The notes beneath the pieces are model-generated. The model saw only the letters and a list, made by a program, of their open reading frames with translations. It did no database searches and had not been told where the DNA came from. Shown here one piece after another: positions 1 to 64,000 of a DNA stretch of 64,000 bases. Both the position numbers and the translations under genes were made by a program. The number at the start of each line of letters is the position of its first letter. Positions within the stretch are counted from its first letter, which is position 1. This DNA comes from an uncultured Planctomycetota bacterium (GTDB lineage: Bacteria; Planctomycetota; PLA2; JAEUHO01), in assembly GCA_963752285.1 (NCBI GenBank), contig CAVVXN010000005.1:1056001-1120000 (forward strand), in the 5' to 3' direction.

Positions 1-66
1 CGCTGGCTGGCGCTCGCGGCCGCGGCGATCGGCGCCGCGTCCCTCTTCCTCGTGTGGCGCGCCTAG
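1..66 (+). CDS. 3' end of a membrane protein (partial, runs in from the window edge)
   Basis: Frame 1 reads RWLALAAAAIGAASLFLVWRA then TAG at 64-66; hydrophobic helix. Confidence 0.5.
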   Translation, partial: RWLALAAAAIGAASLFLVWRA

Positions 67-170
67 CGCCCCGGTGTCCGAGGACACCGGTCACGCCGGC
101 CACGTGGGGGTGCGGCGGGCGTCCGGACGGACGTCCCGCGACCGCGAGACGGGTCCGTTGACGGGGGACG

Positions 171-536
171 TCACGCGCCCGGCGGCGGGCCAGGGGACTC
201 TTCGACGGCCGTTCGCGCCCGAGCGGCGTCGGCGGCGGCACCCTCGCCGGCCCGTTCCGCGCGGCGCTCGCGCCACGAACCCATCGTCCGCCAGAGGCGC
301 TGCCACCGGCCGAGGAGGCCGGGCATCGTGCGGCGCGTGAACATCACGAAGCCCACCGCACCGACCAACAGGCACATCGACACGACGAGGACCCCGTCCA
401 CGGCCTCGCGCGGGACGCCGTGCGCCTCGAGCACGTTCCCGAGGACGCCCAGCAGGACACAGGCCAGGACGACCGGCACCGCGAACGCACAGGCGTGGCC
501 GTATCGCCGCTTGAGGAACGAGGAGAAGCGCTCCAT
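171..536 (-). CDS. small hypothetical membrane protein (2 TM helices)
   Basis: C-terminal part of ORF 171..2195: MERFSSFLKRRYGHACAFAVPVVLACVLLGVLG...VLVVSMCLLVGAVGFVMF; ATG at 536. Confidence 0.55.
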   Translation of the reverse strand: MERFSSFLKRRYGHACAFAVPVVLACVLLGVLGNVLEAHGVPREAVDGVLVVSMCLLVGAVGFVMFTRRTMPGLLGRWQRLWRTMGSWRERRAERAGEGAAADAARARTAVEESPGPPPGA

Positions 537-892
537 CGGGGAGCCCTTGTAGCCCCGCCCCGCGAACCGGGCCAGGCCGAGCCGCGGGCGCGCGTCCCCT
601 CGGCTGGGGCGCGCCGGCAGGGCGGTGCAGCAGCCCCTGGTTCCGAGGCGCGACTCCTGTCGCCCCGGTCGCACGACCTGCGAGCCCCGTCTCGGGGACG
701 TCGCTCCCACGCGCCCCGCTTCTCGCGCGGCCGCCGCGCCGGTCGCCACGTGGCCCGTGCGCAGCTCCGCCCGACCCTCCTCGGGCTCGGCCTCGTCCAC
801 GCCGGGCTCGACCGTGCGCGACGCGACCGGTGGTGTCGCCGCTCGGCGCGGTGACCGAGGTCCGAGTGCGGGACCCGGACTCCCGCCCGCCG

Positions 893-3601
893 TCAGCCCA
901 GCGCCTTCCGCACGCGGTCGAGGAGCGCGCGGGAGGTGAACGGCTTCTGGAGCAGGAGGATCTTCGCGGCGAGGACGCCCTTGTGCGAGATGACGTCGTC
1001 CGTGTAGCCCGACATGTAGAGCACGGAGAGCCCGGGGCGCTCCGCGGTGAGCGTCGTAGCCAGGTCCCGGCCGTTCATGCCGGGCATCACGACGTCCGTG
1101 ACGAGGAGGTCGATGCGCTCGGGACGACCGCGGCTGATCTGGAGCGCGTCCTGGGGTCCCGACGCGGAGAGCACCTCGTAGCCCTGGTCCACGAGGATCT
1201 CCCGTGCGAGCTCCCGAAGCGACGCCTCGTCTTCGACGAGCAGGATCACCTCGGATCCGCGCCCGGCCGGCGACGTGGGGGGCGCCGCGGCGGGCTCGGC
1301 GATCTCGTCCACCCGCGGGAGGTACACCTTGAACGTCGTGCCCTGCCCGACCTCGCTGTAGACCCAGACGAAGCCGCCCGCCTGTTTCACGATGCCGTAG
1401 ACGATCGCGAGACCGAGCCCGGTGCCCCGACCGGGCTCCTTCGTGGTGAAGAAGGGCTCGAAGATGCGCGCCATCGTCTCGTCGTCGATGCCCGAGCCCG
1501 TGTCGCTCACGGCCATCATCACGTACCGGCCGGGCTCCATCGGGGTGTGTTGCGCGGCGGCGTGCTCGTCGATCTCCGCGTTCGCGGTCTCGATGCGCAA
1601 GAGGCCGCCGCCCGGCATGGCGTCCCGGGCGTTGACGCAGAGGTTCATCACGACCTGTTGGACCTGGCCCGGGTCCGCCTTGACCTGGCCCAGGTCGCTT
1701 CCGGGGACCAGCCCGAGATCGACGTCCTCGCCGAGCAGACGCCGGAGCATCTCCTCCACGTCCTGGAGCACCAGGTTCAGGTCCAGCACCTTCGGCTCGA
1801 TGGCCTGCTTCCGGCTCACGGCGAGGAGCTGGCGCGTGAGGTTCGCCCCGCGCTGCGCGGCCCGGTGGACCTGCTCGAGCTTGCGGCGGTCTCCCGCGCT
1901 CGACTCGCGCATGAGGATCTCGGTGTAGCCGAGGATCACGCCGAGCAGGTTGTTGAAGTCGTGCGCGACCCCTCCGGCGAGGCGGCCGACGGCCTCCAGC
2001 TTCTGCGACTGGAACAGCCGCTCCTCGAGGCGCGTCTCGTGGGTGACGTCGCGCTTCACCGCCACGTAGTTCACCACGCGCCCGGCCGCGTCGCGAACGG
2101 GCGAGATCGTCGCGACCTCCTCGACGAGCGCGCCGTCCTTCCTCCGATTCGTGATGCGCCCCCGCCAGACCTCGCCGCGAGCGAGGGCGGCCCACATCCG
2201 CCCGTAGAAGGCGGGATCCTGGCGCCCGCTCTTCAGGATGCGCGGGTTCTGCCCCAGCGCCTCCTCGCGGCTGTACCCGGTCGAGCTCTCGAACGCCGGG
2301 TTCACGTAGACGATCGTGCCCTCGGCGTCGGTGATGACGATCGCCTCGGCCGACTGCTCGACGGCCGTGGACAGCCGGGCCAGCGACGCCTGCGCGCCCT
2401 TCCGGGCGCTGACGTCACGGATGTTGAACTGGACGACGCGCCCCTGACTCGACTCGTACACGTTGCTGACGAGCTCGACGTCCACGGTGCGGCCGTCGGT
2501 CGCACGGAGGGCCAGCTCCGCGTGCCGCAGATCCGGGCGGTCCCGGATCTCCGCGAACCGGGCCTCGTCGCCCAGGAGCGCGTCCAGGAACCCGAGCGTC
2601 CAGATCGGCCTTCCCTGGAGCGCGTCGAGCGTGGTCCCGACGAGCTCGAGCAGGGACGGGTTCGCGTCCAGGACGCGCCCGGTGTCGGCGTCGAGGAGGA
2701 GGACGCCGTCCTTCGCCGACTCGAAGAGGCGACGGTAGCGGGCCTCGGACTCCAGGCGCCTCGCCTCGGCACGCGAGCGCTCGCTGATGTCCATGTACGC
2801 GCCGAGAATTCCCGTGACGCGGCCCTCGGCGTCGTGGAGCGGCACCTTGCTCGTGAGGAGCGTGATCGTGGTTCCGTCCGGGGTCGTCTGGAGCTCCTCG
2901 ATCAGGAGCTTGGCGCGGTCTTCCTCCATGACCTCCCGGTCGTCGGCCCGGTACAGCTCCGCCTGGTCCCGCCACGCCAATTGGAAGTCGTCGCTCCCCA
3001 CCACGTCCCTCGCAGCGGGGAGCCCGGCGTCGTGCGCGAAGAGGGCGTTGCACCCGAGGTAGCGAAGGTCCAGGTCCTTCCAGAAGATCCGGACGGGCAC
3101 GGCGTCGAGGATCCCCTCGAGAACCTGCTCGGAGGTGCGGTGCCGCCGCCCCGCGGCGACGTCCGGGGGCAGCACGTCCCGCCCGTCGCCGGTGCGCGTC
3201 AAGAGGAGGGCCGCGAGCAGGAAGACCACGAGCCGCCCCACCGCCTCGAGCGAGCTCGCGTGCGGCCCGCCCGCGAGGTACGACGAGACCGCCGCGAGCC
3301 CGGCGATGGGCGCGGCGACTCGGACGCCCGCCTGCCGGGCCGCGAGGGAGACAGGGACCAGGTAGAGCAGCGCGAAGAGGCCGGGGGCGGCGATCAGACG
3401 GTCGCCGGTCCCGACGAGGGCCAGCAGCCCGAGCGCGACGGCGAGCGCCGATCCCGACGACCACCGGCCGGAATCGTCCGTCGAGGTGCCGGGACGCGCC
3501 CCCACTCCCGGCTCCGTCCCACGCGACCGCACGCCGATGCCCATCGGACTCGACTCTCCCAGGCCCCGCCGGAGCGTCCGCGACCGCTCGTCCGGCTGCA
3601 C
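893..3601 (-). CDS. membrane-bound multi-PAS hybrid sensor histidine kinase/response regulator (CckA-like)
   Basis: N-terminal TM helices, three PAS/PAC repeats, H-box GGVAHDFNNLL, N-box NARDAM, G-boxes DTGSGI and GTGLGL, C-terminal receiver (LVEDE, TDVVMP, KPF); start uncertain. Confidence 0.92.
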   Translation of the reverse strand: MQPDERSRTLRRGLGESSPMGIGVRSRGTEPGVGARPGTSTDDSGRWSSGSALAVALGLLALVGTGDRLIAAPGLFALLYLVPVSLAARQAGVRVAAPIAGLAAVSSYLAGGPHASSLEAVGRLVVFLLAALLLTRTGDGRDVLPPDVAAGRRHRTSEQVLEGILDAVPVRIFWKDLDLRYLGCNALFAHDAGLPAARDVVGSDDFQLAWRDQAELYRADDREVMEEDRAKLLIEELQTTPDGTTITLLTSKVPLHDAEGRVTGILGAYMDISERSRAEARRLESEARYRRLFESAKDGVLLLDADTGRVLDANPSLLELVGTTLDALQGRPIWTLGFLDALLGDEARFAEIRDRPDLRHAELALRATDGRTVDVELVSNVYESSQGRVVQFNIRDVSARKGAQASLARLSTAVEQSAEAIVITDAEGTIVYVNPAFESSTGYSREEALGQNPRILKSGRQDPAFYGRMWAALARGEVWRGRITNRRKDGALVEEVATISPVRDAAGRVVNYVAVKRDVTHETRLEERLFQSQKLEAVGRLAGGVAHDFNNLLGVILGYTEILMRESSAGDRRKLEQVHRAAQRGANLTRQLLAVSRKQAIEPKVLDLNLVLQDVEEMLRRLLGEDVDLGLVPGSDLGQVKADPGQVQQVVMNLCVNARDAMPGGGLLRIETANAEIDEHAAAQHTPMEPGRYVMMAVSDTGSGIDDETMARIFEPFFTTKEPGRGTGLGLAIVYGIVKQAGGFVWVYSEVGQGTTFKVYLPRVDEIAEPAAAPPTSPAGRGSEVILLVEDEASLRELAREILVDQGYEVLSASGPQDALQISRGRPERIDLLVTDVVMPGMNGRDLATTLTAERPGLSVLYMSGYTDDVISHKGVLAAKILLLQKPFTSRALLDRVRKALG

Positions 3602-3776
3602 CTTCGGCGTCCGTATGGCCCCCCCACTGTCGGTATTCGGGGCGCTTCGACGTGAGGGCCAAGATGGAACCGCCCCGGAACGGCGCGAGGGGCGCCTCGC
3701 GACCCGGACGCGCGGCGCGCGGTCCGCGCCGAGGCCCGAGTCCCGCCCCCGTCGCGGGCTGGCGGGGCGGGCTTCC

Positions 3777-4793
3777 TCAGCGCTGGAGGAGGCCGGCCAC
3801 GCCGGTCGCGTCGAGCAGCGCGTAGATCAGGCCGCCGACGACGGCCGTGCACGGGATCGTCAGGACCCACGCCCAGACGATCCGGGTCGCGACGCCCCAC
3901 CGTACGGCCTTCACGCGCTTCACGGCGCCGACGCCCATGATGGCCCCCGTGATCGAGTGCGTCGTGCTGACGGGGATGCCCGCGAGCGTCGTGCCGAGGA
4001 GCACCAACGCCCCGGAGCTCTCGGCGCAGAAGCCCTGCACCGGTCTCAGCTTCGTCAGCTTCACGCCGATCGTCCGGATCACGCGGCGCCCGCCGCTGAG
4101 CGTCCCCAGCGCGATCGCGGCGCAGGACGCCAGGATCACCCACGTCTTCACGTGGTCGTCGTACTGGTAGGCAGGGAACACCGCCGCCAGCGTCATCGTG
4201 ATGATGGCCATGGTCTTCTGGGCGTCGTTCCCCCCGTGGCCGAGACTGAACCCGGCCGACGAGAGGAGCTGTCCCCAGCGAAAGACGCGGTCCACGCGTC
4301 CGGGCGTCCAGCGGCGGAACACCCAGTACGTGGCGATCATGAACAGCCCGCCGACCGCCATGCCGATCAGCGGCGCCACGAAGATGAAGATCACGATGCT
4401 CCGGATCTTCGTGGCGTTCAGCACGGAGACGTCGAATCCGGTCTTGGCGAGGGCCGCGCCGATCATCGCGCCGATGAGCGCGTGGGAGACGCTGATCGGG
4501 AGCCCCCACCTCGTGCAGTGGTGCGTCCAGAGGATCGCCCCCAGGAGCAGCGACACGACCAGGGCTTCCGAGTTCACGTCCTTCGCGACCACGCCGAAGA
4601 TGGTCTTGGCGACGGCGGTCCCGAGCACGAAGGCGGCGACGAAGTTCCAGAACGCCGCCCAGGCGACCGCCTGCCGGAGCGTGAGGACGCGCGTGGACAC
4701 GATCGTGGCGATCGAGTTCGCGGCGTCGTTCATGCCGTTGTAGAAGTCGAAGACCAGCGCGAGGGCGATGATCCCGACGGCGACGATGAGCAT
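3777..4793 (-). CDS. pit: inorganic phosphate transporter, PiT family
   Basis: Signature motifs GMNDAANSIAT and HGGNDAQKTM, PVSTTH; multiple TM helices. Confidence 0.93.
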   Translation of the reverse strand: MLIVAVGIIALALVFDFYNGMNDAANSIATIVSTRVLTLRQAVAWAAFWNFVAAFVLGTAVAKTIFGVVAKDVNSEALVVSLLLGAILWTHHCTRWGLPISVSHALIGAMIGAALAKTGFDVSVLNATKIRSIVIFIFVAPLIGMAVGGLFMIATYWVFRRWTPGRVDRVFRWGQLLSSAGFSLGHGGNDAQKTMAIITMTLAAVFPAYQYDDHVKTWVILASCAAIALGTLSGGRRVIRTIGVKLTKLRPVQGFCAESSGALVLLGTTLAGIPVSTTHSITGAIMGVGAVKRVKAVRWGVATRIVWAWVLTIPCTAVVGGLIYALLDATGVAGLLQR

Positions 4794-4805
4794 CGAGCGC
4801 CCGCC

Positions 4806-5432
4806 CTACGCGTACTCGAGGATCACGTTCTCGAACAGGTCGGCGAGGTCTTCGCAGCGGTCGGTCGCGTCCTCCAGGGCCTCGACGATCTCCTTCCACT
4901 TGAGGACGTCCTTCGCATCGTCCACCTCGCGAAACAGCGCGCCCATCGACCGCCTGAGGATGCCGTCGGCCTCGTTCTCGAGCGTCTGGATCCGGACGAG
5001 GATCGCCCGGAGCTCGTCGGCTCGCCGCATGTCCGAGAGCAGGCCGACGGCGGCGCGCACCTCGGCCACCTGGCGCTCGAGGACGGCGGTCATGGCGAGG
5101 ATGTCCGGCCGTGGCTCGGGCAGCGCGTACACCGAGTAGCGCTGGGCGGCCGCGTCCACCAGGTCCACGACGTCGTCCATCCGCTTGAAGATCCGGTTGA
5201 TCTCGTTGCGGTCGAGGGGGGTCACGAACGACTGGTGGAGGAGTGAGATGGTCTCGTGCGCGATCCGGTCGGCCTGACTCTCGATCTCGGAGACCCGCGC
5301 GGCGTGCGCCTCGGCGTGCTCGACGTCGCCCAGGAGCACCCGGAACGCCGCCACGATCTCGACGGCCTTGTCGGCCGCCTCCGCCATGCGCTCGAAGAAC
5401 ACGTTCTTGCGGGGAAGCAGGCGCCGGAACAC
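4806..5432 (-). CDS. DUF47 / PhoU-like phosphate transport regulator
   Basis: MFRRLLPRKNVFFE...ESQADRI...SFVTPLDRNEI...LENEAD...KWKEIVEALEDATDRCED; GTG start with GGAGGT RBS; usual position upstream of pit. Confidence 0.9.
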   Translation of the reverse strand: MFRRLLPRKNVFFERMAEAADKAVEIVAAFRVLLGDVEHAEAHAARVSEIESQADRIAHETISLLHQSFVTPLDRNEINRIFKRMDDVVDLVDAAAQRYSVYALPEPRPDILAMTAVLERQVAEVRAAVGLLSDMRRADELRAILVRIQTLENEADGILRRSMGALFREVDDAKDVLKWKEIVEALEDATDRCEDLADLFENVILEYA

Positions 5433-5534
5433 TCGGACCTCCCGAGGACGCGGGCAGCCCGCGGACGCCCGGCGCCTCGCGACCCTCCCGACCCGGGCCG
5501 CATACCTAGTCGATCCGGGCGTCCCGGGCCAGCA

Positions 5535-6500
5535 ATGGCCGGCGTCGGTCGGCCGCCAGGGCGGATCGAGGGGACGGCCGCGGCCCGAGAAGGTCCCGCC
5601 CGGGCCGCGAGCGGTCACGGGACGGTCTCCGGCGCGGGGCGCGCGGCCCCTCGTGCCGGTACGCTGCGCCCCGACCCGGCCGGGTACCTCCGCCCGCGGG
5701 CGCGACCGACCCGCCGGGGGGCAAGAGCCAACGGGGGAACCCTGCGCCTCCTCTTCGTCCCCGCGGCTGCGTTCCTCCTCTCCGCATGCGGGAGCGGCCA
5801 GGGATCGGGGTGCCCGGAGCGCCTGCGGACGACCGTCGAGACCCGGGACTCGGGGAACGACGGCAGCGCCGACGCCCGGTGGACGACGACCTGGCGCTAC
5901 GACGCGGACGGCCGTCTCGTCGGGGACGACGAGACGCGGGAGGACGCGTCGGGGCCGGGCGCGTTCGTCCCCGCCGGCTCGACGAAGACGACCTGGATGT
6001 ACGACGACGCGGGCCGCGCCGCGTCGGCCGAGGTCGAGTACGACGACGCCCAGGGACCCGCGCGCCGCGTCACCCGGACGTACGCGTACGACGCGCTCGG
6101 TCGGCTGGCGCGGGTCACGGAGGAGGCGGACCTCGCGCCCTTCGACGGGAAGCCGGACCTCCGGGGAGCGGCGAGCTGCCAGTACGACCTCCTCGGCCGT
6201 CTCGAGACCGTGGTCTTCGAGGTGGACACCGATCTCGACGGCGCGACCGACGGCACCCGCACCGATCGCTACGAGTACGAGGGCGCGTCGCGCCTCCACC
6301 TCAGACGGGCGGTCACCGCAGACGACTACGAGCCGCTCGTTCCCGACGCCCTGCCCGCCGTGTACCGCGCGACGGCCACGCCCCACTACGCGCCGGACGG
6401 CGTGCGAATCGGCCAGACCACCGAGATCGACGTGGACGGGGACGGCCGGACCGACATCGCCCTCGAGGCGGTGGATGTCTACGCGCCGGTCTGTCCGTAG
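5535..6500 (+). CDS. putative lipoprotein with YD/RHS-like beta-hairpin repeats
   Basis: Lipobox-like FLLSAC-G; repeats WRYDADGRL, WMYDDAGRA, YAYDALGRL, QYDLLGRL; DxDxDG motifs; true start may be near 5740. Confidence 0.65.
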   Translation: MAGVGRPPGRIEGTAAAREGPARAASGHGTVSGAGRAAPRAGTLRPDPAGYLRPRARPTRRGARANGGTLRLLFVPAAAFLLSACGSGQGSGCPERLRTTVETRDSGNDGSADARWTTTWRYDADGRLVGDDETREDASGPGAFVPAGSTKTTWMYDDAGRAASAEVEYDDAQGPARRVTRTYAYDALGRLARVTEEADLAPFDGKPDLRGAASCQYDLLGRLETVVFEVDTDLDGATDGTRTDRYEYEGASRLHLRRAVTADDYEPLVPDALPAVYRATATPHYAPDGVRIGQTTEIDVDGDGRTDIALEAVDVYAPVCP

Positions 6501-7222
6501 CCCGATTGCGGGGTCGGCTCGGACGTTTTCCAGACGCGCGACGCGCGGTCCACGGCCGCCTCGACCACGGCCACCACCTCGTCGGGGCGTTCGAGGGGCA
6601 CGTAGTGGCCCGCGCCCGCGACCCGGTGGAAGGTCGCGTGCGGAAACGGCGCGGCGACCGACGTCCGGTCGTGCTCGCCGCTCACGACGAACACGGGCAG
6701 GTCGAGGTCGCGTGCGAGGTCGGTCCGGTCGGGTCGGCCGTGGAACACACGGACCCCGCGCACGATCGGCTCGACGCCGAGCGCGCGCGCCAGGTGCCGC
6801 GCGCGCGCCACCACGGCGGGGTCCGCACTCGGCGCGAAGAGCGGCGCCCAATAGCGCGCCCACGCGGCGTCGATCCCCTCCGACTCGAGCACCCGCACGG
6901 CCTCGTCGCGGAACCGCGGCTCGGGTCGGTGACCGGGCTTCGTGCCGATCAGGACCATCGACGCGACGCGGTCGGGCGCGAGACGCGCGACCTCGAGCGC
7001 GGTGGAGCCCCCGACGGAACATCCCACGACGACGAGCGATCCGTCGCCCGCGCAAGCGAGCGCGCCCCGGGCCCACGCTTCGATCGATCCGCCGAAGCCG
7101 TAGAGGGTTGGCGCGACCACGGCGCGGCCGGGCCTCCAGAGCGCCCGAGGCCACACGCTCGCGTCGAGCGGCAGCGGGTGCAGCAAGAGGAGGGTCGGCG
7201 GGCGGTGGCCCCGGGCGTTCAC
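6479..7222 (-). CDS. alpha/beta fold hydrolase
   Basis: LLLHPLP, nucleophile elbow GCSVGG, GEHD, GAGHYVPLERP. Confidence 0.85.
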   Translation of the reverse strand: MNARGHRPPTLLLLHPLPLDASVWPRALWRPGRAVVAPTLYGFGGSIEAWARGALACAGDGSLVVVGCSVGGSTALEVARLAPDRVASMVLIGTKPGHRPEPRFRDEAVRVLESEGIDAAWARYWAPLFAPSADPAVVARARHLARALGVEPIVRGVRVFHGRPDRTDLARDLDLPVFVVSGEHDRTSVAAPFPHATFHRVAGAGHYVPLERPDEVVAVVEAAVDRASRVWKTSEPTPQSGYGQTGA

Positions 7223-7806
7223 GCCGCCGGGGCCCCGCGCTCGAGCTGCAGGGCCACCGCGCCGGCGGACAAGAGCACCTGGAAGGCCTCGCTCACGGGA
7301 AGCGGCGTCGCCACGACGCTCTCCGGCGCCGCCAGGACGAGCCGGCCCAGGGTCGGGTTCGGCGCGCCGGGAACGAAGACGACGAGGCGAGCGGGACGGT
7401 TCGCCTCGGCGACCTCGCCCGTCACGAGCCCGAGCTCGTGGCCCCCCGCGAGCGTGGGCAGGAGCACGACGCGCTTGAAGATCGCGTCTTCGCCCTCGCC
7501 GTAGCCCAGGATCTGCTTGAGCGTCCGATAGAGCCGCCCCAGGGCGGGGAGGTTGTCGAGCAGCCGATCGACGCGCTTCCAGAACCACCGGCCCACGAAC
7601 GTCGTGACGACGAGGCCGAGGAGGTAGACGCCGACGGCCGCCGCCAGGATCCCGAGGCCGGGGAAGTACCACGCCTGGCGCGCGAGCCACGACTCGGAGA
7701 GGGTCCGCTCGGCGAGGACGAGGCCGAGCACGAGCCCCCCCACCGGCAGCACGGCCACGATCCCCGCGACCAGGCAGCGAACGACGTGCGCGGTGACGTA
7801 TTTCAT
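7219..7806 (-). CDS. DUF502 family membrane protein
   Basis: AGIVAVLPVGG, two TM helices, LPALGRLYRTLKQI, VFVPGAPNPTLG. Confidence 0.85.
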   Translation of the reverse strand: MKYVTAHVVRCLVAGIVAVLPVGGLVLGLVLAERTLSESWLARQAWYFPGLGILAAAVGVYLLGLVVTTFVGRWFWKRVDRLLDNLPALGRLYRTLKQILGYGEGEDAIFKRVVLLPTLAGGHELGLVTGEVAEANRPARLVVFVPGAPNPTLGRLVLAAPESVVATPLPVSEAFQVLLSAGAVALQLERGAPAA

Positions 7807-8150
7807 CGCTCCTCCCGGCGGGAGCCGGGCGACCGGCTCCGCGCCTGCCCGTACCATCCGGTTCGGGGTACGGACCGACGCGTTCGGCGCTCCCTCGCGA
7901 GAACGCCGCGCGGGGACCCGGGAGGCCGCGGCGGCGAGGGACACGGGCGGGCCGGCGGGGTTCGGTCCGCGAGGTACGGGAGCCGCGCGCGGGCGGCATG
8001 GACGCATCCGCCTCCTTCGACGCGGCGAACCGGCAGAGGCGCGCGTCCTCGCGCGTTCGAGCGCTCGGCGATCCACCGCGCCGCCCCCTCCCCGCCGAGG
8101 TCGGAGAGCGGGGCGAGCCCGTCGCCGTCCGGGCGGCGCCCTTCCCGGGT

Positions 8151-9158
8151 CTACGGAACGGACACGCCGAGGGTCACGGCGATCTCGCCCGCGTGCGTTC
8201 GGACCGAGACGGTCCGGGTGACCGGCGGCCCGCCCGTCCCGGCGGCGTGGAAGGCCTCGGCGTCTGCGAGTACCGCGGGCAGGGCAAAGGCGATGGCCTC
8301 CGCCGTCCAGAGCTCGGAGGCCGTGGGCGCGCGCGCGACCAGGTCCTCGTCCATCGCGGTCAACCACGGGTACGCGGCCTCGCCCGCGACCTCCCAACCG
8401 TGCTCTCCGACCTCCCTCAGGATCGCTTCGGGAACCGTGTCCCTCGGCTCGAAGTTCAGACCGAGGTGGACCGGCAGGCGCGGCTCCTCCCCTCGATCCA
8501 GCGCCGCCGCCGCGCCCAGGAAATCTTCGAAGTCGCTCGCGCTCGAAAAGAGGAGGACGCCGCGGCTCTCTCCGAGCTGGCCGATGACCGCGGCGACCGC
8601 ACCCCGGATGCCCAACGTCTCGATGTCTACCGAGAGCACGCACGGGTCCCCGGGCACCTTGTTCCAGGGTTCGCACCGGAACAGCGCCGCCGCGGCGCGG
8701 AAGAACGAAGCGCACGCGTCGGGCTCGATGTGCGGCAGGTAGTACGACGCGTCCTCGTCGTCGGAGCTCAGCAGCGCCTCGCCCAAGCGCTCGAAGACGC
8801 CGTCCATCTCCGGCAGCGGCCGACAGACGACCTCGAGTCCCGGATGGCCGGCGCGGAGCGCGTCGGCCAGCGCGTCCGAGGACACGAAGACCCGCTCCGG
8901 GACGTGCGGCGCGCCACACAGAGGCTGCTCCATCGCGCTCCGAAGGCTCTCGGAGGCCATGCCGAGCGTCTCGCCCGGTCGCGCGAGGGTGGAGCCGAGG
9001 ATCTTCCCGTCGGCGCCCACCCACAGCAACAGCTCCGGGCGATACGGCTTCCCGTCGTCGAACGTGTAGGCCGGAAGTGTGGCCATGCCCCCGCGCCAAT
9101 CGACCCGCTCGGTCCCCCGGGCCCCGCGACGGACTCCAGGTCCGCGCTTCTTCGTCAT
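8151..9158 (-). CDS. hypothetical protein
   Basis: Long ORF with protein-like composition (FFRAAAALFRCEPW, AVIGQLGESRGVLLF); ATG at 9158 with GGAGGT upstream. Confidence 0.7.
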   Translation of the reverse strand: MTKKRGPGVRRGARGTERVDWRGGMATLPAYTFDDGKPYRPELLLWVGADGKILGSTLARPGETLGMASESLRSAMEQPLCGAPHVPERVFVSSDALADALRAGHPGLEVVCRPLPEMDGVFERLGEALLSSDDEDASYYLPHIEPDACASFFRAAAALFRCEPWNKVPGDPCVLSVDIETLGIRGAVAAVIGQLGESRGVLLFSSASDFEDFLGAAAALDRGEEPRLPVHLGLNFEPRDTVPEAILREVGEHGWEVAGEAAYPWLTAMDEDLVARAPTASELWTAEAIAFALPAVLADAEAFHAAGTGGPPVTRTVSVRTHAGEIAVTLGVSVP

Positions 9159-9323
9159 GGGTTGGACCTCCTCACGGCCGCCGGGGTGGCGTGCCTCCCG
9201 GTCACGTGGGCTCGAAGTCTTCCACGGGGAGCCCCCGCTCCGCCGCCAGGGATGCTCCCGGGAGGCCAGCGCCCCGCCCCGCGCCGGTCTCGGCGCAGGG
9301 CGCACGGACCGCGGGGGAGCGCG

Positions 9324-9635
9324 TCACGGCGCCTGCGGCTTCAGCGCGTCCCGGGCGACGTACGCCGTGACCCCGTCCTGGGTCTCGACGCGGAGGTAGG
9401 AGCCGGCGTCCTCCACCACGCGCACGAGGGTTCCCGCGGCGAGGCGTCCGTCCGGCGGCCGAGCCTGCTGAGGACCGGTGACGTAGTACGCGGTCTCGAC
9501 CGTCACCGAATGCGTCGGCTGGAAGGTCGTGGGCCCGGGCCGCGCGCCGCTTTCGTCACGGTCGCCGCAGCCCACCGCGGCCAGGGCGAGTGCGATCGCG
9601 AGGACGACCCGAGGAAGCGAGGCGTCGGTGGGCAT
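9324..9635 (-). CDS. small lipoprotein with SH3-like domain
   Basis: Lipobox AAVGC; GTLVRVVEDAGSYLRVETQDGVTAYV. Confidence 0.75.
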   Translation of the reverse strand: MPTDASLPRVVLAIALALAAVGCGDRDESGARPGPTTFQPTHSVTVETAYYVTGPQQARPPDGRLAAGTLVRVVEDAGSYLRVETQDGVTAYVARDALKPQAP

Positions 9636-9789
9636 CGTTCGGTCCTCCCGGATGCGAGGGGCCCCGGTGAGCGTAGCACCCTCGACCGGCGCCCGGCCCG
9701 TGCTCGACCGGCGTCGCGGGCGCGGCGACGTGACCGGCCGCGGCCGCCCTCCGGGCCCCCGCGCCCGGTGCGGTCGCGGGCGTAGGCCC

Positions 9790-10374
9790 TCAGAAGAGGC
9801 CCGGGACGAGCCGGGAGGTATGCGATCGGTACGCCTCGTAGGCCGCGCCGAACTGGTCCACCATGAGTCGTTCCTCGGCGCGAAGCCGGTACACGACGAG
9901 CAGGGCGAAGGTGACCAGGAACGCGGGTCCGGCCACCGCGTTCGGCCCCACCAGGGCCTGGCCCACCCCGAAGAGGAGGAGCGCGGCGTACATGGGGTGC
10001 CGAACGCGCCGGTAGATCCCCTCGGTCACGAGGGCGTGCTGCTCCCGGACCTGGAGCGTGTTCGACCAGTTCGGGCCGAGATCGACGTGGGAGCGCCAGA
10101 GCAGCCACAGACCGAGGAGGTGTACCAGGATGCCCGCGCCGAACGCGGCCGGGCACAGCGGGTAGTCGAACGCGCGGAGGAACGGCGTGGACACCCAGAG
10201 CACCGGGAGGCCGAGGAGACCGACACCGACGAGCCCCACCAGCGTCGGGTCCGTCCATCCCCCGGCCACCCGGACGACCCGCACGCGCGCGGCGCGCCGG
10301 ACGTGCGGCGCGCGGAGCACGAACATCACCACCACGAACGCGAGGAGCGCGACCTTGCCGTAGACGGGGTCCAT
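9790..10374 (-). CDS. isoprenylcysteine carboxyl methyltransferase (ICMT/Ste14) family protein
   Basis: LGPNWS, LVTEGIYRRVRHPMY, EERLMVDQFGAAYEAY motifs. Confidence 0.9.
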   Translation of the reverse strand: MDPVYGKVALLAFVVVMFVLRAPHVRRAARVRVVRVAGGWTDPTLVGLVGVGLLGLPVLWVSTPFLRAFDYPLCPAAFGAGILVHLLGLWLLWRSHVDLGPNWSNTLQVREQHALVTEGIYRRVRHPMYAALLLFGVGQALVGPNAVAGPAFLVTFALLVVYRLRAEERLMVDQFGAAYEAYRSHTSRLVPGLF

Positions 10375-10480
10375 CCACAGACCATACGCCGGCGCCGGGC
10401 GGCCGTGCGGGACCGCTGGGCACGCGGCCGCGGTCCCGTCCCCACGGACGAGCGGGTCGTTCGAGCCCACGCGACGGCGC

Positions 10481-11899
10481 TCAGCGTGCGGTCCGGTTCG
10501 CGCGGACCTCGACGTCTCCCGACGCCGCACGCTGCTCGCCCCAGAGCACGACGATGCGGTCTCCGAAGACGCACGGCTGGGGTTCGAACGAGAGCGACGC
10601 GTTCTGGGCGTCCGTGTCGGCCCGCGCCCCCTCGAACGATCGCCCTCCGTCGGTCGAGACGGCGAGGAGGATGTCCGGCTGGTCGGGCGGCATGGGTTGG
10701 GTCTCCCAGGCGACCGCGACCGTCGCGCCCTCGCACGCCAGGCGGACCTGGTGGGCTCCGGGCTCCACGGGCACCGAGGGCAGCCCCACGTCCTCGGCGA
10801 GGAACGTCCCGCCGGCGTCTTCGCTGCGGCGGTACCGAACGGAGGACGTCGGGGAGCGTTGGTCGGACCAGGCCACGTGGACGACGCTTCCCACGAGGCA
10901 CGCAACGGGATCGAACGAGGCCGTGGCGCCCGGCGCGTCCGTATCGAGCCGGGTGTCGATGGGCTGGAAGGTGAGGCCTCCGTCCAGGGAGCGGTTGAAG
11001 AACACGTCTCCGAGGCCGTTTCGTTCGTCGGACCACACGACATCCACGGTGCTTCCCGCGCACACGACGTCGGGGCCCGTGAGCCCGATCGTGGGTGTCG
11101 CGGCGTGGGTCACCGAGACGTCGTCGGGCAGGAACGTCGCACCTCCGTCCAAGGAGCTGCTCAGCCGGACCGCACCCTGGTCAAGACCGTCGCGAAGGTC
11201 GATCCACGCGACGTAGACGTGCAGGCCGTCGCAACACATGTGCACCGTGTGGGAGTCCGCTCCGCCGGGGACGTCCGTCTCGATCGGGAGGTCCGGGTCG
11301 GGAAACGAGGCGCCCCCGTCGGTGGACCGGTTGTAGAAGACGTCCCGCGCTCCGTTCCGGCCGTCCGCCCACGCCACGTGGACCGTGTCGCCCTCGCAGC
11401 AGAGCGCCGGCGTGTCGGGCAGGACGCCCGGGCCCAGGACGTCGCTCACCCGGACGCTGGTGGGCAGGAACGTCGTCCCGGCGTCGATCGAGCGGTCGAG
11501 GCGGATCTCGGAGCTGTTCCCCAGGGACGACCGGTACGCGATGAAGACGCGGTCCCCGTCGCAGGCGATCGCGACCCGGCCCGCCTCGCGGAGGGGATCG
11601 CCCACGCGGATGGGGTCGGCCAGCCAGGTGGCGCCGCCGTCGAGGGACCGGTTGAACCTCACGGCGTCGGGCGCGCTGTTCGACCGCTCGGCCCAGACGA
11701 CGTAGACCTTCGCGCCCGCGTGGCAGGCGAGCACCTCGTTGGACGTGGTGCCCGGCGACATCGGGCTCACGAGCAGGTCCTCGGCCCGCAGGGGCAGGGG
11801 TGAGACGTCGTGTCCCCCCCCGCCACCGCCTCCGCAGGCGACGAGCCCCGCCATCGCGAGGACCCAGAGCACGAACGATGCGGGCACGGTCTTGACCAT
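10481..11899 (-). CDS. lipoprotein with BNR/Asp-box (sialidase-like) beta-propeller
   Basis: Lipobox LVAC-GGGGG; about seven Asp-box repeats SxDGGxT(W/F). Confidence 0.85.
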   Translation of the reverse strand: MVKTVPASFVLWVLAMAGLVACGGGGGGGHDVSPLPLRAEDLLVSPMSPGTTSNEVLACHAGAKVYVVWAERSNSAPDAVRFNRSLDGGATWLADPIRVGDPLREAGRVAIACDGDRVFIAYRSSLGNSSEIRLDRSIDAGTTFLPTSVRVSDVLGPGVLPDTPALCCEGDTVHVAWADGRNGARDVFYNRSTDGGASFPDPDLPIETDVPGGADSHTVHMCCDGLHVYVAWIDLRDGLDQGAVRLSSSLDGGATFLPDDVSVTHAATPTIGLTGPDVVCAGSTVDVVWSDERNGLGDVFFNRSLDGGLTFQPIDTRLDTDAPGATASFDPVACLVGSVVHVAWSDQRSPTSSVRYRRSEDAGGTFLAEDVGLPSVPVEPGAHQVRLACEGATVAVAWETQPMPPDQPDILLAVSTDGGRSFEGARADTDAQNASLSFEPQPCVFGDRIVVLWGEQRAASGDVEVRANRTAR

Positions 11900-12180
11900 C
11901 GGAGGTCCTCCGGGCTCACGGCACGGCGGCCGGCGACGCCGCGGGCGCCTTGGGCCTGGCTGCGCCGAGCTCGCGACGCCGATGGGGAGTGGCCGCGCGC
12001 GGCGCGGGATTACCCGCGCTTCCGGGGCGCCCGCGAGGAGCCGCCGGGGCGGGGCCGCGGTCCCGGAGCGGCGTGGCGACGGAGGAGCGCACTGGCCAGG
12101 GCGCGCCCCGGGGAGGTGGAATCCCCATCCGTCCGCCGAGGCCCTGGGCCGCGCCGCCCTCGGTCGGATCGGAGGCCCGG

Positions 12181-13860
12181 ATGGCAGAAGTCACGTCCCC
12201 GGTCGTGCAAAGCCGGCTCTCGAGGCTCGAGCAGGCCTTTCCCTCGCTCACGCCCGCGCAGCTCGCGCGTGTCCGGGCGCACGGGGTCGAGCAGACCGTC
12301 CGCGCCGGCGAGGTGTTGGTCGAGGCGGGCGACCGCGACGTGCCGCTCTTCGTCGTCACGTCGGGACGGATCGAGGCCGTCCGACCGTGCGAGAGCGAGC
12401 GGACCCCGGTGGCCCTCGTCGGCCCGGGACAGTTCACCGGGGAAGTCGGGATCCTCTCGAGCCGTCCCGCGATGTTTCGTCTCCGGGCGAAGGAGGCGGG
12501 CCGGGTGATCCGCGTGGAGCACGGCCCGCTCCTCCAGCTCGTGCAGAACGGCGACGAGGTGGGCGAGGTCTTGATGCGCGCCTTCATCCTCCGCCGGGTG
12601 GAGCTCGTGGCGCAGGGGCTCGGTGACGTCGTGGTGGTCGGCTCGGTCTACTGCGCCGCGACGCTCCGGGTGCGGGAGTTCCTGACGCGGAACGCGCACC
12701 CGTACGCCTATGTGGACCTCGAGCGGGAGGACGACGTCCAGAGCCTGCTCGACCGGTTCCACGTGGGACTCGACGACGTGCCGGTCGTCATCTGTCGCGG
12801 TCACCTGGTCCTTCGGAATCCCACCAACCAGCAGATCGCCGACTGTCTCGGCCTGAACGCGGAGATCGACACGGAGCGGGCCCGCGACCTCGTGGTGGTC
12901 GGGGCCGGTCCGGCCGGCCTGGCCGCCGCGGTGTACGCCGCGTCGGAGGGCCTCGACGTACTCGTGCTCGAGTCGGAGTCGCCCGGCGGGCAGGCCGGGT
13001 CGAGCTCGAAGATCGAGAACTACCTCGGCTTTCCGACCGGAGTCTCCGGACAGGAGCTCGCCAGTCGCGCCTACTCCCAGGCCCAGAAGTTCGGAGCCGA
13101 GCTGATGGTCGCGAGCGGGGCCCACCACCTCGACTGCGACGCGCGGCCCTTCGCGCTCGTCCTCGAAGACGGTCGGCGCATCCCGGCGCGGTGCGTGATC
13201 ATCGCGTCCGGGGCTCGGTACCGAAGGCTGCCCGTGCCCAACCTCTCGCGCTTCGAGGGCGCGGGCGTCTACTACGCGGCGAGCTTCATGGAGGCGCAGC
13301 TCTGCACGGGCGAGGAGGTGGTGGTGGTCGGCGCCGGAAACTCCGCCGGTCAGGCGGCGGTGTTCCTCGCCCAGACGACCGCGCGCGTCCACCTCCTCGT
13401 TCGCGGGAGCGGCCTCGCGGCGTCGATGTCGCGTTACCTCGTCCAGCGCATCGAAGACAACCCGGCGATCGTCGTCCGGACGCGGACCCAGGTCGTGGCG
13501 CTCGACGGGAATCACCACCTGGAGCGCGTTCGCTGGCGCGACGACGCGAGCGGGGAGACCGAGGAGCACCCGGTCCGCCACGTGTTCCTGATGACCGGCG
13601 CGGTGCCCAGCACGGACTGGCTCGACGCGTGCGTCGCGCTCGACGGGAGAGGGTTCATCAAGACCGGGCCGGCGCTGACGGGCGAAGACCTCGCCGCGGC
13701 GGGCTGGCCCCTTCCTCGACGTCCGCATCTCCTCGAGACCAGCCGGCCCGGCGTGTTCGCCGTGGGCGACGTCCGAGGCGGCAACGTGAAGCGCGTGGCG
13801 GCGGCGGTCGGAGAGGGATCGATCGCCATCTCGTTCGTGCACGAGGTGCTCCGGGGGTAG
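12181..13860 (+). CDS. cyclic-nucleotide-binding domain + thioredoxin-reductase-like FAD oxidoreductase
   Basis: N-terminal cNMP domain (GPGQFTGE), GAGPAG, SSKIENYLGFP, GAGNSAGQ, ETSRPGVFAVGDVR; lacks the TrxR CxxC. Confidence 0.9.
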   Translation: MAEVTSPVVQSRLSRLEQAFPSLTPAQLARVRAHGVEQTVRAGEVLVEAGDRDVPLFVVTSGRIEAVRPCESERTPVALVGPGQFTGEVGILSSRPAMFRLRAKEAGRVIRVEHGPLLQLVQNGDEVGEVLMRAFILRRVELVAQGLGDVVVVGSVYCAATLRVREFLTRNAHPYAYVDLEREDDVQSLLDRFHVGLDDVPVVICRGHLVLRNPTNQQIADCLGLNAEIDTERARDLVVVGAGPAGLAAAVYAASEGLDVLVLESESPGGQAGSSSKIENYLGFPTGVSGQELASRAYSQAQKFGAELMVASGAHHLDCDARPFALVLEDGRRIPARCVIIASGARYRRLPVPNLSRFEGAGVYYAASFMEAQLCTGEEVVVVGAGNSAGQAAVFLAQTTARVHLLVRGSGLAASMSRYLVQRIEDNPAIVVRTRTQVVALDGNHHLERVRWRDDASGETEEHPVRHVFLMTGAVPSTDWLDACVALDGRGFIKTGPALTGEDLAAAGWPLPRRPHLLETSRPGVFAVGDVRGGNVKRVAAAVGEGSIAISFVHEVLRG

Positions 13861-13913
13861 TCCCCGTCGCGCGGGCGGGAGACGGCGTCCGCTCGCCGGG
13901 GCGAACCGAGGCG

Positions 13914-14825
13914 CTACGCGAAGCGCTCGACGAAGCGCGCGATCCAACGGTCGCGCTGCTCGGGGCGCCAGCCTTCCTCGCAGGCCTCGACCTGCCGGAG
14001 CGTGCAGCAGAGGCCGTCGAACCGGACGCGCCGGTAGAGCTCCGGGTCGCCGGGCCCGCCGTACGCCTCGAGCGCGGCGTCGAGGCACGCGTCTCCGAGC
14101 TCGACCCACAGGCCGACGAAGTCGGCCGCCGGATCGCCCGGTCCCGTGTCGGCCCAGTCGATCAGTCCGGTCAGCTCGTGGGTGGTCGCGTGGACGAGCA
14201 CGTGCTCCGGCCCGAGGTCCCGGTGCAGGACGACCCGATGCGTCCCGGGCGGCGGCGGCTCGGCGAGGGCCTTCCGCGCGGACCGCGCGGCCTTCGGGCC
14301 CAGGCGGTCGGCGAGGGTCGCGAGCACCCCTTGCGCTTCGGCGACGACGACGTCTCTCTCGTCCCGTGGGCTCGGCGCCGGCGGGAGGACGTCGAGCGGC
14401 ACGGCGTGAACGACGCGGAGCGCACGGCCCACGCGCCGTCCGAGCCGCGCGGCCGCGCCCGCGCCCACGGCGTCGAGGGCCAGGGCGTCGAGGGGCACGC
14501 CCGGAAGCCGCCGGTACCCGACGAACGGGAGCGGGAACGCCGCGGAGGCCTCGCCGTAGAAGCGATCGCGCGGGATCGGCGCGTCGCAGGTCTCGTCGAT
14601 CGCGTCGAGGACGCTCCGCTCCCGGGCGAGCCAGGGCCGAACGCCCTCGCGCTTCGGGAACCGCAGGAGCCAGGCGTCCCCCACCGCGAACACGGTGAAG
14701 TCCCATCCCTCGTCGAAGTACCGGACCGGCAGGCCCGCGAGCGCCGGCACCTGGGCCCGCACGACCTGCGCGACCGTCTCGGCGTTCGGCCGGTGCTGGG
14801 CCTCCCAAGGTCGCGGACTCGACAT
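13914..14825 (-). CDS. aminoglycoside phosphotransferase (APH/choline kinase-like) family protein
   Basis: EGWDF, LLRFP, Brenner-type HRDLGPEHVL, GLIDWAD, GDPAADF. Confidence 0.85.
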   Translation of the reverse strand: MSSPRPWEAQHRPNAETVAQVVRAQVPALAGLPVRYFDEGWDFTVFAVGDAWLLRFPKREGVRPWLARERSVLDAIDETCDAPIPRDRFYGEASAAFPLPFVGYRRLPGVPLDALALDAVGAGAAARLGRRVGRALRVVHAVPLDVLPPAPSPRDERDVVVAEAQGVLATLADRLGPKAARSARKALAEPPPPGTHRVVLHRDLGPEHVLVHATTHELTGLIDWADTGPGDPAADFVGLWVELGDACLDAALEAYGGPGDPELYRRVRFDGLCCTLRQVEACEEGWRPEQRDRWIARFVERFA

Positions 14826-15032
14826 GGCGCGGGGTGTACCACGCGCGCGGGATCCCTCCGTCCGTCGCCCTCCCTCCCCCCCCCTCGCACCGTGGACCGC
14901 GCGAGGCGTGTCCGCCTGGGCGCCCGCCAGGGCGCGCGTCCCCCGTGCGAGGTGCCGCCGTCCCCGGGCCCGACGTCTTGGAGCCCCTGCCACGCGGTGC
15001 GGGGGGGCCCTGCCCGGGGGTGCGGGAAGGGC

Positions 15033-15060
15033 TTGCCGATTACTTGGGATCCCATATTTT
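15033..15060 (+). promoter_or_regulatory. putative promoter with palindromic MarR operator
   Basis: AT-rich patch just upstream of marR; perfect palindrome TGGGATCCCA (15045-15054) between TTGCCG and TATTTT hexamers. Confidence 0.4.
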
Positions 15061-15068
15061 TGCCCGGC

Positions 15069-15548
15069 GTGCAAGACACCGTGCTCAGGACGATGGACGC
15101 GCTGCGGCAGCTGGTCCGTGCGCTTCGACTCTCGGCGGCCCGCGCCCAGAAGGCCTACGGCGTCTCCTCGGCCCAGCTCTTCGTGCTCGAACAGCTCGCG
15201 CTGCACCCGGCGCTCTCCCTCGGGGAGCTCGCCGAGGCGACGGCCACGGACCCGAGCTCCGTCTCGGTGGTGGTGGCGCGTCTCTCGAAGCGCGGGCTGG
15301 TCGCGCGCGGCGTGTCCGAGGGCGACGGGCGGAAGGCCGAGCTCCGCCTGTCTTCCCGGGGCCGCCGCCTGCTGCGGAAGATGCCTGCGACCCCGCAGTC
15401 CCGCCTCGTGGAGGCGCTGCGGCGCCTGCCGCGCCGACAGCTCACGGCCCTCCTGGCGGGCATGAACGCGCTCGTCCACGCAATCGGCGGGGCGGGCGAC
15501 GAGCCCGAGATGTTCTTCGAGCGCGAAGGTCGCCGTGAGCGACCATGA
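15069..15548 (+). CDS. MarR family transcriptional regulator
   Basis: GVSSAQLFVL...LSLGELAE...DPSSVSVVVARLSKRGLVAR...DGR...LSSRG winged helix. Confidence 0.88.
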   Translation: MQDTVLRTMDALRQLVRALRLSAARAQKAYGVSSAQLFVLEQLALHPALSLGELAEATATDPSSVSVVVARLSKRGLVARGVSEGDGRKAELRLSSRGRRLLRKMPATPQSRLVEALRRLPRRQLTALLAGMNALVHAIGGAGDEPEMFFEREGRRERP

Positions 15549-16911
15549 GGCGCTCGGCGCCTCGACCACGGACGGCCTTCCCGTCGCGCCCTCGCTCGGA
15601 CCGGGCCTCGCCGCCGAGCACGTCCGGCCGCGCGCCACCGGCATCGACCGCCGGGTCGTGCGGCTGGCGGGCCTGGCCCTGCTCGTCGGCCTCGGCTCCG
15701 CGCTGATGGCGCAGGGTCTCACCGCGCTGATCGGCCTCGTCACGAATCTCTCGTTCTACGGAAGATGGTCGCCGGCCTTCGTGTCGCCGGCCGGAAACCG
15801 CCTCGGCTGGTTCGTGGCCCTGGTGCCGGCGGCTGGCGGTCTCGTCGTGGGTCTCATCGCGCGGTACGGGTCGGAGGCCATCCGCGGCCACGGCATCCCC
15901 GAGGCGATGGAGCAGGTGCTCCGCAACGAGAGCCGGATCCCCGGCCGCCTGACGTTCCTCAAGCCTCTCTCCGCCGCGGTGGCCATCGGCACCGGAGGCC
16001 CCTTCGGCGCGGAGGGCCCCATCATCGCGGGCGGCGGCGCGCTCGGCTCGCTGGTCGGACAGCTCCGCATCTGCACAGCGCACGAGCGAAAGACGCTGCT
16101 CGCCGCGGGGGCCGCGGCCGGGATGGCAGCCACCTTCGGCACGCCGGTCTCCGCGGTGCTCCTCGCCGTCGAGCTGCTCCTCTTCGAGTACCGCGCGCGC
16201 TCTCTCATCCCCGTGGCGCTCGCCGCGGTCGTCGCCACCGCGATGCGGACGGTATTCGTCGGACCGATCTCGGCCTTCGCCATGCCTGTCGTGGGGCCGA
16301 CGCCGTCCCTCGCGTTGATCGCGTACGCCGCGCTGGGCGCCGTCCTCGGTGCCGCGGCCACCCTCGTCACGCGCCTCGTCTACCGGATCGAGGACGCGTT
16401 CTGCTCGCTGCCTCTCCACTGGATGTGGTGGCCCGCCCTCGGCGCGATACCCGTAGGCGTCATCGGCTTCTTTGCGCCGAGGACCCTCGGCGTGGGCTAC
16501 GAGAACATACGGGGGCTGCTCGCCGGAGACCTCGCGACCACCACGGCCGCGGCGCTCTGCGTGCTGAAGCTGGCGTCCTGGTCGATCGCTCTCGGCAGCG
16601 GCACGTCGGGCGGAACCCTGGCTCCGCTCTTCACCATCGGCGGAGCGCTGGGATCGCTCTTCGGCGCGGCGGCGGGTCTGGACCCTCGGGTGGCCGCGCT
16701 CGTGGGCATGGCGGCGCTCTTCGCGGGGGCCTCGCGCGCCCTCCTGGCCTCCGTCGTCTTCGCCGTCGAGACGACGGGTCGGATGGAAGGGGTCCTCCCG
16801 GTCCTCCTCGGGTGCGCCGCCGCGTATCTGGTGTCTGCGTTGACGATGCGAAGCTCGATCATGACCGAGAGGCTCGCGCGCCGAGGGCACGCCCCGCCCG
16901 ACTGGGCCTGA
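15535..16911 (+). CDS. ClC family chloride channel / H+:Cl- antiporter (no CBS domains)
   Basis: GHGIPE, GGPFGAEGP, GTSGGTLAP motifs; overlaps the marR stop. Confidence 0.9.
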   Translation: MSDHEALGASTTDGLPVAPSLGPGLAAEHVRPRATGIDRRVVRLAGLALLVGLGSALMAQGLTALIGLVTNLSFYGRWSPAFVSPAGNRLGWFVALVPAAGGLVVGLIARYGSEAIRGHGIPEAMEQVLRNESRIPGRLTFLKPLSAAVAIGTGGPFGAEGPIIAGGGALGSLVGQLRICTAHERKTLLAAGAAAGMAATFGTPVSAVLLAVELLLFEYRARSLIPVALAAVVATAMRTVFVGPISAFAMPVVGPTPSLALIAYAALGAVLGAAATLVTRLVYRIEDAFCSLPLHWMWWPALGAIPVGVIGFFAPRTLGVGYENIRGLLAGDLATTTAAALCVLKLASWSIALGSGTSGGTLAPLFTIGGALGSLFGAAAGLDPRVAALVGMAALFAGASRALLASVVFAVETTGRMEGVLPVLLGCAAAYLVSALTMRSSIMTERLARRGHAPPDWA

Positions 16912-16991
16912 GACCGAAGACCGAGGACCGAGGACCCAGGATCGCGCTCCGGTGCCGCGCGCGCGGCGGGATCCACCGTCGAGCGAGGTCG

Positions 16992-17100
16992 TCAGGGCGG
17001 GAGGCGGAGGGCGACGCCGAGGCCGGACAGGAGGAGCGCCCCAGGAGGAGCCAGAGGACGTAGTCCTGGACGTGTCCGTCGTGGACGGCCCGGAGCTGGA
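16992..17100 (-). pseudogene. orphan 3' fragment resembling the C-terminus of a NuoL/MrpA/HyfB-type antiporter-like subunit
   Basis: QLRAVHDGHVQDYVLWLLLG then, after a 1-nt shift, ALLLSGLGVALRLPP*; no start or upstream body. Confidence 0.4.
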
Positions 17101-17141
17101 ACGGCGCGATGTCGAAAATCCGTGCCGGGAGTCGGATCGTG

Positions 17142-18116
17142 CTAGGCGAGGTCGGCGCGGACGGCCCGCTCCTTCTCGGCCGGGAGCCCCGCCCGGGGGG
17201 GCCGGTCGAGGCTCTTCGCCCAGGCGAGGGTGTCCGTCGCCGTCTCGGCGAGCGGACGGAGTCGAAGACCGCGCGCCGTGGCCCGCGAGAGGTCGAGCGA
17301 GAGCATGCCCGTCGCTTCCGGGGGCACCCAGAGCGGCAGGTCCGTCCACGGCGCGACCTCGTGGCGCGCGAGGACTTCGGTGGGCGCCGGGAGGAGCCGC
17401 GCGCCTCCACCCACGGCGTCGCGGATCTCGCGGAGCAGCGCCCCCAGGGTGAGCGGGGTCGCGGGACCGGACGCGTTGAACGTCCCCCTGACTCTCTCCT
17501 CCGAGCACGTCACCATCCACGCGGCGAGGTCACGGGCGTCGATCAGCTGCACGGGCTGGTCGTCGTCGGGCGGAACGACCACGTCGCCGCCCTCGGCGAG
17601 CCGGCGCGGCCAGTACGTGAACCGGTCGGACGGGTCGTGCGGGCCGACGATCAGGCCCGCGCGTACGATCGTCGCGCGTCCCGGGAAACGCTCGCGTACG
17701 GCCGACTCCGAGAGCGCCTTCAGCGGACCGTACGTCGCGCCGTCGATGGTCTCGACCGTCGGGTCGTCGAGCGTGGCGACGGGATGCGACTCGGGGAGCG
17801 GCGTGGGAAAGGGCTCCCGGTAGACCGACGCCGTGGAGACGAACACGTAGTGCGCCGCGGCGCCCGCGAGGAGTCGCGCGGACGCCCCGACGACGCGCGG
17901 AACGTACCCGCTCGTGTCGATCACGGCGTCGAAGCGCCGTCCCGTGAGCGGCGCGAGGCCCCCGTCGCGGTCGCCCAGGACGTGCTCCGCCTCCGGGAAG
18001 AGGTCCGCGCCGGTCCGCCCCCGGTGGAAGAGCGTGACCTCGTGACCGCGCAGGAGAGCCTCGGCCGCCGCATGCCGGCCGAGGAAGAGAGTCCCGCCCA
18101 GGAAGAGCAACTTCAT
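17142..18116 (-). CDS. NAD-dependent epimerase/dehydratase (atypical SDR) family protein
   Basis: MKLLFLGGTLFLG Rossmann motif, YGPLKALSE (YxxxK), GPHDPSDRFTYW. Confidence 0.9.
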   Translation of the reverse strand: MKLLFLGGTLFLGRHAAAEALLRGHEVTLFHRGRTGADLFPEAEHVLGDRDGGLAPLTGRRFDAVIDTSGYVPRVVGASARLLAGAAAHYVFVSTASVYREPFPTPLPESHPVATLDDPTVETIDGATYGPLKALSESAVRERFPGRATIVRAGLIVGPHDPSDRFTYWPRRLAEGGDVVVPPDDDQPVQLIDARDLAAWMVTCSEERVRGTFNASGPATPLTLGALLREIRDAVGGGARLLPAPTEVLARHEVAPWTDLPLWVPPEATGMLSLDLSRATARGLRLRPLAETATDTLAWAKSLDRPPRAGLPAEKERAVRADLA

Positions 18117-18663
18117 CGTCGAATCCTCGCAGGCCCCCGTCCCTCGCCGTCGGGCAGGCGCGGCTCGGTTCCTTCGCTCACCGCGGGTGTCGCGCGCGCG
18201 AGGAAGAGGAGCGCGGACGAGGTGAACCGTACCCGGCCGTTCAGCGCGTGGGGCGAGAGCGCCTCGCACGACCCGTTGGCGAGCTTGGATCGAGGCGAGG
18301 TGGGGCACCCCCTCCACGTGTTGGCGACTGCCGTTCCGGCGGTCGATGGAGAGGGGCCGCGCGCGACGCGCGAGGGCCCACGTCTCCGACGCGCCGGCGA
18401 GCGTCCCGGGCCCGACGCCGGACGGAGGCGAGGCGGCTACGAAGAACCGTTCGACCCTGCGACCGCGGGTGTGGACGACCACGGCGCGTCCTTCCCGTCG
18501 GGACCCACCCGAGCGAGACGGGCCGTGGGTCGTGAGGGTGTGGGCCGCCGGTGGGCCGGCGGAAGGCCCCTCCCGCGGCGGCGACGGGGAAGTCGCGGGC
18601 GTGCTCGCGCACGGGCCGCACCCGCCCGGCATCGACCCAGGGGCTTCGAGGAACGCCGTCGGC

Positions 18664-20292
18664 TCACCGAGCCGGGTCTCCTCCGTCCGCGCGACCGACG
18701 TGACGGTCCAACGCCGCTCGGAGCGCGGGATGCCCGCGGTAGGTCTCGCAGAGCAGGGCGGCCCAACCCGCCACCGCCGGCGCCGGATCGCACGCGACGA
18801 CGGCCCCGACGAGCTCGGCGGCGGCGTCGTAGTGGCGGCGCCGCTTGTGCCCCGTGACCGCGGCCAGCCGCCGTTCGGCCGCCCCTTGCATCGAGGCGAG
18901 GAGCACCGCCCGGTCCGCGGTGCCCGGCTCGCCCCCGACGCCCGCCAGCAACACCAGATCTCGGAGCGCAGACGCCTCCACGTGCGCCTGGGGGTTCGCT
19001 CGGTCTTGCCCGTAGCTCTCGACGAACCCGTGCAGGTCGTCGGGCGCCGCTTCACGGTCCCGTCCATCTCCCCGAGGCCCGCGCTTCGGGCCGGACCGTC
19101 CCTCGCCCGCGAGGATGGCCCGGAACAGGGGAACGAGCAGCGGGCCGGGATGCTGCTCGGCCGACCAGCCGAGCCCGGGCGCCGTGGCCAGGAGGTTCGC
19201 GGCGGCCGCGAGGTCGCCCGCGAGGACGTGGAGCAACGCGCGTTGACGCTCCTCGTTTGCCGGAGTGGACTCGAGCGCGGCGCGTACGCGCCCCGAGAGC
19301 GGCGTGCTTCCCCCGTCCGAGCCGAGCCAACGGAGGAGCCGGGCCATGGTGGGGTAGCAGCGCCACGCCCGCTCGAGGCGCGCGGACACGTCCGGGCGAC
19401 CGAGCTGCTCCGCCATGCGCGCGGCGCCGTCGAGGAAGTCGGCCCGATCGATCTCGGAGTCGCGCGCGCTCGCGGCCGCCTCCTCGTAGGCGGCCAGCGC
19501 GCCGCTCGTGTCTCCGTCCGCCACGAGGCGCGCACACCAGGCGAGGTAGTCCTGGCGGGCCCCGGACGCGCGCGCGACCTCCAGGAGTCCCTCGGCTCCG
19601 TCGGTCCGTTCGGCGACCTCGCGGAGCCATGCGCCGGGGCCCGCCCAGCCACCCCGCTCTTCGGCGGCAGCCGCCTTCTCGGCGACGACCCGCCAGCTCC
19701 TGAGGAACGTCTCCAGCTCCGGGAGGGGTTCGATCGCCGCCCGCTCCATGTGCCGAAGCGGAGCATGCCGAAACCAGGTCGCCTCGGTGATCTCCGTCGT
19801 CTCGAGCACGGCGCGGGCCCGGTCCTTTGGGGCACTCAGCATGTAGGCGGAGACGGCGTACTGGGCCGCGCAGCCGTCCAGGTCGGAGCTCAGCACGTCC
19901 TCGACCCGCTCCTCCTGCCCCAGGTCGATCTGGGCCTCGCAGAGCGCCTCCAGCACCGCCCGGAAGATGCGATGCGCCGCGGCGTAGTTCCGCCGCAGGA
20001 ATGCGCGCGAAGCCCGGTCGAGGAGTGCGTCCACCTCGGCGGGCGCCGCGTAGCCCACGCGAACGGCCGCCTCGACGAACGCGAGCGCGTCGGACACGTC
20101 CTGGTCGGAGACGGTGGGCGGCGTCCAGCCCGACCCCGCACGTGCCGCGCGCTCGACCAAGCCGCGGACCACCCGCGTACGAGCCCCCACCTCGAGCTCC
20201 GGCAGCAGCTCGCGAACGAGCGCCCGAAGCGCAGGGGCATCGAGGGCGTCGAGCGCACCCTCGATGTCCTCGGCGGTCGGCGTCGGTCCCAT
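18664..20292 (-). CDS. hypothetical alpha-helical (TPR-like) protein
   Basis: 543-codon ORF, helical Ala/Glu/Arg-rich, C-terminal KRRRHYDAAAEL...YRGHPALRAAL; start uncertain (20292-20421). Confidence 0.7.
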   Translation of the reverse strand: MGPTPTAEDIEGALDALDAPALRALVRELLPELEVGARTRVVRGLVERAARAGSGWTPPTVSDQDVSDALAFVEAAVRVGYAAPAEVDALLDRASRAFLRRNYAAAHRIFRAVLEALCEAQIDLGQEERVEDVLSSDLDGCAAQYAVSAYMLSAPKDRARAVLETTEITEATWFRHAPLRHMERAAIEPLPELETFLRSWRVVAEKAAAAEERGGWAGPGAWLREVAERTDGAEGLLEVARASGARQDYLAWCARLVADGDTSGALAAYEEAAASARDSEIDRADFLDGAARMAEQLGRPDVSARLERAWRCYPTMARLLRWLGSDGGSTPLSGRVRAALESTPANEERQRALLHVLAGDLAAAANLLATAPGLGWSAEQHPGPLLVPLFRAILAGEGRSGPKRGPRGDGRDREAAPDDLHGFVESYGQDRANPQAHVEASALRDLVLLAGVGGEPGTADRAVLLASMQGAAERRLAAVTGHKRRRHYDAAAELVGAVVACDPAPAVAGWAALLCETYRGHPALRAALDRHVGRADGGDPAR

Positions 20293-20429
20293 CGGTCGGT
20301 GACTCCCGGCGCGCATGACGAGGGCTCCTCTCCCCCCCCCGAGGCCGGGGGCGACCCAGGCCGGGGCGAGGGAGGCAGGTTCCCTCCGGGGACCCCCAGC
20401 GAGGCGCGCGCCCGAGCGCATCCCAGGTC

Positions 20430-21950
20430 GTGACCGTCACGTCCGGGTTCAGCGCGCGTACCCCGCGGACGGACACAGCCGCGTTCTCTCCGTCGCCGCC
20501 GGCTCGCGCACGGCCTCGGCGTCGCGACGGTCGATCCTCGACGCCAACGGCGTCGGCGCAAAGCGGCCCGAGGCGCGACCGGCACATCGCGGCGGACGGT
20601 AGGATCGTCCGGGTGGGCGACCGCTCCTCCCCCCGGATCACGCCGGCCGCACGGCGGATCGACGCCAGCAGGGTCCCGTTCCTGGTCGCCCGACTCTTCT
20701 CCGCCACCCGCAAGGTTCCCGCGGTCGCGGTCACGACGTCGGCCACCACCGGCGAGCCGCATCTCGATCCCGACGCGCTCGCCGCCGACGTGGGCGAGGC
20801 GGCGGAGGTCTACCTGATCCCGACCGGCGAGGCGACGTGGGCGCTCTCCGCCGCGCTCCCGGAGAAGCTCGACGTCTACGGCGGCGCGGTGCGCATCTGG
20901 TGGCCGGGCCTCACGCGCGAGACGAGTCCCTACGACCACCCCCTCCTCTTCGCGCGTTCGCGGGAGGACGGTGAGCAGGGGCGTCGGCGCGTCCTGGCGG
21001 CGATCCGCCCGACGCCGCCCCCCGCACCCGCCCCCTGGAAGCGGGTCGCCGAGGCGTACCAGGTGGGCGACGTCGTGTGGGGTGTCGTGGAGAACCTGAA
21101 GCCTTTCGGGGCGTTCGTCGAGCTCCTGCCGGGCGTCGTGGGTCTGGTCCACAAGAGCGAGCTCGACTGGACCTTCGTGGACGACCCGGCCGACTTCGTG
21201 AGCGCGGGCGAGCAGGTGCGGGTCCAGATCCTGCGCCTGGACCCCGTGGAGAAGCAGGCGGACCTCTCGGTGAAGCGCGCCTGGAACCGCGAGCCGCGCG
21301 CTCCCCTCCCGGCCGAGCCCGGCGGACGCCCGCTGCTCTCCGACGCGCCCCCGCCGCGCCCCGTCCCCGTGCCCAGCGTCGCGACGGCGGCCCTCGACGA
21401 ACTTCAGGCCGAGCTCGAGTCGGTTCGGGAGGACCGTTTGAACCTCCTTCGGCGCATGCGCGAGCTCCAGAAGGAGCTTCGGAGCGCCGGGGACCGCGTC
21501 GCGTACCTGGAGCGGACGGCAAACGTCGATGCGACGGCCTCCGAGACTGCGTTCCTCGTGGGCGTACGCATCGCCTATGCGCGGCAGTTCGGCGAGGACG
21601 AGCGCCGGCGGTACCCCCTCGCGCGCATGCGCGTGGGAGCCGCGTTCCTCGACCGCCTCCGGAACCTCGCGGGCATCGGCACCGAGAAGGTGCTCGAGGT
21701 GTGCGCCCAGGTGGCCGCCGGCCGCGCCCACGAGATTCCGGCGCGCGAGGTCCACCGGCTCCGGCAGGGCGAGGGCGGTACGGGCTACGCGAACCGCAAG
21801 CGCGACGGCGCCGCCGCGTGGCGATGCTCGCTCCAGGACGCGACCCCGGGGGCGCGACGGCTCCACTGGTGGAACGTCCCCGGACCCGACGGCGCGACGA
21901 TCGAGTTCGCGAGCGTGGGAGTCCACGACGACTACGGGATCCCCGATTGA
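20430..21950 (+). CDS. S1 RNA-binding domain protein with coiled coil and unknown N- and C-terminal domains
   Basis: S1 domain YQVGDVVWGVVENLKPFGAFVELLPGVVGLVHKSEL...VQILRLD; heptad segment LQAELESVREDRLNLLRRMRELQKEL; C-terminal ARRLHWW...IEFASVGVHDD. Confidence 0.8.
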   Translation: MTVTSGFSARTPRTDTAAFSPSPPARARPRRRDGRSSTPTASAQSGPRRDRHIAADGRIVRVGDRSSPRITPAARRIDASRVPFLVARLFSATRKVPAVAVTTSATTGEPHLDPDALAADVGEAAEVYLIPTGEATWALSAALPEKLDVYGGAVRIWWPGLTRETSPYDHPLLFARSREDGEQGRRRVLAAIRPTPPPAPAPWKRVAEAYQVGDVVWGVVENLKPFGAFVELLPGVVGLVHKSELDWTFVDDPADFVSAGEQVRVQILRLDPVEKQADLSVKRAWNREPRAPLPAEPGGRPLLSDAPPPRPVPVPSVATAALDELQAELESVREDRLNLLRRMRELQKELRSAGDRVAYLERTANVDATASETAFLVGVRIAYARQFGEDERRRYPLARMRVGAAFLDRLRNLAGIGTEKVLEVCAQVAAGRAHEIPAREVHRLRQGEGGTGYANRKRDGAAAWRCSLQDATPGARRLHWWNVPGPDGATIEFASVGVHDDYGIPD

Positions 21951-22065
21951 GGATCGTCGTGCGCCGCGGGTCGGTCCCTCGACCCACGCCGCCGTCGCGG
22001 AACCGCAGCGGCATCCTGCGCATCGACAAGACGCTCGTGCCCCGCCGTCTCGTTGTGCTCCCCCC

Positions 22066-22215
22066 TCCCCATTGATTTCGCACTGTCGAGCACTCTCTCC
22101 TCTCGACCGGCCCTCGGCTTGCAGTCATCTGCAAGCATGTTCGCGCACGTGCATGCAGAGAGTCCCCGTTCGATTCACACTGTCCCCATTCGCAACTCAC
22201 AGTCGAACACTCTCT
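22066..22215. repeat. cluster of imperfect ~20-33 bp direct repeats (transposon-end-like) at the left island edge
   Basis: 22066-22098 and 22183-22215 match at 25/33 positions (TCCCCATT...CACwGTCGArCACTCTCT); a third partial copy sits at 22163-22184; palindrome TTGCAG-TCAT-CTGCAA lies between. Confidence 0.55.
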
Positions 22216-22284
22216 AGTCTCGGCTGACGTGGCCGTGGGCGATTCGACGGCAGGCGCAAGCGTCACGGACGGGGCGGTTGCCGC

Positions 22285-22479
22285 ACGGCTCAGGACGCCG
22301 GCGGCGTGGAGGCGCTTGGCGTAGCGGTCGAAGACCTTCTCCGCGACGTCCGAGAGCCACGCGGGGGCCTCGGGCAGCGCGACCTCGGGCTGCGGCTCGG
22401 CGGGGTTGCGCTTCGCGCGCCACGATCCGCGCAGGCGCAGAACCTGCGTCGGCGTCGGGCGGGGGCCGGGCTTGGCCAT
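22285..22479 (-). pseudogene. phage terminase small subunit, P27 family, truncated after ~65 codons
   Basis: MAKPGPRPTPTQVLRLRGSWRAKRNPAEPQPEVALPEAPAWLSDVAEKVFDRYAKRLHAAGVL matches the P27 N-terminus (GPxPxPT, PxWL); GAGAGGA RBS; similarity is lost afterwards. Confidence 0.75.
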
Positions 22480-22865
22480 GGCTCGTTCCTCTCGCCGCCC
22501 ACGCGGCGGGTGCTGGAGGAGCCCGGCGGGGGTGACGCCCCCTTTCTACCCGTGCCCAGGGACGTCCGGACGGCCGGAAGGCGCCCGGCGAACCCGTGGC
22601 GGGGCCGGCCTCCGGGGACGACGTCGGGGGCCGCGGTCGCCAGGTCGTGGACGTCCGCTGCGGCGGCCTGGCCCCGCTCCGCGAGGGGGTCGGCGGCGGC
22701 GCGGAGGAGATCGAGGACGCCCACGGGGACCACGGCGGCGACGGCCTCGCCCCGGCGCGTGACGACGACGTAGGTGCCGTCATCCCGCACGCGGCCGAGG
22801 ACCGACGCCAGGTCGGCTCTGAGGCGATGGACGGGGAGTCTGAGAGGGGGCAGAGCGGGGGTCAT
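22290..22865 (-). CDS. Phd/YefM-like antitoxin-domain protein (C-terminal extension doubtful)
   Basis: LRADLASVLGRVRDDGTYVVVTRRGEAVAAVVPV is the prevent-host-death pattern. Confidence 0.65.
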   Translation of the reverse strand: MTPALPPLRLPVHRLRADLASVLGRVRDDGTYVVVTRRGEAVAAVVPVGVLDLLRAAADPLAERGQAAAADVHDLATAAPDVVPGGRPRHGFAGRLPAVRTSLGTGRKGASPPPGSSSTRRVGGERNEPWPSPAPARRRRRFCACADRGARSATPPSRSPRSRCPRPPRGSRTSRRRSSTATPSASTPPAS

Positions 22866-22883
22866 GAGAGCGAGTTGTACAAC

Positions 22884-23340
22884 TCAGAGCCGACAGAATG
22901 GGCCTCCGGGGCCATTTCGCGTTTGCCCCCCGATCCCGTGAAAAAAGAGGCACGCCCACGCGCCCGCTCGGGGGCGCCTCGAGCTCCTAGAGATGGAGGG
23001 CCCCCCCTTCCCTGCCTTCAGCCGAGCGCGCTCGGCCGCTCTCTTCCGGCCGTGGCAGACCGTGCACGTGGGGGCGAGGTTCGACCGCACGAACGCGAGC
23101 TCGCGGGCAACCGCGAGGGGGACGACCTGGTCCACCTGCGTGGCGGGCTCGGTCAGCCCGAGGGCGGCGCACTCGCGGCAGACGGGCTCGTCACGCAGGC
23201 ACCCGGGCCCGGACGGCCTGCCAGCGTGCGGAGCCGCGGATGCGGGCCACGGCCGGGTCGCGGCGGGTGCGGTTGTACACCGCGTCCGCGTGGCGGCGGC
23301 TGCGTAGTATCCCAGCGAGCGTGCGCGGCTTCGTCGGCAT
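22884..23340 (-). pseudogene. phage packaging HNH endonuclease (frameshifted)
   Basis: Across two shifts: MPTKPH...YNRTRRD...GSARWQAVRARV/LRDEPVCRECAALG...ATQVDQVVP...SNLAPTCTVCHGRK; CxxC...CxxCH, DH replaced by DQ. Confidence 0.75.
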
Positions 23341-23444
23341 GACGCCTCGGGCTCGCGCCCGCTGGGTTCAGCGCTCCCCAAGGCTACCACGCCCCCTGCG
23401 TCGTCGCTACGCTGACCAGCGGTAGCGACAGGGGGGCGAGAGCA

Positions 23445-25157
23445 ATGCATGCGTGCCGGAGGCTGCTTAGCCTAGTTGCGCTCGGATTGATGTTCGGCTG
23501 CGGCGGCGGGGGGACGAAGCCACCGGTGGATCCCGGCCCCATGCCCGGGCCCTCCATTTCACTGCTGCAGACAAGCGCCGCGCCATTTGACCTGGTGACG
23601 GTGGGTTCCGCCGGGGCGTCGTCCGGGCTAGATGGGACGATTCGACTCTGGGACTCCAGCGGCTACGACACTACGTTGCCGCTCCTTGAGACGGAGCCCG
23701 TGCAGTTTGTCTGCCCCGTGTACGTTAGCCAGCCTTCCGGAGGCATGCCCTCGGGCGACGTGAGCGCCGAAGTCACGATTGGCGGGCAAGACTACAGTGT
23801 AGTGGGGACACTCCACATCGCGGCCCTGCCGACGTCCTCGGCACCCGCGGGGAGTATCGTCAAGGCAGCACTGGAGTCGATGCTGCAGCAGGGGGTGGCT
23901 ACTGGGCGCGAGGATCTGGCGGCACTGCTTGCCCACCTTCCGGGCGCGTCAGTACTCAATGCACCGGACATTCTCGATGCCTACGGGCAGCAGGCCGACT
24001 TCATCCTGTCCAGCTACGCAGCAGTGTCTGCCTTGACCGATGGGGCTGAGATCAGCCAACACCTGGGAAGATATTCTCGAGGCACGACGATGGTCGATGT
24101 GACACTGGACGCTACGGCCCTTCACTACCTGGACGCACTTCTGCTTGCATTTGTGCGGTCCCAGCAGCCCGCGCTGGGCGAACTTCGAAGCGCCTCGCTT
24201 CCTGACGGCGCAGCCCACGATGAAGTGGACGACGTCGCAACGGGCCTAGACTACGCACATAGAATTGAGGATGGGCTTCGCAGCATCGAGACTGCACCCC
24301 TAAAGTGGCTGCTGCGCCGGTCTACGCGGGGTCTGGAGAACTGTTTCTATGCGATACGCAGCAGAGATCCGGCTCACGCCCTGTATCTCCCGGTGAACGA
24401 GGTGCTCGCTCTCGGATGGCTCCAACTATTCAATGTCGCCTCCGAGTATTGGACTGTAGGAGACCGGATCAAGACCTGGGCGACAAACGATCCCGATACC
24501 CTGGCCGAGGTCCAAGGCAACATCGACCGGATTCGCAAACTCGCGCAAGACAACAAGGCAGCGCAAGCGGGAGTTGACGAGCTTAGGGAGGCGTTCGACC
24601 CCGACCTGCCTCCACCCGGTCCCCCTGAGCCCATTCCTTCGAGCTCTGCGTTCCTGCCGTCCTATCTCGACGGGTTGCCCGCACCGGACGGGAGTCCCGC
24701 GATCGATGAGTGGCAGGATGCCGCAGCCGGCGGCCAGATCCAGCCGTATCCTTGGGCCAAGGGCTCGGGTACGTACACTTGGACGGGGTTTCGCAGCCAG
24801 GGGACTGTCGTCGATCCTGGTACTGGCTGCGCCTACCAGTCGGGGTTTTCCGACGAGGTAGTTGAAGTGGCATTCGGGCCGGACGGTAGCGCCACGTGGA
24901 GCTATACTGGCACTTGGGAGAACCGCCCCCTTGGGAGTTGTTCCGATCCCGACTTTGTGGTCCCCCCCCCATCTGGCGTCCCTACTATTCGAACGGGCGA
25001 CAGCGTTTCATTCTACGAGAACGCGGGCGTCAGCTGGGCCTGGTACGCCAATATGCAGTCGATCACGATCTACCCCCCCGGCCCTTCGGGGTCGTCCACG
25101 CAATGGCGCCTCTCGTATCACTATGGCGCCACCGGCGGGAACGAATTATGGAAGTGA
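23445..25157 (+). CDS. hypothetical lipoprotein (island cargo)
   Basis: Lipobox LMFGC-GGGG; intact 570-aa ORF; visibly more A/T-ending codons than core genes. Confidence 0.75.
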   Translation: MHACRRLLSLVALGLMFGCGGGGTKPPVDPGPMPGPSISLLQTSAAPFDLVTVGSAGASSGLDGTIRLWDSSGYDTTLPLLETEPVQFVCPVYVSQPSGGMPSGDVSAEVTIGGQDYSVVGTLHIAALPTSSAPAGSIVKAALESMLQQGVATGREDLAALLAHLPGASVLNAPDILDAYGQQADFILSSYAAVSALTDGAEISQHLGRYSRGTTMVDVTLDATALHYLDALLLAFVRSQQPALGELRSASLPDGAAHDEVDDVATGLDYAHRIEDGLRSIETAPLKWLLRRSTRGLENCFYAIRSRDPAHALYLPVNEVLALGWLQLFNVASEYWTVGDRIKTWATNDPDTLAEVQGNIDRIRKLAQDNKAAQAGVDELREAFDPDLPPPGPPEPIPSSSAFLPSYLDGLPAPDGSPAIDEWQDAAAGGQIQPYPWAKGSGTYTWTGFRSQGTVVDPGTGCAYQSGFSDEVVEVAFGPDGSATWSYTGTWENRPLGSCSDPDFVVPPPSGVPTIRTGDSVSFYENAGVSWAWYANMQSITIYPPGPSGSSTQWRLSYHYGATGGNELWK

Positions 25158-25669
25158 ACTGCAGTGCACCATGTCGGCTACCCCACCTCCCCCTCGAACA
25201 GCACCCGCCCGCCCCGGTCGTGCAGCGTAACCCGCACGACCTCCCCCTCCGGGAGCCGCCGGTCTATCCGGATCTGCCGCGCGACCTTCCAGACGCTATG
25301 CGAGCCTCCGTATAGTGTGTGCTATGCAGAGATCCGGACTATGCGGAGCAGCTTCTGCGGACCAGCGGCACTCCGGCCCCGGATGCTCGGCCTTTCGACA
25401 GGGCATGTGTCCTTCACTCCGCATAGTCGGCAAGCTCCTGGAGAGGCCTTTCGGGCCGGAAAGGAGCACCTCATGCCCACCCACGGAGTCTGGACTGTCG
25501 AGACGCTCTTCCAGCACTCTGCAGGAGTACCAGCGAAGAACGCGCGGACTGAAGTCCAGAACTGTCTTGTTGTACTGGCACTTCATACGCCTGCTTCTGC
25601 TGCACGTCTTCGGAGAGGATCCGATCGACATCCCGAGACTCTCCGCAAGGGCCGTCCGGGAGCTCGTTG

Positions 25670-26270
25670 GTATCCGTCCGGTCAACCCAGGTAGCAGAAC
25701 GTTGGCCCGCGCCGGCCGTCAGCCCGTATCGGGTGCAGCCCGATCGCGGGCCTCCCGCCATCCCCGCGGGGTAAGCTCGTGCATGCGGTCCGCGGGTGCT
25801 GGGCGACCCGGCTGAGGACGTCCGTCAGCCACGCCTTCGGGTCGATCTTCTGCAGTCGGCAGGTGCCGAGCGACCCGTAGAACGTGGCCGCCCACGCACC
25901 GCCACTCTCGCTCCCGCAGAACGTCCAGTTCGACCGGCCCACGGCCACGGCTCGCAATGCGCGCTCCGCCCGGTTGTTGTCGAGCTCGATCGCGCCGTCG
26001 TCGAGGAAGCGCGCGAGCTCGGTCCATTGGTCAGCGCGTAGCCGGTGGCCTTCCCGACCGGGCTCTTGGGAAGGACCTCGGTCTCCATCGCTCCAGGTGC
26101 GCGTGCAGGGTCTTCATGATCGCGACGCTGCGATCCTGGCGGAGCACGTAGCGGAGCGCCACGAGCTCCTCCCGGCTCTCCGTCGCGCTCCAGGCGTCCT
26201 CCTCTACGTCGTAGAGCTGGCGCACGAGCGCGAGCACCAGGAGGCAACGCGCGGGGTCCAGGCCCCGGGC
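25670..26270 (-). mobile_element. IS66-family remnant (tnpC 3' part, frameshifted, with terminal IR)
   Basis: LPKSPVGKATGYAL / ELDNNRAERALRAVAVGRSNWTFCGS...GTCRLQKIDPKAWLTDVL; IS66-like terminus GTATCCGTCCGGTCAACCC at 25670. Confidence 0.85.
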
Positions 26271-27030
26271 TGTCAAGGGACACCCAGTCTTCCGAACTAG
26301 GGAGACGTCCAGTCTTACGAGGTCCTCCTTCTGGGTTTGGGTCTCCGTCTCTTGATCTGGGGTGGGTTGAGGGAGGGGCTTGGCCCCTCCCTCATCCGCT
26401 CCGGTTCTTTTCTGCCTCTTCGCCCCCCCGAGGGGGGGCGCGAGGCGGCACTCGGTTTGCGGCGTCCCTCACTGCAGCTGCCGCTCGAGATCGCGCAGCC
26501 GGTACGAGCTGCCCCGCACGCTGAACACGTGGGCGCGGTGCAGCAACCGATCCAGCATGGCCGTCGCCATCACCTCGTCGCCGGCCAGGATCTCGGGCCA
26601 GTCCTTCACCGCCTTGTTCGTGGTCAGGATCATGCTCCCACGGCCGTAGCGGTAGCCGATCAGGCGGAAGAACAGGCTCGCCTCCTGACGCGTCATCGGC
26701 TGGAAGCCGATCTCGTCGATGATCAGCAGGGCCACGGAGTTGTACTTCTTCCCCCGCAGCCGCGTCGGCGGAACGTCCGCGTCGCGCCGGAGCATGTGGA
26801 GCAGGTCGTCGAGCCGGTGAAAGGCCACCGAGAACCCGCACTCGACGGCCTTCACGCCCAGGGCCACCGCCAGGTGCGTCTTGCCGATCCCGGGCGGGCC
26901 CTGGATCAGGACGCTCTCGTGCTCGCGGATGTAGCCGCACGTCGCCAGCGTCTCCAGGCGCCGCTGGTCGAAGCCCGGCTGGAAGCCCCAGTCGAAGCTC
27001 GACAGCGTCTGGCCCGGCGGGAGCCCCGAC
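26271..27030 (-). mobile_element. IS21-family remnant (one end plus truncated istB)
   Basis: Terminal TGTCAA at 26271 with internal repeats CCAGTCTTCCGA/CCAGTCTTACGA; interrupts the IS66 tnpC. Confidence 0.8.
26469..27030 (-). pseudogene. istB: IS21 helper ATPase IstB, 5'-truncated by IS3
   Basis: FDWGFQP, Walker A GPPGIGKTHLA, Walker B LLIIDEIG, AMLDRLLH, GSSYRLR. Confidence 0.9.
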
Positions 27031-27084
27031 TGGGGTGGCCCCGGTTTGGTGGAGGGTCGGGCGCTGGGGTAGGAGATATCCCCG

Positions 27085-27399
27085 ATGCCCAAGACCCGTC
27101 CCCCCTACCCCCCTGAGTTTCGCCGCCGGCTCCTGGACCTCGTCCGGGCCGGTCGCACTCCCGAGAGCCTCTCGAAGGAGTTCAAGGTCTCCGCGCAGTC
27201 GATCCGGACCTGGGCCCGCCAAGCGGACCTGGACGCCGGCCGCCGAACGGACGGCCTCACGACCGAGGAGCGCCAGGAGCTGAACCGTCTCCGCCGACAG
27301 GTCCGCGTGCTCGAGGAGGAGCGCGAGATTCTGAAAAAAGCGGCGGCCTGGTTCGCCAAGGAGACCACGTCCGGCCCCAGGAAGGGTTCCGGTTCGTGA
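27085..27399 (+). CDS. IS3 transposase OrfA (HTH)
   Basis: YPPEFRRR...LRRQVRVLEEEREILKKAAAWFAKE. Confidence 0.92.
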   Translation: MPKTRPPYPPEFRRRLLDLVRAGRTPESLSKEFKVSAQSIRTWARQADLDAGRRTDGLTTEERQELNRLRRQVRVLEEEREILKKAAAWFAKETTSGPRKGSGS

Positions 27400-28259
27400 G
27401 GGCGCACCAGGCCAACCACGCGGTCGAGACCCAATGCCGGGTGCTCGGTGTCTCCGTGAGCGGGTACTACGCCTCCCGGACGAGGCCGCCGTCGGCCCGT
27501 TCGATCGAGGACGCACGGCTCCTCGGGAAGATCCGGGCATTCCATGCCGCCTCCCGCGGCACGTACGGAGCTCGGCGCATCCACGCCGACCTGGAGGCCG
27601 AAGGCGTCTTCGTGGGCCGCAAGCGAGTGGCGCGCCTGATGCGCCTGGCGGGCTTGGAAGGCGTCAGCCCGCGGAAGTGGACGACCACGACGTCCCGCAG
27701 CGACGAGCACGCCGCGGCGCCGGACCTCGTGAACCGGGACTTTTCGGCGAACGCGCCGAACAAGCTCTGGGTCGCCGACATCACGTACGTGCCGACTTGG
27801 GAGGGATTCCTCTACCTGGCGGTCGTGCTCGACGTCTGGAGCCGAAAGATCGTCGGCTGGGCGATGAGCACGAGCCTGGCGACCGAGCTCGTGCTCACGG
27901 CGCTGGAGATGGCCGTGCGCCAGAGACAACCCTCGGGCGTCGTGCATCACTCCGACAAGGGCTGCCAGCACACATCGATCGCGTTCGGGCACCGCTGCAT
28001 CGAGGCGGGCGTGAAGCCGTCCACGGGATCGGTGGGCGACGCATACGACAACGCGATGGCCGAGAGTTTCTTCTCGACGCTCGAGTGCGAGGTGATCGCT
28101 CGGCAGTCGCTCAAGACCAAGGACCACGCCCGGAGCGAGGTGTTCTCGTTCATCGAGGGCTGGTACAACCCCCGCCGACGGCACTCCGCCATCGGCTACA
28201 AGTCACCCAACCAGTTCGAGGAGGCCGCCGTCCAGGCGGCCATGGCCCCCAGCGCCTGA
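27396..28259 (+). CDS. IS3 transposase OrfB (DDE/rve)
   Basis: YGARRI, WVADITY, HHSDKG, DNAMAESFFSTLECE, WYNPRRRHS. Confidence 0.95.
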   Translation: MRAHQANHAVETQCRVLGVSVSGYYASRTRPPSARSIEDARLLGKIRAFHAASRGTYGARRIHADLEAEGVFVGRKRVARLMRLAGLEGVSPRKWTTTTSRSDEHAAAPDLVNRDFSANAPNKLWVADITYVPTWEGFLYLAVVLDVWSRKIVGWAMSTSLATELVLTALEMAVRQRQPSGVVHHSDKGCQHTSIAFGHRCIEAGVKPSTGSVGDAYDNAMAESFFSTLECEVIARQSLKTKDHARSEVFSFIEGWYNPRRRHSAIGYKSPNQFEEAAVQAAMAPSA

Positions 28260-28375
28260 CCCTCCACCAAACCGGGGCCACCCCAGATCAGCAGCGTGCC
28301 TGGGGCGCCGGGCCCGTGGGCATCCACCTCCCGTAGGCCCGGTCGGTATCCTCCTTCCGTGGTGGAGGGTATGGG

Positions 28376-31300
28376 ATGGGTACGAGCAGGGAGTTCCGGG
28401 AGTTGCTGGCCGCCGACGCGGCGCTCATGTTGGGCGTAGCCGAAGCGCACGACGTGGCCGCGGCCCTGCAGCGGTACTGGGCCAAACGCGAGGGGACGGA
28501 CGCATCGCTCCTCGCTGAGCTGGCACACATCGCGCGACTGGCGCCCGATGCCTTGGAGCGTGTACGGGCCGAGGTCGAGCGCCTGCTCGGCGAAGCAGGC
28601 GGCGACGCGAAGGCCGCGCTCACCCGCCACGGAGGCCTGGACCGCTCGATCCATGTCGCGCTCGGGAATGATGGCGGAAACCTGACGCGGGCGCTCTCCG
28701 TCCTCGGGGTCCCGATCCGCGCCCCGCTGCGCTCCCTGTCTGATGACCGCTACGTCGGCTTCGAGGCCGCCGGCATCGGGGGGATGGGGGTCGTCTACGC
28801 GGCCATCGACACCGAGATGAACCGGCGCGTGGCCTTCAAGATGGTTCGGCCCCACGCCGAGCGGGGGCGGGAGGAGGAGACCCCCTCCCACCCGCTGGAG
28901 GCGACCAAGCCCGAGAAGGACGCCCGAGTCGGAGGTGTTCGAGCAGCTCAAGGCCCGGCTGGTGCAGGAGGCGTGGGTCACGGGGGGTCTCGAGCACCCG
29001 GGCATCGTGCCGGTCTACGAAATTGGCCAGACCCCGACCGGTATCCCCTACTACACGATGCGCTACGTCCGCGGGGAGCGGACGCTTGCGGACGCTATCC
29101 GCGAGAAGCGTGGTGAGACCTTCGAGCAACGCCTTGATCTGCTGGAGGCCTTCCTCAAGGTCTGCGACACGCTGCGCTACGCCCACGACAAGGGGGTGGT
29201 TCACCGCGACTTGAAGCCCGCCAACGTGGCGCTGGGGAACTACGGCGAAGTGGTGCTGCTCGACTGGGGCCTCGCGCGGCTGGGGGGAAATGAGGACGTG
29301 GCCTCCTCGGCGTGGCAGCAGCAGGTCGAGGTGATGCGTCACGATGCAGGCTTCCACACCATGGAGGGAGGCGTAATCGGCACGGCGGGCTACATGGCGC
29401 CCGAGGCTGCCCTGGGCAGGCTGGCGGAGGTGGACGAGCGCAGCGACGTGTTCAGCCTTGGGGTCATGCTCTTCGAAATCCTGACTGGCCGGCTCCCCTT
29501 TCACTTCCACTCGTACGCAGAGTACGCGTCTCAGTTGCAGCAGGAGACGCCGCCCGCAGCCACTGAGGTAGAGTCCTCCGTTCCTCGCGCCCTATCAGAG
29601 CTGTGTGCCCGGGCCCTCTCTCGTGCCAAGAGCCGGCGACCAAATTCCGCCGACGCCGTGGCGCGGGCAGTGCGGGCTGGGCAAACGGAACGAGCCATGG
29701 ATCAGGAAGCCCGGGCCCTCGTTGAGCGTCTCTCGACCGCGCTGGGCTCGGCACATCGACTGTCGGGAGACCACCTGGTCGAGCCGTTGGACATTGCAGG
29801 TGCAGCACTTCAGCGTTTGAAGGAGATCGGAAGGGTAGATTCTGCGGTCGACGACCTCGAAACTCGGCTCCTGGAGGAGCGTGCGCGGCGGGCGCGCGAG
29901 ATCGAGCACCACGCACGCCGCCGAACGGCACGGCGACTGGTGAGCTGGGCCACATTCCTTCTCGCATTGGGCGCGGTGATCGCGGCCGTCCTGGTCGGGC
30001 GAGAGCGGAATGCAGCGACTGAGGCCGCTGCCGAGGCGCAGCGCCAACAAGGGATTGCAGAGTGCGCCTCCATGCGCGCACAAGCGCAACTGCTTGCCAA
30101 GGAAGCAGGCGCTGCACTGGTCGATAGTCCGCAACGCGGCACGCTGCTGGCGGCGGAGGCAGCGCGTGCGACGAGGGAACGGTACGGATTCGTGACCCCG
30201 GCAGCCTACGAGCAACTCCACATGGCGCTGGCCTCATACGGCGGTCTGAACCTCCTCCCCGGACAAGGTGATGTCACGGCGATCGCGCTCGCTTCGGATG
30301 GAGATACGGCGGCGCTGGGACTGTACTCCGGGCGCGTGGTGATCCTGCGGATGAAGGATGTACTCGCCGGCTTCGAGCCAACGTTCGTCGGGGCCCTCCC
30401 GTTCCCAGTACGCGCACTGCGCTTCGGCCCGCCCCGATCTCCTCTGGGCCGAGGATGCCAAGGGCACGGGCGTGCTGTGGCGCAGACCCAAGATGCGGCA
30501 TGGAGCGCCTGTTGGCACCCCAACAAGCCCGTGCGCGGCCTCGGCCTGTATGCGGATGGCGGTGGAGCGCTGCTTGCAGAGCAGGAGGGTGAACTCGTAG
30601 TCGTCCGTGCCCTACGTCGCGGTGAACCACATGTGTGCGACTCCTAGGCCGTACGTCCTCACTCCAACTCGCGGCGCTGATTTCCGCGGACCCCAACTGG
30701 GTCGTCGGACGCGGCAAGGACGGCAGCCTGACATTCTGGCGTGTGGACGATAGCGCCGCCGATACCGCTGCGCCGACTCTCGAGCTCGCGGCTTCTGGGC
30801 GACTGCTGGAGCCCGTCGCAGACGGAACGATGCTAGTCGCCGAGACGAGCCCGACAACACTCCAGGTGTTCGAACTATCAGGATCCTCGCCCAGAGCAGT
30901 CGACACGGTGGATATCAGCGCGGCGGGCAAACACGCCGTGACCGGTACAGTCGATGGCTTCTGGCTGATGACCCACACTGGGAAGGAGATTCGACGCAAG
31001 CTGTATCGGCTTGCCCGAGGGGGCTGGATCCCTCTCGATGTATCCGCTGTCGATGTGGGTTCCGGCAACGCGATCATGGAGCCCGCCTCCGGTGCGTATG
31101 TGGTGATTGGTGAGCGTGGAGCGCTCCTGTGCGGCCATGTGGATGCAAACCGGCGGCAACCTACGGTGCTTGCGCCGCGGCCCCTCCTCCCGCGGTCCAT
31201 TCGCTTCGCCAGGGAGCACCACCTGTTCCTGGCTGCACTCACAGATGGACCACTTGGGGCGTGGGATCTCGAGGCGCCACCGACGGCAGCCGAGCCCTTG

Positions 31301-33421
31301 CCTGGCGCCAGGGAGGTCTTCCTATGGCGAGGTCACGAGGACTACATCATGGACCTGGCGTTCGATGAGGGGACCGGCTGGGTACTGACGCTCAGCCGAG
31401 ACGGTTCTGCTCGCGCCTCGCGCCTGCCCGCGCCGAGACGGCAGGTCGGACTTGAGGCGTGGTCAACCGCGGACGGCGAGGGGAACTATGTGTACTGCAG
31501 CCCCAGCGGTCAGTGGCTCATCAACGGGGGCTATCGTTCGTACACGCTGTGGCGTGTGAGTCGCGAACGCCCTCGGCTCACTCACGTGCTTCATAGAGAG
31601 AGAAGGGCACGAGCTGACATCCCCCAGTTCAGTCCTGACGAGCGATGGCTGCTGGAGTGCCCTTGGAGCGGGCCTGCCGCCCTCCTCAGACTCGGCGACA
31701 CATCGGCGGAAGGTACTACGGAAACGGAGATTGAGGGCGATGTCTCCCTCCTCCAGCGACTCGGGAGTGCAGACGAGGTGGCATTCGCCGGCTTCAGTCC
31801 GGATGGGCACTGGCTGGCAATCCCCAACAACGGCGGCGTCGATCTATGGAGTCTCGCGGCGGGCGGGAATCCCACGCGGCGAACCCGCGTGCCGGGCAGC
31901 GGTCAATCTGTCTTGGGCATCTTCTGGCCTGCAGCAAGCGAGTTCGTGGTGATTGGAGAGCACGAACTCGTCACAGTCGAGATCAGCCCGCAGGAGACTG
32001 CCCGTGTCGCGCGGCGGGTGCCCGCCCCCACCGACTGGCGCCTGCTTGGGGCCACGCCCTCGGGCATCGGGGCGGGCCTTCTGGTCGGCGCGATGACCGA
32101 GCAGGGAATGGCGGTATTGAGATACAGCCACGGGAAGGAGCCGAGCAGGGCGTGGGAGGAGCCGTGGATGCAGTCTGCTTCTGGTAGCGTTGGCGGAACC
32201 CTCTCTACGCGCGGGTGGCTGCTTGCCCAGGTCCCGGAAGGCATGCGCCTGTACAGGGAGCCTCTTCTTTCCTCGAAGGACGACTCACTTGCGCTTCCAG
32301 GGGAGGGCCCCGGGTATGGGCCACCTATGTTCGAGTGGGAGGGTCGCTGGCTGGCGACCTACAGGGTGTCAACGGGCTCGCAAGTCGCTCGCATCTGTTT
32401 CCGGTGGCTACCCACGCAAGGCCTTCCCGGTGAACCCGTCGAGTTGCTCGAAGCCTCACCGCTCGCGGTCGTTCGTGGAAGCGCCGTGGCGGGCAGCATC
32501 GCCGTAGTGCGCGCCGCGAGTGAACTTCACGCGTGGAACCTACTCCTCGATGCGCGTGATCGGAGACCAGCGGTCATCGCTATCGACCTGCAAGACGTCG
32601 GATCGGATACCGTCGCCAATGGATCGGATCTCGCTTTCACGCTCTCACGCGATGGCCTGCTCCGATGCCATCCTCTGGCCATTGACGATCTCCTTTCGGA
32701 CTGTCGAGAGCTCTGCGGTCGCAACCTCAACGAAGTGGAGTGGGGATTGGCGTTTGGCAGCACATCCTATCGGGCGACCTTCCCTATGTTGTCGAGCGCG
32801 CCACCGAACGCGCGTGGTCCCGCCGGACCCCGGACGCTCATCTCGCAACGCTGGAACTCAAATGAGGCAGCTATCGTCGCTACCCTGCGGAACCTGTTGT
32901 CTGCGCAGGCGCAGCTGGCTTCTTCGGCACTTTGCGATGTGGACGGAGACGGTGTCGGCGAGTACGGCGGCTTCCTTGAGCTCTCAGGTGGCACGGCAGG
33001 ACGGCTGGCGCATCCCCTAAACCCGCCCGTTCTCTCCGGTGCATTTCAGCACCTAGAGGCTCCCGGTGTGATTCTGAGAAACGGATACTGTTTCCAACTC
33101 TTCCTGCCTGGCAGGGATGGCCACGGAGTGGCCGAACCTGAGGGCGGCTTCTCGCGGGTATCGGCACTCGATGCGGACCTCTGCGAGACGACATGGTGCG
33201 CGTACGCATGGCCAGAGAATTACGGCTTCACGGGGACGCGCGCATTCTTCGTGAATCAGTCGGGAGACATCCTCTCCACTGACGACGGTCAATACAGCGG
33301 CCGTGACGCGCCACCGCCTGCCGACGCCGCCTTTGGCCAAGCCGGGGCCGGCCGGATCACGGGGATTCACGCGGCCGGATCCTATGGTTGCGACGGGAAC
33401 TACTGGCGCCCGGAGAGGTGA
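28376..33421 (+). pseudogene. large Ser/Thr kinase - TM - WD40-like propeller - pilin-head-like protein, split by frameshifts (decay or sequencing error)
   Basis: GIGGMGVVY and VAFK in ORF 28376; HRDLKPAN, DWGLA, GTAGYMAPE, DVFSLG and a TM helix in ORF 28935; GH...D...SRDG and FSPDG-WL repeats plus NEAAIVATLRNLLSAQAQ...DVDGDGVGEYG...AYAWP...FFVNQSG in ORF 30635. Confidence 0.8.
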
Positions 33422-33800
33422 GCCATGTGTGCGGCACTGGGCGCTTCACATGCGGGCCCTCGCGTTCCTTGCGGGGGGCTGGCTAGCTTGCCTCTGAAGG
33501 TCCCCCCGTGTCCTGCAGTTGCGACGGCCTCTGCTCATTGTCCCCGGCCCACCGAAGGATCGCGTCCGGGAGGTGATTCGGGCCCCCATTCGCGACTGGC
33601 TGTTTACCAACAGGGCCCTCTCCCCGGGACCGAGAGTTCGAGAGGGTGGCGTAGAGTCCGTGCGTTCAACGCCGGGGCGGGCCGTCGTCGCGCCACGACG
33701 CGCACATCCCGTGAGCCCCGAAGTTCTGGCCCCTGCGGGCGCCGCTCCGGCGCGGCCCCCTCGCGATGCTCTCCGGCCTCTCGCCGGCCATACGGCGAAG

Positions 33801-33852
33801 GTGGCTCCCCGAGCAGGGCTCGAACCTGCGACCTACGGAGTTAACAGTCCGC
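33801..33852 (-). repeat. att direct repeat: copy of the 3' part of tRNA-Asn
   Basis: GTGGCTCCCCGAGCAGGGCTCGAACCTGCGACCTACGGA(G)TTAACAGTCCGC equals 43626-43676 except for one extra G. Confidence 0.95.
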
Positions 33853-35120
33853 AGGGAAACCGCAATTTCCTAGCCTTCCCGTCGGGCGGGATTTGCCCCC
33901 CGGCGTGACTTTTTTCGCACGAATTCGTGCTCGTCGCGCCAGCCCGCGGAAGAAGCGGCCTCACGAGTCCCCCAGGCGAGGGCGAGCAAGCCCCAGCCCG
34001 CCCGCGGATCCGCGGTTCGAACGAAACGGCCACCACTGGCCAGCGAGGCCACTGGGCAAGCGGACCGGCCTGTCGCTCCGCGCCGATCCCATAGATTCGC
34101 AGCCAAGCCGACCATACCCAAGGGAGCCAGCCGGCCGCCCACAGCGCAAGCACGGATAGCCCCGCGAGGGACGCCCCGCGACGCCCGCAACGATGTTTGG
34201 TCCCCGCTCGACCATCTTGCTGTCCTCGCGCTCGACCCTCGCTAGACCCACGCTAGGCTGGGCTCCGGAAGGATGCCAGCCTCCCCACCCGGCGGGTCCC
34301 CTGCTCGTCCCGGGGCGCGGGAGCAGGCCATGAACGCCCCTTCCGGGGCTCGACGCGCCCGGAGGACCCGAGAGTCGTCCCGCCCCTCGAAAGCCCCTGG
34401 ACGGCCTACCCCTGCACGCGCACGGAGGCGCCGGGCAGCGGCGGTCGATGGGACTCCGACGGTGGAGCGGTCCATGCACCCCCGGGCCGCACGCCGCGGT
34501 AGGCACTTCTATTGGCTGGACCACGGCGACGGTTGCCGCCATCTTGAACCATGTCAACTTCAAGAGGCCGGGTGGTAAGTCAGAGGCGGTCGAGCATCAG
34601 GGGCTTCCTGTTCGGGGCGTCTTCTGCGGCGTCATGGCCTGCCTTCCCGCTGTCCTGAGTGCCCTCGTCCTCGAAAGCATCGACTCGATTCCGGTCCAAG
34701 GATACAGGGGGTACATCGTCGGCTTCATCGCTGGCGCATCCCTCTGGGGGGGCTGTACAAGGCATGGCAAGCTCGGACCGGGGGCGAGTCCACCACGTAG
34801 TCCTCCCACCACCCGGCGTCCGCCGGAGTCGGAATGGGGCCCACGACGCATCGTTGGCGGCGGACAGGCTTCCCCGTGTCGGGCACGCCGGTTCCGCGGC
34901 GTGGACGGCTCGGCACCCTCGGAGGGCCCTGTACCCCACCCTCCCGTCTCCGGGCAGCGAGGAGGCCCGCCCACGCACGAAGCCCCGGGCCGACAGCACT
35001 CGGGGCGTCGAAGCGCGCGACGGCTCCGTCCTTCCATGGGGCCTTCCCGGGACTTCCGGCGCGATCGGGCAAGCGGTCGGGGACCTCCCCCAGCGGGCAT
35101 CACACATCGGGTCCGCCCTA

Positions 35121-35622
35121 CTACTTCTCACGCCGCGGCGCACGACTCTTTGCCGCCGGCTTGCCAGGACGAACGACGAGCGCCGGGATGGCGTACGGTG
35201 GATACCCCATACGCCCTGACACGCTCCAGACCAACTCGCGCAGAAAGGGCCATGCCGTGTACAGGCCATTCAGGAGTAGGAACTCCCTCACGTCCGTCTC
35301 GGGTATCTCGACCTCGGTCGGTCGGGTGTACGAGACCCTGAACTGCGCTCGGACAGTAAACAAGCGTCGGTCGGGGCTACCCCCGCCTGCCGACACGGCG
35401 AGTGTCACAAGGGCGGACGCGGATCCGGTCCTCCATATCTCCGGCACGACGCGGTCTCGCGTGGTGATGCGGAAGTCATCGCCCTGGGCCTCGCCGGGGC
35501 GTCGGAATTGGCGACATCCGAGGCTGACGAGTTCGATTTCGCTGAGTCGTCATCGCGGGGGCCACGCGACCGGCCGCCGCAAGTCTCTTGGGAGGTACGA
35601 GTCGGAGCATTGGTCTAGTCAC
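35121..35622 (-). CDS. SecB-like chaperone of a TAC system (one frameshift near 35548)
   Basis: ...AAAGRVAPAM/RLSEIELVS...LFTVRAQFRVSY...EFLLLNGLYTAWPFLRELVWSVSGRMGYPPYAIPAL; fits the SecB C-terminal (F/W)P(F/Y)LRE...RxGxPP pattern. Confidence 0.75.
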
Positions 35623-36020
35623 GGGCTACAAGTTCGTATTCCAGACGGGGGGTGGGAGGTACGGCCCCCCGGACAGGGCCGTACTCCTCGGTGACCACCG
35701 CCCCGCACATCGTCTCCTCCCCCGGCCGGACCGGAGTCGCTGGAGAACGCGTACGGCTGAGCCGTGGTCATGATGGCCTGCGGCTGGAGCGCCCAGCGGA
35801 AGCCGCAACCGAGACCGAAGAAGCGCGATCGTCTTCAGCGTCATGTTCGCCGAGCCGTGGAGAATCTGGCTCACACGAGCCTCGCTGAGTCCGACACGAC
35901 GCGCAGAGAGGCCTGCGTGACCTCGTTCGCATCCATGGCCGTGAAGACCCACCCGGCCGCCGTGGCGGCCAAGCGCTCCCTCTCGGCGAGGACATCGTAC
36001 GGGTCGACGCGCTGAGTCAT
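35619..36020 (-). CDS. Cro/C1-type HTH antitoxin (HigA-like) with C-terminal extension (frameshifted)
   Basis: AGGAAGGAG RBS then ATG 36020: MTQRVDPYDVLAERERL...AMDANEVTQASL/ARRVGLSEARVSQILHGSANMTLKTIALL. Confidence 0.75.
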
Positions 36021-36063
36021 GCGTTGAGTCTCCTTCCTGAGTTTAGTGTCGTCGCCCTTCTTC

Positions 36064-36516
36064 TCATGAACGGTGGAGGGTACTTACGTACTCTTGGGCA
36101 ACCTCGCGCGCCTGGGCCTTGTCCCTTCCAGGCGTTTCGTCCTGAGGCGGCTTGTCGAAGGCGTGCGCGAGCAGCATCGTATTCTGACTGGAAGAGTCGT
36201 CGCCGACTCGGGTAGGGATGCGACAGCGGAAGCCGAGCACCCGTCGGCCCATGTTTGCGCCCACCCGGTACTCGCACATTCCGTCGATCGCGTCGTTGCC
36301 CTTGAAGGGCTTGAACTGCTCGCGGGTAAGTGTCCCTTCGCCGTCAACGGCGGTCTTTACCAGCAGACCGAGGAGCCTCCGTTGCTCTCGGATGGGCCAA
36401 GTCTTGATGGTCTGAAGGGCGGGCATGGTTCCGTCGCGGAGCTTGGCGAAAACGACACGTCGGCCTCGGGGCCCTTGCCCCTCGAAGGCTACGGGAGTTC
36501 GGGCCCAGAGGTTCAC
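36064..36516 (-). CDS. RelE/HigB-like (phage Gp49-like) toxin
   Basis: VVFAKLRDGTMPA...EQFKPFKG...GMCEYRVG...RRVLGFR...LLAHAFDKPPQDETP; toxin-first order ahead of an HTH gene. Confidence 0.7.
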   Translation of the reverse strand: MNLWARTPVAFEGQGPRGRRVVFAKLRDGTMPALQTIKTWPIREQRRLLGLLVKTAVDGEGTLTREQFKPFKGNDAIDGMCEYRVGANMGRRVLGFRCRIPTRVGDDSSSQNTMLLAHAFDKPPQDETPGRDKAQAREVAQEYVSTLHRS

Positions 36517-36822
36517 GTAAACCTTAACCTACCCGGGAAGCCTCGCTACCCAAAGCGCTCAGCCTCCACCTGCCCAAGCCTAACTTCAGCCCCCCCGGCC
36601 CCATGGTCCCAGCCTCCTGGGCCGGGCCCGTCTGTGGCGCCCCTAGGGCCGCAGGTGCCCCCCTACCGGAGTCCTCACGGGCGCCCCCCCGTGGACCTCG
36701 TCCCCTGGGGGTAGGCTCCCTCGCCCGTTCCCGGCCTCGCTGGCGTCGGGGTTGGTCGAGGGCCCAGGACGAAGCGGTCGATGCCAGGGCGGGCGACTCG
36801 GACGTGGAAGGCGCGCCGTACG

Positions 36823-37350
36823 ATGCCCCGCATGGGCACGATCCCTGAGGCAGCGCCGTGGAATAGTCGGGGCGTGGCACGCCACGGCCCGGAGGAGGCG
36901 ATCCGGCGCGTGATCGAGGGGATCACCAACGGCCAATCCCTGCGAACCATCTGCCAAGATCGGAGGATGCCATCCGCATCGACCATCTTCGAGTGGTTGG
37001 CATCGGACGAACGCCTGTCGGATCAGTACGCGCGCGCGAGGGAGTCGTCGGGTCTGCTCGTGGGCGAGGAGATCGAGGAGATAGCCCGGCAGGTGCTCCG
37101 CGGAGAGATCGACGCGAATGCCGCCCGGGTCGCCCTCGACGCCCTCAAGTGGACGGCCGCAAGGAAGGCGCCGCGGGTCTACGGGGAGAGCCTGAAGCTC
37201 ACGGGTCAGGTCGAGGTCGGCGCCCTCGTGGCCTTCGTGGACATGAACCGCGCCGACGACGAGGACGCCGCGACGGGCACGCTCACGACCCCTCACACCC
37301 TCCCGCCCGAGGGGTCGCCGGCCGCCGAGGCGTTGCCCGAGACCGCGTAG
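36823..37350 (+). CDS. terminase small subunit-like protein (Sf6 gp1-like)
   Basis: IEGITNGQSLRTICQDRRMPSASTIFEWL...QYARARE...ARVALDALKWTAARKAPRVYG. Confidence 0.8.
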   Translation: MPRMGTIPEAAPWNSRGVARHGPEEAIRRVIEGITNGQSLRTICQDRRMPSASTIFEWLASDERLSDQYARARESSGLLVGEEIEEIARQVLRGEIDANAARVALDALKWTAARKAPRVYGESLKLTGQVEVGALVAFVDMNRADDEDAATGTLTTPHTLPPEGSPAAEALPETA

Positions 37351-37776
37351 CTCCGGGGCCGTCCGTGAGCGCTCGCTCACGCGCGGGCGCTCCGGGTCGT
37401 ACGGGCTCGGTCCTCGGTGTCGAGGCGGACGAGAACGTCGTCCTCGAGCCACGCGGGCCGGCGGGTGAGGAGGCGCCGGGACGTGCGCGGGCCGAACCTG
37501 GCTTCGAGCGCGGCGAGCCGGCCTCCGGGTTCGTCCCGCACCTCACGTCCCTGACAAGCTCGGCCGTCTCGAACCGCATGACGTAGATCGGACAGTCCGT
37601 CGTGGTCCGGGAGAGGAGTGTGTCCACGCGGAGGAGCGTACCCCGGGGCCCGTACGATCGGGACCCGACGGGCCCCCGCTCGGGACTGATCCCCCGGGCG
37701 CGAGCCGACCCCGCACCGTCCACGGCCGGGGCCCGCCACCTTTCGTCGCGTGGCGGTGCGGAGAGGACGGTGCGAC

Positions 37777-38552
37777 ATGGCGACGACGAAGGACAAGCGC
37801 GAGCGCGCGCGCGAGACGAAGGACGACTCGCCGCCGTCGGGATGGCCCGCGGCGTGGTGCGAGCGGGCGCCCGCTTCGCCCTCGTCGGCCGAGTGGGAGG
37901 CCGCCTGCGCCGCTTGGGCCAAGCGCGCCGGGCTTCCGCCCGACGAGCCCGCGGGGGGCGTGGAGTGGGCTCGGACGAACCTCCGCCGGCTTATCGACCT
38001 GGAGAGGACCGCGACTCGGATGCGCTCCGAGGCGATACGTCGGGGGCGCTTCTCCGAGCTGAGCGACGCCGCGCACCCCTGGCGCGACGTCATGCGCGAG
38101 GCGGCGATGCAACGTCACGTCCTCGCGGATGCCGCGGCCGAGCTGGCGGAGGAGCTGGACGACCAAGACCGCGCTCCGATCCGCCTCCTCGGCCAATGTC
38201 TGAGCGAATTCCCCTACGTAGGCGACGGGTCGGTCGCCGACGTGCTTCCCCCGACTTCGACGCGCGCCTCGCCGCCGTGCGGGACCGGCTGGCTCCTCCG
38301 CCCGATGCCGCCGCGGGTCCGCCCGAGCCGGACGCGACTCGCCGCCTCGGGCCGAAGTCGCGCCTGGCGCTGACGACGAGAGAGGCCGAGGTGCTGGACC
38401 ACGTATGTCGGTGGATGGCCGAACACAACGACGTGCCGCCGACCTACGACAACCCCCCCGACAACATGGCCCGGAAGACCTACTCGACCGCGCTGAAGGG
38501 ATTGGAGAACAAGCGGCGCATCCGACGCAGAAGCGGGGCTCAGGGCGGGTGA
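37777..38552 (+). CDS. hypothetical protein with C-terminal LexA-like winged-helix (frameshift near 38250)
   Basis: GAGGA RBS; ORF 37750 frame joins the 37602 frame, giving ...LTTREAEVLDHVCRWMAEHNDVPPT...STALKGLENKRRIRR. Confidence 0.5.
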
Positions 38553-38574
38553 TCGTCGAGGTAGCGCCGCTCGG

Positions 38575-38609
38575 GGACTGACTCGTGGACTGACTCGTGG
38601 ACTGACTCG
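38575..38609 (+). repeat. 12-bp tandem repeat GGACTGACTCGT x3 (operator- or iteron-like)
   Basis: Copies at 38575, 38587 and 38599; intergenic, upstream of the HTH-helicase gene run. Confidence 0.85.
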
Positions 38610-38648
38610 CTACTGCGGTGGAGGCCGGCGCGCGCGATCCTCGCGTGC

Positions 38649-38852
38649 ATGAGCACTCCCACCCTCCTCTCGACCCGCGAGGCTCGGCGAGTCCTCGGGC
38701 TGCCGCGCGACTCGGACGCGCTCGCGATCCTCCGCGCCCACGGGATCCCGCACGTCACGGCCCGCGGCGCCCACCTGTGGGACCGCGCCGCCGTCGAGGC
38801 GCTCGCCCGTGACCTCGCCGACCGCCGCGCCGATGCGGAGACGCGGCCGTGA
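38649..38852 (+). CDS. small HTH DNA-binding protein (AlpA/excisionase-like)
   Basis: LLSTREARRVLGL...GIPHVTARGAHLWDRAAVEAL. Confidence 0.65.
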   Translation: MSTPTLLSTREARRVLGLPRDSDALAILRAHGIPHVTARGAHLWDRAAVEALARDLADRRADAETRP

Positions 38853-39091
38853 GTCGCCCCCGCTTCCGCGAGCCGCTCTCCCCTGCCGCTCAAGAGCGCC
38901 TCGACAAGTTCTCCTCGTTCGTCGCGCGGCTCCGCGACCTTGCCTCGAAGGGGCCCGGTGTCGCCGCGGCCGACGAAGCTCGCGCGCTCCTCGCGGCGCT
39001 CGCCGCTGTCGTAGACGTTGCCTGCCGCGACGCCCGCGACGCTCGCCGGCTGAACGTCGCGACGCGGCCCGACCGCGAGGGGCGGCCGTGA
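38849..39091 (+). CDS. hypothetical protein
   Basis: 80 aa; GTGA overlaps with both neighbours. Confidence 0.55.
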   Translation: MSRPRFREPLSPAAQERLDKFSSFVARLRDLASKGPGVAAADEARALLAALAAVVDVACRDARDARRLNVATRPDREGRP

Positions 39092-40698
39092 GCGCGCCGG
39101 CCGAGATCGAACGGGTCCCGCCGAGCGATACCGAAGCTGAGATGATGTTGCTCGGCGCCCTGCTCCTCGAGCCCGACCGCGGGGGCGAGCTGATCGACGC
39201 GGTGACACGCGCCGGGCTCCAAGCCGCAGACTTCTACCGGCGTGCCCACATCCTCGTCTTCGCTGCGCTGCTCCGGCTCCGCGATGCCGGCCTGCCGTTC
39301 GACACGATCCTCCTCCGCGGCGAGCTGGCGCGGTCTGGGGCCCTGGACGACGCGGGCGGAGCGGCGTACCTCTGCGAGATCGCGCGGAGCGTCTACACGC
39401 CGGCCCTGGCAGTCGACCACGCGCGCCTCGTCGTCGAGAAGGCGCGGAAACGGCGGATGCTCGATGCGGCCCGGCTCGCGGCCGAGGGCCTGTGGGATGG
39501 GCAGGACGTCGATACGGTGCGGGTGCGGCTTATGGAGGCGCTGGAGCGCGACGGCAAGACCGCGTCGTCCTACTCGGACCTGTTCGTCTCCGTCGCGGAG
39601 CTGATCGACCCGAACGCGCCGACCGTCGTCCCGTTCGTCCCCGACTTCAGTTGGCCCGGCAAGATCACGTTGACGATCGGACGTGAGAAGGCCGGGAAGT
39701 CGACCTTCCTCTACGCCAAGATCGGCGCGATGGAGCGGGGTGGGGTATTCCTCGGCCGCGCGTGCCGGCAGACGCGAGCCGTCATCTTGAGCGAGGAGCC
39801 CCGCGCGATCATCGACGAGAGGTGCCGACGATTCGGGGTCCGCGAGGCGGTCGTTCTGCCCCGGGACCGTGTCCACAAGATCCCGACGTGGGGGGAGAAG
39901 GTGCGGGCGGCCGTGGAGGCGGCGGAGAAGCACGGATGCCGCTACGTGCTCGTAGACCCTGTGTCGAAGCTCGCGGGCCTCGGCCCGAAGGACGAGAACG
40001 ACAGCGGCACCGTGAGCGCCCTGTACGCGGTGGTCGAGGCCGAGATGGGCGACCTCTCGTTCGAGCTGAACCACCATGCCGCGCGAGACGGCGGGCGGAG
40101 CGGGATCGACTCGTCTCGCGGCACGACCGCGTGGACGCAGAACCCCGACACGATCGTCACGCTTTCCAAGCCCAAGGCCCGCTCGAACGTCCGACGGATC
40201 GAGTGGGACGGCCGGGAGATGCAGTACCCAGACCCGGCGGCTGTCGAGCTGCTCCGCGACCATGCGACGGGGCTCGACGCCTATCGGCTCGTGAGCCGCC
40301 CCGACGACTCCGCGAGCGAGGACCTCCGCCGGGTTTCGACCCTCCATGATTCGGTTGTCGCGGAGATCGAGGCAGAGTGGTCGGAGCTGCCCGGCCCCGA
40401 GGCGGAGAAGGTGTGGATCCCAACGGGCCGGATCGTCCACCGAGTCGGGACCGCCGCAGGGCCCATCCGCGGGGCCCTTCCGGTCCTCGGTCCGGCTCGG
40501 CCGACTCCGCCGGAAGCCGGCCGGCGTGGGGTACGTCTACGCCCCCGCCATAGCGCCCGGGGCGCGCGAACCTGCCCCGACCTGTCGCGGACCTGTCGTG
40601 GGCGACCTGTCGGACCTGTCGGACCTGTCGGAGCCCTGTCGTTCGCCTGTCGCGGACTCCAGCCCGACACCTGTCGCGTCTGTCGGGGGGGACCGTAG
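39088..40698 (+). CDS. DnaB N-terminal domain + AAA_25/RecA-type helicase (replication protein); C-terminus may be out of frame
   Basis: PPSDTEAEMMLLGALL...DFYRRAH...GGAAYL (DnaB_N); Walker A GREKAGKS, LSEE, VLVDP, DENDS, HH, SRGTTAW. Confidence 0.85.
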   Translation: MSAPAEIERVPPSDTEAEMMLLGALLLEPDRGGELIDAVTRAGLQAADFYRRAHILVFAALLRLRDAGLPFDTILLRGELARSGALDDAGGAAYLCEIARSVYTPALAVDHARLVVEKARKRRMLDAARLAAEGLWDGQDVDTVRVRLMEALERDGKTASSYSDLFVSVAELIDPNAPTVVPFVPDFSWPGKITLTIGREKAGKSTFLYAKIGAMERGGVFLGRACRQTRAVILSEEPRAIIDERCRRFGVREAVVLPRDRVHKIPTWGEKVRAAVEAAEKHGCRYVLVDPVSKLAGLGPKDENDSGTVSALYAVVEAEMGDLSFELNHHAARDGGRSGIDSSRGTTAWTQNPDTIVTLSKPKARSNVRRIEWDGREMQYPDPAAVELLRDHATGLDAYRLVSRPDDSASEDLRRVSTLHDSVVAEIEAEWSELPGPEAEKVWIPTGRIVHRVGTAAGPIRGALPVLGPARPTPPEAGRRGVRLRPRHSARGARTCPDLSRTCRGRPVGPVGPVGALSFACRGLQPDTCRVCRGGP

Positions 40699-40740
40699 GG
40701 TCCCCCGACGACAGGAAGTCGGGGCCCCCGCGGCGACAGG
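40581..40740. repeat. iteron-like cluster: 8 direct CCTGTCG and 2 inverted CGACAGG around a GC hairpin (putative ori)
   Basis: CCTGTCG at 40581, 40592, 40606, 40615, 40624, 40635, 40646, 40670; CGACAGG at 40709 and 40734; hairpin at 40682-40709. Confidence 0.8.
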
Positions 40741-40982
40741 ATCGGGCGGCAGCCTACCTGCTGCACTCCGGGCCACCGGCGGGACGCTCCTCGACCTCCA
40801 CGCGATCAAGCCCGAAGCGCCTACCCCCGACGATCCCCGCGACCGCCCCGAGGACTGCCTTCGTCCCGACGGGTCGCAGCGTGACCCGCGGAAGGGGGCG
40901 TCGTGACCCGGCGCCGCCCTTCCCCCGCGCCTGGCTGGCGACCCCCGTCGCGGCGGTCGTGAGCAATCAAGGGAGATTCAAG

Positions 40983-41321
40983 ATGGCGAACGGACACGGC
41001 GGTAGGCGCCAGGGCGCGGGCCGGCGTCTCGGCTCGAAGGACCGCGCGACACGGGAGGCGAAGGCGACTCTCTCGGAGCTGGCGCGCGAGCATTCCGACG
41101 AGGCGATTCGGACCCTTCACGACGTCATGGTCAAGGGCGAGAGCGAGTCGGCCCGGATTGCCGCGGCCGGGGCCCTCCTCGACCGCGGGTACGGCCGTCC
41201 TTCGCAGGCCGTGGAGCACGCGGCCGGCGACGCCGCGCTCCCGATCATCCTCAACTTCCGGCATCTCGTGAATCTCCCGAACGACGAGCCCGACGACGAC
41301 GAGGAGGCTGTCGGCGCGTGA
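40983..41321 (+). CDS. phage protein of the type usually found as or beside a terminase small subunit
   Basis: GGGAG RBS; GGRRQGAGRRLGSKDRAT...LAREHSDEAIRTL...ARIAAAGALLDRGYGRPSQAVE. Confidence 0.65.
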   Translation: MANGHGGRRQGAGRRLGSKDRATREAKATLSELAREHSDEAIRTLHDVMVKGESESARIAAAGALLDRGYGRPSQAVEHAAGDAALPIILNFRHLVNLPNDEPDDDEEAVGA

Positions 41322-41525
41322 CCCCTGGCGCCCGTCTCCCTTCCGAGCGTCGCACGCTTCGCGTCCGCGAGGTTGCGAAGTCCCTCGGCGTGTCGGAGAA
41401 GGCGGTACGGACGTGGTGCGCGACCGGCGACCTCCAGGCCGTGCGGGTTGGGCCCCGCCTGCTCCTGATCGAACCGAAGGCGCTGGAGCGATTCCTCGAT
41501 CGTCACCGGGGCGCCGGTCCGGTAG
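41318..41525 (+). CDS. excisionase-family HTH protein (stop uncertain)
   Basis: LRVREVAKSLGVSEKAVRTWCATGDLQAVRVGPRLLLIEPKALERFL (HTH_17 pattern). Confidence 0.8.
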
Positions 41526-41528
41526 GGG

Positions 41529-41558
41529 TTGACACATGGAATACTCCCGTCATACACT
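41529..41558 (+). promoter_or_regulatory. sigma70-type promoter, probably giving a leaderless RHH-integrase mRNA
   Basis: TTGACA(41529)-N18-TACACT(41553); ATG at 41565, no SD. Confidence 0.55.
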
Positions 41559-41564
41559 CCCACC

Positions 41565-41792
41565 ATGCAGCCCCGAAACCCCGACCTGACCATGCTGGCG
41601 ACCCGGCTTCCCGCGACCCTCGTCCGTGCGATCCAAGCGCGGGCGAAGCGGGAGAAGCGGACCGTGACGGACGTGGTGCGGACGGCCATCGCCGCGGGGC
41701 TTCCCGAGGCCCGGTCCGTCGAGGCCGAGGTCCGGGCGCTCCGCCGCGAGGTCGAGGCGCTCCGCCGCGCGATCGAAGGGAGGAAGCCGTGA
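41565..41792 (+). CDS. ribbon-helix-helix (CopG/Arc-like) regulator with coiled-coil tail
   Basis: MLATRLPATLVRAIQARAKREKRTVTDVVRTAIAAGL...EVRALRREVEALRR. Confidence 0.7.
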   Translation: MQPRNPDLTMLATRLPATLVRAIQARAKREKRTVTDVVRTAIAAGLPEARSVEAEVRALRREVEALRRAIEGRKP

Positions 41793-42985
41793 AGGCTGTA
41801 CCGCCGAGGCCGGAAAGGCCCGTTTCAGGCGCAATCGTTCTTCGTGGGCGGGATCCGCTACCGCCTTTCGACCGGATGCACGTCCCGGGACGCCGCACGC
41901 CGCAAGGTCGAAGGCATGATCCGCGAGGCCGAGGCCGCGCACGCGGCGGGCGTCGTCTGGAATCGGCCGAAGGCGAAGGAAACCGCGTCCCTCCTCGACG
42001 AGTACGGGGTCGCAAGTCCTTCAGCCAGCACGGACGCACGACCGCGCACGTCGAGCAAACCCTCCACCGGCTCGGCCGCGGACTGGAGGGCGCTCCACGC
42101 CTCGGCGCCGTCAACGCCGACTTCCTCTCCCGCGCGCTCGCCCGGATCGCGGATACCCCGGTCGCGCGGCTCGGACGCGAGCCGGCGGTCCCTTCTCCCT
42201 CGGACCGTGGACGCGTACTGGGTCGCGATCGTCGGGTTCTGCCGTTGGCTCCAGCGGCGCGGCATCCGGGCCGACAACCCCGCGACGCGACTGGAGAAGG
42301 CCGGACGCACGGAGAAGGTCCTCCGTCGTCGCGCCCTCGCGGACGACGAGCTACGCCGACTGTTCGCGGTCGCGCGCTCCCGTCCGTTCGACCTCGCCCG
42401 GGAGGCGCGCGTCCACGCGGGCGTCACACCCGAGGAGGAAGCTTCGGCTCCTCGACGGTGGGCCGCCGCCACGCGCTGGCGTACGTCCTCGCGGGACGGA
42501 TGGGCCTTCGGCGGAACGAGGTCGCCTCGCTCCGGTGGGCGGACGTGAACCTCGACGCGCGCACGCTCACGGTCCGGGCGAAGGTCGCGAAGAACCGACG
42601 CGAGTCCGTCCTCCCATTCTCGACGGCGGACGCCTTCGACGCGTTGCACGAGGCCGGTGGAGACGTTCTCCCGACCGCGAGCGTGGTCGGATCCCTCCCG
42701 ACCGTGCGAACGCTCCAAGCGGACCTAGGCCGGGATCGAGGTCGAGACCGAGGAGGGGCGGGTGGACTTCCACGCTCTCCGGCACACCTGCGCGACGATC
42801 CTCGCGCGGGCCGGCGTGCCCCTCAACTCCTCGGCGACTTCATGCGCCATGCGTCCTACGCGACCACCCGCGCGTACTACCAGCACCTTCGTCTCGCGGA
42901 CCTCCGCGGGGTGGCCGAGGCGGCTGGTGGACAGGCACCCGCAAGCGCCTCTGGGAATGCGCGCTCGGTGGGCACGGGCGTCTAG
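41789..42985 (+). pseudogene. int: tyrosine recombinase/integrase, several frameshifts
   Basis: RLSTGCTSRDAA (N-terminus), RRRALADDE, MGLRRNEVASLRWADV (R), KNRR (K), DFHALRHTCAT (HxxR), MRHASYATTRAYY (H, Y) spread over frames. Confidence 0.88.
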
Positions 42986-43046
42986 GTTTGGCGTTGACAA
43001 GGCGGGCCGACGCGGGGAAACCCTATGGCCTCAAGGGAGGCGGCGA

Positions 43047-43449
43047 ATGCGGTACGTCCTGCTCGTGGTCGGGGGATTGGCGCTTGCGTGTGGCGCCGCA
43101 ACGAGAGCCTCGGGGTCGGACGAGCAGGGGGCGGCACTCGCCGATCGAGTCGCGTCCCTGGAATCACGGCTGGCGATCGAGAAGCTTCCGTTGCGACTAC
43201 TTGGACGCCGAATGCGCGGCGATCGAGGCAACGGTCTACGCGCCACGAAACGTCTCTCCTCCGCTACACCTACTTCATCGACTGGTTCACCAAGCCCACG
43301 GAAACCGTGCGAAGCGCTTGGGAGCGGGTGTCGAGGACCATCCCTTCCGCGAAGGCGTCAAGGACGAGGCGGCGGCGGCGGCGGCACGTCGAAAGGCGTA
43401 CGAGGCCAAGGCCACCTGGGAGAAGGCATCGAAGGCTCCCGGACGGTGA
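43047..43449 (+). CDS. small secreted hypothetical protein (frameshifted)
   Basis: GGGAGG RBS; signal-peptide-like MRYVLLVVGGLALACGAA. Confidence 0.4.
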
Positions 43450-43626
43450 GGCGTGGTCCGGCCCACGCCGCAGGCGGGGCCTCGGGGACTGTGCCCCCTG
43501 GTGTGCCCAAAGTTGCACCAAACGAGGGCACACCTGGGGTCCAAAGGGCACTCGGGGGCGCGCAGAGTCTCGCGCGGCTATCGCCGGCAAGCCCCCATTT
43601 CTCGCGGGTTTCCGGGCGTCTGAGAG

Positions 43627-43702
43627 TGGCTCCCCGAGCAGGGCTCGAACCTGCGACCTACGGATTAACAGTCCGCCGCTCTACCAGCTGAGCTATCGGG
43701 GA
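43627..43702 (-). tRNA. tRNA-Asn(GTT)
   Basis: TCCCCGATAGCTCAGCTGGTAGAGCGGCGGACTGTTAATCCGTAGGTCGCAGGTTCGAGCCCTGCTCGGGGAGCCA; cloverleaf, GTT anticodon, CCA end. Confidence 0.97.
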
Positions 43703-43998
43703 GTGCCGTTCGGCTTCGGGCGGAAGATACCACCTGGGGTCGTCCGCGCTTCTTCGCGAGGGGGAGGATGGTAGCTCCGGTTCGGCGTGCCGCAAGCACC
43801 TGCCCCGAGCGGGGTTACGCCGGTCGCGGGGACCCTCCGGACGCCGCGCACGCCGTCCCGGCGGGTCTCGGCGGCCGACCGGTGGTCGCGGGTGGCCGCC
43901 GACTTCGTGCCGGGGCCGGGGGCGCGAGGTCGCCGGAGCGCGCCTCCCGGGAGCGTCGGCGGGGCGTGCGATCGTCGGGGATCCTCTGGGAGTTGCTG

Positions 43999-44358
43999 GT
44001 GCGGGCTGGACACATCGAGGTCTTCGTTCGCGACGTGACCGTGGCGCGCGCGTTCTACGCGTCGGTGCTCGGCTTCGAGGTGTTCGACGTCCAGGGCGAC
44101 GGCGCCTTCGTCTGGCTCCGCCTCGGCGAGCGCGAGATCCTGCTCCGTCCAGGCGCGCCCCCACCGCCCGCCGCGCGCTACCGTGACGCTGCCGTCGGCT
44201 TCGTCCTGTTCACCGACGACCTCACGAAGACCTGCCGCGAGCTCGAAGGGCGCGGCCTCGTCTTTTGCGGAGACGACGGACCCGACTGCCCGACGTTCAC
44301 CGATCCCGACGGCCACTGGTTCCAGCTCGTCGATCCGCGGCAGCACGGGGGCGGCTGA
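43999..44358 (+). CDS. VOC/glyoxalase family protein
   Basis: HIEVFVRDVTVARAFYASVLGF...FTDPDGHWFQL. Confidence 0.85.
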   Translation: MRAGHIEVFVRDVTVARAFYASVLGFEVFDVQGDGAFVWLRLGEREILLRPGAPPPPAARYRDAAVGFVLFTDDLTKTCRELEGRGLVFCGDDGPDCPTFTDPDGHWFQLVDPRQHGGG

Positions 44359-44601
44359 CGGCAACCCACTTCGTGCAGCTCGGTGCGCGCGCCGGCCCAC
44401 CCCTGCGCGCCGGCAACGCCCAGAACGCGCGGCGCGCGGTCCCCTCTCACCCTCTTGCGCGGCAACGTCTCCACGAACCCTTCACGTCGGGCTCACCGGA
44501 AGACGACGGGACGAACGACGCGGGTGCGCGGGCGCCCGCGGAGGGGTGGGGTCGGGGGCTGCTAGCATCGCTACGTCTCCTGCCGAGTGCCTCTCGTGGT
44601 G

Positions 44602-46179
44602 ATGCGCCCCCCGCCCCCGCCGCCCAAGGCCGACGAGGCTCCCGGGCTCGCGCCGCCGGACGTCGCCACGTACCTCGCGGCCGTGGACCTCGGCTCGAAC
44701 TCGTTCCACATGGCCGTCGCGCGCGTCGTGAACGGCGTCCCCGTCATCGTGGACCGCCTCCGCGAGCCCGTGCATCTCGCCGCCGGTCTCGGCCCCCGCG
44801 GCACGATCCGCGAGGACGCCCAGGCCCGCGCCCTCGCATGCCTCGAACGCTTCGGCCAGCGCCTCCGCCACATGCCCGTCTCGCACGTCCGTGCTGTCGG
44901 CACGAACACGCTCCGCCGCGCGAAACACCCCCGGCGCTTCCTCCGCGCCGCGGAAGCGGCGCTCGGGCACCCCATCGAGGTCATCTCCGGCACCGAGGAG
45001 GCACGGCTGGTGTACCTCGGCGTCGCCCAGGACCTCGCCGACGACACCGGACCGCGCCTCGTGGTGGACATCGGCGGCGGCAGCACGGAGCTCGTCCTCG
45101 GCGAGCGCTTCGAGCCCCTCGAGGCCCACAGCCTCCACATGGGGTGTATCGACTTCACCGACCGGTTCTTCGCCGACGGCTCGATCCGACGCCGCGCCCT
45201 CGACGACGCCGTCCTCGCCGCCCGCGCCGAGATCCAGACCATCGAGCGCCGCTTCCGAGAACTCGGCTGGGATCGCGCCATCGGATCGTCCGGTACGATC
45301 CGCGCCGCCCAGGACGTCCTCCAGCAGAACGGCTGGAGCGATCAGGGCATCACCTCCGCCGGGCTCCGCAAGCTCCGCAAGGCCCTCCTCGAGGCCGGTC
45401 ACGTGAAGCGACTCGACCTCCCGGGGCTGAAGCCCGACCGGACGCCCGTCTTCCCCGGCGGCTTCGCGATCCTCGTCGCCGTCGTCGAGGCCCTCGCGAT
45501 CGACCGCATGGAGGCCGCGACCGGAGCCCTCCGCGAGGGCGTCCTCTACGACCTCCTGGGTCGCATCCGCCACGAGGACGTCCGCGAGCGCACGATCCGC
45601 ATCTTCCAGGAGCGCTACCACGTGGACCTCCGGCAGGCCGGCCGCGTCGAGCGAAGCGCCCTCGCCTACCTCGAGCAGGTCGCCGACGCCTGGCACCTCG
45701 ACCGCGACACCTCCGCGCTCTTCCTCTCCTGGGCCGCGCGCCTCCACGAGATCGGGCTCGCCCTCTCGTACGGCCACCACAACCTCCACGGCGCCTACCT
45801 GCTCCAGAACAGCGACCTCCCCGGCTTCTCCCGCGACGACCAGGTCCTGCTCGCCGCGCTCGTCGGCGCGCACCGCCGCAAGGTCAGGAAGCGCACGTTC
45901 CGCGGCCTCCCCCCCACGCGCCGTGAGCTCGCCCGACGCCTCGCCCTCCTCCTCCGACTCGCCGTCCTCTCCAATCGCGACCGCAGCCCCGAGCCGCCCC
46001 CGCCCCTCGAGCTCGCCGCGCGGCCCAGCGGCGTCCGGGTCCGCTATCCCCGTACCTGGAACGACGGCCAGCCCCTCACCCGCCTCGACTTCGAACGCGA
46101 GGCCCAGTACCTCCACGCGATCGACCTCGCGCTCACCGCCGAGCCGATCGACGGCGATCCCCCGCCCGGCGAAGCGTGA
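44602..46179 (+). CDS. ppx: exopolyphosphatase Ppx/GppA
   Basis: AVDLGSNSFH, ISGTEEARL, DIGGGSTE, ALREG, LHEIG (HD-like domain). Confidence 0.93.
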   Translation: MRPPPPPPKADEAPGLAPPDVATYLAAVDLGSNSFHMAVARVVNGVPVIVDRLREPVHLAAGLGPRGTIREDAQARALACLERFGQRLRHMPVSHVRAVGTNTLRRAKHPRRFLRAAEAALGHPIEVISGTEEARLVYLGVAQDLADDTGPRLVVDIGGGSTELVLGERFEPLEAHSLHMGCIDFTDRFFADGSIRRRALDDAVLAARAEIQTIERRFRELGWDRAIGSSGTIRAAQDVLQQNGWSDQGITSAGLRKLRKALLEAGHVKRLDLPGLKPDRTPVFPGGFAILVAVVEALAIDRMEAATGALREGVLYDLLGRIRHEDVRERTIRIFQERYHVDLRQAGRVERSALAYLEQVADAWHLDRDTSALFLSWAARLHEIGLALSYGHHNLHGAYLLQNSDLPGFSRDDQVLLAALVGAHRRKVRKRTFRGLPPTRRELARRLALLLRLAVLSNRDRSPEPPPPLELAARPSGVRVRYPRTWNDGQPLTRLDFEREAQYLHAIDLALTAEPIDGDPPPGEA

Positions 46180-46233
46180 GGCGCACGCCGCGCGAAGGGA
46201 CCGCGCGCGGCCCGACGGATTCGCACGTGGCCG

Positions 46234-46333
46234 TGGACCGCGCGTCGCACGTTCGACGTGCGATGCGGATGGACCGCGCGTCGCACGTTCGACGTGCGGT
46301 GCGGATGGACCGCGCCTCACGCGTTCGAGGTGC
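46234..46333. repeat. 36-bp tandem palindromic (REP-like) repeat, ~2.7 copies
   Basis: Unit TGGACCGCGCGTCGCACGTTCGACGTGCGATGCGGA at 46234, 46270 and 46306; internal hairpin GCACGT-TCG-ACGTGC; lies between convergent ppx and ppk2. Confidence 0.85.
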
Positions 46334-46374
46334 ACGGCCGTGCCGCGGTGCCGCGGCGCCGCGGCGCCTCGAGG

Positions 46375-47244
46375 CTACGCCTCGAGCGTCCGGCGAAGGT
46401 CGGCGAAGCGTGCGCGCGCGGCCTCGTCCACCTCGGGGTAGGAGAGCTTCATGTGCTTCAGGGTGTCGCGGACGATCTCGGCCACGGCGAGGCGCATGTA
46501 GGACTTGTGGTCGGCGGGGATCGCGAACCAGGGCGCCCAGGGACGCGAGGTCTCGTTCAGCGCGTCCTCGTACGCCTTCATGTACTCGTCGAAGAACTCG
46601 CGCTCGCGCACGTCACCCGCCGAGAACTTCCAGTTCTTGTCGGGCTCGTCGAGGCGGGCGAGGAAGCGCTTGCGCTGCTCTTCCTTCGAGACGTTCAGCC
46701 AGAACTTGAGGATCACGGTCCCGTTCCGGGCCAGGTGTTGCTCATGCTCCCGGATGGACTCGTAGCGGTGCTTCCAGAGGTCCTCGAGCGCGTGCTTGCC
46801 GGGGAGACGCTCGGCCTCCAGGTACTCGGGGTGCACGCGCACCACGAGCACCTCCTCGTAGTACGAGCGGTTGAACACGCCGATGCACCCGCGCTCGGGC
46901 AGGCACCGCGCGGTCCTCCAGAGGAAGTCGTGGTCGAGCTCCTCCGCCGTCGGCTGCTTGAACGAGTAGACCTCGCAGCCGGCCGGGTTCACGCCCGTCA
47001 AGACCGCACGGATCGTCCCGTCCTTCCCCGCGGCGTCGAGCGCCTGGAAGACCAGCAGGAGCGCGCGGCGGTCATTCGCCCAGAGGATTCGCTGGAGGTC
47101 CGCGATGTCCTTCACCACGGCGTCGAGCTCGTCGCGCGCCTGGTCCTTCTTGGGCACGCCGTGCGGGGGCTCGGTCGAGACCTTTCCGACGCGGAACGAC
47201 CCGTCGTACGGGACCAGATGGACGTGGGGGAAGGCCTCGTGCAT
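46375..47244 (-). CDS. ppk2: polyphosphate kinase 2 family protein
   Basis: QALDAAGKDG, FKQPT, FNRSYYEEVLV, KNWKFS, APWFAIPAD. Confidence 0.93.
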   Translation of the reverse strand: MHEAFPHVHLVPYDGSFRVGKVSTEPPHGVPKKDQARDELDAVVKDIADLQRILWANDRRALLLVFQALDAAGKDGTIRAVLTGVNPAGCEVYSFKQPTAEELDHDFLWRTARCLPERGCIGVFNRSYYEEVLVVRVHPEYLEAERLPGKHALEDLWKHRYESIREHEQHLARNGTVILKFWLNVSKEEQRKRFLARLDEPDKNWKFSAGDVREREFFDEYMKAYEDALNETSRPWAPWFAIPADHKSYMRLAVAEIVRDTLKHMKLSYPEVDEAARARFADLRRTLEA

Positions 47245-47249
47245 CGGGC

Positions 47250-48200
47250 TCAGGACCGCTTCCCGCTCTTCCCGGGCTTCCCCCCGCCCGAGGGCGACGC
47301 CCCGGCGGGCTCCCGCTCGCCCTTCGGCGGCGACGCCGTCGCGTCGTCCGGCGGGCCCCCCTCGGAGCCCGGGCCCTCCTCTTCGTCGCGCGGGAGGAGG
47401 TAGTCGAGGATCCGCCCGATCTCGTCCTTCAGGTCCTGGCGCTTCACGATGCGGTCGATGTAGCCGTGCTCGAGGAGGAACTCGGCCCGCTGGAAGCCCT
47501 CCGGAAGCGTCTTCTTGATCGTGCCTTCGATCACGCGGGGGCCCGCGAAGCCGATCAGCGCCCCCGGCTCGGCCAGCGTCACGTCGCCCTGCGCGGCGAA
47601 CGAGGCGGACACGCCTCCCGTACAGGGATCGGCGAGCACCGAGACGTACGGGAGGCGCGCCTGGCGGAGCCGCGCGATGGCGGCACTCGTCTTCGCCATC
47701 TGCATCAGCGAGAGCGCGCCCTCGTGCATCCGCGCGCCGCCCGACGTGGCCACGATGATCAGCGGGACCCTCCGCTCGCGCGCGTCGTCGGCCGCGAGCG
47801 CGATCCGCTCGCCCACCACCACGCCCATCGACCCGCCCATGAAGGTGAAGTCGAGCGCGCAGATCGTGACCCGACGGCCGCCGAGCCTACCGCGGCCGGC
47901 AAGCGCCGCCTCGGAGTGCCCCGATTTGGCCTGCGTCTTCTTGAGCTTCTCCTCGTACGGCTCCTTGTCCACGAACCGGAGCAGGTCCCTCGGCTTCACG
48001 TCCTCGCCGAACCCCTCGAACGTGCCGGCGTCGATGAGCTGCTCGATCCGCGTCTGGGCGGAGATCTTGAGGTGGTGACCGCACTCCGGGCAGACGTTCA
48101 TGTTCTGCTCGACGGTCTTGGTGAAGACCATCTTCCCGCACTCGGGGCACTTCATCCAGAGACCGAGCGGGATCTCCTTCTTCTTGCGGAAGAACGCCAT
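47250..48200 (-). CDS. accD: acetyl-CoA carboxylase carboxyltransferase beta subunit
   Basis: WMKCPECG...CPECGHH zinc finger, FMGGSMG, SGGARMHEG, GFAGPRVI, PEGFQRAE. Confidence 0.96.
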   Translation of the reverse strand: MAFFRKKKEIPLGLWMKCPECGKMVFTKTVEQNMNVCPECGHHLKISAQTRIEQLIDAGTFEGFGEDVKPRDLLRFVDKEPYEEKLKKTQAKSGHSEAALAGRGRLGGRRVTICALDFTFMGGSMGVVVGERIALAADDARERRVPLIIVATSGGARMHEGALSLMQMAKTSAAIARLRQARLPYVSVLADPCTGGVSASFAAQGDVTLAEPGALIGFAGPRVIEGTIKKTLPEGFQRAEFLLEHGYIDRIVKRQDLKDEIGRILDYLLPRDEEEGPGSEGGPPDDATASPPKGEREPAGASPSGGGKPGKSGKRS

Positions 48201-48217
48201 CGTCGCCTCCCGGGCTC

Positions 48218-48892
48218 TCAGGCCCCCTCGCCCCGACCCGCGCCGACCTGCCCGCGGAGCGCGCGAATGGCCTCCGCGCGGTCACGCTGCTTGAAGATGG
48301 ACGTCCCCGCCACGAGCACGTCCACGCCCGCCTGGATCGCCCGGGGGGCGGTCTCGGCGTCGATGCCGCCGTCGATCTCGATGTCGCCCTCGTAGCCGTG
48401 GTCCCGGAGCGCCTTCACCTTGTCGAGCACCTCCGGGATGAACGACTGCCCGCCGAAGCCCGGGAACACCGACATGATCAGCACGTACCCGACCTCCGAG
48501 AGCCACGGCCGGGCCCGGCTCGCAGGCGTGTCGGGGTTCAGGACCACGCCGGCCCGCGCGCCCTTCTCGCGGATCGTGGCGATCGCCTTGTCGAGGTCGT
48601 CGGGCGCCTCCACGTGAACGCTCACCCAGTCGGCGCCCGCGTCCACGAACGCGCCGACGTAGCGCGTCGGCTGCTCGATCATCAGGTGGCAGTCGAGCAC
48701 GGCGTCCGTCACCTTGCGGACGCTCTTCACGAGCGGCGGACCGAACGTGATGTTCGGGACGAAGTGGCCGTCCATCACGTCGAGGTGAAGCAGGTCCGCG
48801 CCGCCCTCCAGCACGTCCCGGATCTCGCTCGCGAGCCGTGTGAAGTCGGCGGAGAGCAGCGACGGCGCGATCCGGACGGCGGACGAGATCAC
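48218..48892 (-). CDS. rpe: ribulose-phosphate 3-epimerase
   Basis: IAPSLLSADF, HLDVMDGHFVPN, MSVFPGFGGQ, IDGG. Confidence 0.96.
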   Translation of the reverse strand: MISSAVRIAPSLLSADFTRLASEIRDVLEGGADLLHLDVMDGHFVPNITFGPPLVKSVRKVTDAVLDCHLMIEQPTRYVGAFVDAGADWVSVHVEAPDDLDKAIATIREKGARAGVVLNPDTPASRARPWLSEVGYVLIMSVFPGFGGQSFIPEVLDKVKALRDHGYEGDIEIDGGIDAETAPRAIQAGVDVLVAGTSIFKQRDRAEAIRALRGQVGAGRGEGA

Positions 48893-49024
48893 CGGGAGAT
48901 CGTACCCGCACGTCCGGAGGCGGGGCGGAATCCGCCTCCCTTCGCGCGCTCGGCGGCGGACGCACGAGAACGCGAGGAGGCGGGGGTCGGGCCCCGCGCC
49001 TCGTCGCGCGTCCGCGCCCGGTCC

Positions 49025-50047
49025 TCAGCGTGTAGCGGCCGCGGGCACGCCGACCGCGAGGCGCTCGAGGAGGTCCGCGCACCGCGAGGAGTAGCCCCAC
49101 TCGTTGTCGTACCACGCGCAGACCTTGGCGAAGGTCCCCATCGAGAGGGTGAGGCCCGCGTCGAAGATCGACGAATGCGGGTCGTGCTGGATGTCGGTCG
49201 AGACGAGCGGGTCCTCGGTGTACCGGAGGATTCCGCGGAGCGGCCCCTCGGCCGCCTTCTTCATCGCGCCGTTCAGCTGCTCGATCGTCGCCTCCCGCTC
49301 GAGCTCCACGGTCAGGTCCACGATGCTCCCCGTCGCCACGGGCACCCGGACGGCGAACCCGTCCAGCTTGCCGTGGAGCGCGGGGATCACCTTCCCCACC
49401 GCGCGGGCCGCGCCCGTCGTGGTCGGGATGATGTTGATCGCCGCGCTCCGCGCCCGGCGGAGGTCCTTGTGGGGCAGGTCGAGGATCCGCTGGTCGTTCG
49501 TGTACGCGTGGATCGTGTTCATGAGGCCGCGCACGATTCCGAACGACTCGTGGACGACCTTCGCCACCGGGGCGAGGCAGTTCGTCGTGCAGGAGGCGTT
49601 GCTCACGAGCCGGTGCTCGGGCCGGAGCGTGTCGCCGTTCACGCCGAGCACGACGAGCGCGTCGAGCTCGTCCTTCGGCGGGACCGTCAGCAGCACCTTG
49701 GAGGCGCCGGCCCGGAGGTGCGCCTCGAGCTGCGCCCGCTTCCGGAACACGCCCGTGGACTCGAGCACCAGGGGCTGATCGTGGTCCTTCCACGGGAGGC
49801 GCCCGGGGTCCGTCTCGGTCCACATCGGGATCCGCCAGTCCCCCACCACGAGGTCCGACCCGTCCGTCGAGACGTCGGCGTCGAAGATGCGCTGCGTGCT
49901 GTCGTACTTGAGGAGGTGCGCCATGGTCTTCGCGTCGCCGAGGTCGTTGACGCCGACCACCTGGAACCTGTCGCGGCGCTCGTAGAGGATGCGGAAGACC
50001 ATCCGGCCGATGCGGCCGAACCCGTTGATGCCGACGGGAATCGTCAT
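49025..50047 (-). CDS. gap: glyceraldehyde-3-phosphate dehydrogenase (type I)
   Basis: GINGFGRIGR, SNASCTTNCLAP, WYDNEWGYS. Confidence 0.97.
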   Translation of the reverse strand: MTIPVGINGFGRIGRMVFRILYERRDRFQVVGVNDLGDAKTMAHLLKYDSTQRIFDADVSTDGSDLVVGDWRIPMWTETDPGRLPWKDHDQPLVLESTGVFRKRAQLEAHLRAGASKVLLTVPPKDELDALVVLGVNGDTLRPEHRLVSNASCTTNCLAPVAKVVHESFGIVRGLMNTIHAYTNDQRILDLPHKDLRRARSAAINIIPTTTGAARAVGKVIPALHGKLDGFAVRVPVATGSIVDLTVELEREATIEQLNGAMKKAAEGPLRGILRYTEDPLVSTDIQHDPHSSIFDAGLTLSMGTFAKVCAWYDNEWGYSSRCADLLERLAVGVPAAATR

Positions 50048-50149
50048 GGTGCGTGCCTCCGCCGGCCCCCGACCGGGGTCGGCCCTGTCGTACGATCGTA
50101 GGGAGAGGATACCGGCGCTCCGCCGGCCCCCGGAGAGGACCCCGGGCCG

Positions 50150-51649
50150 ATGGCTTTTGACCCCCTCGTCGGCGAGGTCGTGCGCCGGGCGCTCGACGAA
50201 GGCGTCGCCCGGCCGGGCGACCGCGTCGTCGTCGCCGTGTCGGGCGGCGCCGACTCGACGGCGCTCGCGGTCCTGCTCGACGAGGCGCGGTACGCGGGAC
50301 TCCCGCTCGACCTGGTCCTCGCGCACGTCGATCACGGATGGCGCGGCGCCGCCGCCGCGTGCGCGGACCTCGAGGTCGTTCGCACGCTGGCGTCGAGACT
50401 CGCCGTCCCGCTCGAGGTGCGGCGGCTCGATCCGCTTCCGCCGGGCGCGCGCGGGAACGAGGCCGCGGCCCGCCGCGGTCGCTACCACGCGCTCGCCGAC
50501 GTCGCGCTCGCGCGGCGCGCCTCGCACGTGGCCACCGCGCACCACCGGCGCGACCAGGCCGAGACGGTCCTCGTCCGCCTCGGCCGTCGGAGCGGGATCC
50601 TCGGCCGGCGGGGGATCCTCCCCGCGCGTCCCCTCGCCCCCGCGCGGGACCCCGAGGCCTGCGGGACCCTCGCGCGGTCCACGCCGACGCTGGTCCGTCC
50701 TCTGCTCGGCGTGGACCCGCGACGCCTCCGCGCGTACCTCTCGGCGCGGGGCCTCTCCTGGCGCGAGGACCCGTCGAACGACGATCCCCGCTACGAGCGC
50801 GTGCGCGCACGACGCGTGATCCTCGCGCGCGGCGACGCCTACGAGGCGCGCCTCGTAGACGTCGCCCTCCGTGCGCGGGCGCGCTTCGACGAGACGGTGG
50901 CGCGGATCGGGCGCGTGGTCGGCCGGCCCGAGCCCGCGCCCGAGACCGGGCCCGACTTGGCCTTGCGCGCGGTCCGCGTCCCGATCGACAGGCTCCTCTC
51001 CCTTCCGCCCCGCGACCTCCCCGTGGCCCTCGCGCTGCTCGGCCGGCCGCTGGCCGCCGACCGGGACGGCCCGTGGCTCACGCGCCGCCACGTGGCCCTC
51101 GCGCGGCGCGTCCTCGGGGAGGGTGGCGCGATCGACCTCCCCCGCGGGCTCCGGATCCGCGCTGCGGCGGGATGGTTCGTCCTCTCGCGTCGCGACGGGC
51201 CCGCGCGGTCCACGCCGCCCCCGGCCGCCGCGCCGCCGGACCCCGCCGTGCCGGCGCTTCGCCGCGTGGACCTCGACCGCGGCCGTCTCGACCTCGCGGC
51301 CCTACGTCGCGCGAGCGACCCGCGGCGCGCGGCACTCGACCGGGACGTGATCGGCGACACGCCCGAGGTGCGCTCCGTCCTACCCACGGACCGCTTCCGC
51401 CCCCTCGGTGGGCCCCAACGGGAGCCGGTGCGGGTCCTCGTCTGGCTGAAGAAGCAGGGGATCCCTCGCTCGGCGCGCGCGGCGTCGGCGGTGCTCGTCG
51501 GCGTACGTGGGGTCGCGTGGGTGGTCGGCCGGCGGGTGGACCGGGACCACGCGGTCGGGGCCGTGACACGGCGCGTGTCGATCTACGAGGTCGCCCGGTG
51601 TGGGGCCTCGGACGCCGTCCGGGTGTCGGGCGAACCTTCGGCGGTGTGA
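50150..51649 (+). CDS. tilS: tRNA(Ile)-lysidine synthase
   Basis: PP-loop AVSGGADS, HVDHGWR, TAHHRRDQAET, RPLL, EDPSN. Confidence 0.9.
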   Translation: MAFDPLVGEVVRRALDEGVARPGDRVVVAVSGGADSTALAVLLDEARYAGLPLDLVLAHVDHGWRGAAAACADLEVVRTLASRLAVPLEVRRLDPLPPGARGNEAAARRGRYHALADVALARRASHVATAHHRRDQAETVLVRLGRRSGILGRRGILPARPLAPARDPEACGTLARSTPTLVRPLLGVDPRRLRAYLSARGLSWREDPSNDDPRYERVRARRVILARGDAYEARLVDVALRARARFDETVARIGRVVGRPEPAPETGPDLALRAVRVPIDRLLSLPPRDLPVALALLGRPLAADRDGPWLTRRHVALARRVLGEGGAIDLPRGLRIRAAAGWFVLSRRDGPARSTPPPAAAPPDPAVPALRRVDLDRGRLDLAALRRASDPRRAALDRDVIGDTPEVRSVLPTDRFRPLGGPQREPVRVLVWLKKQGIPRSARAASAVLVGVRGVAWVVGRRVDRDHAVGAVTRRVSIYEVARCGASDAVRVSGEPSAV

Positions 51650-51766
51650 GGCGGGCGCACGTGGGGGGCGCGACCCGGTGGGACGCGCGACGCCTGGCGA
51701 CGCGCGGCCTGCCGTGAGCCGTCGCCGGGCGGGGAGACGCCGGGCGTTGAGGACCGACGTGGGGCG

Positions 51767-52039
51767 CTACGCGTCGGAGGACTGGGTCTCGTCCGACGCC
51801 GCGGCGGCCTTCTTCTTCTTGGCCGGCGGGCGCGGGGTCTCGTCGTCATCGTCGTCGTCGTCCGCGAGCTCGGCCGCGCCCTCGTTCAGGCCCTTCTTGA
51901 ACTGGGAGATGCCCTGACCGAGGCTCCGGGCGACCTTGGGAATCCGGCTCCCGAAGAGGAGCAGGATCACGAGGAGGATGACCCAGATCTCCCAGGAACC
52001 GGGGATGCCCGCGAGGATCGGAGGAAGGAGTCGAGCCAT
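51767..52039 (-). CDS. tatA: twin-arginine translocase TatA/E subunit
   Basis: EIWVILLVILLLFGSRIPKVARSLGQGISQFKKG. Confidence 0.92.
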   Translation of the reverse strand: MARLLPPILAGIPGSWEIWVILLVILLLFGSRIPKVARSLGQGISQFKKGLNEGAAELADDDDDDDETPRPPAKKKKAAAASDETQSSDA

Positions 52040-52167
52040 GGCTCGGAGTCTACCTCCCGAGGGGCGGACCACCCCGGTCCGGACCCGGTCGCGCAGGGGC
52101 GTTCGGGCAACGGTTGCTCGCTCGCTCCGTCCGGGCGCGGCCGGGCTCCGGGGCCCGGGCCCCCACC

Positions 52168-53433
52168 CTAGGGCGCAGGAACGGCCGCGACGACGCCGCC
52201 GTCGTGGGTGACACCGAAGATCCCGCCGTCCTTCGGATTCGTCGGGATCAGGTCGAACATCTGGAGGCCGAGCCGGCCCTTCGCCTGGTAGCCGTCCTGG
52301 CTGTCCCAGAAGGTCGCGGTGCGGGACGCGTCGAGCGTCACGACCCACCGGCCCGACCAGCAGAGCGGGCGCAGGCCCGCCGGGTCGTTGAAGAGGGGCG
52401 TGCCCTTCTCCAGGTCGAACGCGAAGAGGCCGCGGCGGTTGTGGGCGAACGCGATGCCGCCGTACACCTCGACCTCGATCTCGGGGGCACCTTCCACGCC
52501 GGAGGAGCGCTTCACCTTCTGCTTGCGGCCGAAGACCCACGGGTTCGTACGGATCGGGTCGTCGAGGCCCTGGAGCCACTTCACCTGTCCGCTGCCGAGG
52601 TCGATGCAGCGGAGGATCCCGTCCTGGCTGCCCACCACGACGTGCGCGGGCGTGACGGCGGGCGTCGCGTCGATGGCGCCCGTGAGGTGTACCGACCAGT
52701 TCGGTTCGCTCGGCTCGGTGACGCCCGTCGAGAGCGAGGTGACCGTGCCGTCCTCGCCCGCGATGATGAGGCTCTGGCCGTCCGGCGAGACGACCGGCGT
52801 CGCCCAGAGGAGCCCGTGCGTGCGCCAGCCCCAGCCGCGGCGGCCGTCGGCGAGGCTCACGCTCTCGACGGTGCGGTTGTTCCGCGGGCTGCCGAGGGAA
52901 CCGACGTACACGCGCGAGCCGTCGGAGTCCACGCCCGACGACGCCGCGAAGGAAAGACGCACGGGGAAGCGGTCCGACTTCGCGCCGGAGCGTTTCGAGA
53001 GCGCCTCGATCCAGTACGCGCCGTCCGGCGCCTTCACGAGGAACACGTAGTGCGCGGGACCCTCACCCGGGACCGCGGCGAGCGCCGACTGGAGCGCGGT
53101 GACCCAACGCGGGGTCAGGTCGCGTCGCGCCATCGGGTAGACGAGACCCGTCTGCGCGATGACGAGCAGATCCTGGTCCATCAGGTAGCAACCCGACACC
53201 GCGACGGGGCGGTCGCGGGAGAGGTTCGCCTGGACGATCTGGGTGTCCCACGGCAGGCGCTCGAGCGCGGCCGCGCCGAGGTCGGCGAGCGTCGCACCCT
53301 GCGCCGGAACGGGACGGCTCGGCCGCAAGCAGTCGCCCGCACCCGCGGACGCGCTCACGACGAGCAGGCCCACCGAGACGGCGCCCACCAGGAGGATGGG
53401 GCTACGAACGAGTCGGGAGAACCCTCGCATCAT
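52168..53433 (-). CDS. secreted PQQ-like beta-propeller protein (BamB-like)
   Basis: Signal peptide; repeats ATPVV...GEDG, ATPAV...GSQDG...DLGSGQVKW. Confidence 0.75.
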   Translation of the reverse strand: MMRGFSRLVRSPILLVGAVSVGLLVVSASAGAGDCLRPSRPVPAQGATLADLGAAALERLPWDTQIVQANLSRDRPVAVSGCYLMDQDLLVIAQTGLVYPMARRDLTPRWVTALQSALAAVPGEGPAHYVFLVKAPDGAYWIEALSKRSGAKSDRFPVRLSFAASSGVDSDGSRVYVGSLGSPRNNRTVESVSLADGRRGWGWRTHGLLWATPVVSPDGQSLIIAGEDGTVTSLSTGVTEPSEPNWSVHLTGAIDATPAVTPAHVVVGSQDGILRCIDLGSGQVKWLQGLDDPIRTNPWVFGRKQKVKRSSGVEGAPEIEVEVYGGIAFAHNRRGLFAFDLEKGTPLFNDPAGLRPLCWSGRWVVTLDASRTATFWDSQDGYQAKGRLGLQMFDLIPTNPKDGGIFGVTHDGGVVAAVPAP

Positions 53434-53574
53434 CGTTGATCTCGCTGGGGTATGGGGCGTCCGGAGAACCGAGGCTCCGACACGCGAAGCCCGGGGATCG
53501 AAACGCTCGAACCGCACGGAGGGAGGCAGAGGCAGCGTCGAGCATCGCCTCCCGGACCTCCTTCCGCGGTCGAA

Positions 53575-53603
53575 CTTATAGGGTTCGCGCCTCCGAGTGT
53601 CAA
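53575..53603 (-). promoter_or_regulatory. sigma70-type promoter
   Basis: Minus strand TTGACA-N17-TATAAG, facing the PQQ-propeller gene and tatA. Confidence 0.7.
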
Positions 53604-53747
53604 GGAAGAGTGAAACGACGACGGCTCCCAAAGTCCGCTGGGATCCGGGGGTTAGGGCCGTCTCCGGGGTACCCCCTCCGGGAGGATTCCCCGCCGGGCG
53701 CGGGGGGGCGGACGCTACGATCTCCCCCCGCCGCCCCGGTCCGCGCC

Positions 53748-54488
53748 GTGTCCGACCAGGATCCTCTCCTCCGAAACCTCGCGCGCCTCCGTTCCGAGAT
53801 CGAGGCGGCCCGAGCCCGGTCCCCGCGGGCGGCGGAGGCCGTGGACCTGCTGGTGGTCACGAAGTCGGCACCCCCTTCCGTGTACCCTCGTCTCCTCGCC
53901 GCCGGGGTCAGGGACGTCGGCGAGAACAGGGTCCAGGCCGCGCTCGAACGCCGCCGTGGCGCGCCCGGGGGCCTCGTCTGGCACGGGATCGGCCACCTCC
54001 AGCGGAACAAGGCGGCCCGAGGGGTCGAGGTCTTCGACGTGTTCCACGCGCTCGACTCCGCAGCCCTCGCCCGTCGCCTGGACTCGGTCCTCGCGAGGAC
54101 GAGCCGTCGTTGGCCCGTATATATCGAGGTCAACGCCGCGAACGACCCCGCGAAGGGCGGGGTGCGTGCCCCGGAGACGCTGGAGCTCGTGCGCACGGTC
54201 CTCTCCCACCCCCACCTCGAGCCGCGTGGGTTCATGACCATGGCGCGGTTCGACGCGGGCGAGGCCGACGCGCGGGCCACCTTCCGCGCGCTGAGGGAGA
54301 TCCGAGACGAGGCCGTCCGGCGGGGCCTCGGGGACCCGCCGCCGCGCGGCCTCTCCATGGGGATGACGGACGACTTCGCGTGGGCGGTCGAGGAGGGCGC
54401 GACGATCGTGAGGATCGGACGGGCGGTCTTCGAAGGCGCCCTGGAAGAGTCGTCGCCGCCGCGGCGCGGCCCGGAGGCCGGCTCGTGA
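53748..54488 (+). CDS. yggS: PLP homeostasis protein YggS
   Basis: VVTKS, GENRVQ, WHGIGHLQRNK, LSMGMTDDF, VRIGRAVF. Confidence 0.93.
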   Translation: MSDQDPLLRNLARLRSEIEAARARSPRAAEAVDLLVVTKSAPPSVYPRLLAAGVRDVGENRVQAALERRRGAPGGLVWHGIGHLQRNKAARGVEVFDVFHALDSAALARRLDSVLARTSRRWPVYIEVNAANDPAKGGVRAPETLELVRTVLSHPHLEPRGFMTMARFDAGEADARATFRALREIRDEAVRRGLGDPPPRGLSMGMTDDFAWAVEEGATIVRIGRAVFEGALEESSPPRRGPEAGS

Positions 54489-54490
54489 GC

Positions 54491-57400
54491 ATGCGCGTAC
54501 GCATCGAGCACGGGCAGGACGCGGGGAAGACCTGGCGGCTTCCGAAGGCCGGGACGTACGTGATCGGCCGCGTGCCGCCGAGCGGGATCCGCGTCCTCGA
54601 CATGAAGGTGTCCAAGGAGCACGCCCGCGTGGTGCTCCAGGGGGAGGACGGGGTCCTCCTCGAGGACCTCGGCTCCCGGCACGGCACGCTCCTGAACGGC
54701 CAGCCCGTCCAGGGTGTTCGCCCGGTCAAGGCCGGGGACGAGATCCGCCTCGGGCTCTCGATCCTCCGCGTCCTCTCGGACGGGCCGGCCGACGAGACGC
54801 TCGAGCCGACGGGCGCCGAGCCCCCGCTGCCCGCGAGCGAACACGACCGCGCGGCCGGCACGCCTCCGCGGCCGAAGAAGGTCTTCCCGCCCGACGCGCT
54901 CGTGGACACGGAGATCGGCGGCTACAAGGTGCTGCGCAAGATCGGCCAGGGCGGCATGGGCTCGGTCTACGTCGCCGAGCAGCTCTCCCTCCACCGCGAG
55001 GTGGCGCTGAAGGTCCTGTCCGAGAAGTTCACCGACGACCGCGCGTTCGTGGACCAGTTCGTGAACGAGGCGCGGTCGGCCGCCGCCCTGAACCACCCGA
55101 ACGTCGTCCAGGTCTACGACGTCGGCCGCGAGAACGGACGCTACTACTTCTCGATGGAGTACGTCCCCGGCGGGTCGCTCGAAGAGCGGCTGGCCGAGAA
55201 CGGCCCTCCGCCGTGGACCGACGCGCTGAACTGGATGATCGACGCGTCGAACGCGCTCATCTTCGCGGCAAAGCGCGAGATCCTCCACCGGGACGTGAAG
55301 CCCGACAACCTGATGCTCGCCGAAGACGGCAGCGCGAAGCTCTGCGACCTGGGCCTCGCGAAGAAGGCGGCGAACGCCGACCTGCTCGCCGCCGGGATCA
55401 TCGGCACGCCGGCGTTCATCAGCCCGGAGGCGATCCGCCGCAAGAAGGAAATCGACGCGCGGAGCGACCTCTACAGCCTCGGGTGCACGTTCTACCGCGT
55501 CCTGACCGGCGGGAACCCCTACCCCGGGTCCACCGTGAAGGACATCCTCCTCGGCCACCTGCGCAACCCCGTACCGCGCGTCTCTGCGAAGAACCACGAC
55601 GTCCCCAAGGAGCTCGACGACGTCGTCTACCGGCTGATGCAGAAGGAGCCGGACGAGCGCTTCGCCTCGCCGGACGACCTGCTCCAGTCGCTCGACCGGA
55701 TCCGCGTCCAGCACGGCCTCGAGGCCCACGGCCTGAGGCCGCCGAGCCGAAAGCCGCTGATGATCGCGCTGGCCGTGCTCGTGGTCGGGCTCGGCGTCGC
55801 GCTCTACCTCGTCCTCACGAGCGCGACGGCCCCGACCGGGCCCACGCCGCAGGAGATCGAACAGCAGAAGCGGGCCGAGGAGGAACGGCTTCGGGTCGAG
55901 AAGGAGTACGGCCGCTTCCAGGTCCAGGCCGTGCAGGACCGGAACGAGATCGAGAAGCGGCGGATCGAGGGTCATCTCACGCTCGACAACGCCACGGACC
56001 CGCGCTGGGGCAAGCTCTCGAACGACTTCAAGGACCTCGCCGGCCGACTCGAGGGGAACGCCGACTACGGCGACCGCAAGGAGATCAAGGACCTCGTCCG
56101 GGTCCTTCGGGTGGACGCGGAGAACCTGCAGAAGGACGTGCAGGACCGCATCGAGCTCGGCGAGCAGCTCAAGAGCGCGAAGGAGGAGACCGCGAAGGCC
56201 CTGGACGCCGACCTCGGGGCGCTCCGGAAGGCGTACGACGACGCCATGGCCGCGGCCGAGAAGGTTGGGCCCGAGCAGGCGATCGCGCTCTACGCGAAGG
56301 CGTACCTCGCGGTGGACCCGGAGCGGCTCGCCGACATCCGCCAGCGATACGAGAAGAAGCTCGCGAAGGACGCCCTCCCCGACTCGGTGCCCGCCGAGCT
56401 CAGACAGCGCCTGGGCGACGAGCCCCTCCTCGGGACGAAGGAACAGATCGACCCCCGCGTCACGAAGCTCTTCCCCGGCGACCCGGCCGGTGCGGAGCTC
56501 CGGGACGCGGCGGCGAAGGCCGCGAAGGCGGCCTACGACGCGGCCGCGAAGCAGGTCACGGACGCCTTCGTCGAGCCGACGCACGAGAAGTACCGGACCG
56601 CCGCCGACCTCGCCGAGGCGTTGACCGAGCTCCTGCCCGACGCGGCCGACCCGAAGCTCGGCCCCCTCGGAACGGAGATGGCCTCGTGGCGGCAGGAGGC
56701 CGAGGAGCTCTCCCGCCGCGTGGACGACGCCGAGCAGGCTCTCCGCGCCAAGGAGCTGTCGGCCGACCACGACGCGTACGAGACGCTCCTGCGGTCGCTC
56801 CGCAAGCCCTCGGTCGGCCTCCTCTACAAGCTCGACCTCGACGCCGCGGAGAAGCAGGCGAAGGACGCGGCCGCGGCGATGCACGATCCCACGTACCGCG
56901 CGCTCGCGCTCTCGCTCGCGGGCGACGCCGCGGCGATCCGCGCGCTCTACCAGCACATCCAGGCGTCGTTCCCGGACGGATGGTCCTCGGACAAGGTCTC
57001 GGTGCCCGACGACCGCGGCGAGACGACGACCGCGAAGGTGCGCGAGGTCGGCGCGAAGTCGATCCGGCTCGGGCAGGACGAGCGCACCTGGCTCGCCCTC
57101 GGTCCCCAGTTCGTGGTGGGCCCGCTCCTCTTCCCCGGCCTCCCCGACGACCCGACGGCGCGCATCCAGCCGACGGGCGACGACCGTCGCGCGATCGCGG
57201 TCCTCGCCGAGATGGCCGTCCGGTTCGACGTCGCGAACCTCGAGTGGCAGGCCTACCTCGCCGAGGCGCCCGCCGAGAACCAGGAGGAGCTCTCGGCGCT
57301 CCGCCTGCGGTACGCGCGCGAGCCCCTCGAGCAGAAGGCGGGCGAGCTGTGGGCGAAGGCCCGCGGCGTGCTGGTCCACCTCCGCGCGTTCTTCAAGACC

Positions 57401-58024
57401 CACGACCCCAACCAGATCGGCACGGACGCGTTCTGGAGCCAGCAGGACGTCCGGGACGCCGTCAAGCAGCAGGAGCACGAGCTGAACCTCGAGCTCCAGC
57501 AGGCGCACGACGCCCTCGACGCGCTCGCCGACCCGGGCCTCGCCGTGACGGCCTGGGCGACCGCCGTGCGCACGGGGTCGAGCCCCCAGGCCCTCTACGC
57601 GAACGAGCCGCCGCCGCCCGCGGCCCCCCCGTCCGGGAAGGGCGAGAAGGGCAACGGGAAGCCGGCCTCGAACGGCGGCGGGGCGAACCCGCCCGGCGGC
57701 GCCGCGCCGGCTCCGGGCGACGGACGTCGGCTCCCCCCCGACGGCGACGCGGACGGCGGGAAGGCGCCCGGCGAGAAGGGCCCCGGCGAGAAGGCTCCGG
57801 GCGAGAAGGCCCCGGGCGAGAAGGCCCCGGGCGAGAAGGCCCCGGGCGAGAAGGCCCCGGGCGAGACCGGCCCGGGCGCGAAGGGCGCCGGCGCCGGAGA
57901 CCCTCCGGCGGGCGCGGGAAAGCCCGAGGGCGGGACCGACGCGCCCGAGGGCGGGGCTCCCCCCGGGTCGCCCGGCCGAGGCCCCGGCCCGGCCGGCCCG
58001 CCGGGCCCGGCCCCCACCCGGTGA
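54491..58024 (+). CDS. FHA domain + Ser/Thr protein kinase with TM helix and large helical C-terminal region
   Basis: FHA (IGR, VSKEHA, DLGSRHGT), kinase (GQGGMG, VALK, HRDVKPDN, DLGLA, SPE), TM LMIALAVLVVGLGVALYLVL, KAPGE repeats at the C-terminus. Confidence 0.9.
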   Translation: MRVRIEHGQDAGKTWRLPKAGTYVIGRVPPSGIRVLDMKVSKEHARVVLQGEDGVLLEDLGSRHGTLLNGQPVQGVRPVKAGDEIRLGLSILRVLSDGPADETLEPTGAEPPLPASEHDRAAGTPPRPKKVFPPDALVDTEIGGYKVLRKIGQGGMGSVYVAEQLSLHREVALKVLSEKFTDDRAFVDQFVNEARSAAALNHPNVVQVYDVGRENGRYYFSMEYVPGGSLEERLAENGPPPWTDALNWMIDASNALIFAAKREILHRDVKPDNLMLAEDGSAKLCDLGLAKKAANADLLAAGIIGTPAFISPEAIRRKKEIDARSDLYSLGCTFYRVLTGGNPYPGSTVKDILLGHLRNPVPRVSAKNHDVPKELDDVVYRLMQKEPDERFASPDDLLQSLDRIRVQHGLEAHGLRPPSRKPLMIALAVLVVGLGVALYLVLTSATAPTGPTPQEIEQQKRAEEERLRVEKEYGRFQVQAVQDRNEIEKRRIEGHLTLDNATDPRWGKLSNDFKDLAGRLEGNADYGDRKEIKDLVRVLRVDAENLQKDVQDRIELGEQLKSAKEETAKALDADLGALRKAYDDAMAAAEKVGPEQAIALYAKAYLAVDPERLADIRQRYEKKLAKDALPDSVPAELRQRLGDEPLLGTKEQIDPRVTKLFPGDPAGAELRDAAAKAAKAAYDAAAKQVTDAFVEPTHEKYRTAADLAEALTELLPDAADPKLGPLGTEMASWRQEAEELSRRVDDAEQALRAKELSADHDAYETLLRSLRKPSVGLLYKLDLDAAEKQAKDAAAAMHDPTYRALALSLAGDAAAIRALYQHIQASFPDGWSSDKVSVPDDRGETTTAKVREVGAKSIRLGQDERTWLALGPQFVVGPLLFPGLPDDPTARIQPTGDDRRAIAVLAEMAVRFDVANLEWQAYLAEAPAENQEELSALRLRYAREPLEQKAGELWAKARGVLVHLRAFFKTHDPNQIGTDAFWSQQDVRDAVKQQEHELNLELQQAHDALDALADPGLAVTAWATAVRTGSSPQALYANEPPPPAAPPSGKGEKGNGKPASNGGGANPPGGAAPAPGDGRRLPPDGDADGGKAPGEKGPGEKAPGEKAPGEKAPGEKAPGEKAPGETGPGAKGAGAGDPPAGAGKPEGGTDAPEGGAPPGSPGRGPGPAGPPGPAPTR

Positions 58025-58356
58025 CGGGGCCCGCGTACGCACGGCCCGCGCCGGGCGGAACGCGGCTCGACCTCAAGGTGGTGCCGGGGGGCGCCCGGGA
58101 CCAGATCGTCGGCCCCCACGGAGAGCGTCTCCGGGTCAAGGTCTCGCGGCCCGCCGCGGGCGGGCAGGCGAACCGCGCCCTCCTCGCGCTCCTCGCGGGG
58201 GCGCTCGGCGTGCCGGCGCGGGACCTCGAGATCACCGCCGGCCACGCCTCGACCGAGAAGCGCGTCCTCGTCTCGGGGCTCGCGCCGGCCGAGGCGGTCC
58301 GCCTCCTCGCGGAGGCGTCGTCGGGGCCGGGTGGCGCCCGACCCCGACGGCGTTGA
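58021..58356 (+). CDS. yggU: DUF167 family protein YggU
   Basis: LKVVPGGARDQIVG...LRVKVSRPAAGGQANRAL...ITAGHASTEK. Confidence 0.88.
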   Translation: MTGPAYARPAPGGTRLDLKVVPGGARDQIVGPHGERLRVKVSRPAAGGQANRALLALLAGALGVPARDLEITAGHASTEKRVLVSGLAPAEAVRLLAEASSGPGGARPRRR

Positions 58357-58404
58357 ACGTGGCCCGTCGCCCGCCCCGCGGACGGGGCGGGCGGGCCGGG
58401 CCAC

Positions 58405-60321
58405 CTACTTCACGTCGAAGTCGGCGTCGATCACGTCGTCGCCCGACTTCTTGGCGCCAGCTCCGGCGTGCGGAGGCGGCTCGGACGCCGGGGGGACGGC
58501 CGCCTGCGCCTTCGCGACCTCCTCGTACATCGCCTTCGCGATCTCCTGGCTCGCGGTCATGAGCTCCTCGATGCCGCGCTCGATCGCCGCCGCGTCGTCC
58601 TTGTCCTTCAGCGCCTCGAGGGCCTTCCGCTTCGTCTCGATGCCCTCCTTGACCGAGGCGGGCACCTTCTCGCCGTGCTCCTTCAGGTGCTTCTCGACCT
58701 GGTAGATCGCGTGCTCGGCCTTGTTCCTCGCCTCGGCGAGCGCGGCGCGCTTCTCGTCCTCGGCCGCGTTCGACTCGGCGTCCTTGCGCATGTTCTCGAC
58801 CTCGTCCTTCGTGAGGCCCGAGGACGACTCGATGCGCACCTTCTGCTCCTTGCCCGTGCCCTTGTCCTTCGCCGACACGCTCAGGATGCCGTTCGCGTCG
58901 ATGTCGAAGGAGACCTCGATCTGCGGGATGCCGCGCGGCGCCGGCGGGATGCCGTCGAGGATGAAGCGCCCGAGCGTGCGGTTGCCGCTCGCCATCTTCC
59001 TCTCGCCCTGCATCACGTGCACCTCGACCTGCGGCTGGTTGTCCGACGCGGTCGAGAAGGTCTCCGACTTCCGGGTGGGGATCGTCGTGTTGCGGGGGAT
59101 CAGGACGTGCATCAGGCTCCCCTGCACCTCCACGCCGAGCGAGAGCGGTGTGACGTCCAGGAGCAGGAGGTCCTGGAGCGTCTCGTCGCCCGAGAGGATG
59201 CCGGCCTGGACCGCGGCGCCGAGGGCCACGGCCTCGTCGGGGTTCACGCCCTTGTTGCCCTCGCGGCCGAAGATCTCCTTCACCAGGGCCTGGACCAGGG
59301 GGATGCGCGTGGAGCCTCCCACCAGCAGCACGTCGGCGAGGTCCGAGGGCGTGATCCGCGCGTCGCGGAGCGCCTGCTCGGAGGGCGGCCGGAGCCGCTC
59401 GATGATGGGCTCGACGAGCTGCTCGAAACGGGCCCGGGAGATCGTCCGCGTGAGGTGCTTCGGACCCGCCGCGTCGGCCGTGATGAACGGCAGGTTGATC
59501 TCCGCCTGCATGCCCTGGGAGAGGTCGATCTTCGCGCGCTCGCACGCCTCGCGGAGGCGGTGGAGCGCCATCGTGTCCTGCCGGACGTCGATGCCCGTCT
59601 CCTGCTTGAACTCGCCGGCCACCCAGTCCACCACGGCCTTGTCGAGGTCGTCGCCGCCGAGGTGCGTGTCGCCGCTCGTGGACTTCACCTCGAAGACCCC
59701 GTCCGAGAGCTCGAGGATCGAGATGTCGAACGTGCCGCCGCCGAAATCGAACACGGCGACCTTGCCGGACTTCTTCCGCTCGAGGCCGAACGACAGCGCC
59801 GCCGCGGTCGGCTCGTTGATGATCCGCTTCACGACGAGGCCCGCGATGACGCCCGCGTCCTTCGTGGCCTGACGTTGCGCGTCGTTGAAGTACGCCGGGA
59901 CGGTGATGACCGCTTCCTTCACGGGCTGACCGAGGTAGTCCTCGGCGGCCTTGCGCAGGTACTGGAGGATCACCGCCGAGATCTCGGGCGGGGTGTACGT
60001 CTTGCTCCGGATCTCGACCTTCACCGGCTCCTCGGGGGCGCCGACGATCTTGTAGGCGACCTGCTTCTCCTCGTCCTGCACCTCGGCGTGCCGGCGGCCC
60101 ATGAATCGCTTGATGCTGTAGACGGTGTTGCGCGGGTTCGTCACGGCCTGGCGCCGCGCGGCCTGCCCGACGAGCCGCTCGCCCCCCTCGGTGAACGCCA
60201 CGACGCTCGGCGTGAGCCGGTGCCCGTCCGGGTTCACGATGACGCGGGGCTCGCCGCCTTCCATGACGGCCACCACGCTGTTCGTGGTCCCGAGGTCGAT
60301 GCCGATGATCTTCTCCGCCAT
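58405..60321 (-). CDS. dnaK: chaperone DnaK
   Basis: [54 protein letters not shown]. Confidence 0.98.
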
Positions 60322-60392
60322 GGGGATCGGTCCTTCCCTGCGGACCTCCGCCTCCCGGCACCGGGCCTGCCGATCCGGCAAGCCCGCCAACG

Positions 60393-61871
60393 CTACCGTG
60401 TCGAATCGACAGCGGCGTCCGCGCCGTCCGGGGGAGAGGTCCTGTATTCCTTGATCTTCCGGTAGAGGGTTCGCGTGCTGAGGCCGAGCAACTGCGAAGC
60501 GCGTTCCCGATTGCCGCCGACGTCGCGGAGCGTGTTCTCGATGAGCGCCCGCTCGACCTGCGGCCAGGGAATGCCCGAGAGCCGGGCGAGGAAGTCGGGA
60601 CCCTCCTCGTCGGGACGGACCCACGCCGGCACGACCTCGAGCGGGATCGTCTCCGACCTCGACATGAGCACCATCGACTCGATCGCGTTCTTGAGCTCGC
60701 GGACGTTGCCCGGCCAGCCGTAGCGGGTCAGGACGTCGAGCGCCTCCGGCGACAGCGCCCGCGCGGGCCGCCCGTGGCGCCGCGCGGCCTCGGCCAGGAA
60801 GTGCTCCGCGAGGTGCGGCAGGTCGGCGAGGCGCTCCCGGAGGGGCGGCAGCTCGACCTGCACGACGCGGAGCCGGAACTCGAGGTCCCCGCGGAAGGTG
60901 CCCTCGCGGACCATCGCGTCGAGGTCGCGGTTCGTCGCGGCGATCAGGCGGACGTCCACGCGGATCGGCTCGTTCGCCCCCACCCGGACGATCTCGCCGA
61001 GCTCCAGGGCGCGGAGCAGGTGGCCCTGCGTCGCGAGGGGCATGTCCCCGATCTCGTCCAGGAAGAGCGTGCCCTTGTCGGCCGCCTCGAAGCGACCCTT
61101 GCGGCGCGCCGTCGCGCCCGTGAACGCGCCCCGCTCGTGGCCGAAGAGCTCGCTCTCGAGCACGCCCTCCGCGAGCGCCGCGCAGTTGAGGGGCAGGAAA
61201 GGCCCTTCGCGGCGCGGCCCCGCGCGGTGGAGCGCGTGGGCGACGAGCTCCTTGCCCGTGCCGCTCTCGCCGCGGATCAGGACCGTCGCGTCGGTGTCCG
61301 CGACCTGGTTCAGGACGTCGAAGACGCGCTGCATCGAGCGCGTCTCGCCGAGGATGCCCGGGAACGCGTACGCCTTGTCGATCGTGGTCCGTAGCTCCCG
61401 GTAGTGGCGCTCGAGCGCGATGCGCTCGGCGGCCGACCGGATCGTCTCGCGGAGGATCCCGAGGTCCACGGGCTTCTGGAGGAAGTGGAGCGCGCCCGCC
61501 TGCATGGCGTGGACCGCGCCCTCCACGGTCCCGTAGCCCGTCACGACCACGCACTGCGGGACCGCTCCGTGCTCGCCGCGAAGCGCCTTCGCGCGCTCCA
61601 CGAGCTCGAGTCCGTCCCGGTCGGGGAGTCGGAGGTCGGTCAGGACGAGGTCGTGCTCGACCTTCTCGAGGCGCCGGATGCCCTCGTCGCCCGAGGCGGC
61701 GATCTCGACCGTGTGGCCCTGCGTCTCGAGCACCTCCGCGATCACCTCGGCGTGCCCGCGGTCGTCCTCGACGAGGAGGATCGAGAGCGGCGCGGTGCGG
61801 CCGGCGGGCGCCGGGGCGCCGTGCGACGAGGCCGCGGGAGCGCTGGGCGGGAGCGGCAGGGAGCTCGTCAT
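60393..61871 (-). CDS. sigma54-dependent response regulator (NtrC family)
   Basis: Receiver domain, [28 protein letters not shown], Fis-type HTH. Confidence 0.94.
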
Positions 61872-62105
61872 GAGGCTGACAGGATGTCACGGGCCGGGCG
61901 ACAGGGTGGCAGAAGACCGGGAGCCCGGGTCGGCCCACCCACCCCGGCCCCTTCCCGGTAGGCCCTTCCCGGTAGGCCCGCCCCGGCGCGCGGGCGGGCA
62001 CGACGGGCGCCCGGCGCAACCCCCGTCGGCCCGCCTGCGCCCGTCCACGCGGCGATCGTCCACGCGGCGACCGTCCACGCCGCGGCCCGTCCGCACGGCG
62101 GCCCG

Positions 62106-62879
62106 TCAGCGCGGCGGCCCGGAGAGCGGAAGGCGCAGCACGAAGTCGGTCCCCTTCTCGGACGCGGTCTCGAAGTCGAGGCTCCCGCCGTGCTCCTCGG
62201 CGATGCGCCGCGCCGTCGGGAGGCCGAGGCCGCTCCCCGTGCGACGGCTCGAGTAGTACACGTCCCACACCCGCTCCCGGATCGCGGCGGGGATCCCGGG
62301 CCCGGTGTCGATCACGTCCACGCGCGCCTCCTCGCCGTCGAGGCGCGTCCGTACGATCAGCTCGCGGCGCTTGGGCGTACGCCCCTCGCCCTCGAGCGGC
62401 ATCGTCTCCATCGCCTGGATCGCGTTCAGGACCAGGTTCAGCACGGCCTGTTTCAGGAGCCGCTCGTCGAGCACCACGATCGGGAGGTTGCGGTCGGGAT
62501 AGAACGCGAGGTCCACGCGCGCGCGGACGCACTCGGGCGCGATGAACGCCGTCACCTCCTCGAGCACGCGGTTCAGGTCGGCCTTCGCGAGGTCGAGGCG
62601 CCGGATGCCGGCGTAGCGGAGGAAGTCGTCGAGGATTCCCTCGAGGCGCGAGACCTCGCGTCTCAGGCTCGCCACGCGCCGCGCGGTGCGCCGCTCCCGT
62701 TCGTCCCCTTCGTCCTCCTTCCAGTCTTCTTGCAGGAGCTGGAGGGTGACGTTCATCGTCGAGAGCGGGTTTCGGACCTCGTGCACGAGTCCGCCCGCGA
62801 CCGCGCCGAGGAACGCGAGGCCCCTCGGCGTCGGCGCCTCCGGGGGCGAGCGGCGATCCTCCTCCTGCGCCATCGCCAA
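62106..62879 (-). CDS. cytoplasmic histidine kinase (HisKA + HATPase, no sensor domain)
   Basis: HEVRNPL, NAIQA, DTGPGI, GSGLGL. Confidence 0.9.
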
Positions 62880-62980
62880 GAAGGTACCCGTCCCCGACCC
62901 CCGGGCCCGCGAATCGGCCGTCCCGGGCGGGCTCCGACCACAACCCGGCCATTGTCGCCGTCGCGGGTATGCTCCGGTCG

Positions 62981-64000
62981 ATGCCTACCGAGGTCTTCCA
63001 CCTGAGCGATCGCTCCGCACGCCACGACGAGCTCAGGCGCGCGGGCGAGATCCTCCGGAAAGGCGGCCTGGTCGCCTTCCCGACCGAGACGGTCTACGGC
63101 ATCGCGGTCTCCGCCGACCTGCCCGAGGCCGTCGAGCGCCTCTACGAGCTGAAGGGCCGCCCGCGCACGAAGCCGATGACCCTGATGGTCGCGGAGATCG
63201 CGCCGGTGCTCGAGCGCACCGGCGACGTCGCGGGCACGGCGCGGAGCCTCATGCGTCGCTTCTGGCCCGGGCCGCTGACGCTCGTGCTTCCCGACAAGGA
63301 GGGACGCCTCACGGGCTTCCGGCTGCCGTCCCACCCGATGGCGCGCGGTCTCGTGCGCGAGGCCGGCGTGCCGCTCCTCGTCCCGAGCGCGAACCGCTCG
63401 GGCGAGCCGGCCGCGACGACGGCTGAGGAGGTGCTCCGGCAGTTCCCGAAGGAGCTCGACCTCGTGATCGACGGCGGGCCCGCCGACGGCGGCGTCGCCA
63501 GCACGGTGGTGCAGGTCGTGGACGACACCCTCACGGTGCTCCGCGAGGGCGCGATCCCCGAGAGCCGCCTGAGCGACCCGTACAAGGCGACGATCCTCTT
63601 CGTGTGCCGCGGCAACACCGACCGGAGCCCACTGGCGGCCGCGATCCTGCGCCGGCATCTCGCGCACCTCCTTGGCGTCTCCGACGACGAGGTCGAGTCC
63701 GAGGGCTACCGCATCATCAGCGCGGGGCTCGCCGCCCGTGAGGGCCAGCCCGCGTCGGTGTTCTCGCGCCGCGTCGCGCGCGCGTGGGAGGACGGTCCCC
63801 TCGCGCTCGACGGCCACCGCGCCCACACGCTCACGACCGAGATGGTCGAGTCGGCGACGCGGATCTTCTGCATGGAGAGGGAGCAGCGGGAACAGATCCT
63901 GGCGTTCTTCCCCCACCGGGACCGCGACGTCCTGCTCCTCGACCCCGAGGGTCAGGACGTGAAGGACCCCGCGGGCCGCTCGTTCGAGGCCTACCAGCGG
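62981..64000 (+). CDS. tsaC: threonylcarbamoyl-AMP synthase (TsaC/Sua5) fused to an LMW-PTP-family phosphatase (partial, runs off the window)
   Basis: ATG at 62981; [30 protein letters not shown] then [15 protein letters not shown]...DP. Confidence 0.9.

Follow-up and report, generated by a model that had tools for sequence, protein, structure and literature searches.

Gene content and boundaries of the tRNA-Asn island

In the window, by which we mean the whole 64,000-nucleotide stretch of DNA that was analysed, a 9,825-bp island lies between two repeats and is integrated in a tRNA-Asn gene. The features of the locus are listed below with coordinates, strand, identity and basis.

33590..33810, minus: flanking arm (~220 bp, conserved) of an older island, outside the present one, directly after tRNA-Asn in relatives (relatives' loci)
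33801..33852, minus: att repeat, a displaced copy of the 3' half of tRNA-Asn from the anticodon arm to CCA, with one extra base (repeat comparison)
35121..35549, minus: SecB-like chaperone, third gene of a toxin-antitoxin-chaperone (TAC)-like module, N-terminus interrupted (SecB matches)
35590..36020, minus: HTH_3-type antitoxin in at least three frame segments, end approximate (Pfam HTH_3, E 0.02)
36064..36468, minus: Gp49/HigB-like toxin candidate, intact ORF (ESM Atlas)
36781..37350, plus: terS1, Sf6-type terminase small subunit, intact, start at 36781 or 36832 (Pfam, PHROG and PDB matches)
37777..38552, plus: protein without a named family, probably a single gene whose frame changes near 38230 (frames, coding score)
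38575..38609, plus: 12-bp unit in three tandem copies (GGACTGACTCGT), possible operator ahead of the HTH gene (repeat scan)
38649..38852, plus: small HTH protein, xis/AlpA-like regulator by position (HTH_17, E 0.035, weak)
38849..39091, plus: 80-aa ORF, GTGA-coupled on both sides (overlaps)
39088..40906, plus: DnaB-N + AAA_25 replication helicase, in frame to 40698 and, past a frame change near 40480, probably on to 40906 (domain matches)
40581..40740, no strand: iteron-like cluster, 8 direct and 2 inverted CCTGTCG, putative origin (word count)
40959..41321, plus: terS2, intact, small terminase by family context, PHROG 15261 (gene context)
41318..41532, plus: excisionase (HTH_17), no in-frame stop ahead of the RHH gene as assembled (domain match)
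41529..41558, plus: sigma-70-like promoter match before RHH-int, the sole one in the region (1 found, 0.3 expected)
41565..41792, plus: ribbon-helix-helix (RHH) regulator (weak match, E 0.004-0.008)
41789..42985, plus: tyrosine integrase with about six frameshifts (Phage_integrase pieces)
43047..43449, plus: small cargo gene, ~0.4 kb, N-terminal hydrophobic stretch, frame-shifted, no family (frames, coding score)
43626..43702, minus: intact tRNA-Asn(GTT) at 43627-43702, holding the second att copy at 43626-43676 (tRNA and repeat comparison)

The tRNA-Asn(GTT) is the sole tRNA-Asn in the assembly, and the two att copies are identical at 51 of 52 columns (blastn E 6e-16 against the genome). The original prediction of an element of ~9.9 kb enclosed by a 51-bp direct repeat of the tRNA-Asn 3' part was right about the element and the repeat but not about its exactness, since the left copy carries one extra G. 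In 6 of 19 tRNA-Asn loci from relatives, the conserved flank abuts the tRNA end directly, and in the empty site of G012 the tRNA is joined to sequence 88% identical to window positions 33590-33800, the island's far flank. Island proteins were matched at none of the 19 loci. Two of the three observations that had been named as speaking against the prediction were a repeat kept by relatives that lack the island and the same genes within a full prophage; empty-site relatives are without the repeat, and no relative has this gene set inside a full prophage at the tRNA-Asn site. Because relatives display the empty site, these findings show that the island is a real site-specific insertion at the tRNA 3' end.

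The tRNA-Asn is also a hotspot for other islands. We ruled out a structured RNA in the ~220-bp flank, where 2 of 20 predicted pairs show compensatory change of any kind and the covariation term is unfavourable. A second ARAGORN call ('tRNA-???', 33802-33892) is the att copy and no further tRNA. An Rfam scan of 21.5-44.5 kb found nothing besides the tRNA.

As predicted, the plus-strand genes form a co-oriented, often GTGA-coupled run, with four start/stop overlaps (38849, 39088, 41318 and 41789); long GC-rich ORFs on both strands were taken as shadows by coding score. The 37777..38552 protein matches PHROG 3502, a function-unknown family, weakly (E 5e-5), and its C-terminus had been labelled a wHTH protein, a label that was not confirmed: there is no named family, and a low-confidence structure model gave no fold match. 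A 50%-identity counterpart of the small HTH protein precedes a related rep gene in G016, and the 80-aa ORF belongs to no family in Pfam and PHROG scans. The helicase has Walker A and Walker B motifs, and its sole full-length DnaB-N+AAA homologue seen (30% identity) is located in a capsid-encoding region of a same-genus genome (G001). Ten copies of CCTGTCG fall within 200 bp from 40581, which is the genome's densest cluster, the next independent window having 2. Both the helicase and the iterons of the original prediction are present, but instead of following the gene the cluster probably lies inside its 3' coding end, whose alternative frame reaches 40906. No primase domain or AT-rich melt region was recognised in the replication module. 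At the equivalent place in another locus (L160), between an AAA gene and a terS2 homologue, there are 9 copies of CTGTCCC. This AAA-iteron-terS2 order recurs in a Gemmatimonadota contig.

The predicted xis, RHH and integrase genes were recovered as an HTH_17 excisionase (also a weak MerR_1 match, E 0.04), a weak RHH match and Phage_integrase pieces, the integrase not being a single ORF. Its catalytic motifs are kept, with no stops within the aligned part. Contrary to the prediction, int is not the last gene, since the ~0.4-kb cargo gene stands between it and the tRNA. RHH-like genes occupy the equivalent place in three related loci (L196, L223 and L228), and although the gene order does differ from PICI layouts, it is not unusual: xis-RHH-int is usual in this integrase family, terS-less members included.

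On the opposite strand, the anticipated TA cassette was found to comprise toxin and antitoxin candidates but to be incomplete as described, because a third, SecB-like gene is present. The toxin candidate has no Pfam match and was recognised by ESM Atlas (0.93-0.94; one cluster set has PF05973 Gp49 on 20% of members). The SecB-like gene is far below the cut-off of NCBIfam SecB (E 0.002), with SecB as the top ESM Atlas cluster (score 0.93), and PADLOC gave no match to the TAC-like genes. The order of this predicted three-gene module fits HigBAC-type TAC, each match being weak or from language-model features. HigBAC, examples of which are described in E. coli prophages and M. tuberculosis, likewise groups a toxin, an HTH antitoxin with a C-terminal tail and a SecB-like chaperone into a single operon carried by a mobile element; in the island, however, the matches are remote and below curated cut-offs, and the antitoxin is frameshifted, with the frame of its tail uncertain (10.1101/2024.02.24.581848).

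Small terminase genes and related islands

The third observation named against the prediction, a lack of terminase similarity in the terS-like ORFs, was not borne out. The first of these ORFs is a genuine TerS, matching Pfam Sf6_terminase (93.5 bits, cut-off 27), PHROG 1482 (E 2e-31) and PDB 'Gene 1 protein/terminase small subunit' chains (E 5e-16), and the closest of 7 compared homologues (40% identity) is the TerS of a Planctomycetota prophage in G409 that also has TerL, portal and scaffold genes. The second, unrelated to terS1 in sequence, holds the TerS position in phages: a Pfam-recognised TerL is directly next downstream at 53 of 78 viral loci with this family, while 23 have no Pfam match downstream and 2 have other genes (of 80 loci, one without a downstream ORF and one whose pick was not downstream were omitted). 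In cellular genomes, TerL is adjacent at 29 of 79 loci with terS2 homologues, not adjacent at 34 and elsewhere at 1, with 15 too short, as judged by a query set that includes ORFs taken as TerL by position; 19 of the 34 match neither integrase nor rep queries. A terS2 model ranked NV1 small terminase second in a search of PDB representatives (Z 5.0, rmsd 4.0, 59 aligned), tied with unrelated helical proteins, and its fold matches in BFVD are uncharacterised or DUF5681 phage proteins.

No close relative of the island was found: single-protein scans of viral contigs (helicase and terS1) and metagenome contigs (helicase) gave no match, and a homologue search with the helicase ATPase region returned only itself. 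Similar terS-carrying, capsid-less islands nevertheless exist at other tRNAs in Planctomycetota. One (L196 in G002) has a prim-pol, an Sf6-like terS, an RHH gene, the same integrase family and methylase/restriction cargo and ends at tRNA-Val; another (L215 in G043) spans 7.6 kb between 52-bp repeats at tRNA-Met, with a terS of a third family, TIR cargo and xis-RHH-int. A terS2 profile run over 400 genomes gave 4 other Planctomycetota matches (2 strong, 2 weak), all adjoining a primase or helicase gene and without a match to the same partly position-based TerL query set; at 3 of them, tRNA repeats of 42, 43 and 22 bp bound 8.0, 13.6 and about 8 kb. Since three unrelated TerS families sit in such islands, repeated capture of a useful gene fits, as has been described for marine satellites (PMC9618062).

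Within this integrase family, terS is optional. Three kin (L223, L280 and L281) showed the rep-xis-int-to-tRNA plan with no terS recognised, two (L228 and L230) showed RHH-int with neither rep nor terS recognised, and three (L210, L219 and L238) had TerL. The family scan of kin covered 85 ORFs chosen by hand from the window and 15 of the 40 integrase loci, which lowers the sensitivity with which terS would have been recognised.

Satellite, integrative element or phage remnant

We think it likely that the island is a PICI-like, helper-dependent satellite, given its integrase, xis, helicase with iterons, two terS genes (the second by context) and predicted TAC module, and given that, in agreement with the original prediction, no structural or lysis family (capsid, portal, TerL, tail) was matched by any island ORF scanned. 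This general plan is already known; what is distinctive is the combination of two terS genes with a TAC-like module.

The alternative that survives best, at a low probability, is a small rep-xis-int integrative element (AICE-, IME- or cargo-tycheposon-like) moved by vesicles, generalized transduction or conjugative mobilisation, in which the terS genes would be passengers or have another role, e.g., anti-packaging defence. Consistent with this, several kin show the core layout with no recognised terS, cellular genomes often have orphan terS2 homologues close to tRNAs, and terS1 adjoins the defence genes and lies 1.7 kb ahead of the replication genes. AICEs are described as having the rep-xis-int order, and the island shares with phiRv2 of M. 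tuberculosis and pMEA-type AICEs a replication gene directly upstream of xis and int, a tRNA target and tandem accretion at one tRNA; AICEs, however, have conjugation genes (PMC2440964), whereas the island ORFs include no recognisable relaxase, FtsK/TraB or HUH Rep. Tycheposons are reported to comprise PICI-like and cargo-only types and to be enriched in vesicles (10.1101/2020.12.28.424599). Like the PICI-like tycheposons and VEIMEs of marine bacteria, the island is a small tRNA-targeting tyrosine-integrase element with a helicase/primase and xis, in a range extending from terS-bearing (an optional gene captured from local phages) to cargo-only elements, new ones displacing old ones from the tRNA (10.1101/2020.12.28.424599, PMC9618062). 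Those elements inhabit another host phylum and have been seen in particles; the island's likeness to them lies in gene content, target site and layout. Against terS genes that are mere passengers stand the translational coupling of terS2 into the rep-xis run, the recurrence of its AAA-iteron-terS2 order in Gemmatimonadota and the intactness of both terS genes amid frameshifted neighbours.

The frameshifts, which the original prediction did not mention, bear on a reading that we find more improbable still, a temperate-phage remnant, or a fusion of two remnants, with late genes deleted and now decaying. As assembled, int, xis and the antitoxin are broken; the integrase has 3 frameshifts in its catalytic two-thirds and, by frames and coding scores, about 3 more in the N-terminal part. 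Other frame changes fall in the antitoxin, in the gene at 37.8-38.5 kb, at the helicase C-terminus and in the cargo gene next to the tRNA, compared with 25 conserved genes (28.9 kb) without any frame switch. This damage suits a remnant, as do the three other integrase remnants of the genome, which have no frameshifts in their aligned parts, the mainly phage nature of both terS families, the capsid-bearing neighbourhood of the helicase homologue and the decayed phage-like elements of the genome, one of which adjoins the island. However, because duplicated contig ends show 24 indels over 7.6 kb in one case and 6 over 4.1 kb in another, indels of the island's density can be assembly noise, and decay by deletion fits poorly with two well-matched att copies, an integrase with catalytic motifs and no stop codons, the lack of any TerL, portal, capsid or tail fragment after terS1 (gap 426 bp) or terS2 (gap 0 bp), and the recurrence of this compact plan at various tRNAs and with various TerS families. 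The functional state of this copy hinges on whether the frameshifts are real, a matter that we judge about evenly balanced.

Comparison with PICIs and possible mechanism

For a PICI-like satellite, the island has the expected integrase (frameshifted as assembled) and att repeats at a specific site, a replication module followed by an iteron origin, a small terminase and no tail, holin, portal or head-tail genes. In the family scans no AlpA or Stl match came up among its ORFs, the nearest being the weak HTH_17 and MerR_1 matches of the small HTH protein and xis. As to an att site never used by prophages and genes exclusive to PICIs, tRNA-Asn hosts other islands and the helicase homologue resides in a capsid-encoding region. 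The capsid, portal and TerL of cf-PICIs and Psu, Sid and Delta of P4 have no counterpart family among island ORFs. The phiRv elements encode capsid and protease, neither of which was recognised in the island. Size and content cover four of the five SatelliteFinder core functions, the median reported there being 9.5 kb, and phiRv1/2-like elements are grouped with putative PICIs (PMC10085698). The closest type is the PICI/SaPI with TerS and without a capsid-morphogenesis gene (SatelliteFinder type B), as described in PMC10085698 and PMC6092414, which shares the ~10-kb size, att repeats, integrase, xis, order of replication gene, iterons and terS, lack of structural/lysis genes, and defence cargo; the capsid-morphogenesis gene, optional in PICIs and absent in type B, was not recognised here, among ORFs of which two are uncharacterised. 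The island differs in having no divergent stl/str pair, an RHH gene before int, two unrelated terS genes and a single co-oriented run with int at its end facing the tRNA 3' end. The conserved organisation given for PICIs is a divergent stl/str with int on the stl side or a unidirectional one from int, transcription in Gram-negative PICIs running rightward from an integrase that is drawn on the left (PMC6092414), whereas the island's run ends xis-RHH-int. Detected PICIs are reported almost all in Proteobacteria and Firmicutes, plus Mycobacteria (PMC10085698), the host here being a member of Planctomycetota.

If the island is such a satellite, Xis and Int would excise a 9,825-bp circle upon helper infection or induction, and the helicase and iterons, with a host or phage primase, may amplify it into concatemers. 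The satellite TerS would bind its own pac-like site and recruit the helper's headful-type TerL, with monomers or multimers entering full-size helper heads, since no capsid-shrinking gene was recognised. The TAC-like module could use its SecB-like chaperone to sense a phage structural protein, releasing an RNase toxin that acts against non-helper phages. A bolder version, which we hold to be rather unlikely, is a dual-key satellite of an undescribed Planctomycetota family, in which two independently captured terS genes would allow packaging by two headful phage lineages, a chaperone-gated toxin would kill cells infected by unusable phages, and members would swap TerS to change helpers.

Most characterised phage satellites are from Firmicutes, Proteobacteria and a few Actinobacteria. 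Should these islands prove to be satellites, the strategy extends to Planctomycetota, for which few phages are known, and every TerS captured would indicate a helper lineage, offering a handle on the phylum's viruses; two TerS genes in one satellite would be a simple means to widen helper range. Full-text literature searches found nothing relevant linking Planctomycetota with satellites, and a narrow one found nothing on two TerS genes in one satellite. In marine satellites, TerS are reported to resemble those of co-occurring phages (PMC9618062).

The guess of a planctomycete host was supported by all 5 taxon-labelled matches among the best 120 AccD homologues being Planctomycetota. A cognate helper phage was not found in this 89%-complete genome: PF03237, PF04466, PF05065 and PF04860 had 0 matches each, and the 51-query TerL set, with its ORFs taken as TerL by position, matched nothing beyond a 35-aa fragment on C2. 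The genome's sole whole terminase pair is of the P27/TerL_ATPase type (C5:2.169 Mb), and Planctomycetota prophages with Sf6-type TerS are present in GTDB genomes.

Boundaries and empty site of the tRNA-Asn island

The 9.8-kb island at tRNA-Asn is real and well bounded. The 3' part of the tRNA gene recurs at the far end of the island as a copy that is one base longer, with 51 of 52 columns matching, and the unit measures 9,825 bp from repeat start to repeat start. G+C content is 72% in the island core, 67% on the cargo side, and 73-74% in the flanking backbone, and no gene is assigned in ~1.3 kb beside the far repeat. The host had been proposed to be a planctomycete, and AccD agrees, all five taxon-labelled matches (among the best 120) being from Planctomycetota.

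Features of the island (window positions)
33801-33852, far copy of the repeat
35121..36468, minus strand, toxin-antitoxin-SecB-like chaperone (TAC-like) module
36781..37350, plus strand, terS1, Sf6-type small terminase (TerS) gene
37777..38552, plus strand, "37.8-kb gene"
40959..41321, plus strand, terS2, candidate small terminase gene
43047..43449, plus strand, cargo gene
43626-43676, repeat copy at the tRNA gene
43627-43702, minus strand, tRNA-Asn(GTT)

If the repeat came with the island, relatives lacking one should lack the other, and this held in G012, a relative whose tRNA-flank junction is repeat-free and whose flank is 88% identical to that of the window. Judged by sequence comparison, this junction is an empty site and the island an insertion. 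Of 40 genomes compared within the class, 12, the host assembly (G000) among them, have kept the 220 bp just beyond the far repeat, and this flank starts right at the tRNA-Asn end in six of 19 relatives (G001, G009, G012, G013, G018, and G021). No island protein matched at the tRNA-Asn loci of the 19. In another genome, G011, tRNA-Asn lies at the end of contig C242, while a 49-bp repeat and the conserved flank lie at another contig end (C310:10565-10793), which suggests an unassembled insertion or island with the same site and geometry.

Gene content and broken frames

The plus strand carries, in order, terS1, an unknown gene, three 12-bp repeats, a small HTH gene, an 80-aa ORF, a helicase gene (DnaB-N/AAA_25 domains), terS2, xis, an RHH gene, the integrase, and the small cargo gene. 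The original prediction had called two genes terS-like. For terS1 this was confirmed, as it belongs to a real terminase family (Sf6_terminase, 93.5 bits; PHROG 1482, E 2e-31; PDB Gene 1 protein, E 5e-16). Pfam gives no match for terS2, for which 186 homologues were found. Across 78 viral loci that we scanned, the long gene that follows is a large terminase (TerL) recognised by Pfam in 53, has no Pfam match in 23, and is another gene in two. In fold searches with terS2, a small terminase (NV1) was tied with unrelated helical proteins, which speaks neither for nor against a TerS fold. Gene context thus makes terS2, of the PHROG 15261 family, a candidate small terminase. The two genes share no meaningful similarity (22 residues aligned, pairwise E 0.04), and it is doubtful that having both allows helper switching.

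Ten CCTGTCG words fall within 200 bp (40581-40740), the densest cluster of that word in the genome. This cluster is a putative origin, a reading supported by a Gemmatimonadota contig (L160) with nine CTGTCCC words at the equivalent place, between an AAA gene and a terS2 homologue. On the minus strand, a Gp49/HigB-like toxin candidate, an HTH_3 antitoxin, and a SecB-like gene share the layout of HigBAC, although all three island members are known from remote matches only. HigBAC in Escherichia coli senses a phage tail protein, according to the part of 10.1101/2024.02.24.581848 consulted, and the island trio may be defence cargo.

Several of these genes have broken frames. Frameshift-aware alignment of the integrase revealed three frameshifts and no stops in model columns 127-382, with catalytic motifs retained, and ~3 further frameshifts affect its N-terminal part; frame changes also occur in xis, the antitoxin, the helicase tail, the 37.8-kb gene, and the cargo gene. 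Decay is favoured by the lack of frame switches in 25 conserved genes (28.9 kb), in a test blind to short compensating shifts, and by three other truncated integrases of G000 that show no frameshifts in their aligned parts. Assembly error is favoured by the lack of nonsense codons, by third-position G+C, which remains high, and by duplicated contig ends with 24 indel differences over 7.6 kb and six over 4.1 kb. True decay and assembly error are, in our view, equally probable.

Relatives, helper search, and mode of transfer

Of the five core functions by which PICIs are detected, four are present in the island (integrase, replicase, terS, and a weakly matched regulator), which is of median size, as set out in the part of PMC10085698 consulted. 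Its gene order differs from the PICI order in the consulted part of PMC6092414, and we therefore call it PICI-like rather than a PICI. The reading we favour, and consider probable, is a PICI-like satellite. Everything beyond gene content we infer: a helper would trigger excision, replication would be iteron based, and TerS would direct headful packaging into helper capsids.

No helper phage was found in the G000 assembly (4.64 Mb, five contigs, 89% complete), in which the window is C5:1056001-1120000. Terminase_6N, Terminase_3, Phage_capsid, and Phage_portal had no match, nor did a virion-gene screen of 828 ORFs from 81 phage loci. The TerL query set matched only a 35-aa fragment on contig C2, and the only whole terminase pair is of another type (P27/TerL_ATPase). 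A satellite lacking a resident helper would be expected after transfer, and the assembly is incomplete. Among 400 other genomes of the phylum, Sf6-type terS occurs in ten, mainly in prophage regions with TerL, so that the phylum does contain candidate helper lineages.

The terS2 profile matched in four of these 400 genomes. All four copies adjoin a replication gene and lack TerL, and three lie in tRNA-repeat-bounded elements, one of which (in G228) has an integrase facing the tRNA as in the island. A search of 40 class genomes with an intact integrase homologue from G002 gave matches in 20, and in 40 fetched integrase loci and L196, the integrase mostly faces the 3' end of a tRNA and in many cases follows xis, RHH, or both. 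L196 (prim-pol, Sf6-like terS, RHH, integrase, tRNA-Val) and L215 (7.6 kb, 52-bp repeats, PHROG 4044 terS, TIR cargo, a replication gene with no assignment) are capsid-less. Among the selected ORFs scanned, no terminase was recognised in L223, L228, or L230. This family shows the same spectrum, from terS-bearing to cargo-only, and the same tRNA stacking as tycheposons and VEIMEs, as described in parts of 10.1101/2020.12.28.424599 and PMC9618062. In L196, L215, L224, and L230, but not in the window, the integrase match continues into the target tRNA, along its antisense strand.

The island could instead be an integrative element that spreads in some other way and has terS as a passenger or interfering gene, which we consider unlikely. 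Outside the phylum, 34 of 79 cellular terS2-homologue loci lack TerL, and 19 of the 34 also matched neither the integrase nor the rep queries; such solitary homologues are common, and a lone terS is therefore no proof of a satellite. Nor is the rep-xis-int order unique, since in phiRv2 and pMEA-type AICEs, xis and int come immediately after a rep gene (PMC2440964, in the part consulted). A helicase search matched 11 of the 400 genomes, and its matches include two att-bounded elements of 4.9 and 8.1 kb (L280 and L281), of the rep-HTH-int type with no terS. Against this reading, the AAA-iteron-terS2 order recurs in L160. A deleted prophage is less likely still. L210 (G014), L219 (G001), and L238 (G027) share the integrase family and have TerL, with no capsid gene recognised among selected ORFs of the fetched stretch. 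The sole full-length DnaB-N+AAA homologue seen (30% identity), also from the helicase search, lies inside a capsid-encoding region of G001.

Many TerL-less terS2 homologues in marine Gammaproteobacteria (L109-L158) lie a few kb from tRNA/tmRNA genes, some with an integrase. L160 and L251 (G028:C174) have a small replication module and a terS2-like gene without TerL or capsid; their downstream ORFs resemble tail-component and tape-measure genes by eye, with no family match. Literature searches, with little coverage of subscription journals, returned nothing relevant on planctomycete satellites and nothing on two small terminases in one satellite. The main text of the papers searched does not mention Planctomycetota, although planctomycete elements could appear in the host tables of PMC10085698 or PMC9618062.

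The older island and its ~220-bp elements

The conserved flank is part of an older island filling ~22.0-33.8 kb of the window, and therefore the 9.8-kb element, the putative satellite, came later and displaced the older island from the tRNA. The older island (22000-33800) has lower GC and carries a frameshifted HNH gene, a Phd-like antitoxin, a lipoprotein, and a split Ser/Thr kinase-WD40 gene, together with a P27-like terS stub (no family match) and IS66/IS21/IS3-like pieces, both picked out by eye. Several copies of its HNH region, with 80-85% identity, lie at C5:2.156-2.184 Mb.

A ~220-bp non-coding element at its edge opens with the final 10 nt of tRNA-Asn and recurs in tandem.

Copies of the ~220-bp element
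33590-33810, window
C2:573675, C2:577888, and C2:607258, G000
C4:2, G000
C5:1946706, G000
L011, L018, and L269, other fetched loci

In G009 (C8; L012:4309-13307), five copies behind tRNA-Asn separate 1.4-3.0-kb cassettes encoding a Fic/Doc toxin, a haem protein, a carboxypeptidase-like protein, and an ECF sigma factor. A 40-bp sub-motif often lies ~290 bp ahead of a copy. The elements resemble the arms of attachment sites in a cassette array that grows by accretion; no integrase was seen within the cassettes they bound. In G001, serine-recombinase genes lie farther along. A structured RNA was considered for the element and rejected. The kinase-WD40 cargo (28289-29683) has ~79%-identical paralogues at C2:576459-577855 and C4:2815-4148, each facing a copy of the element, with the C2 paralogue flanked by two. 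Beyond the tRNA, three 36-bp tandem units lie between the ppx and ppk2 genes (46234-46341).
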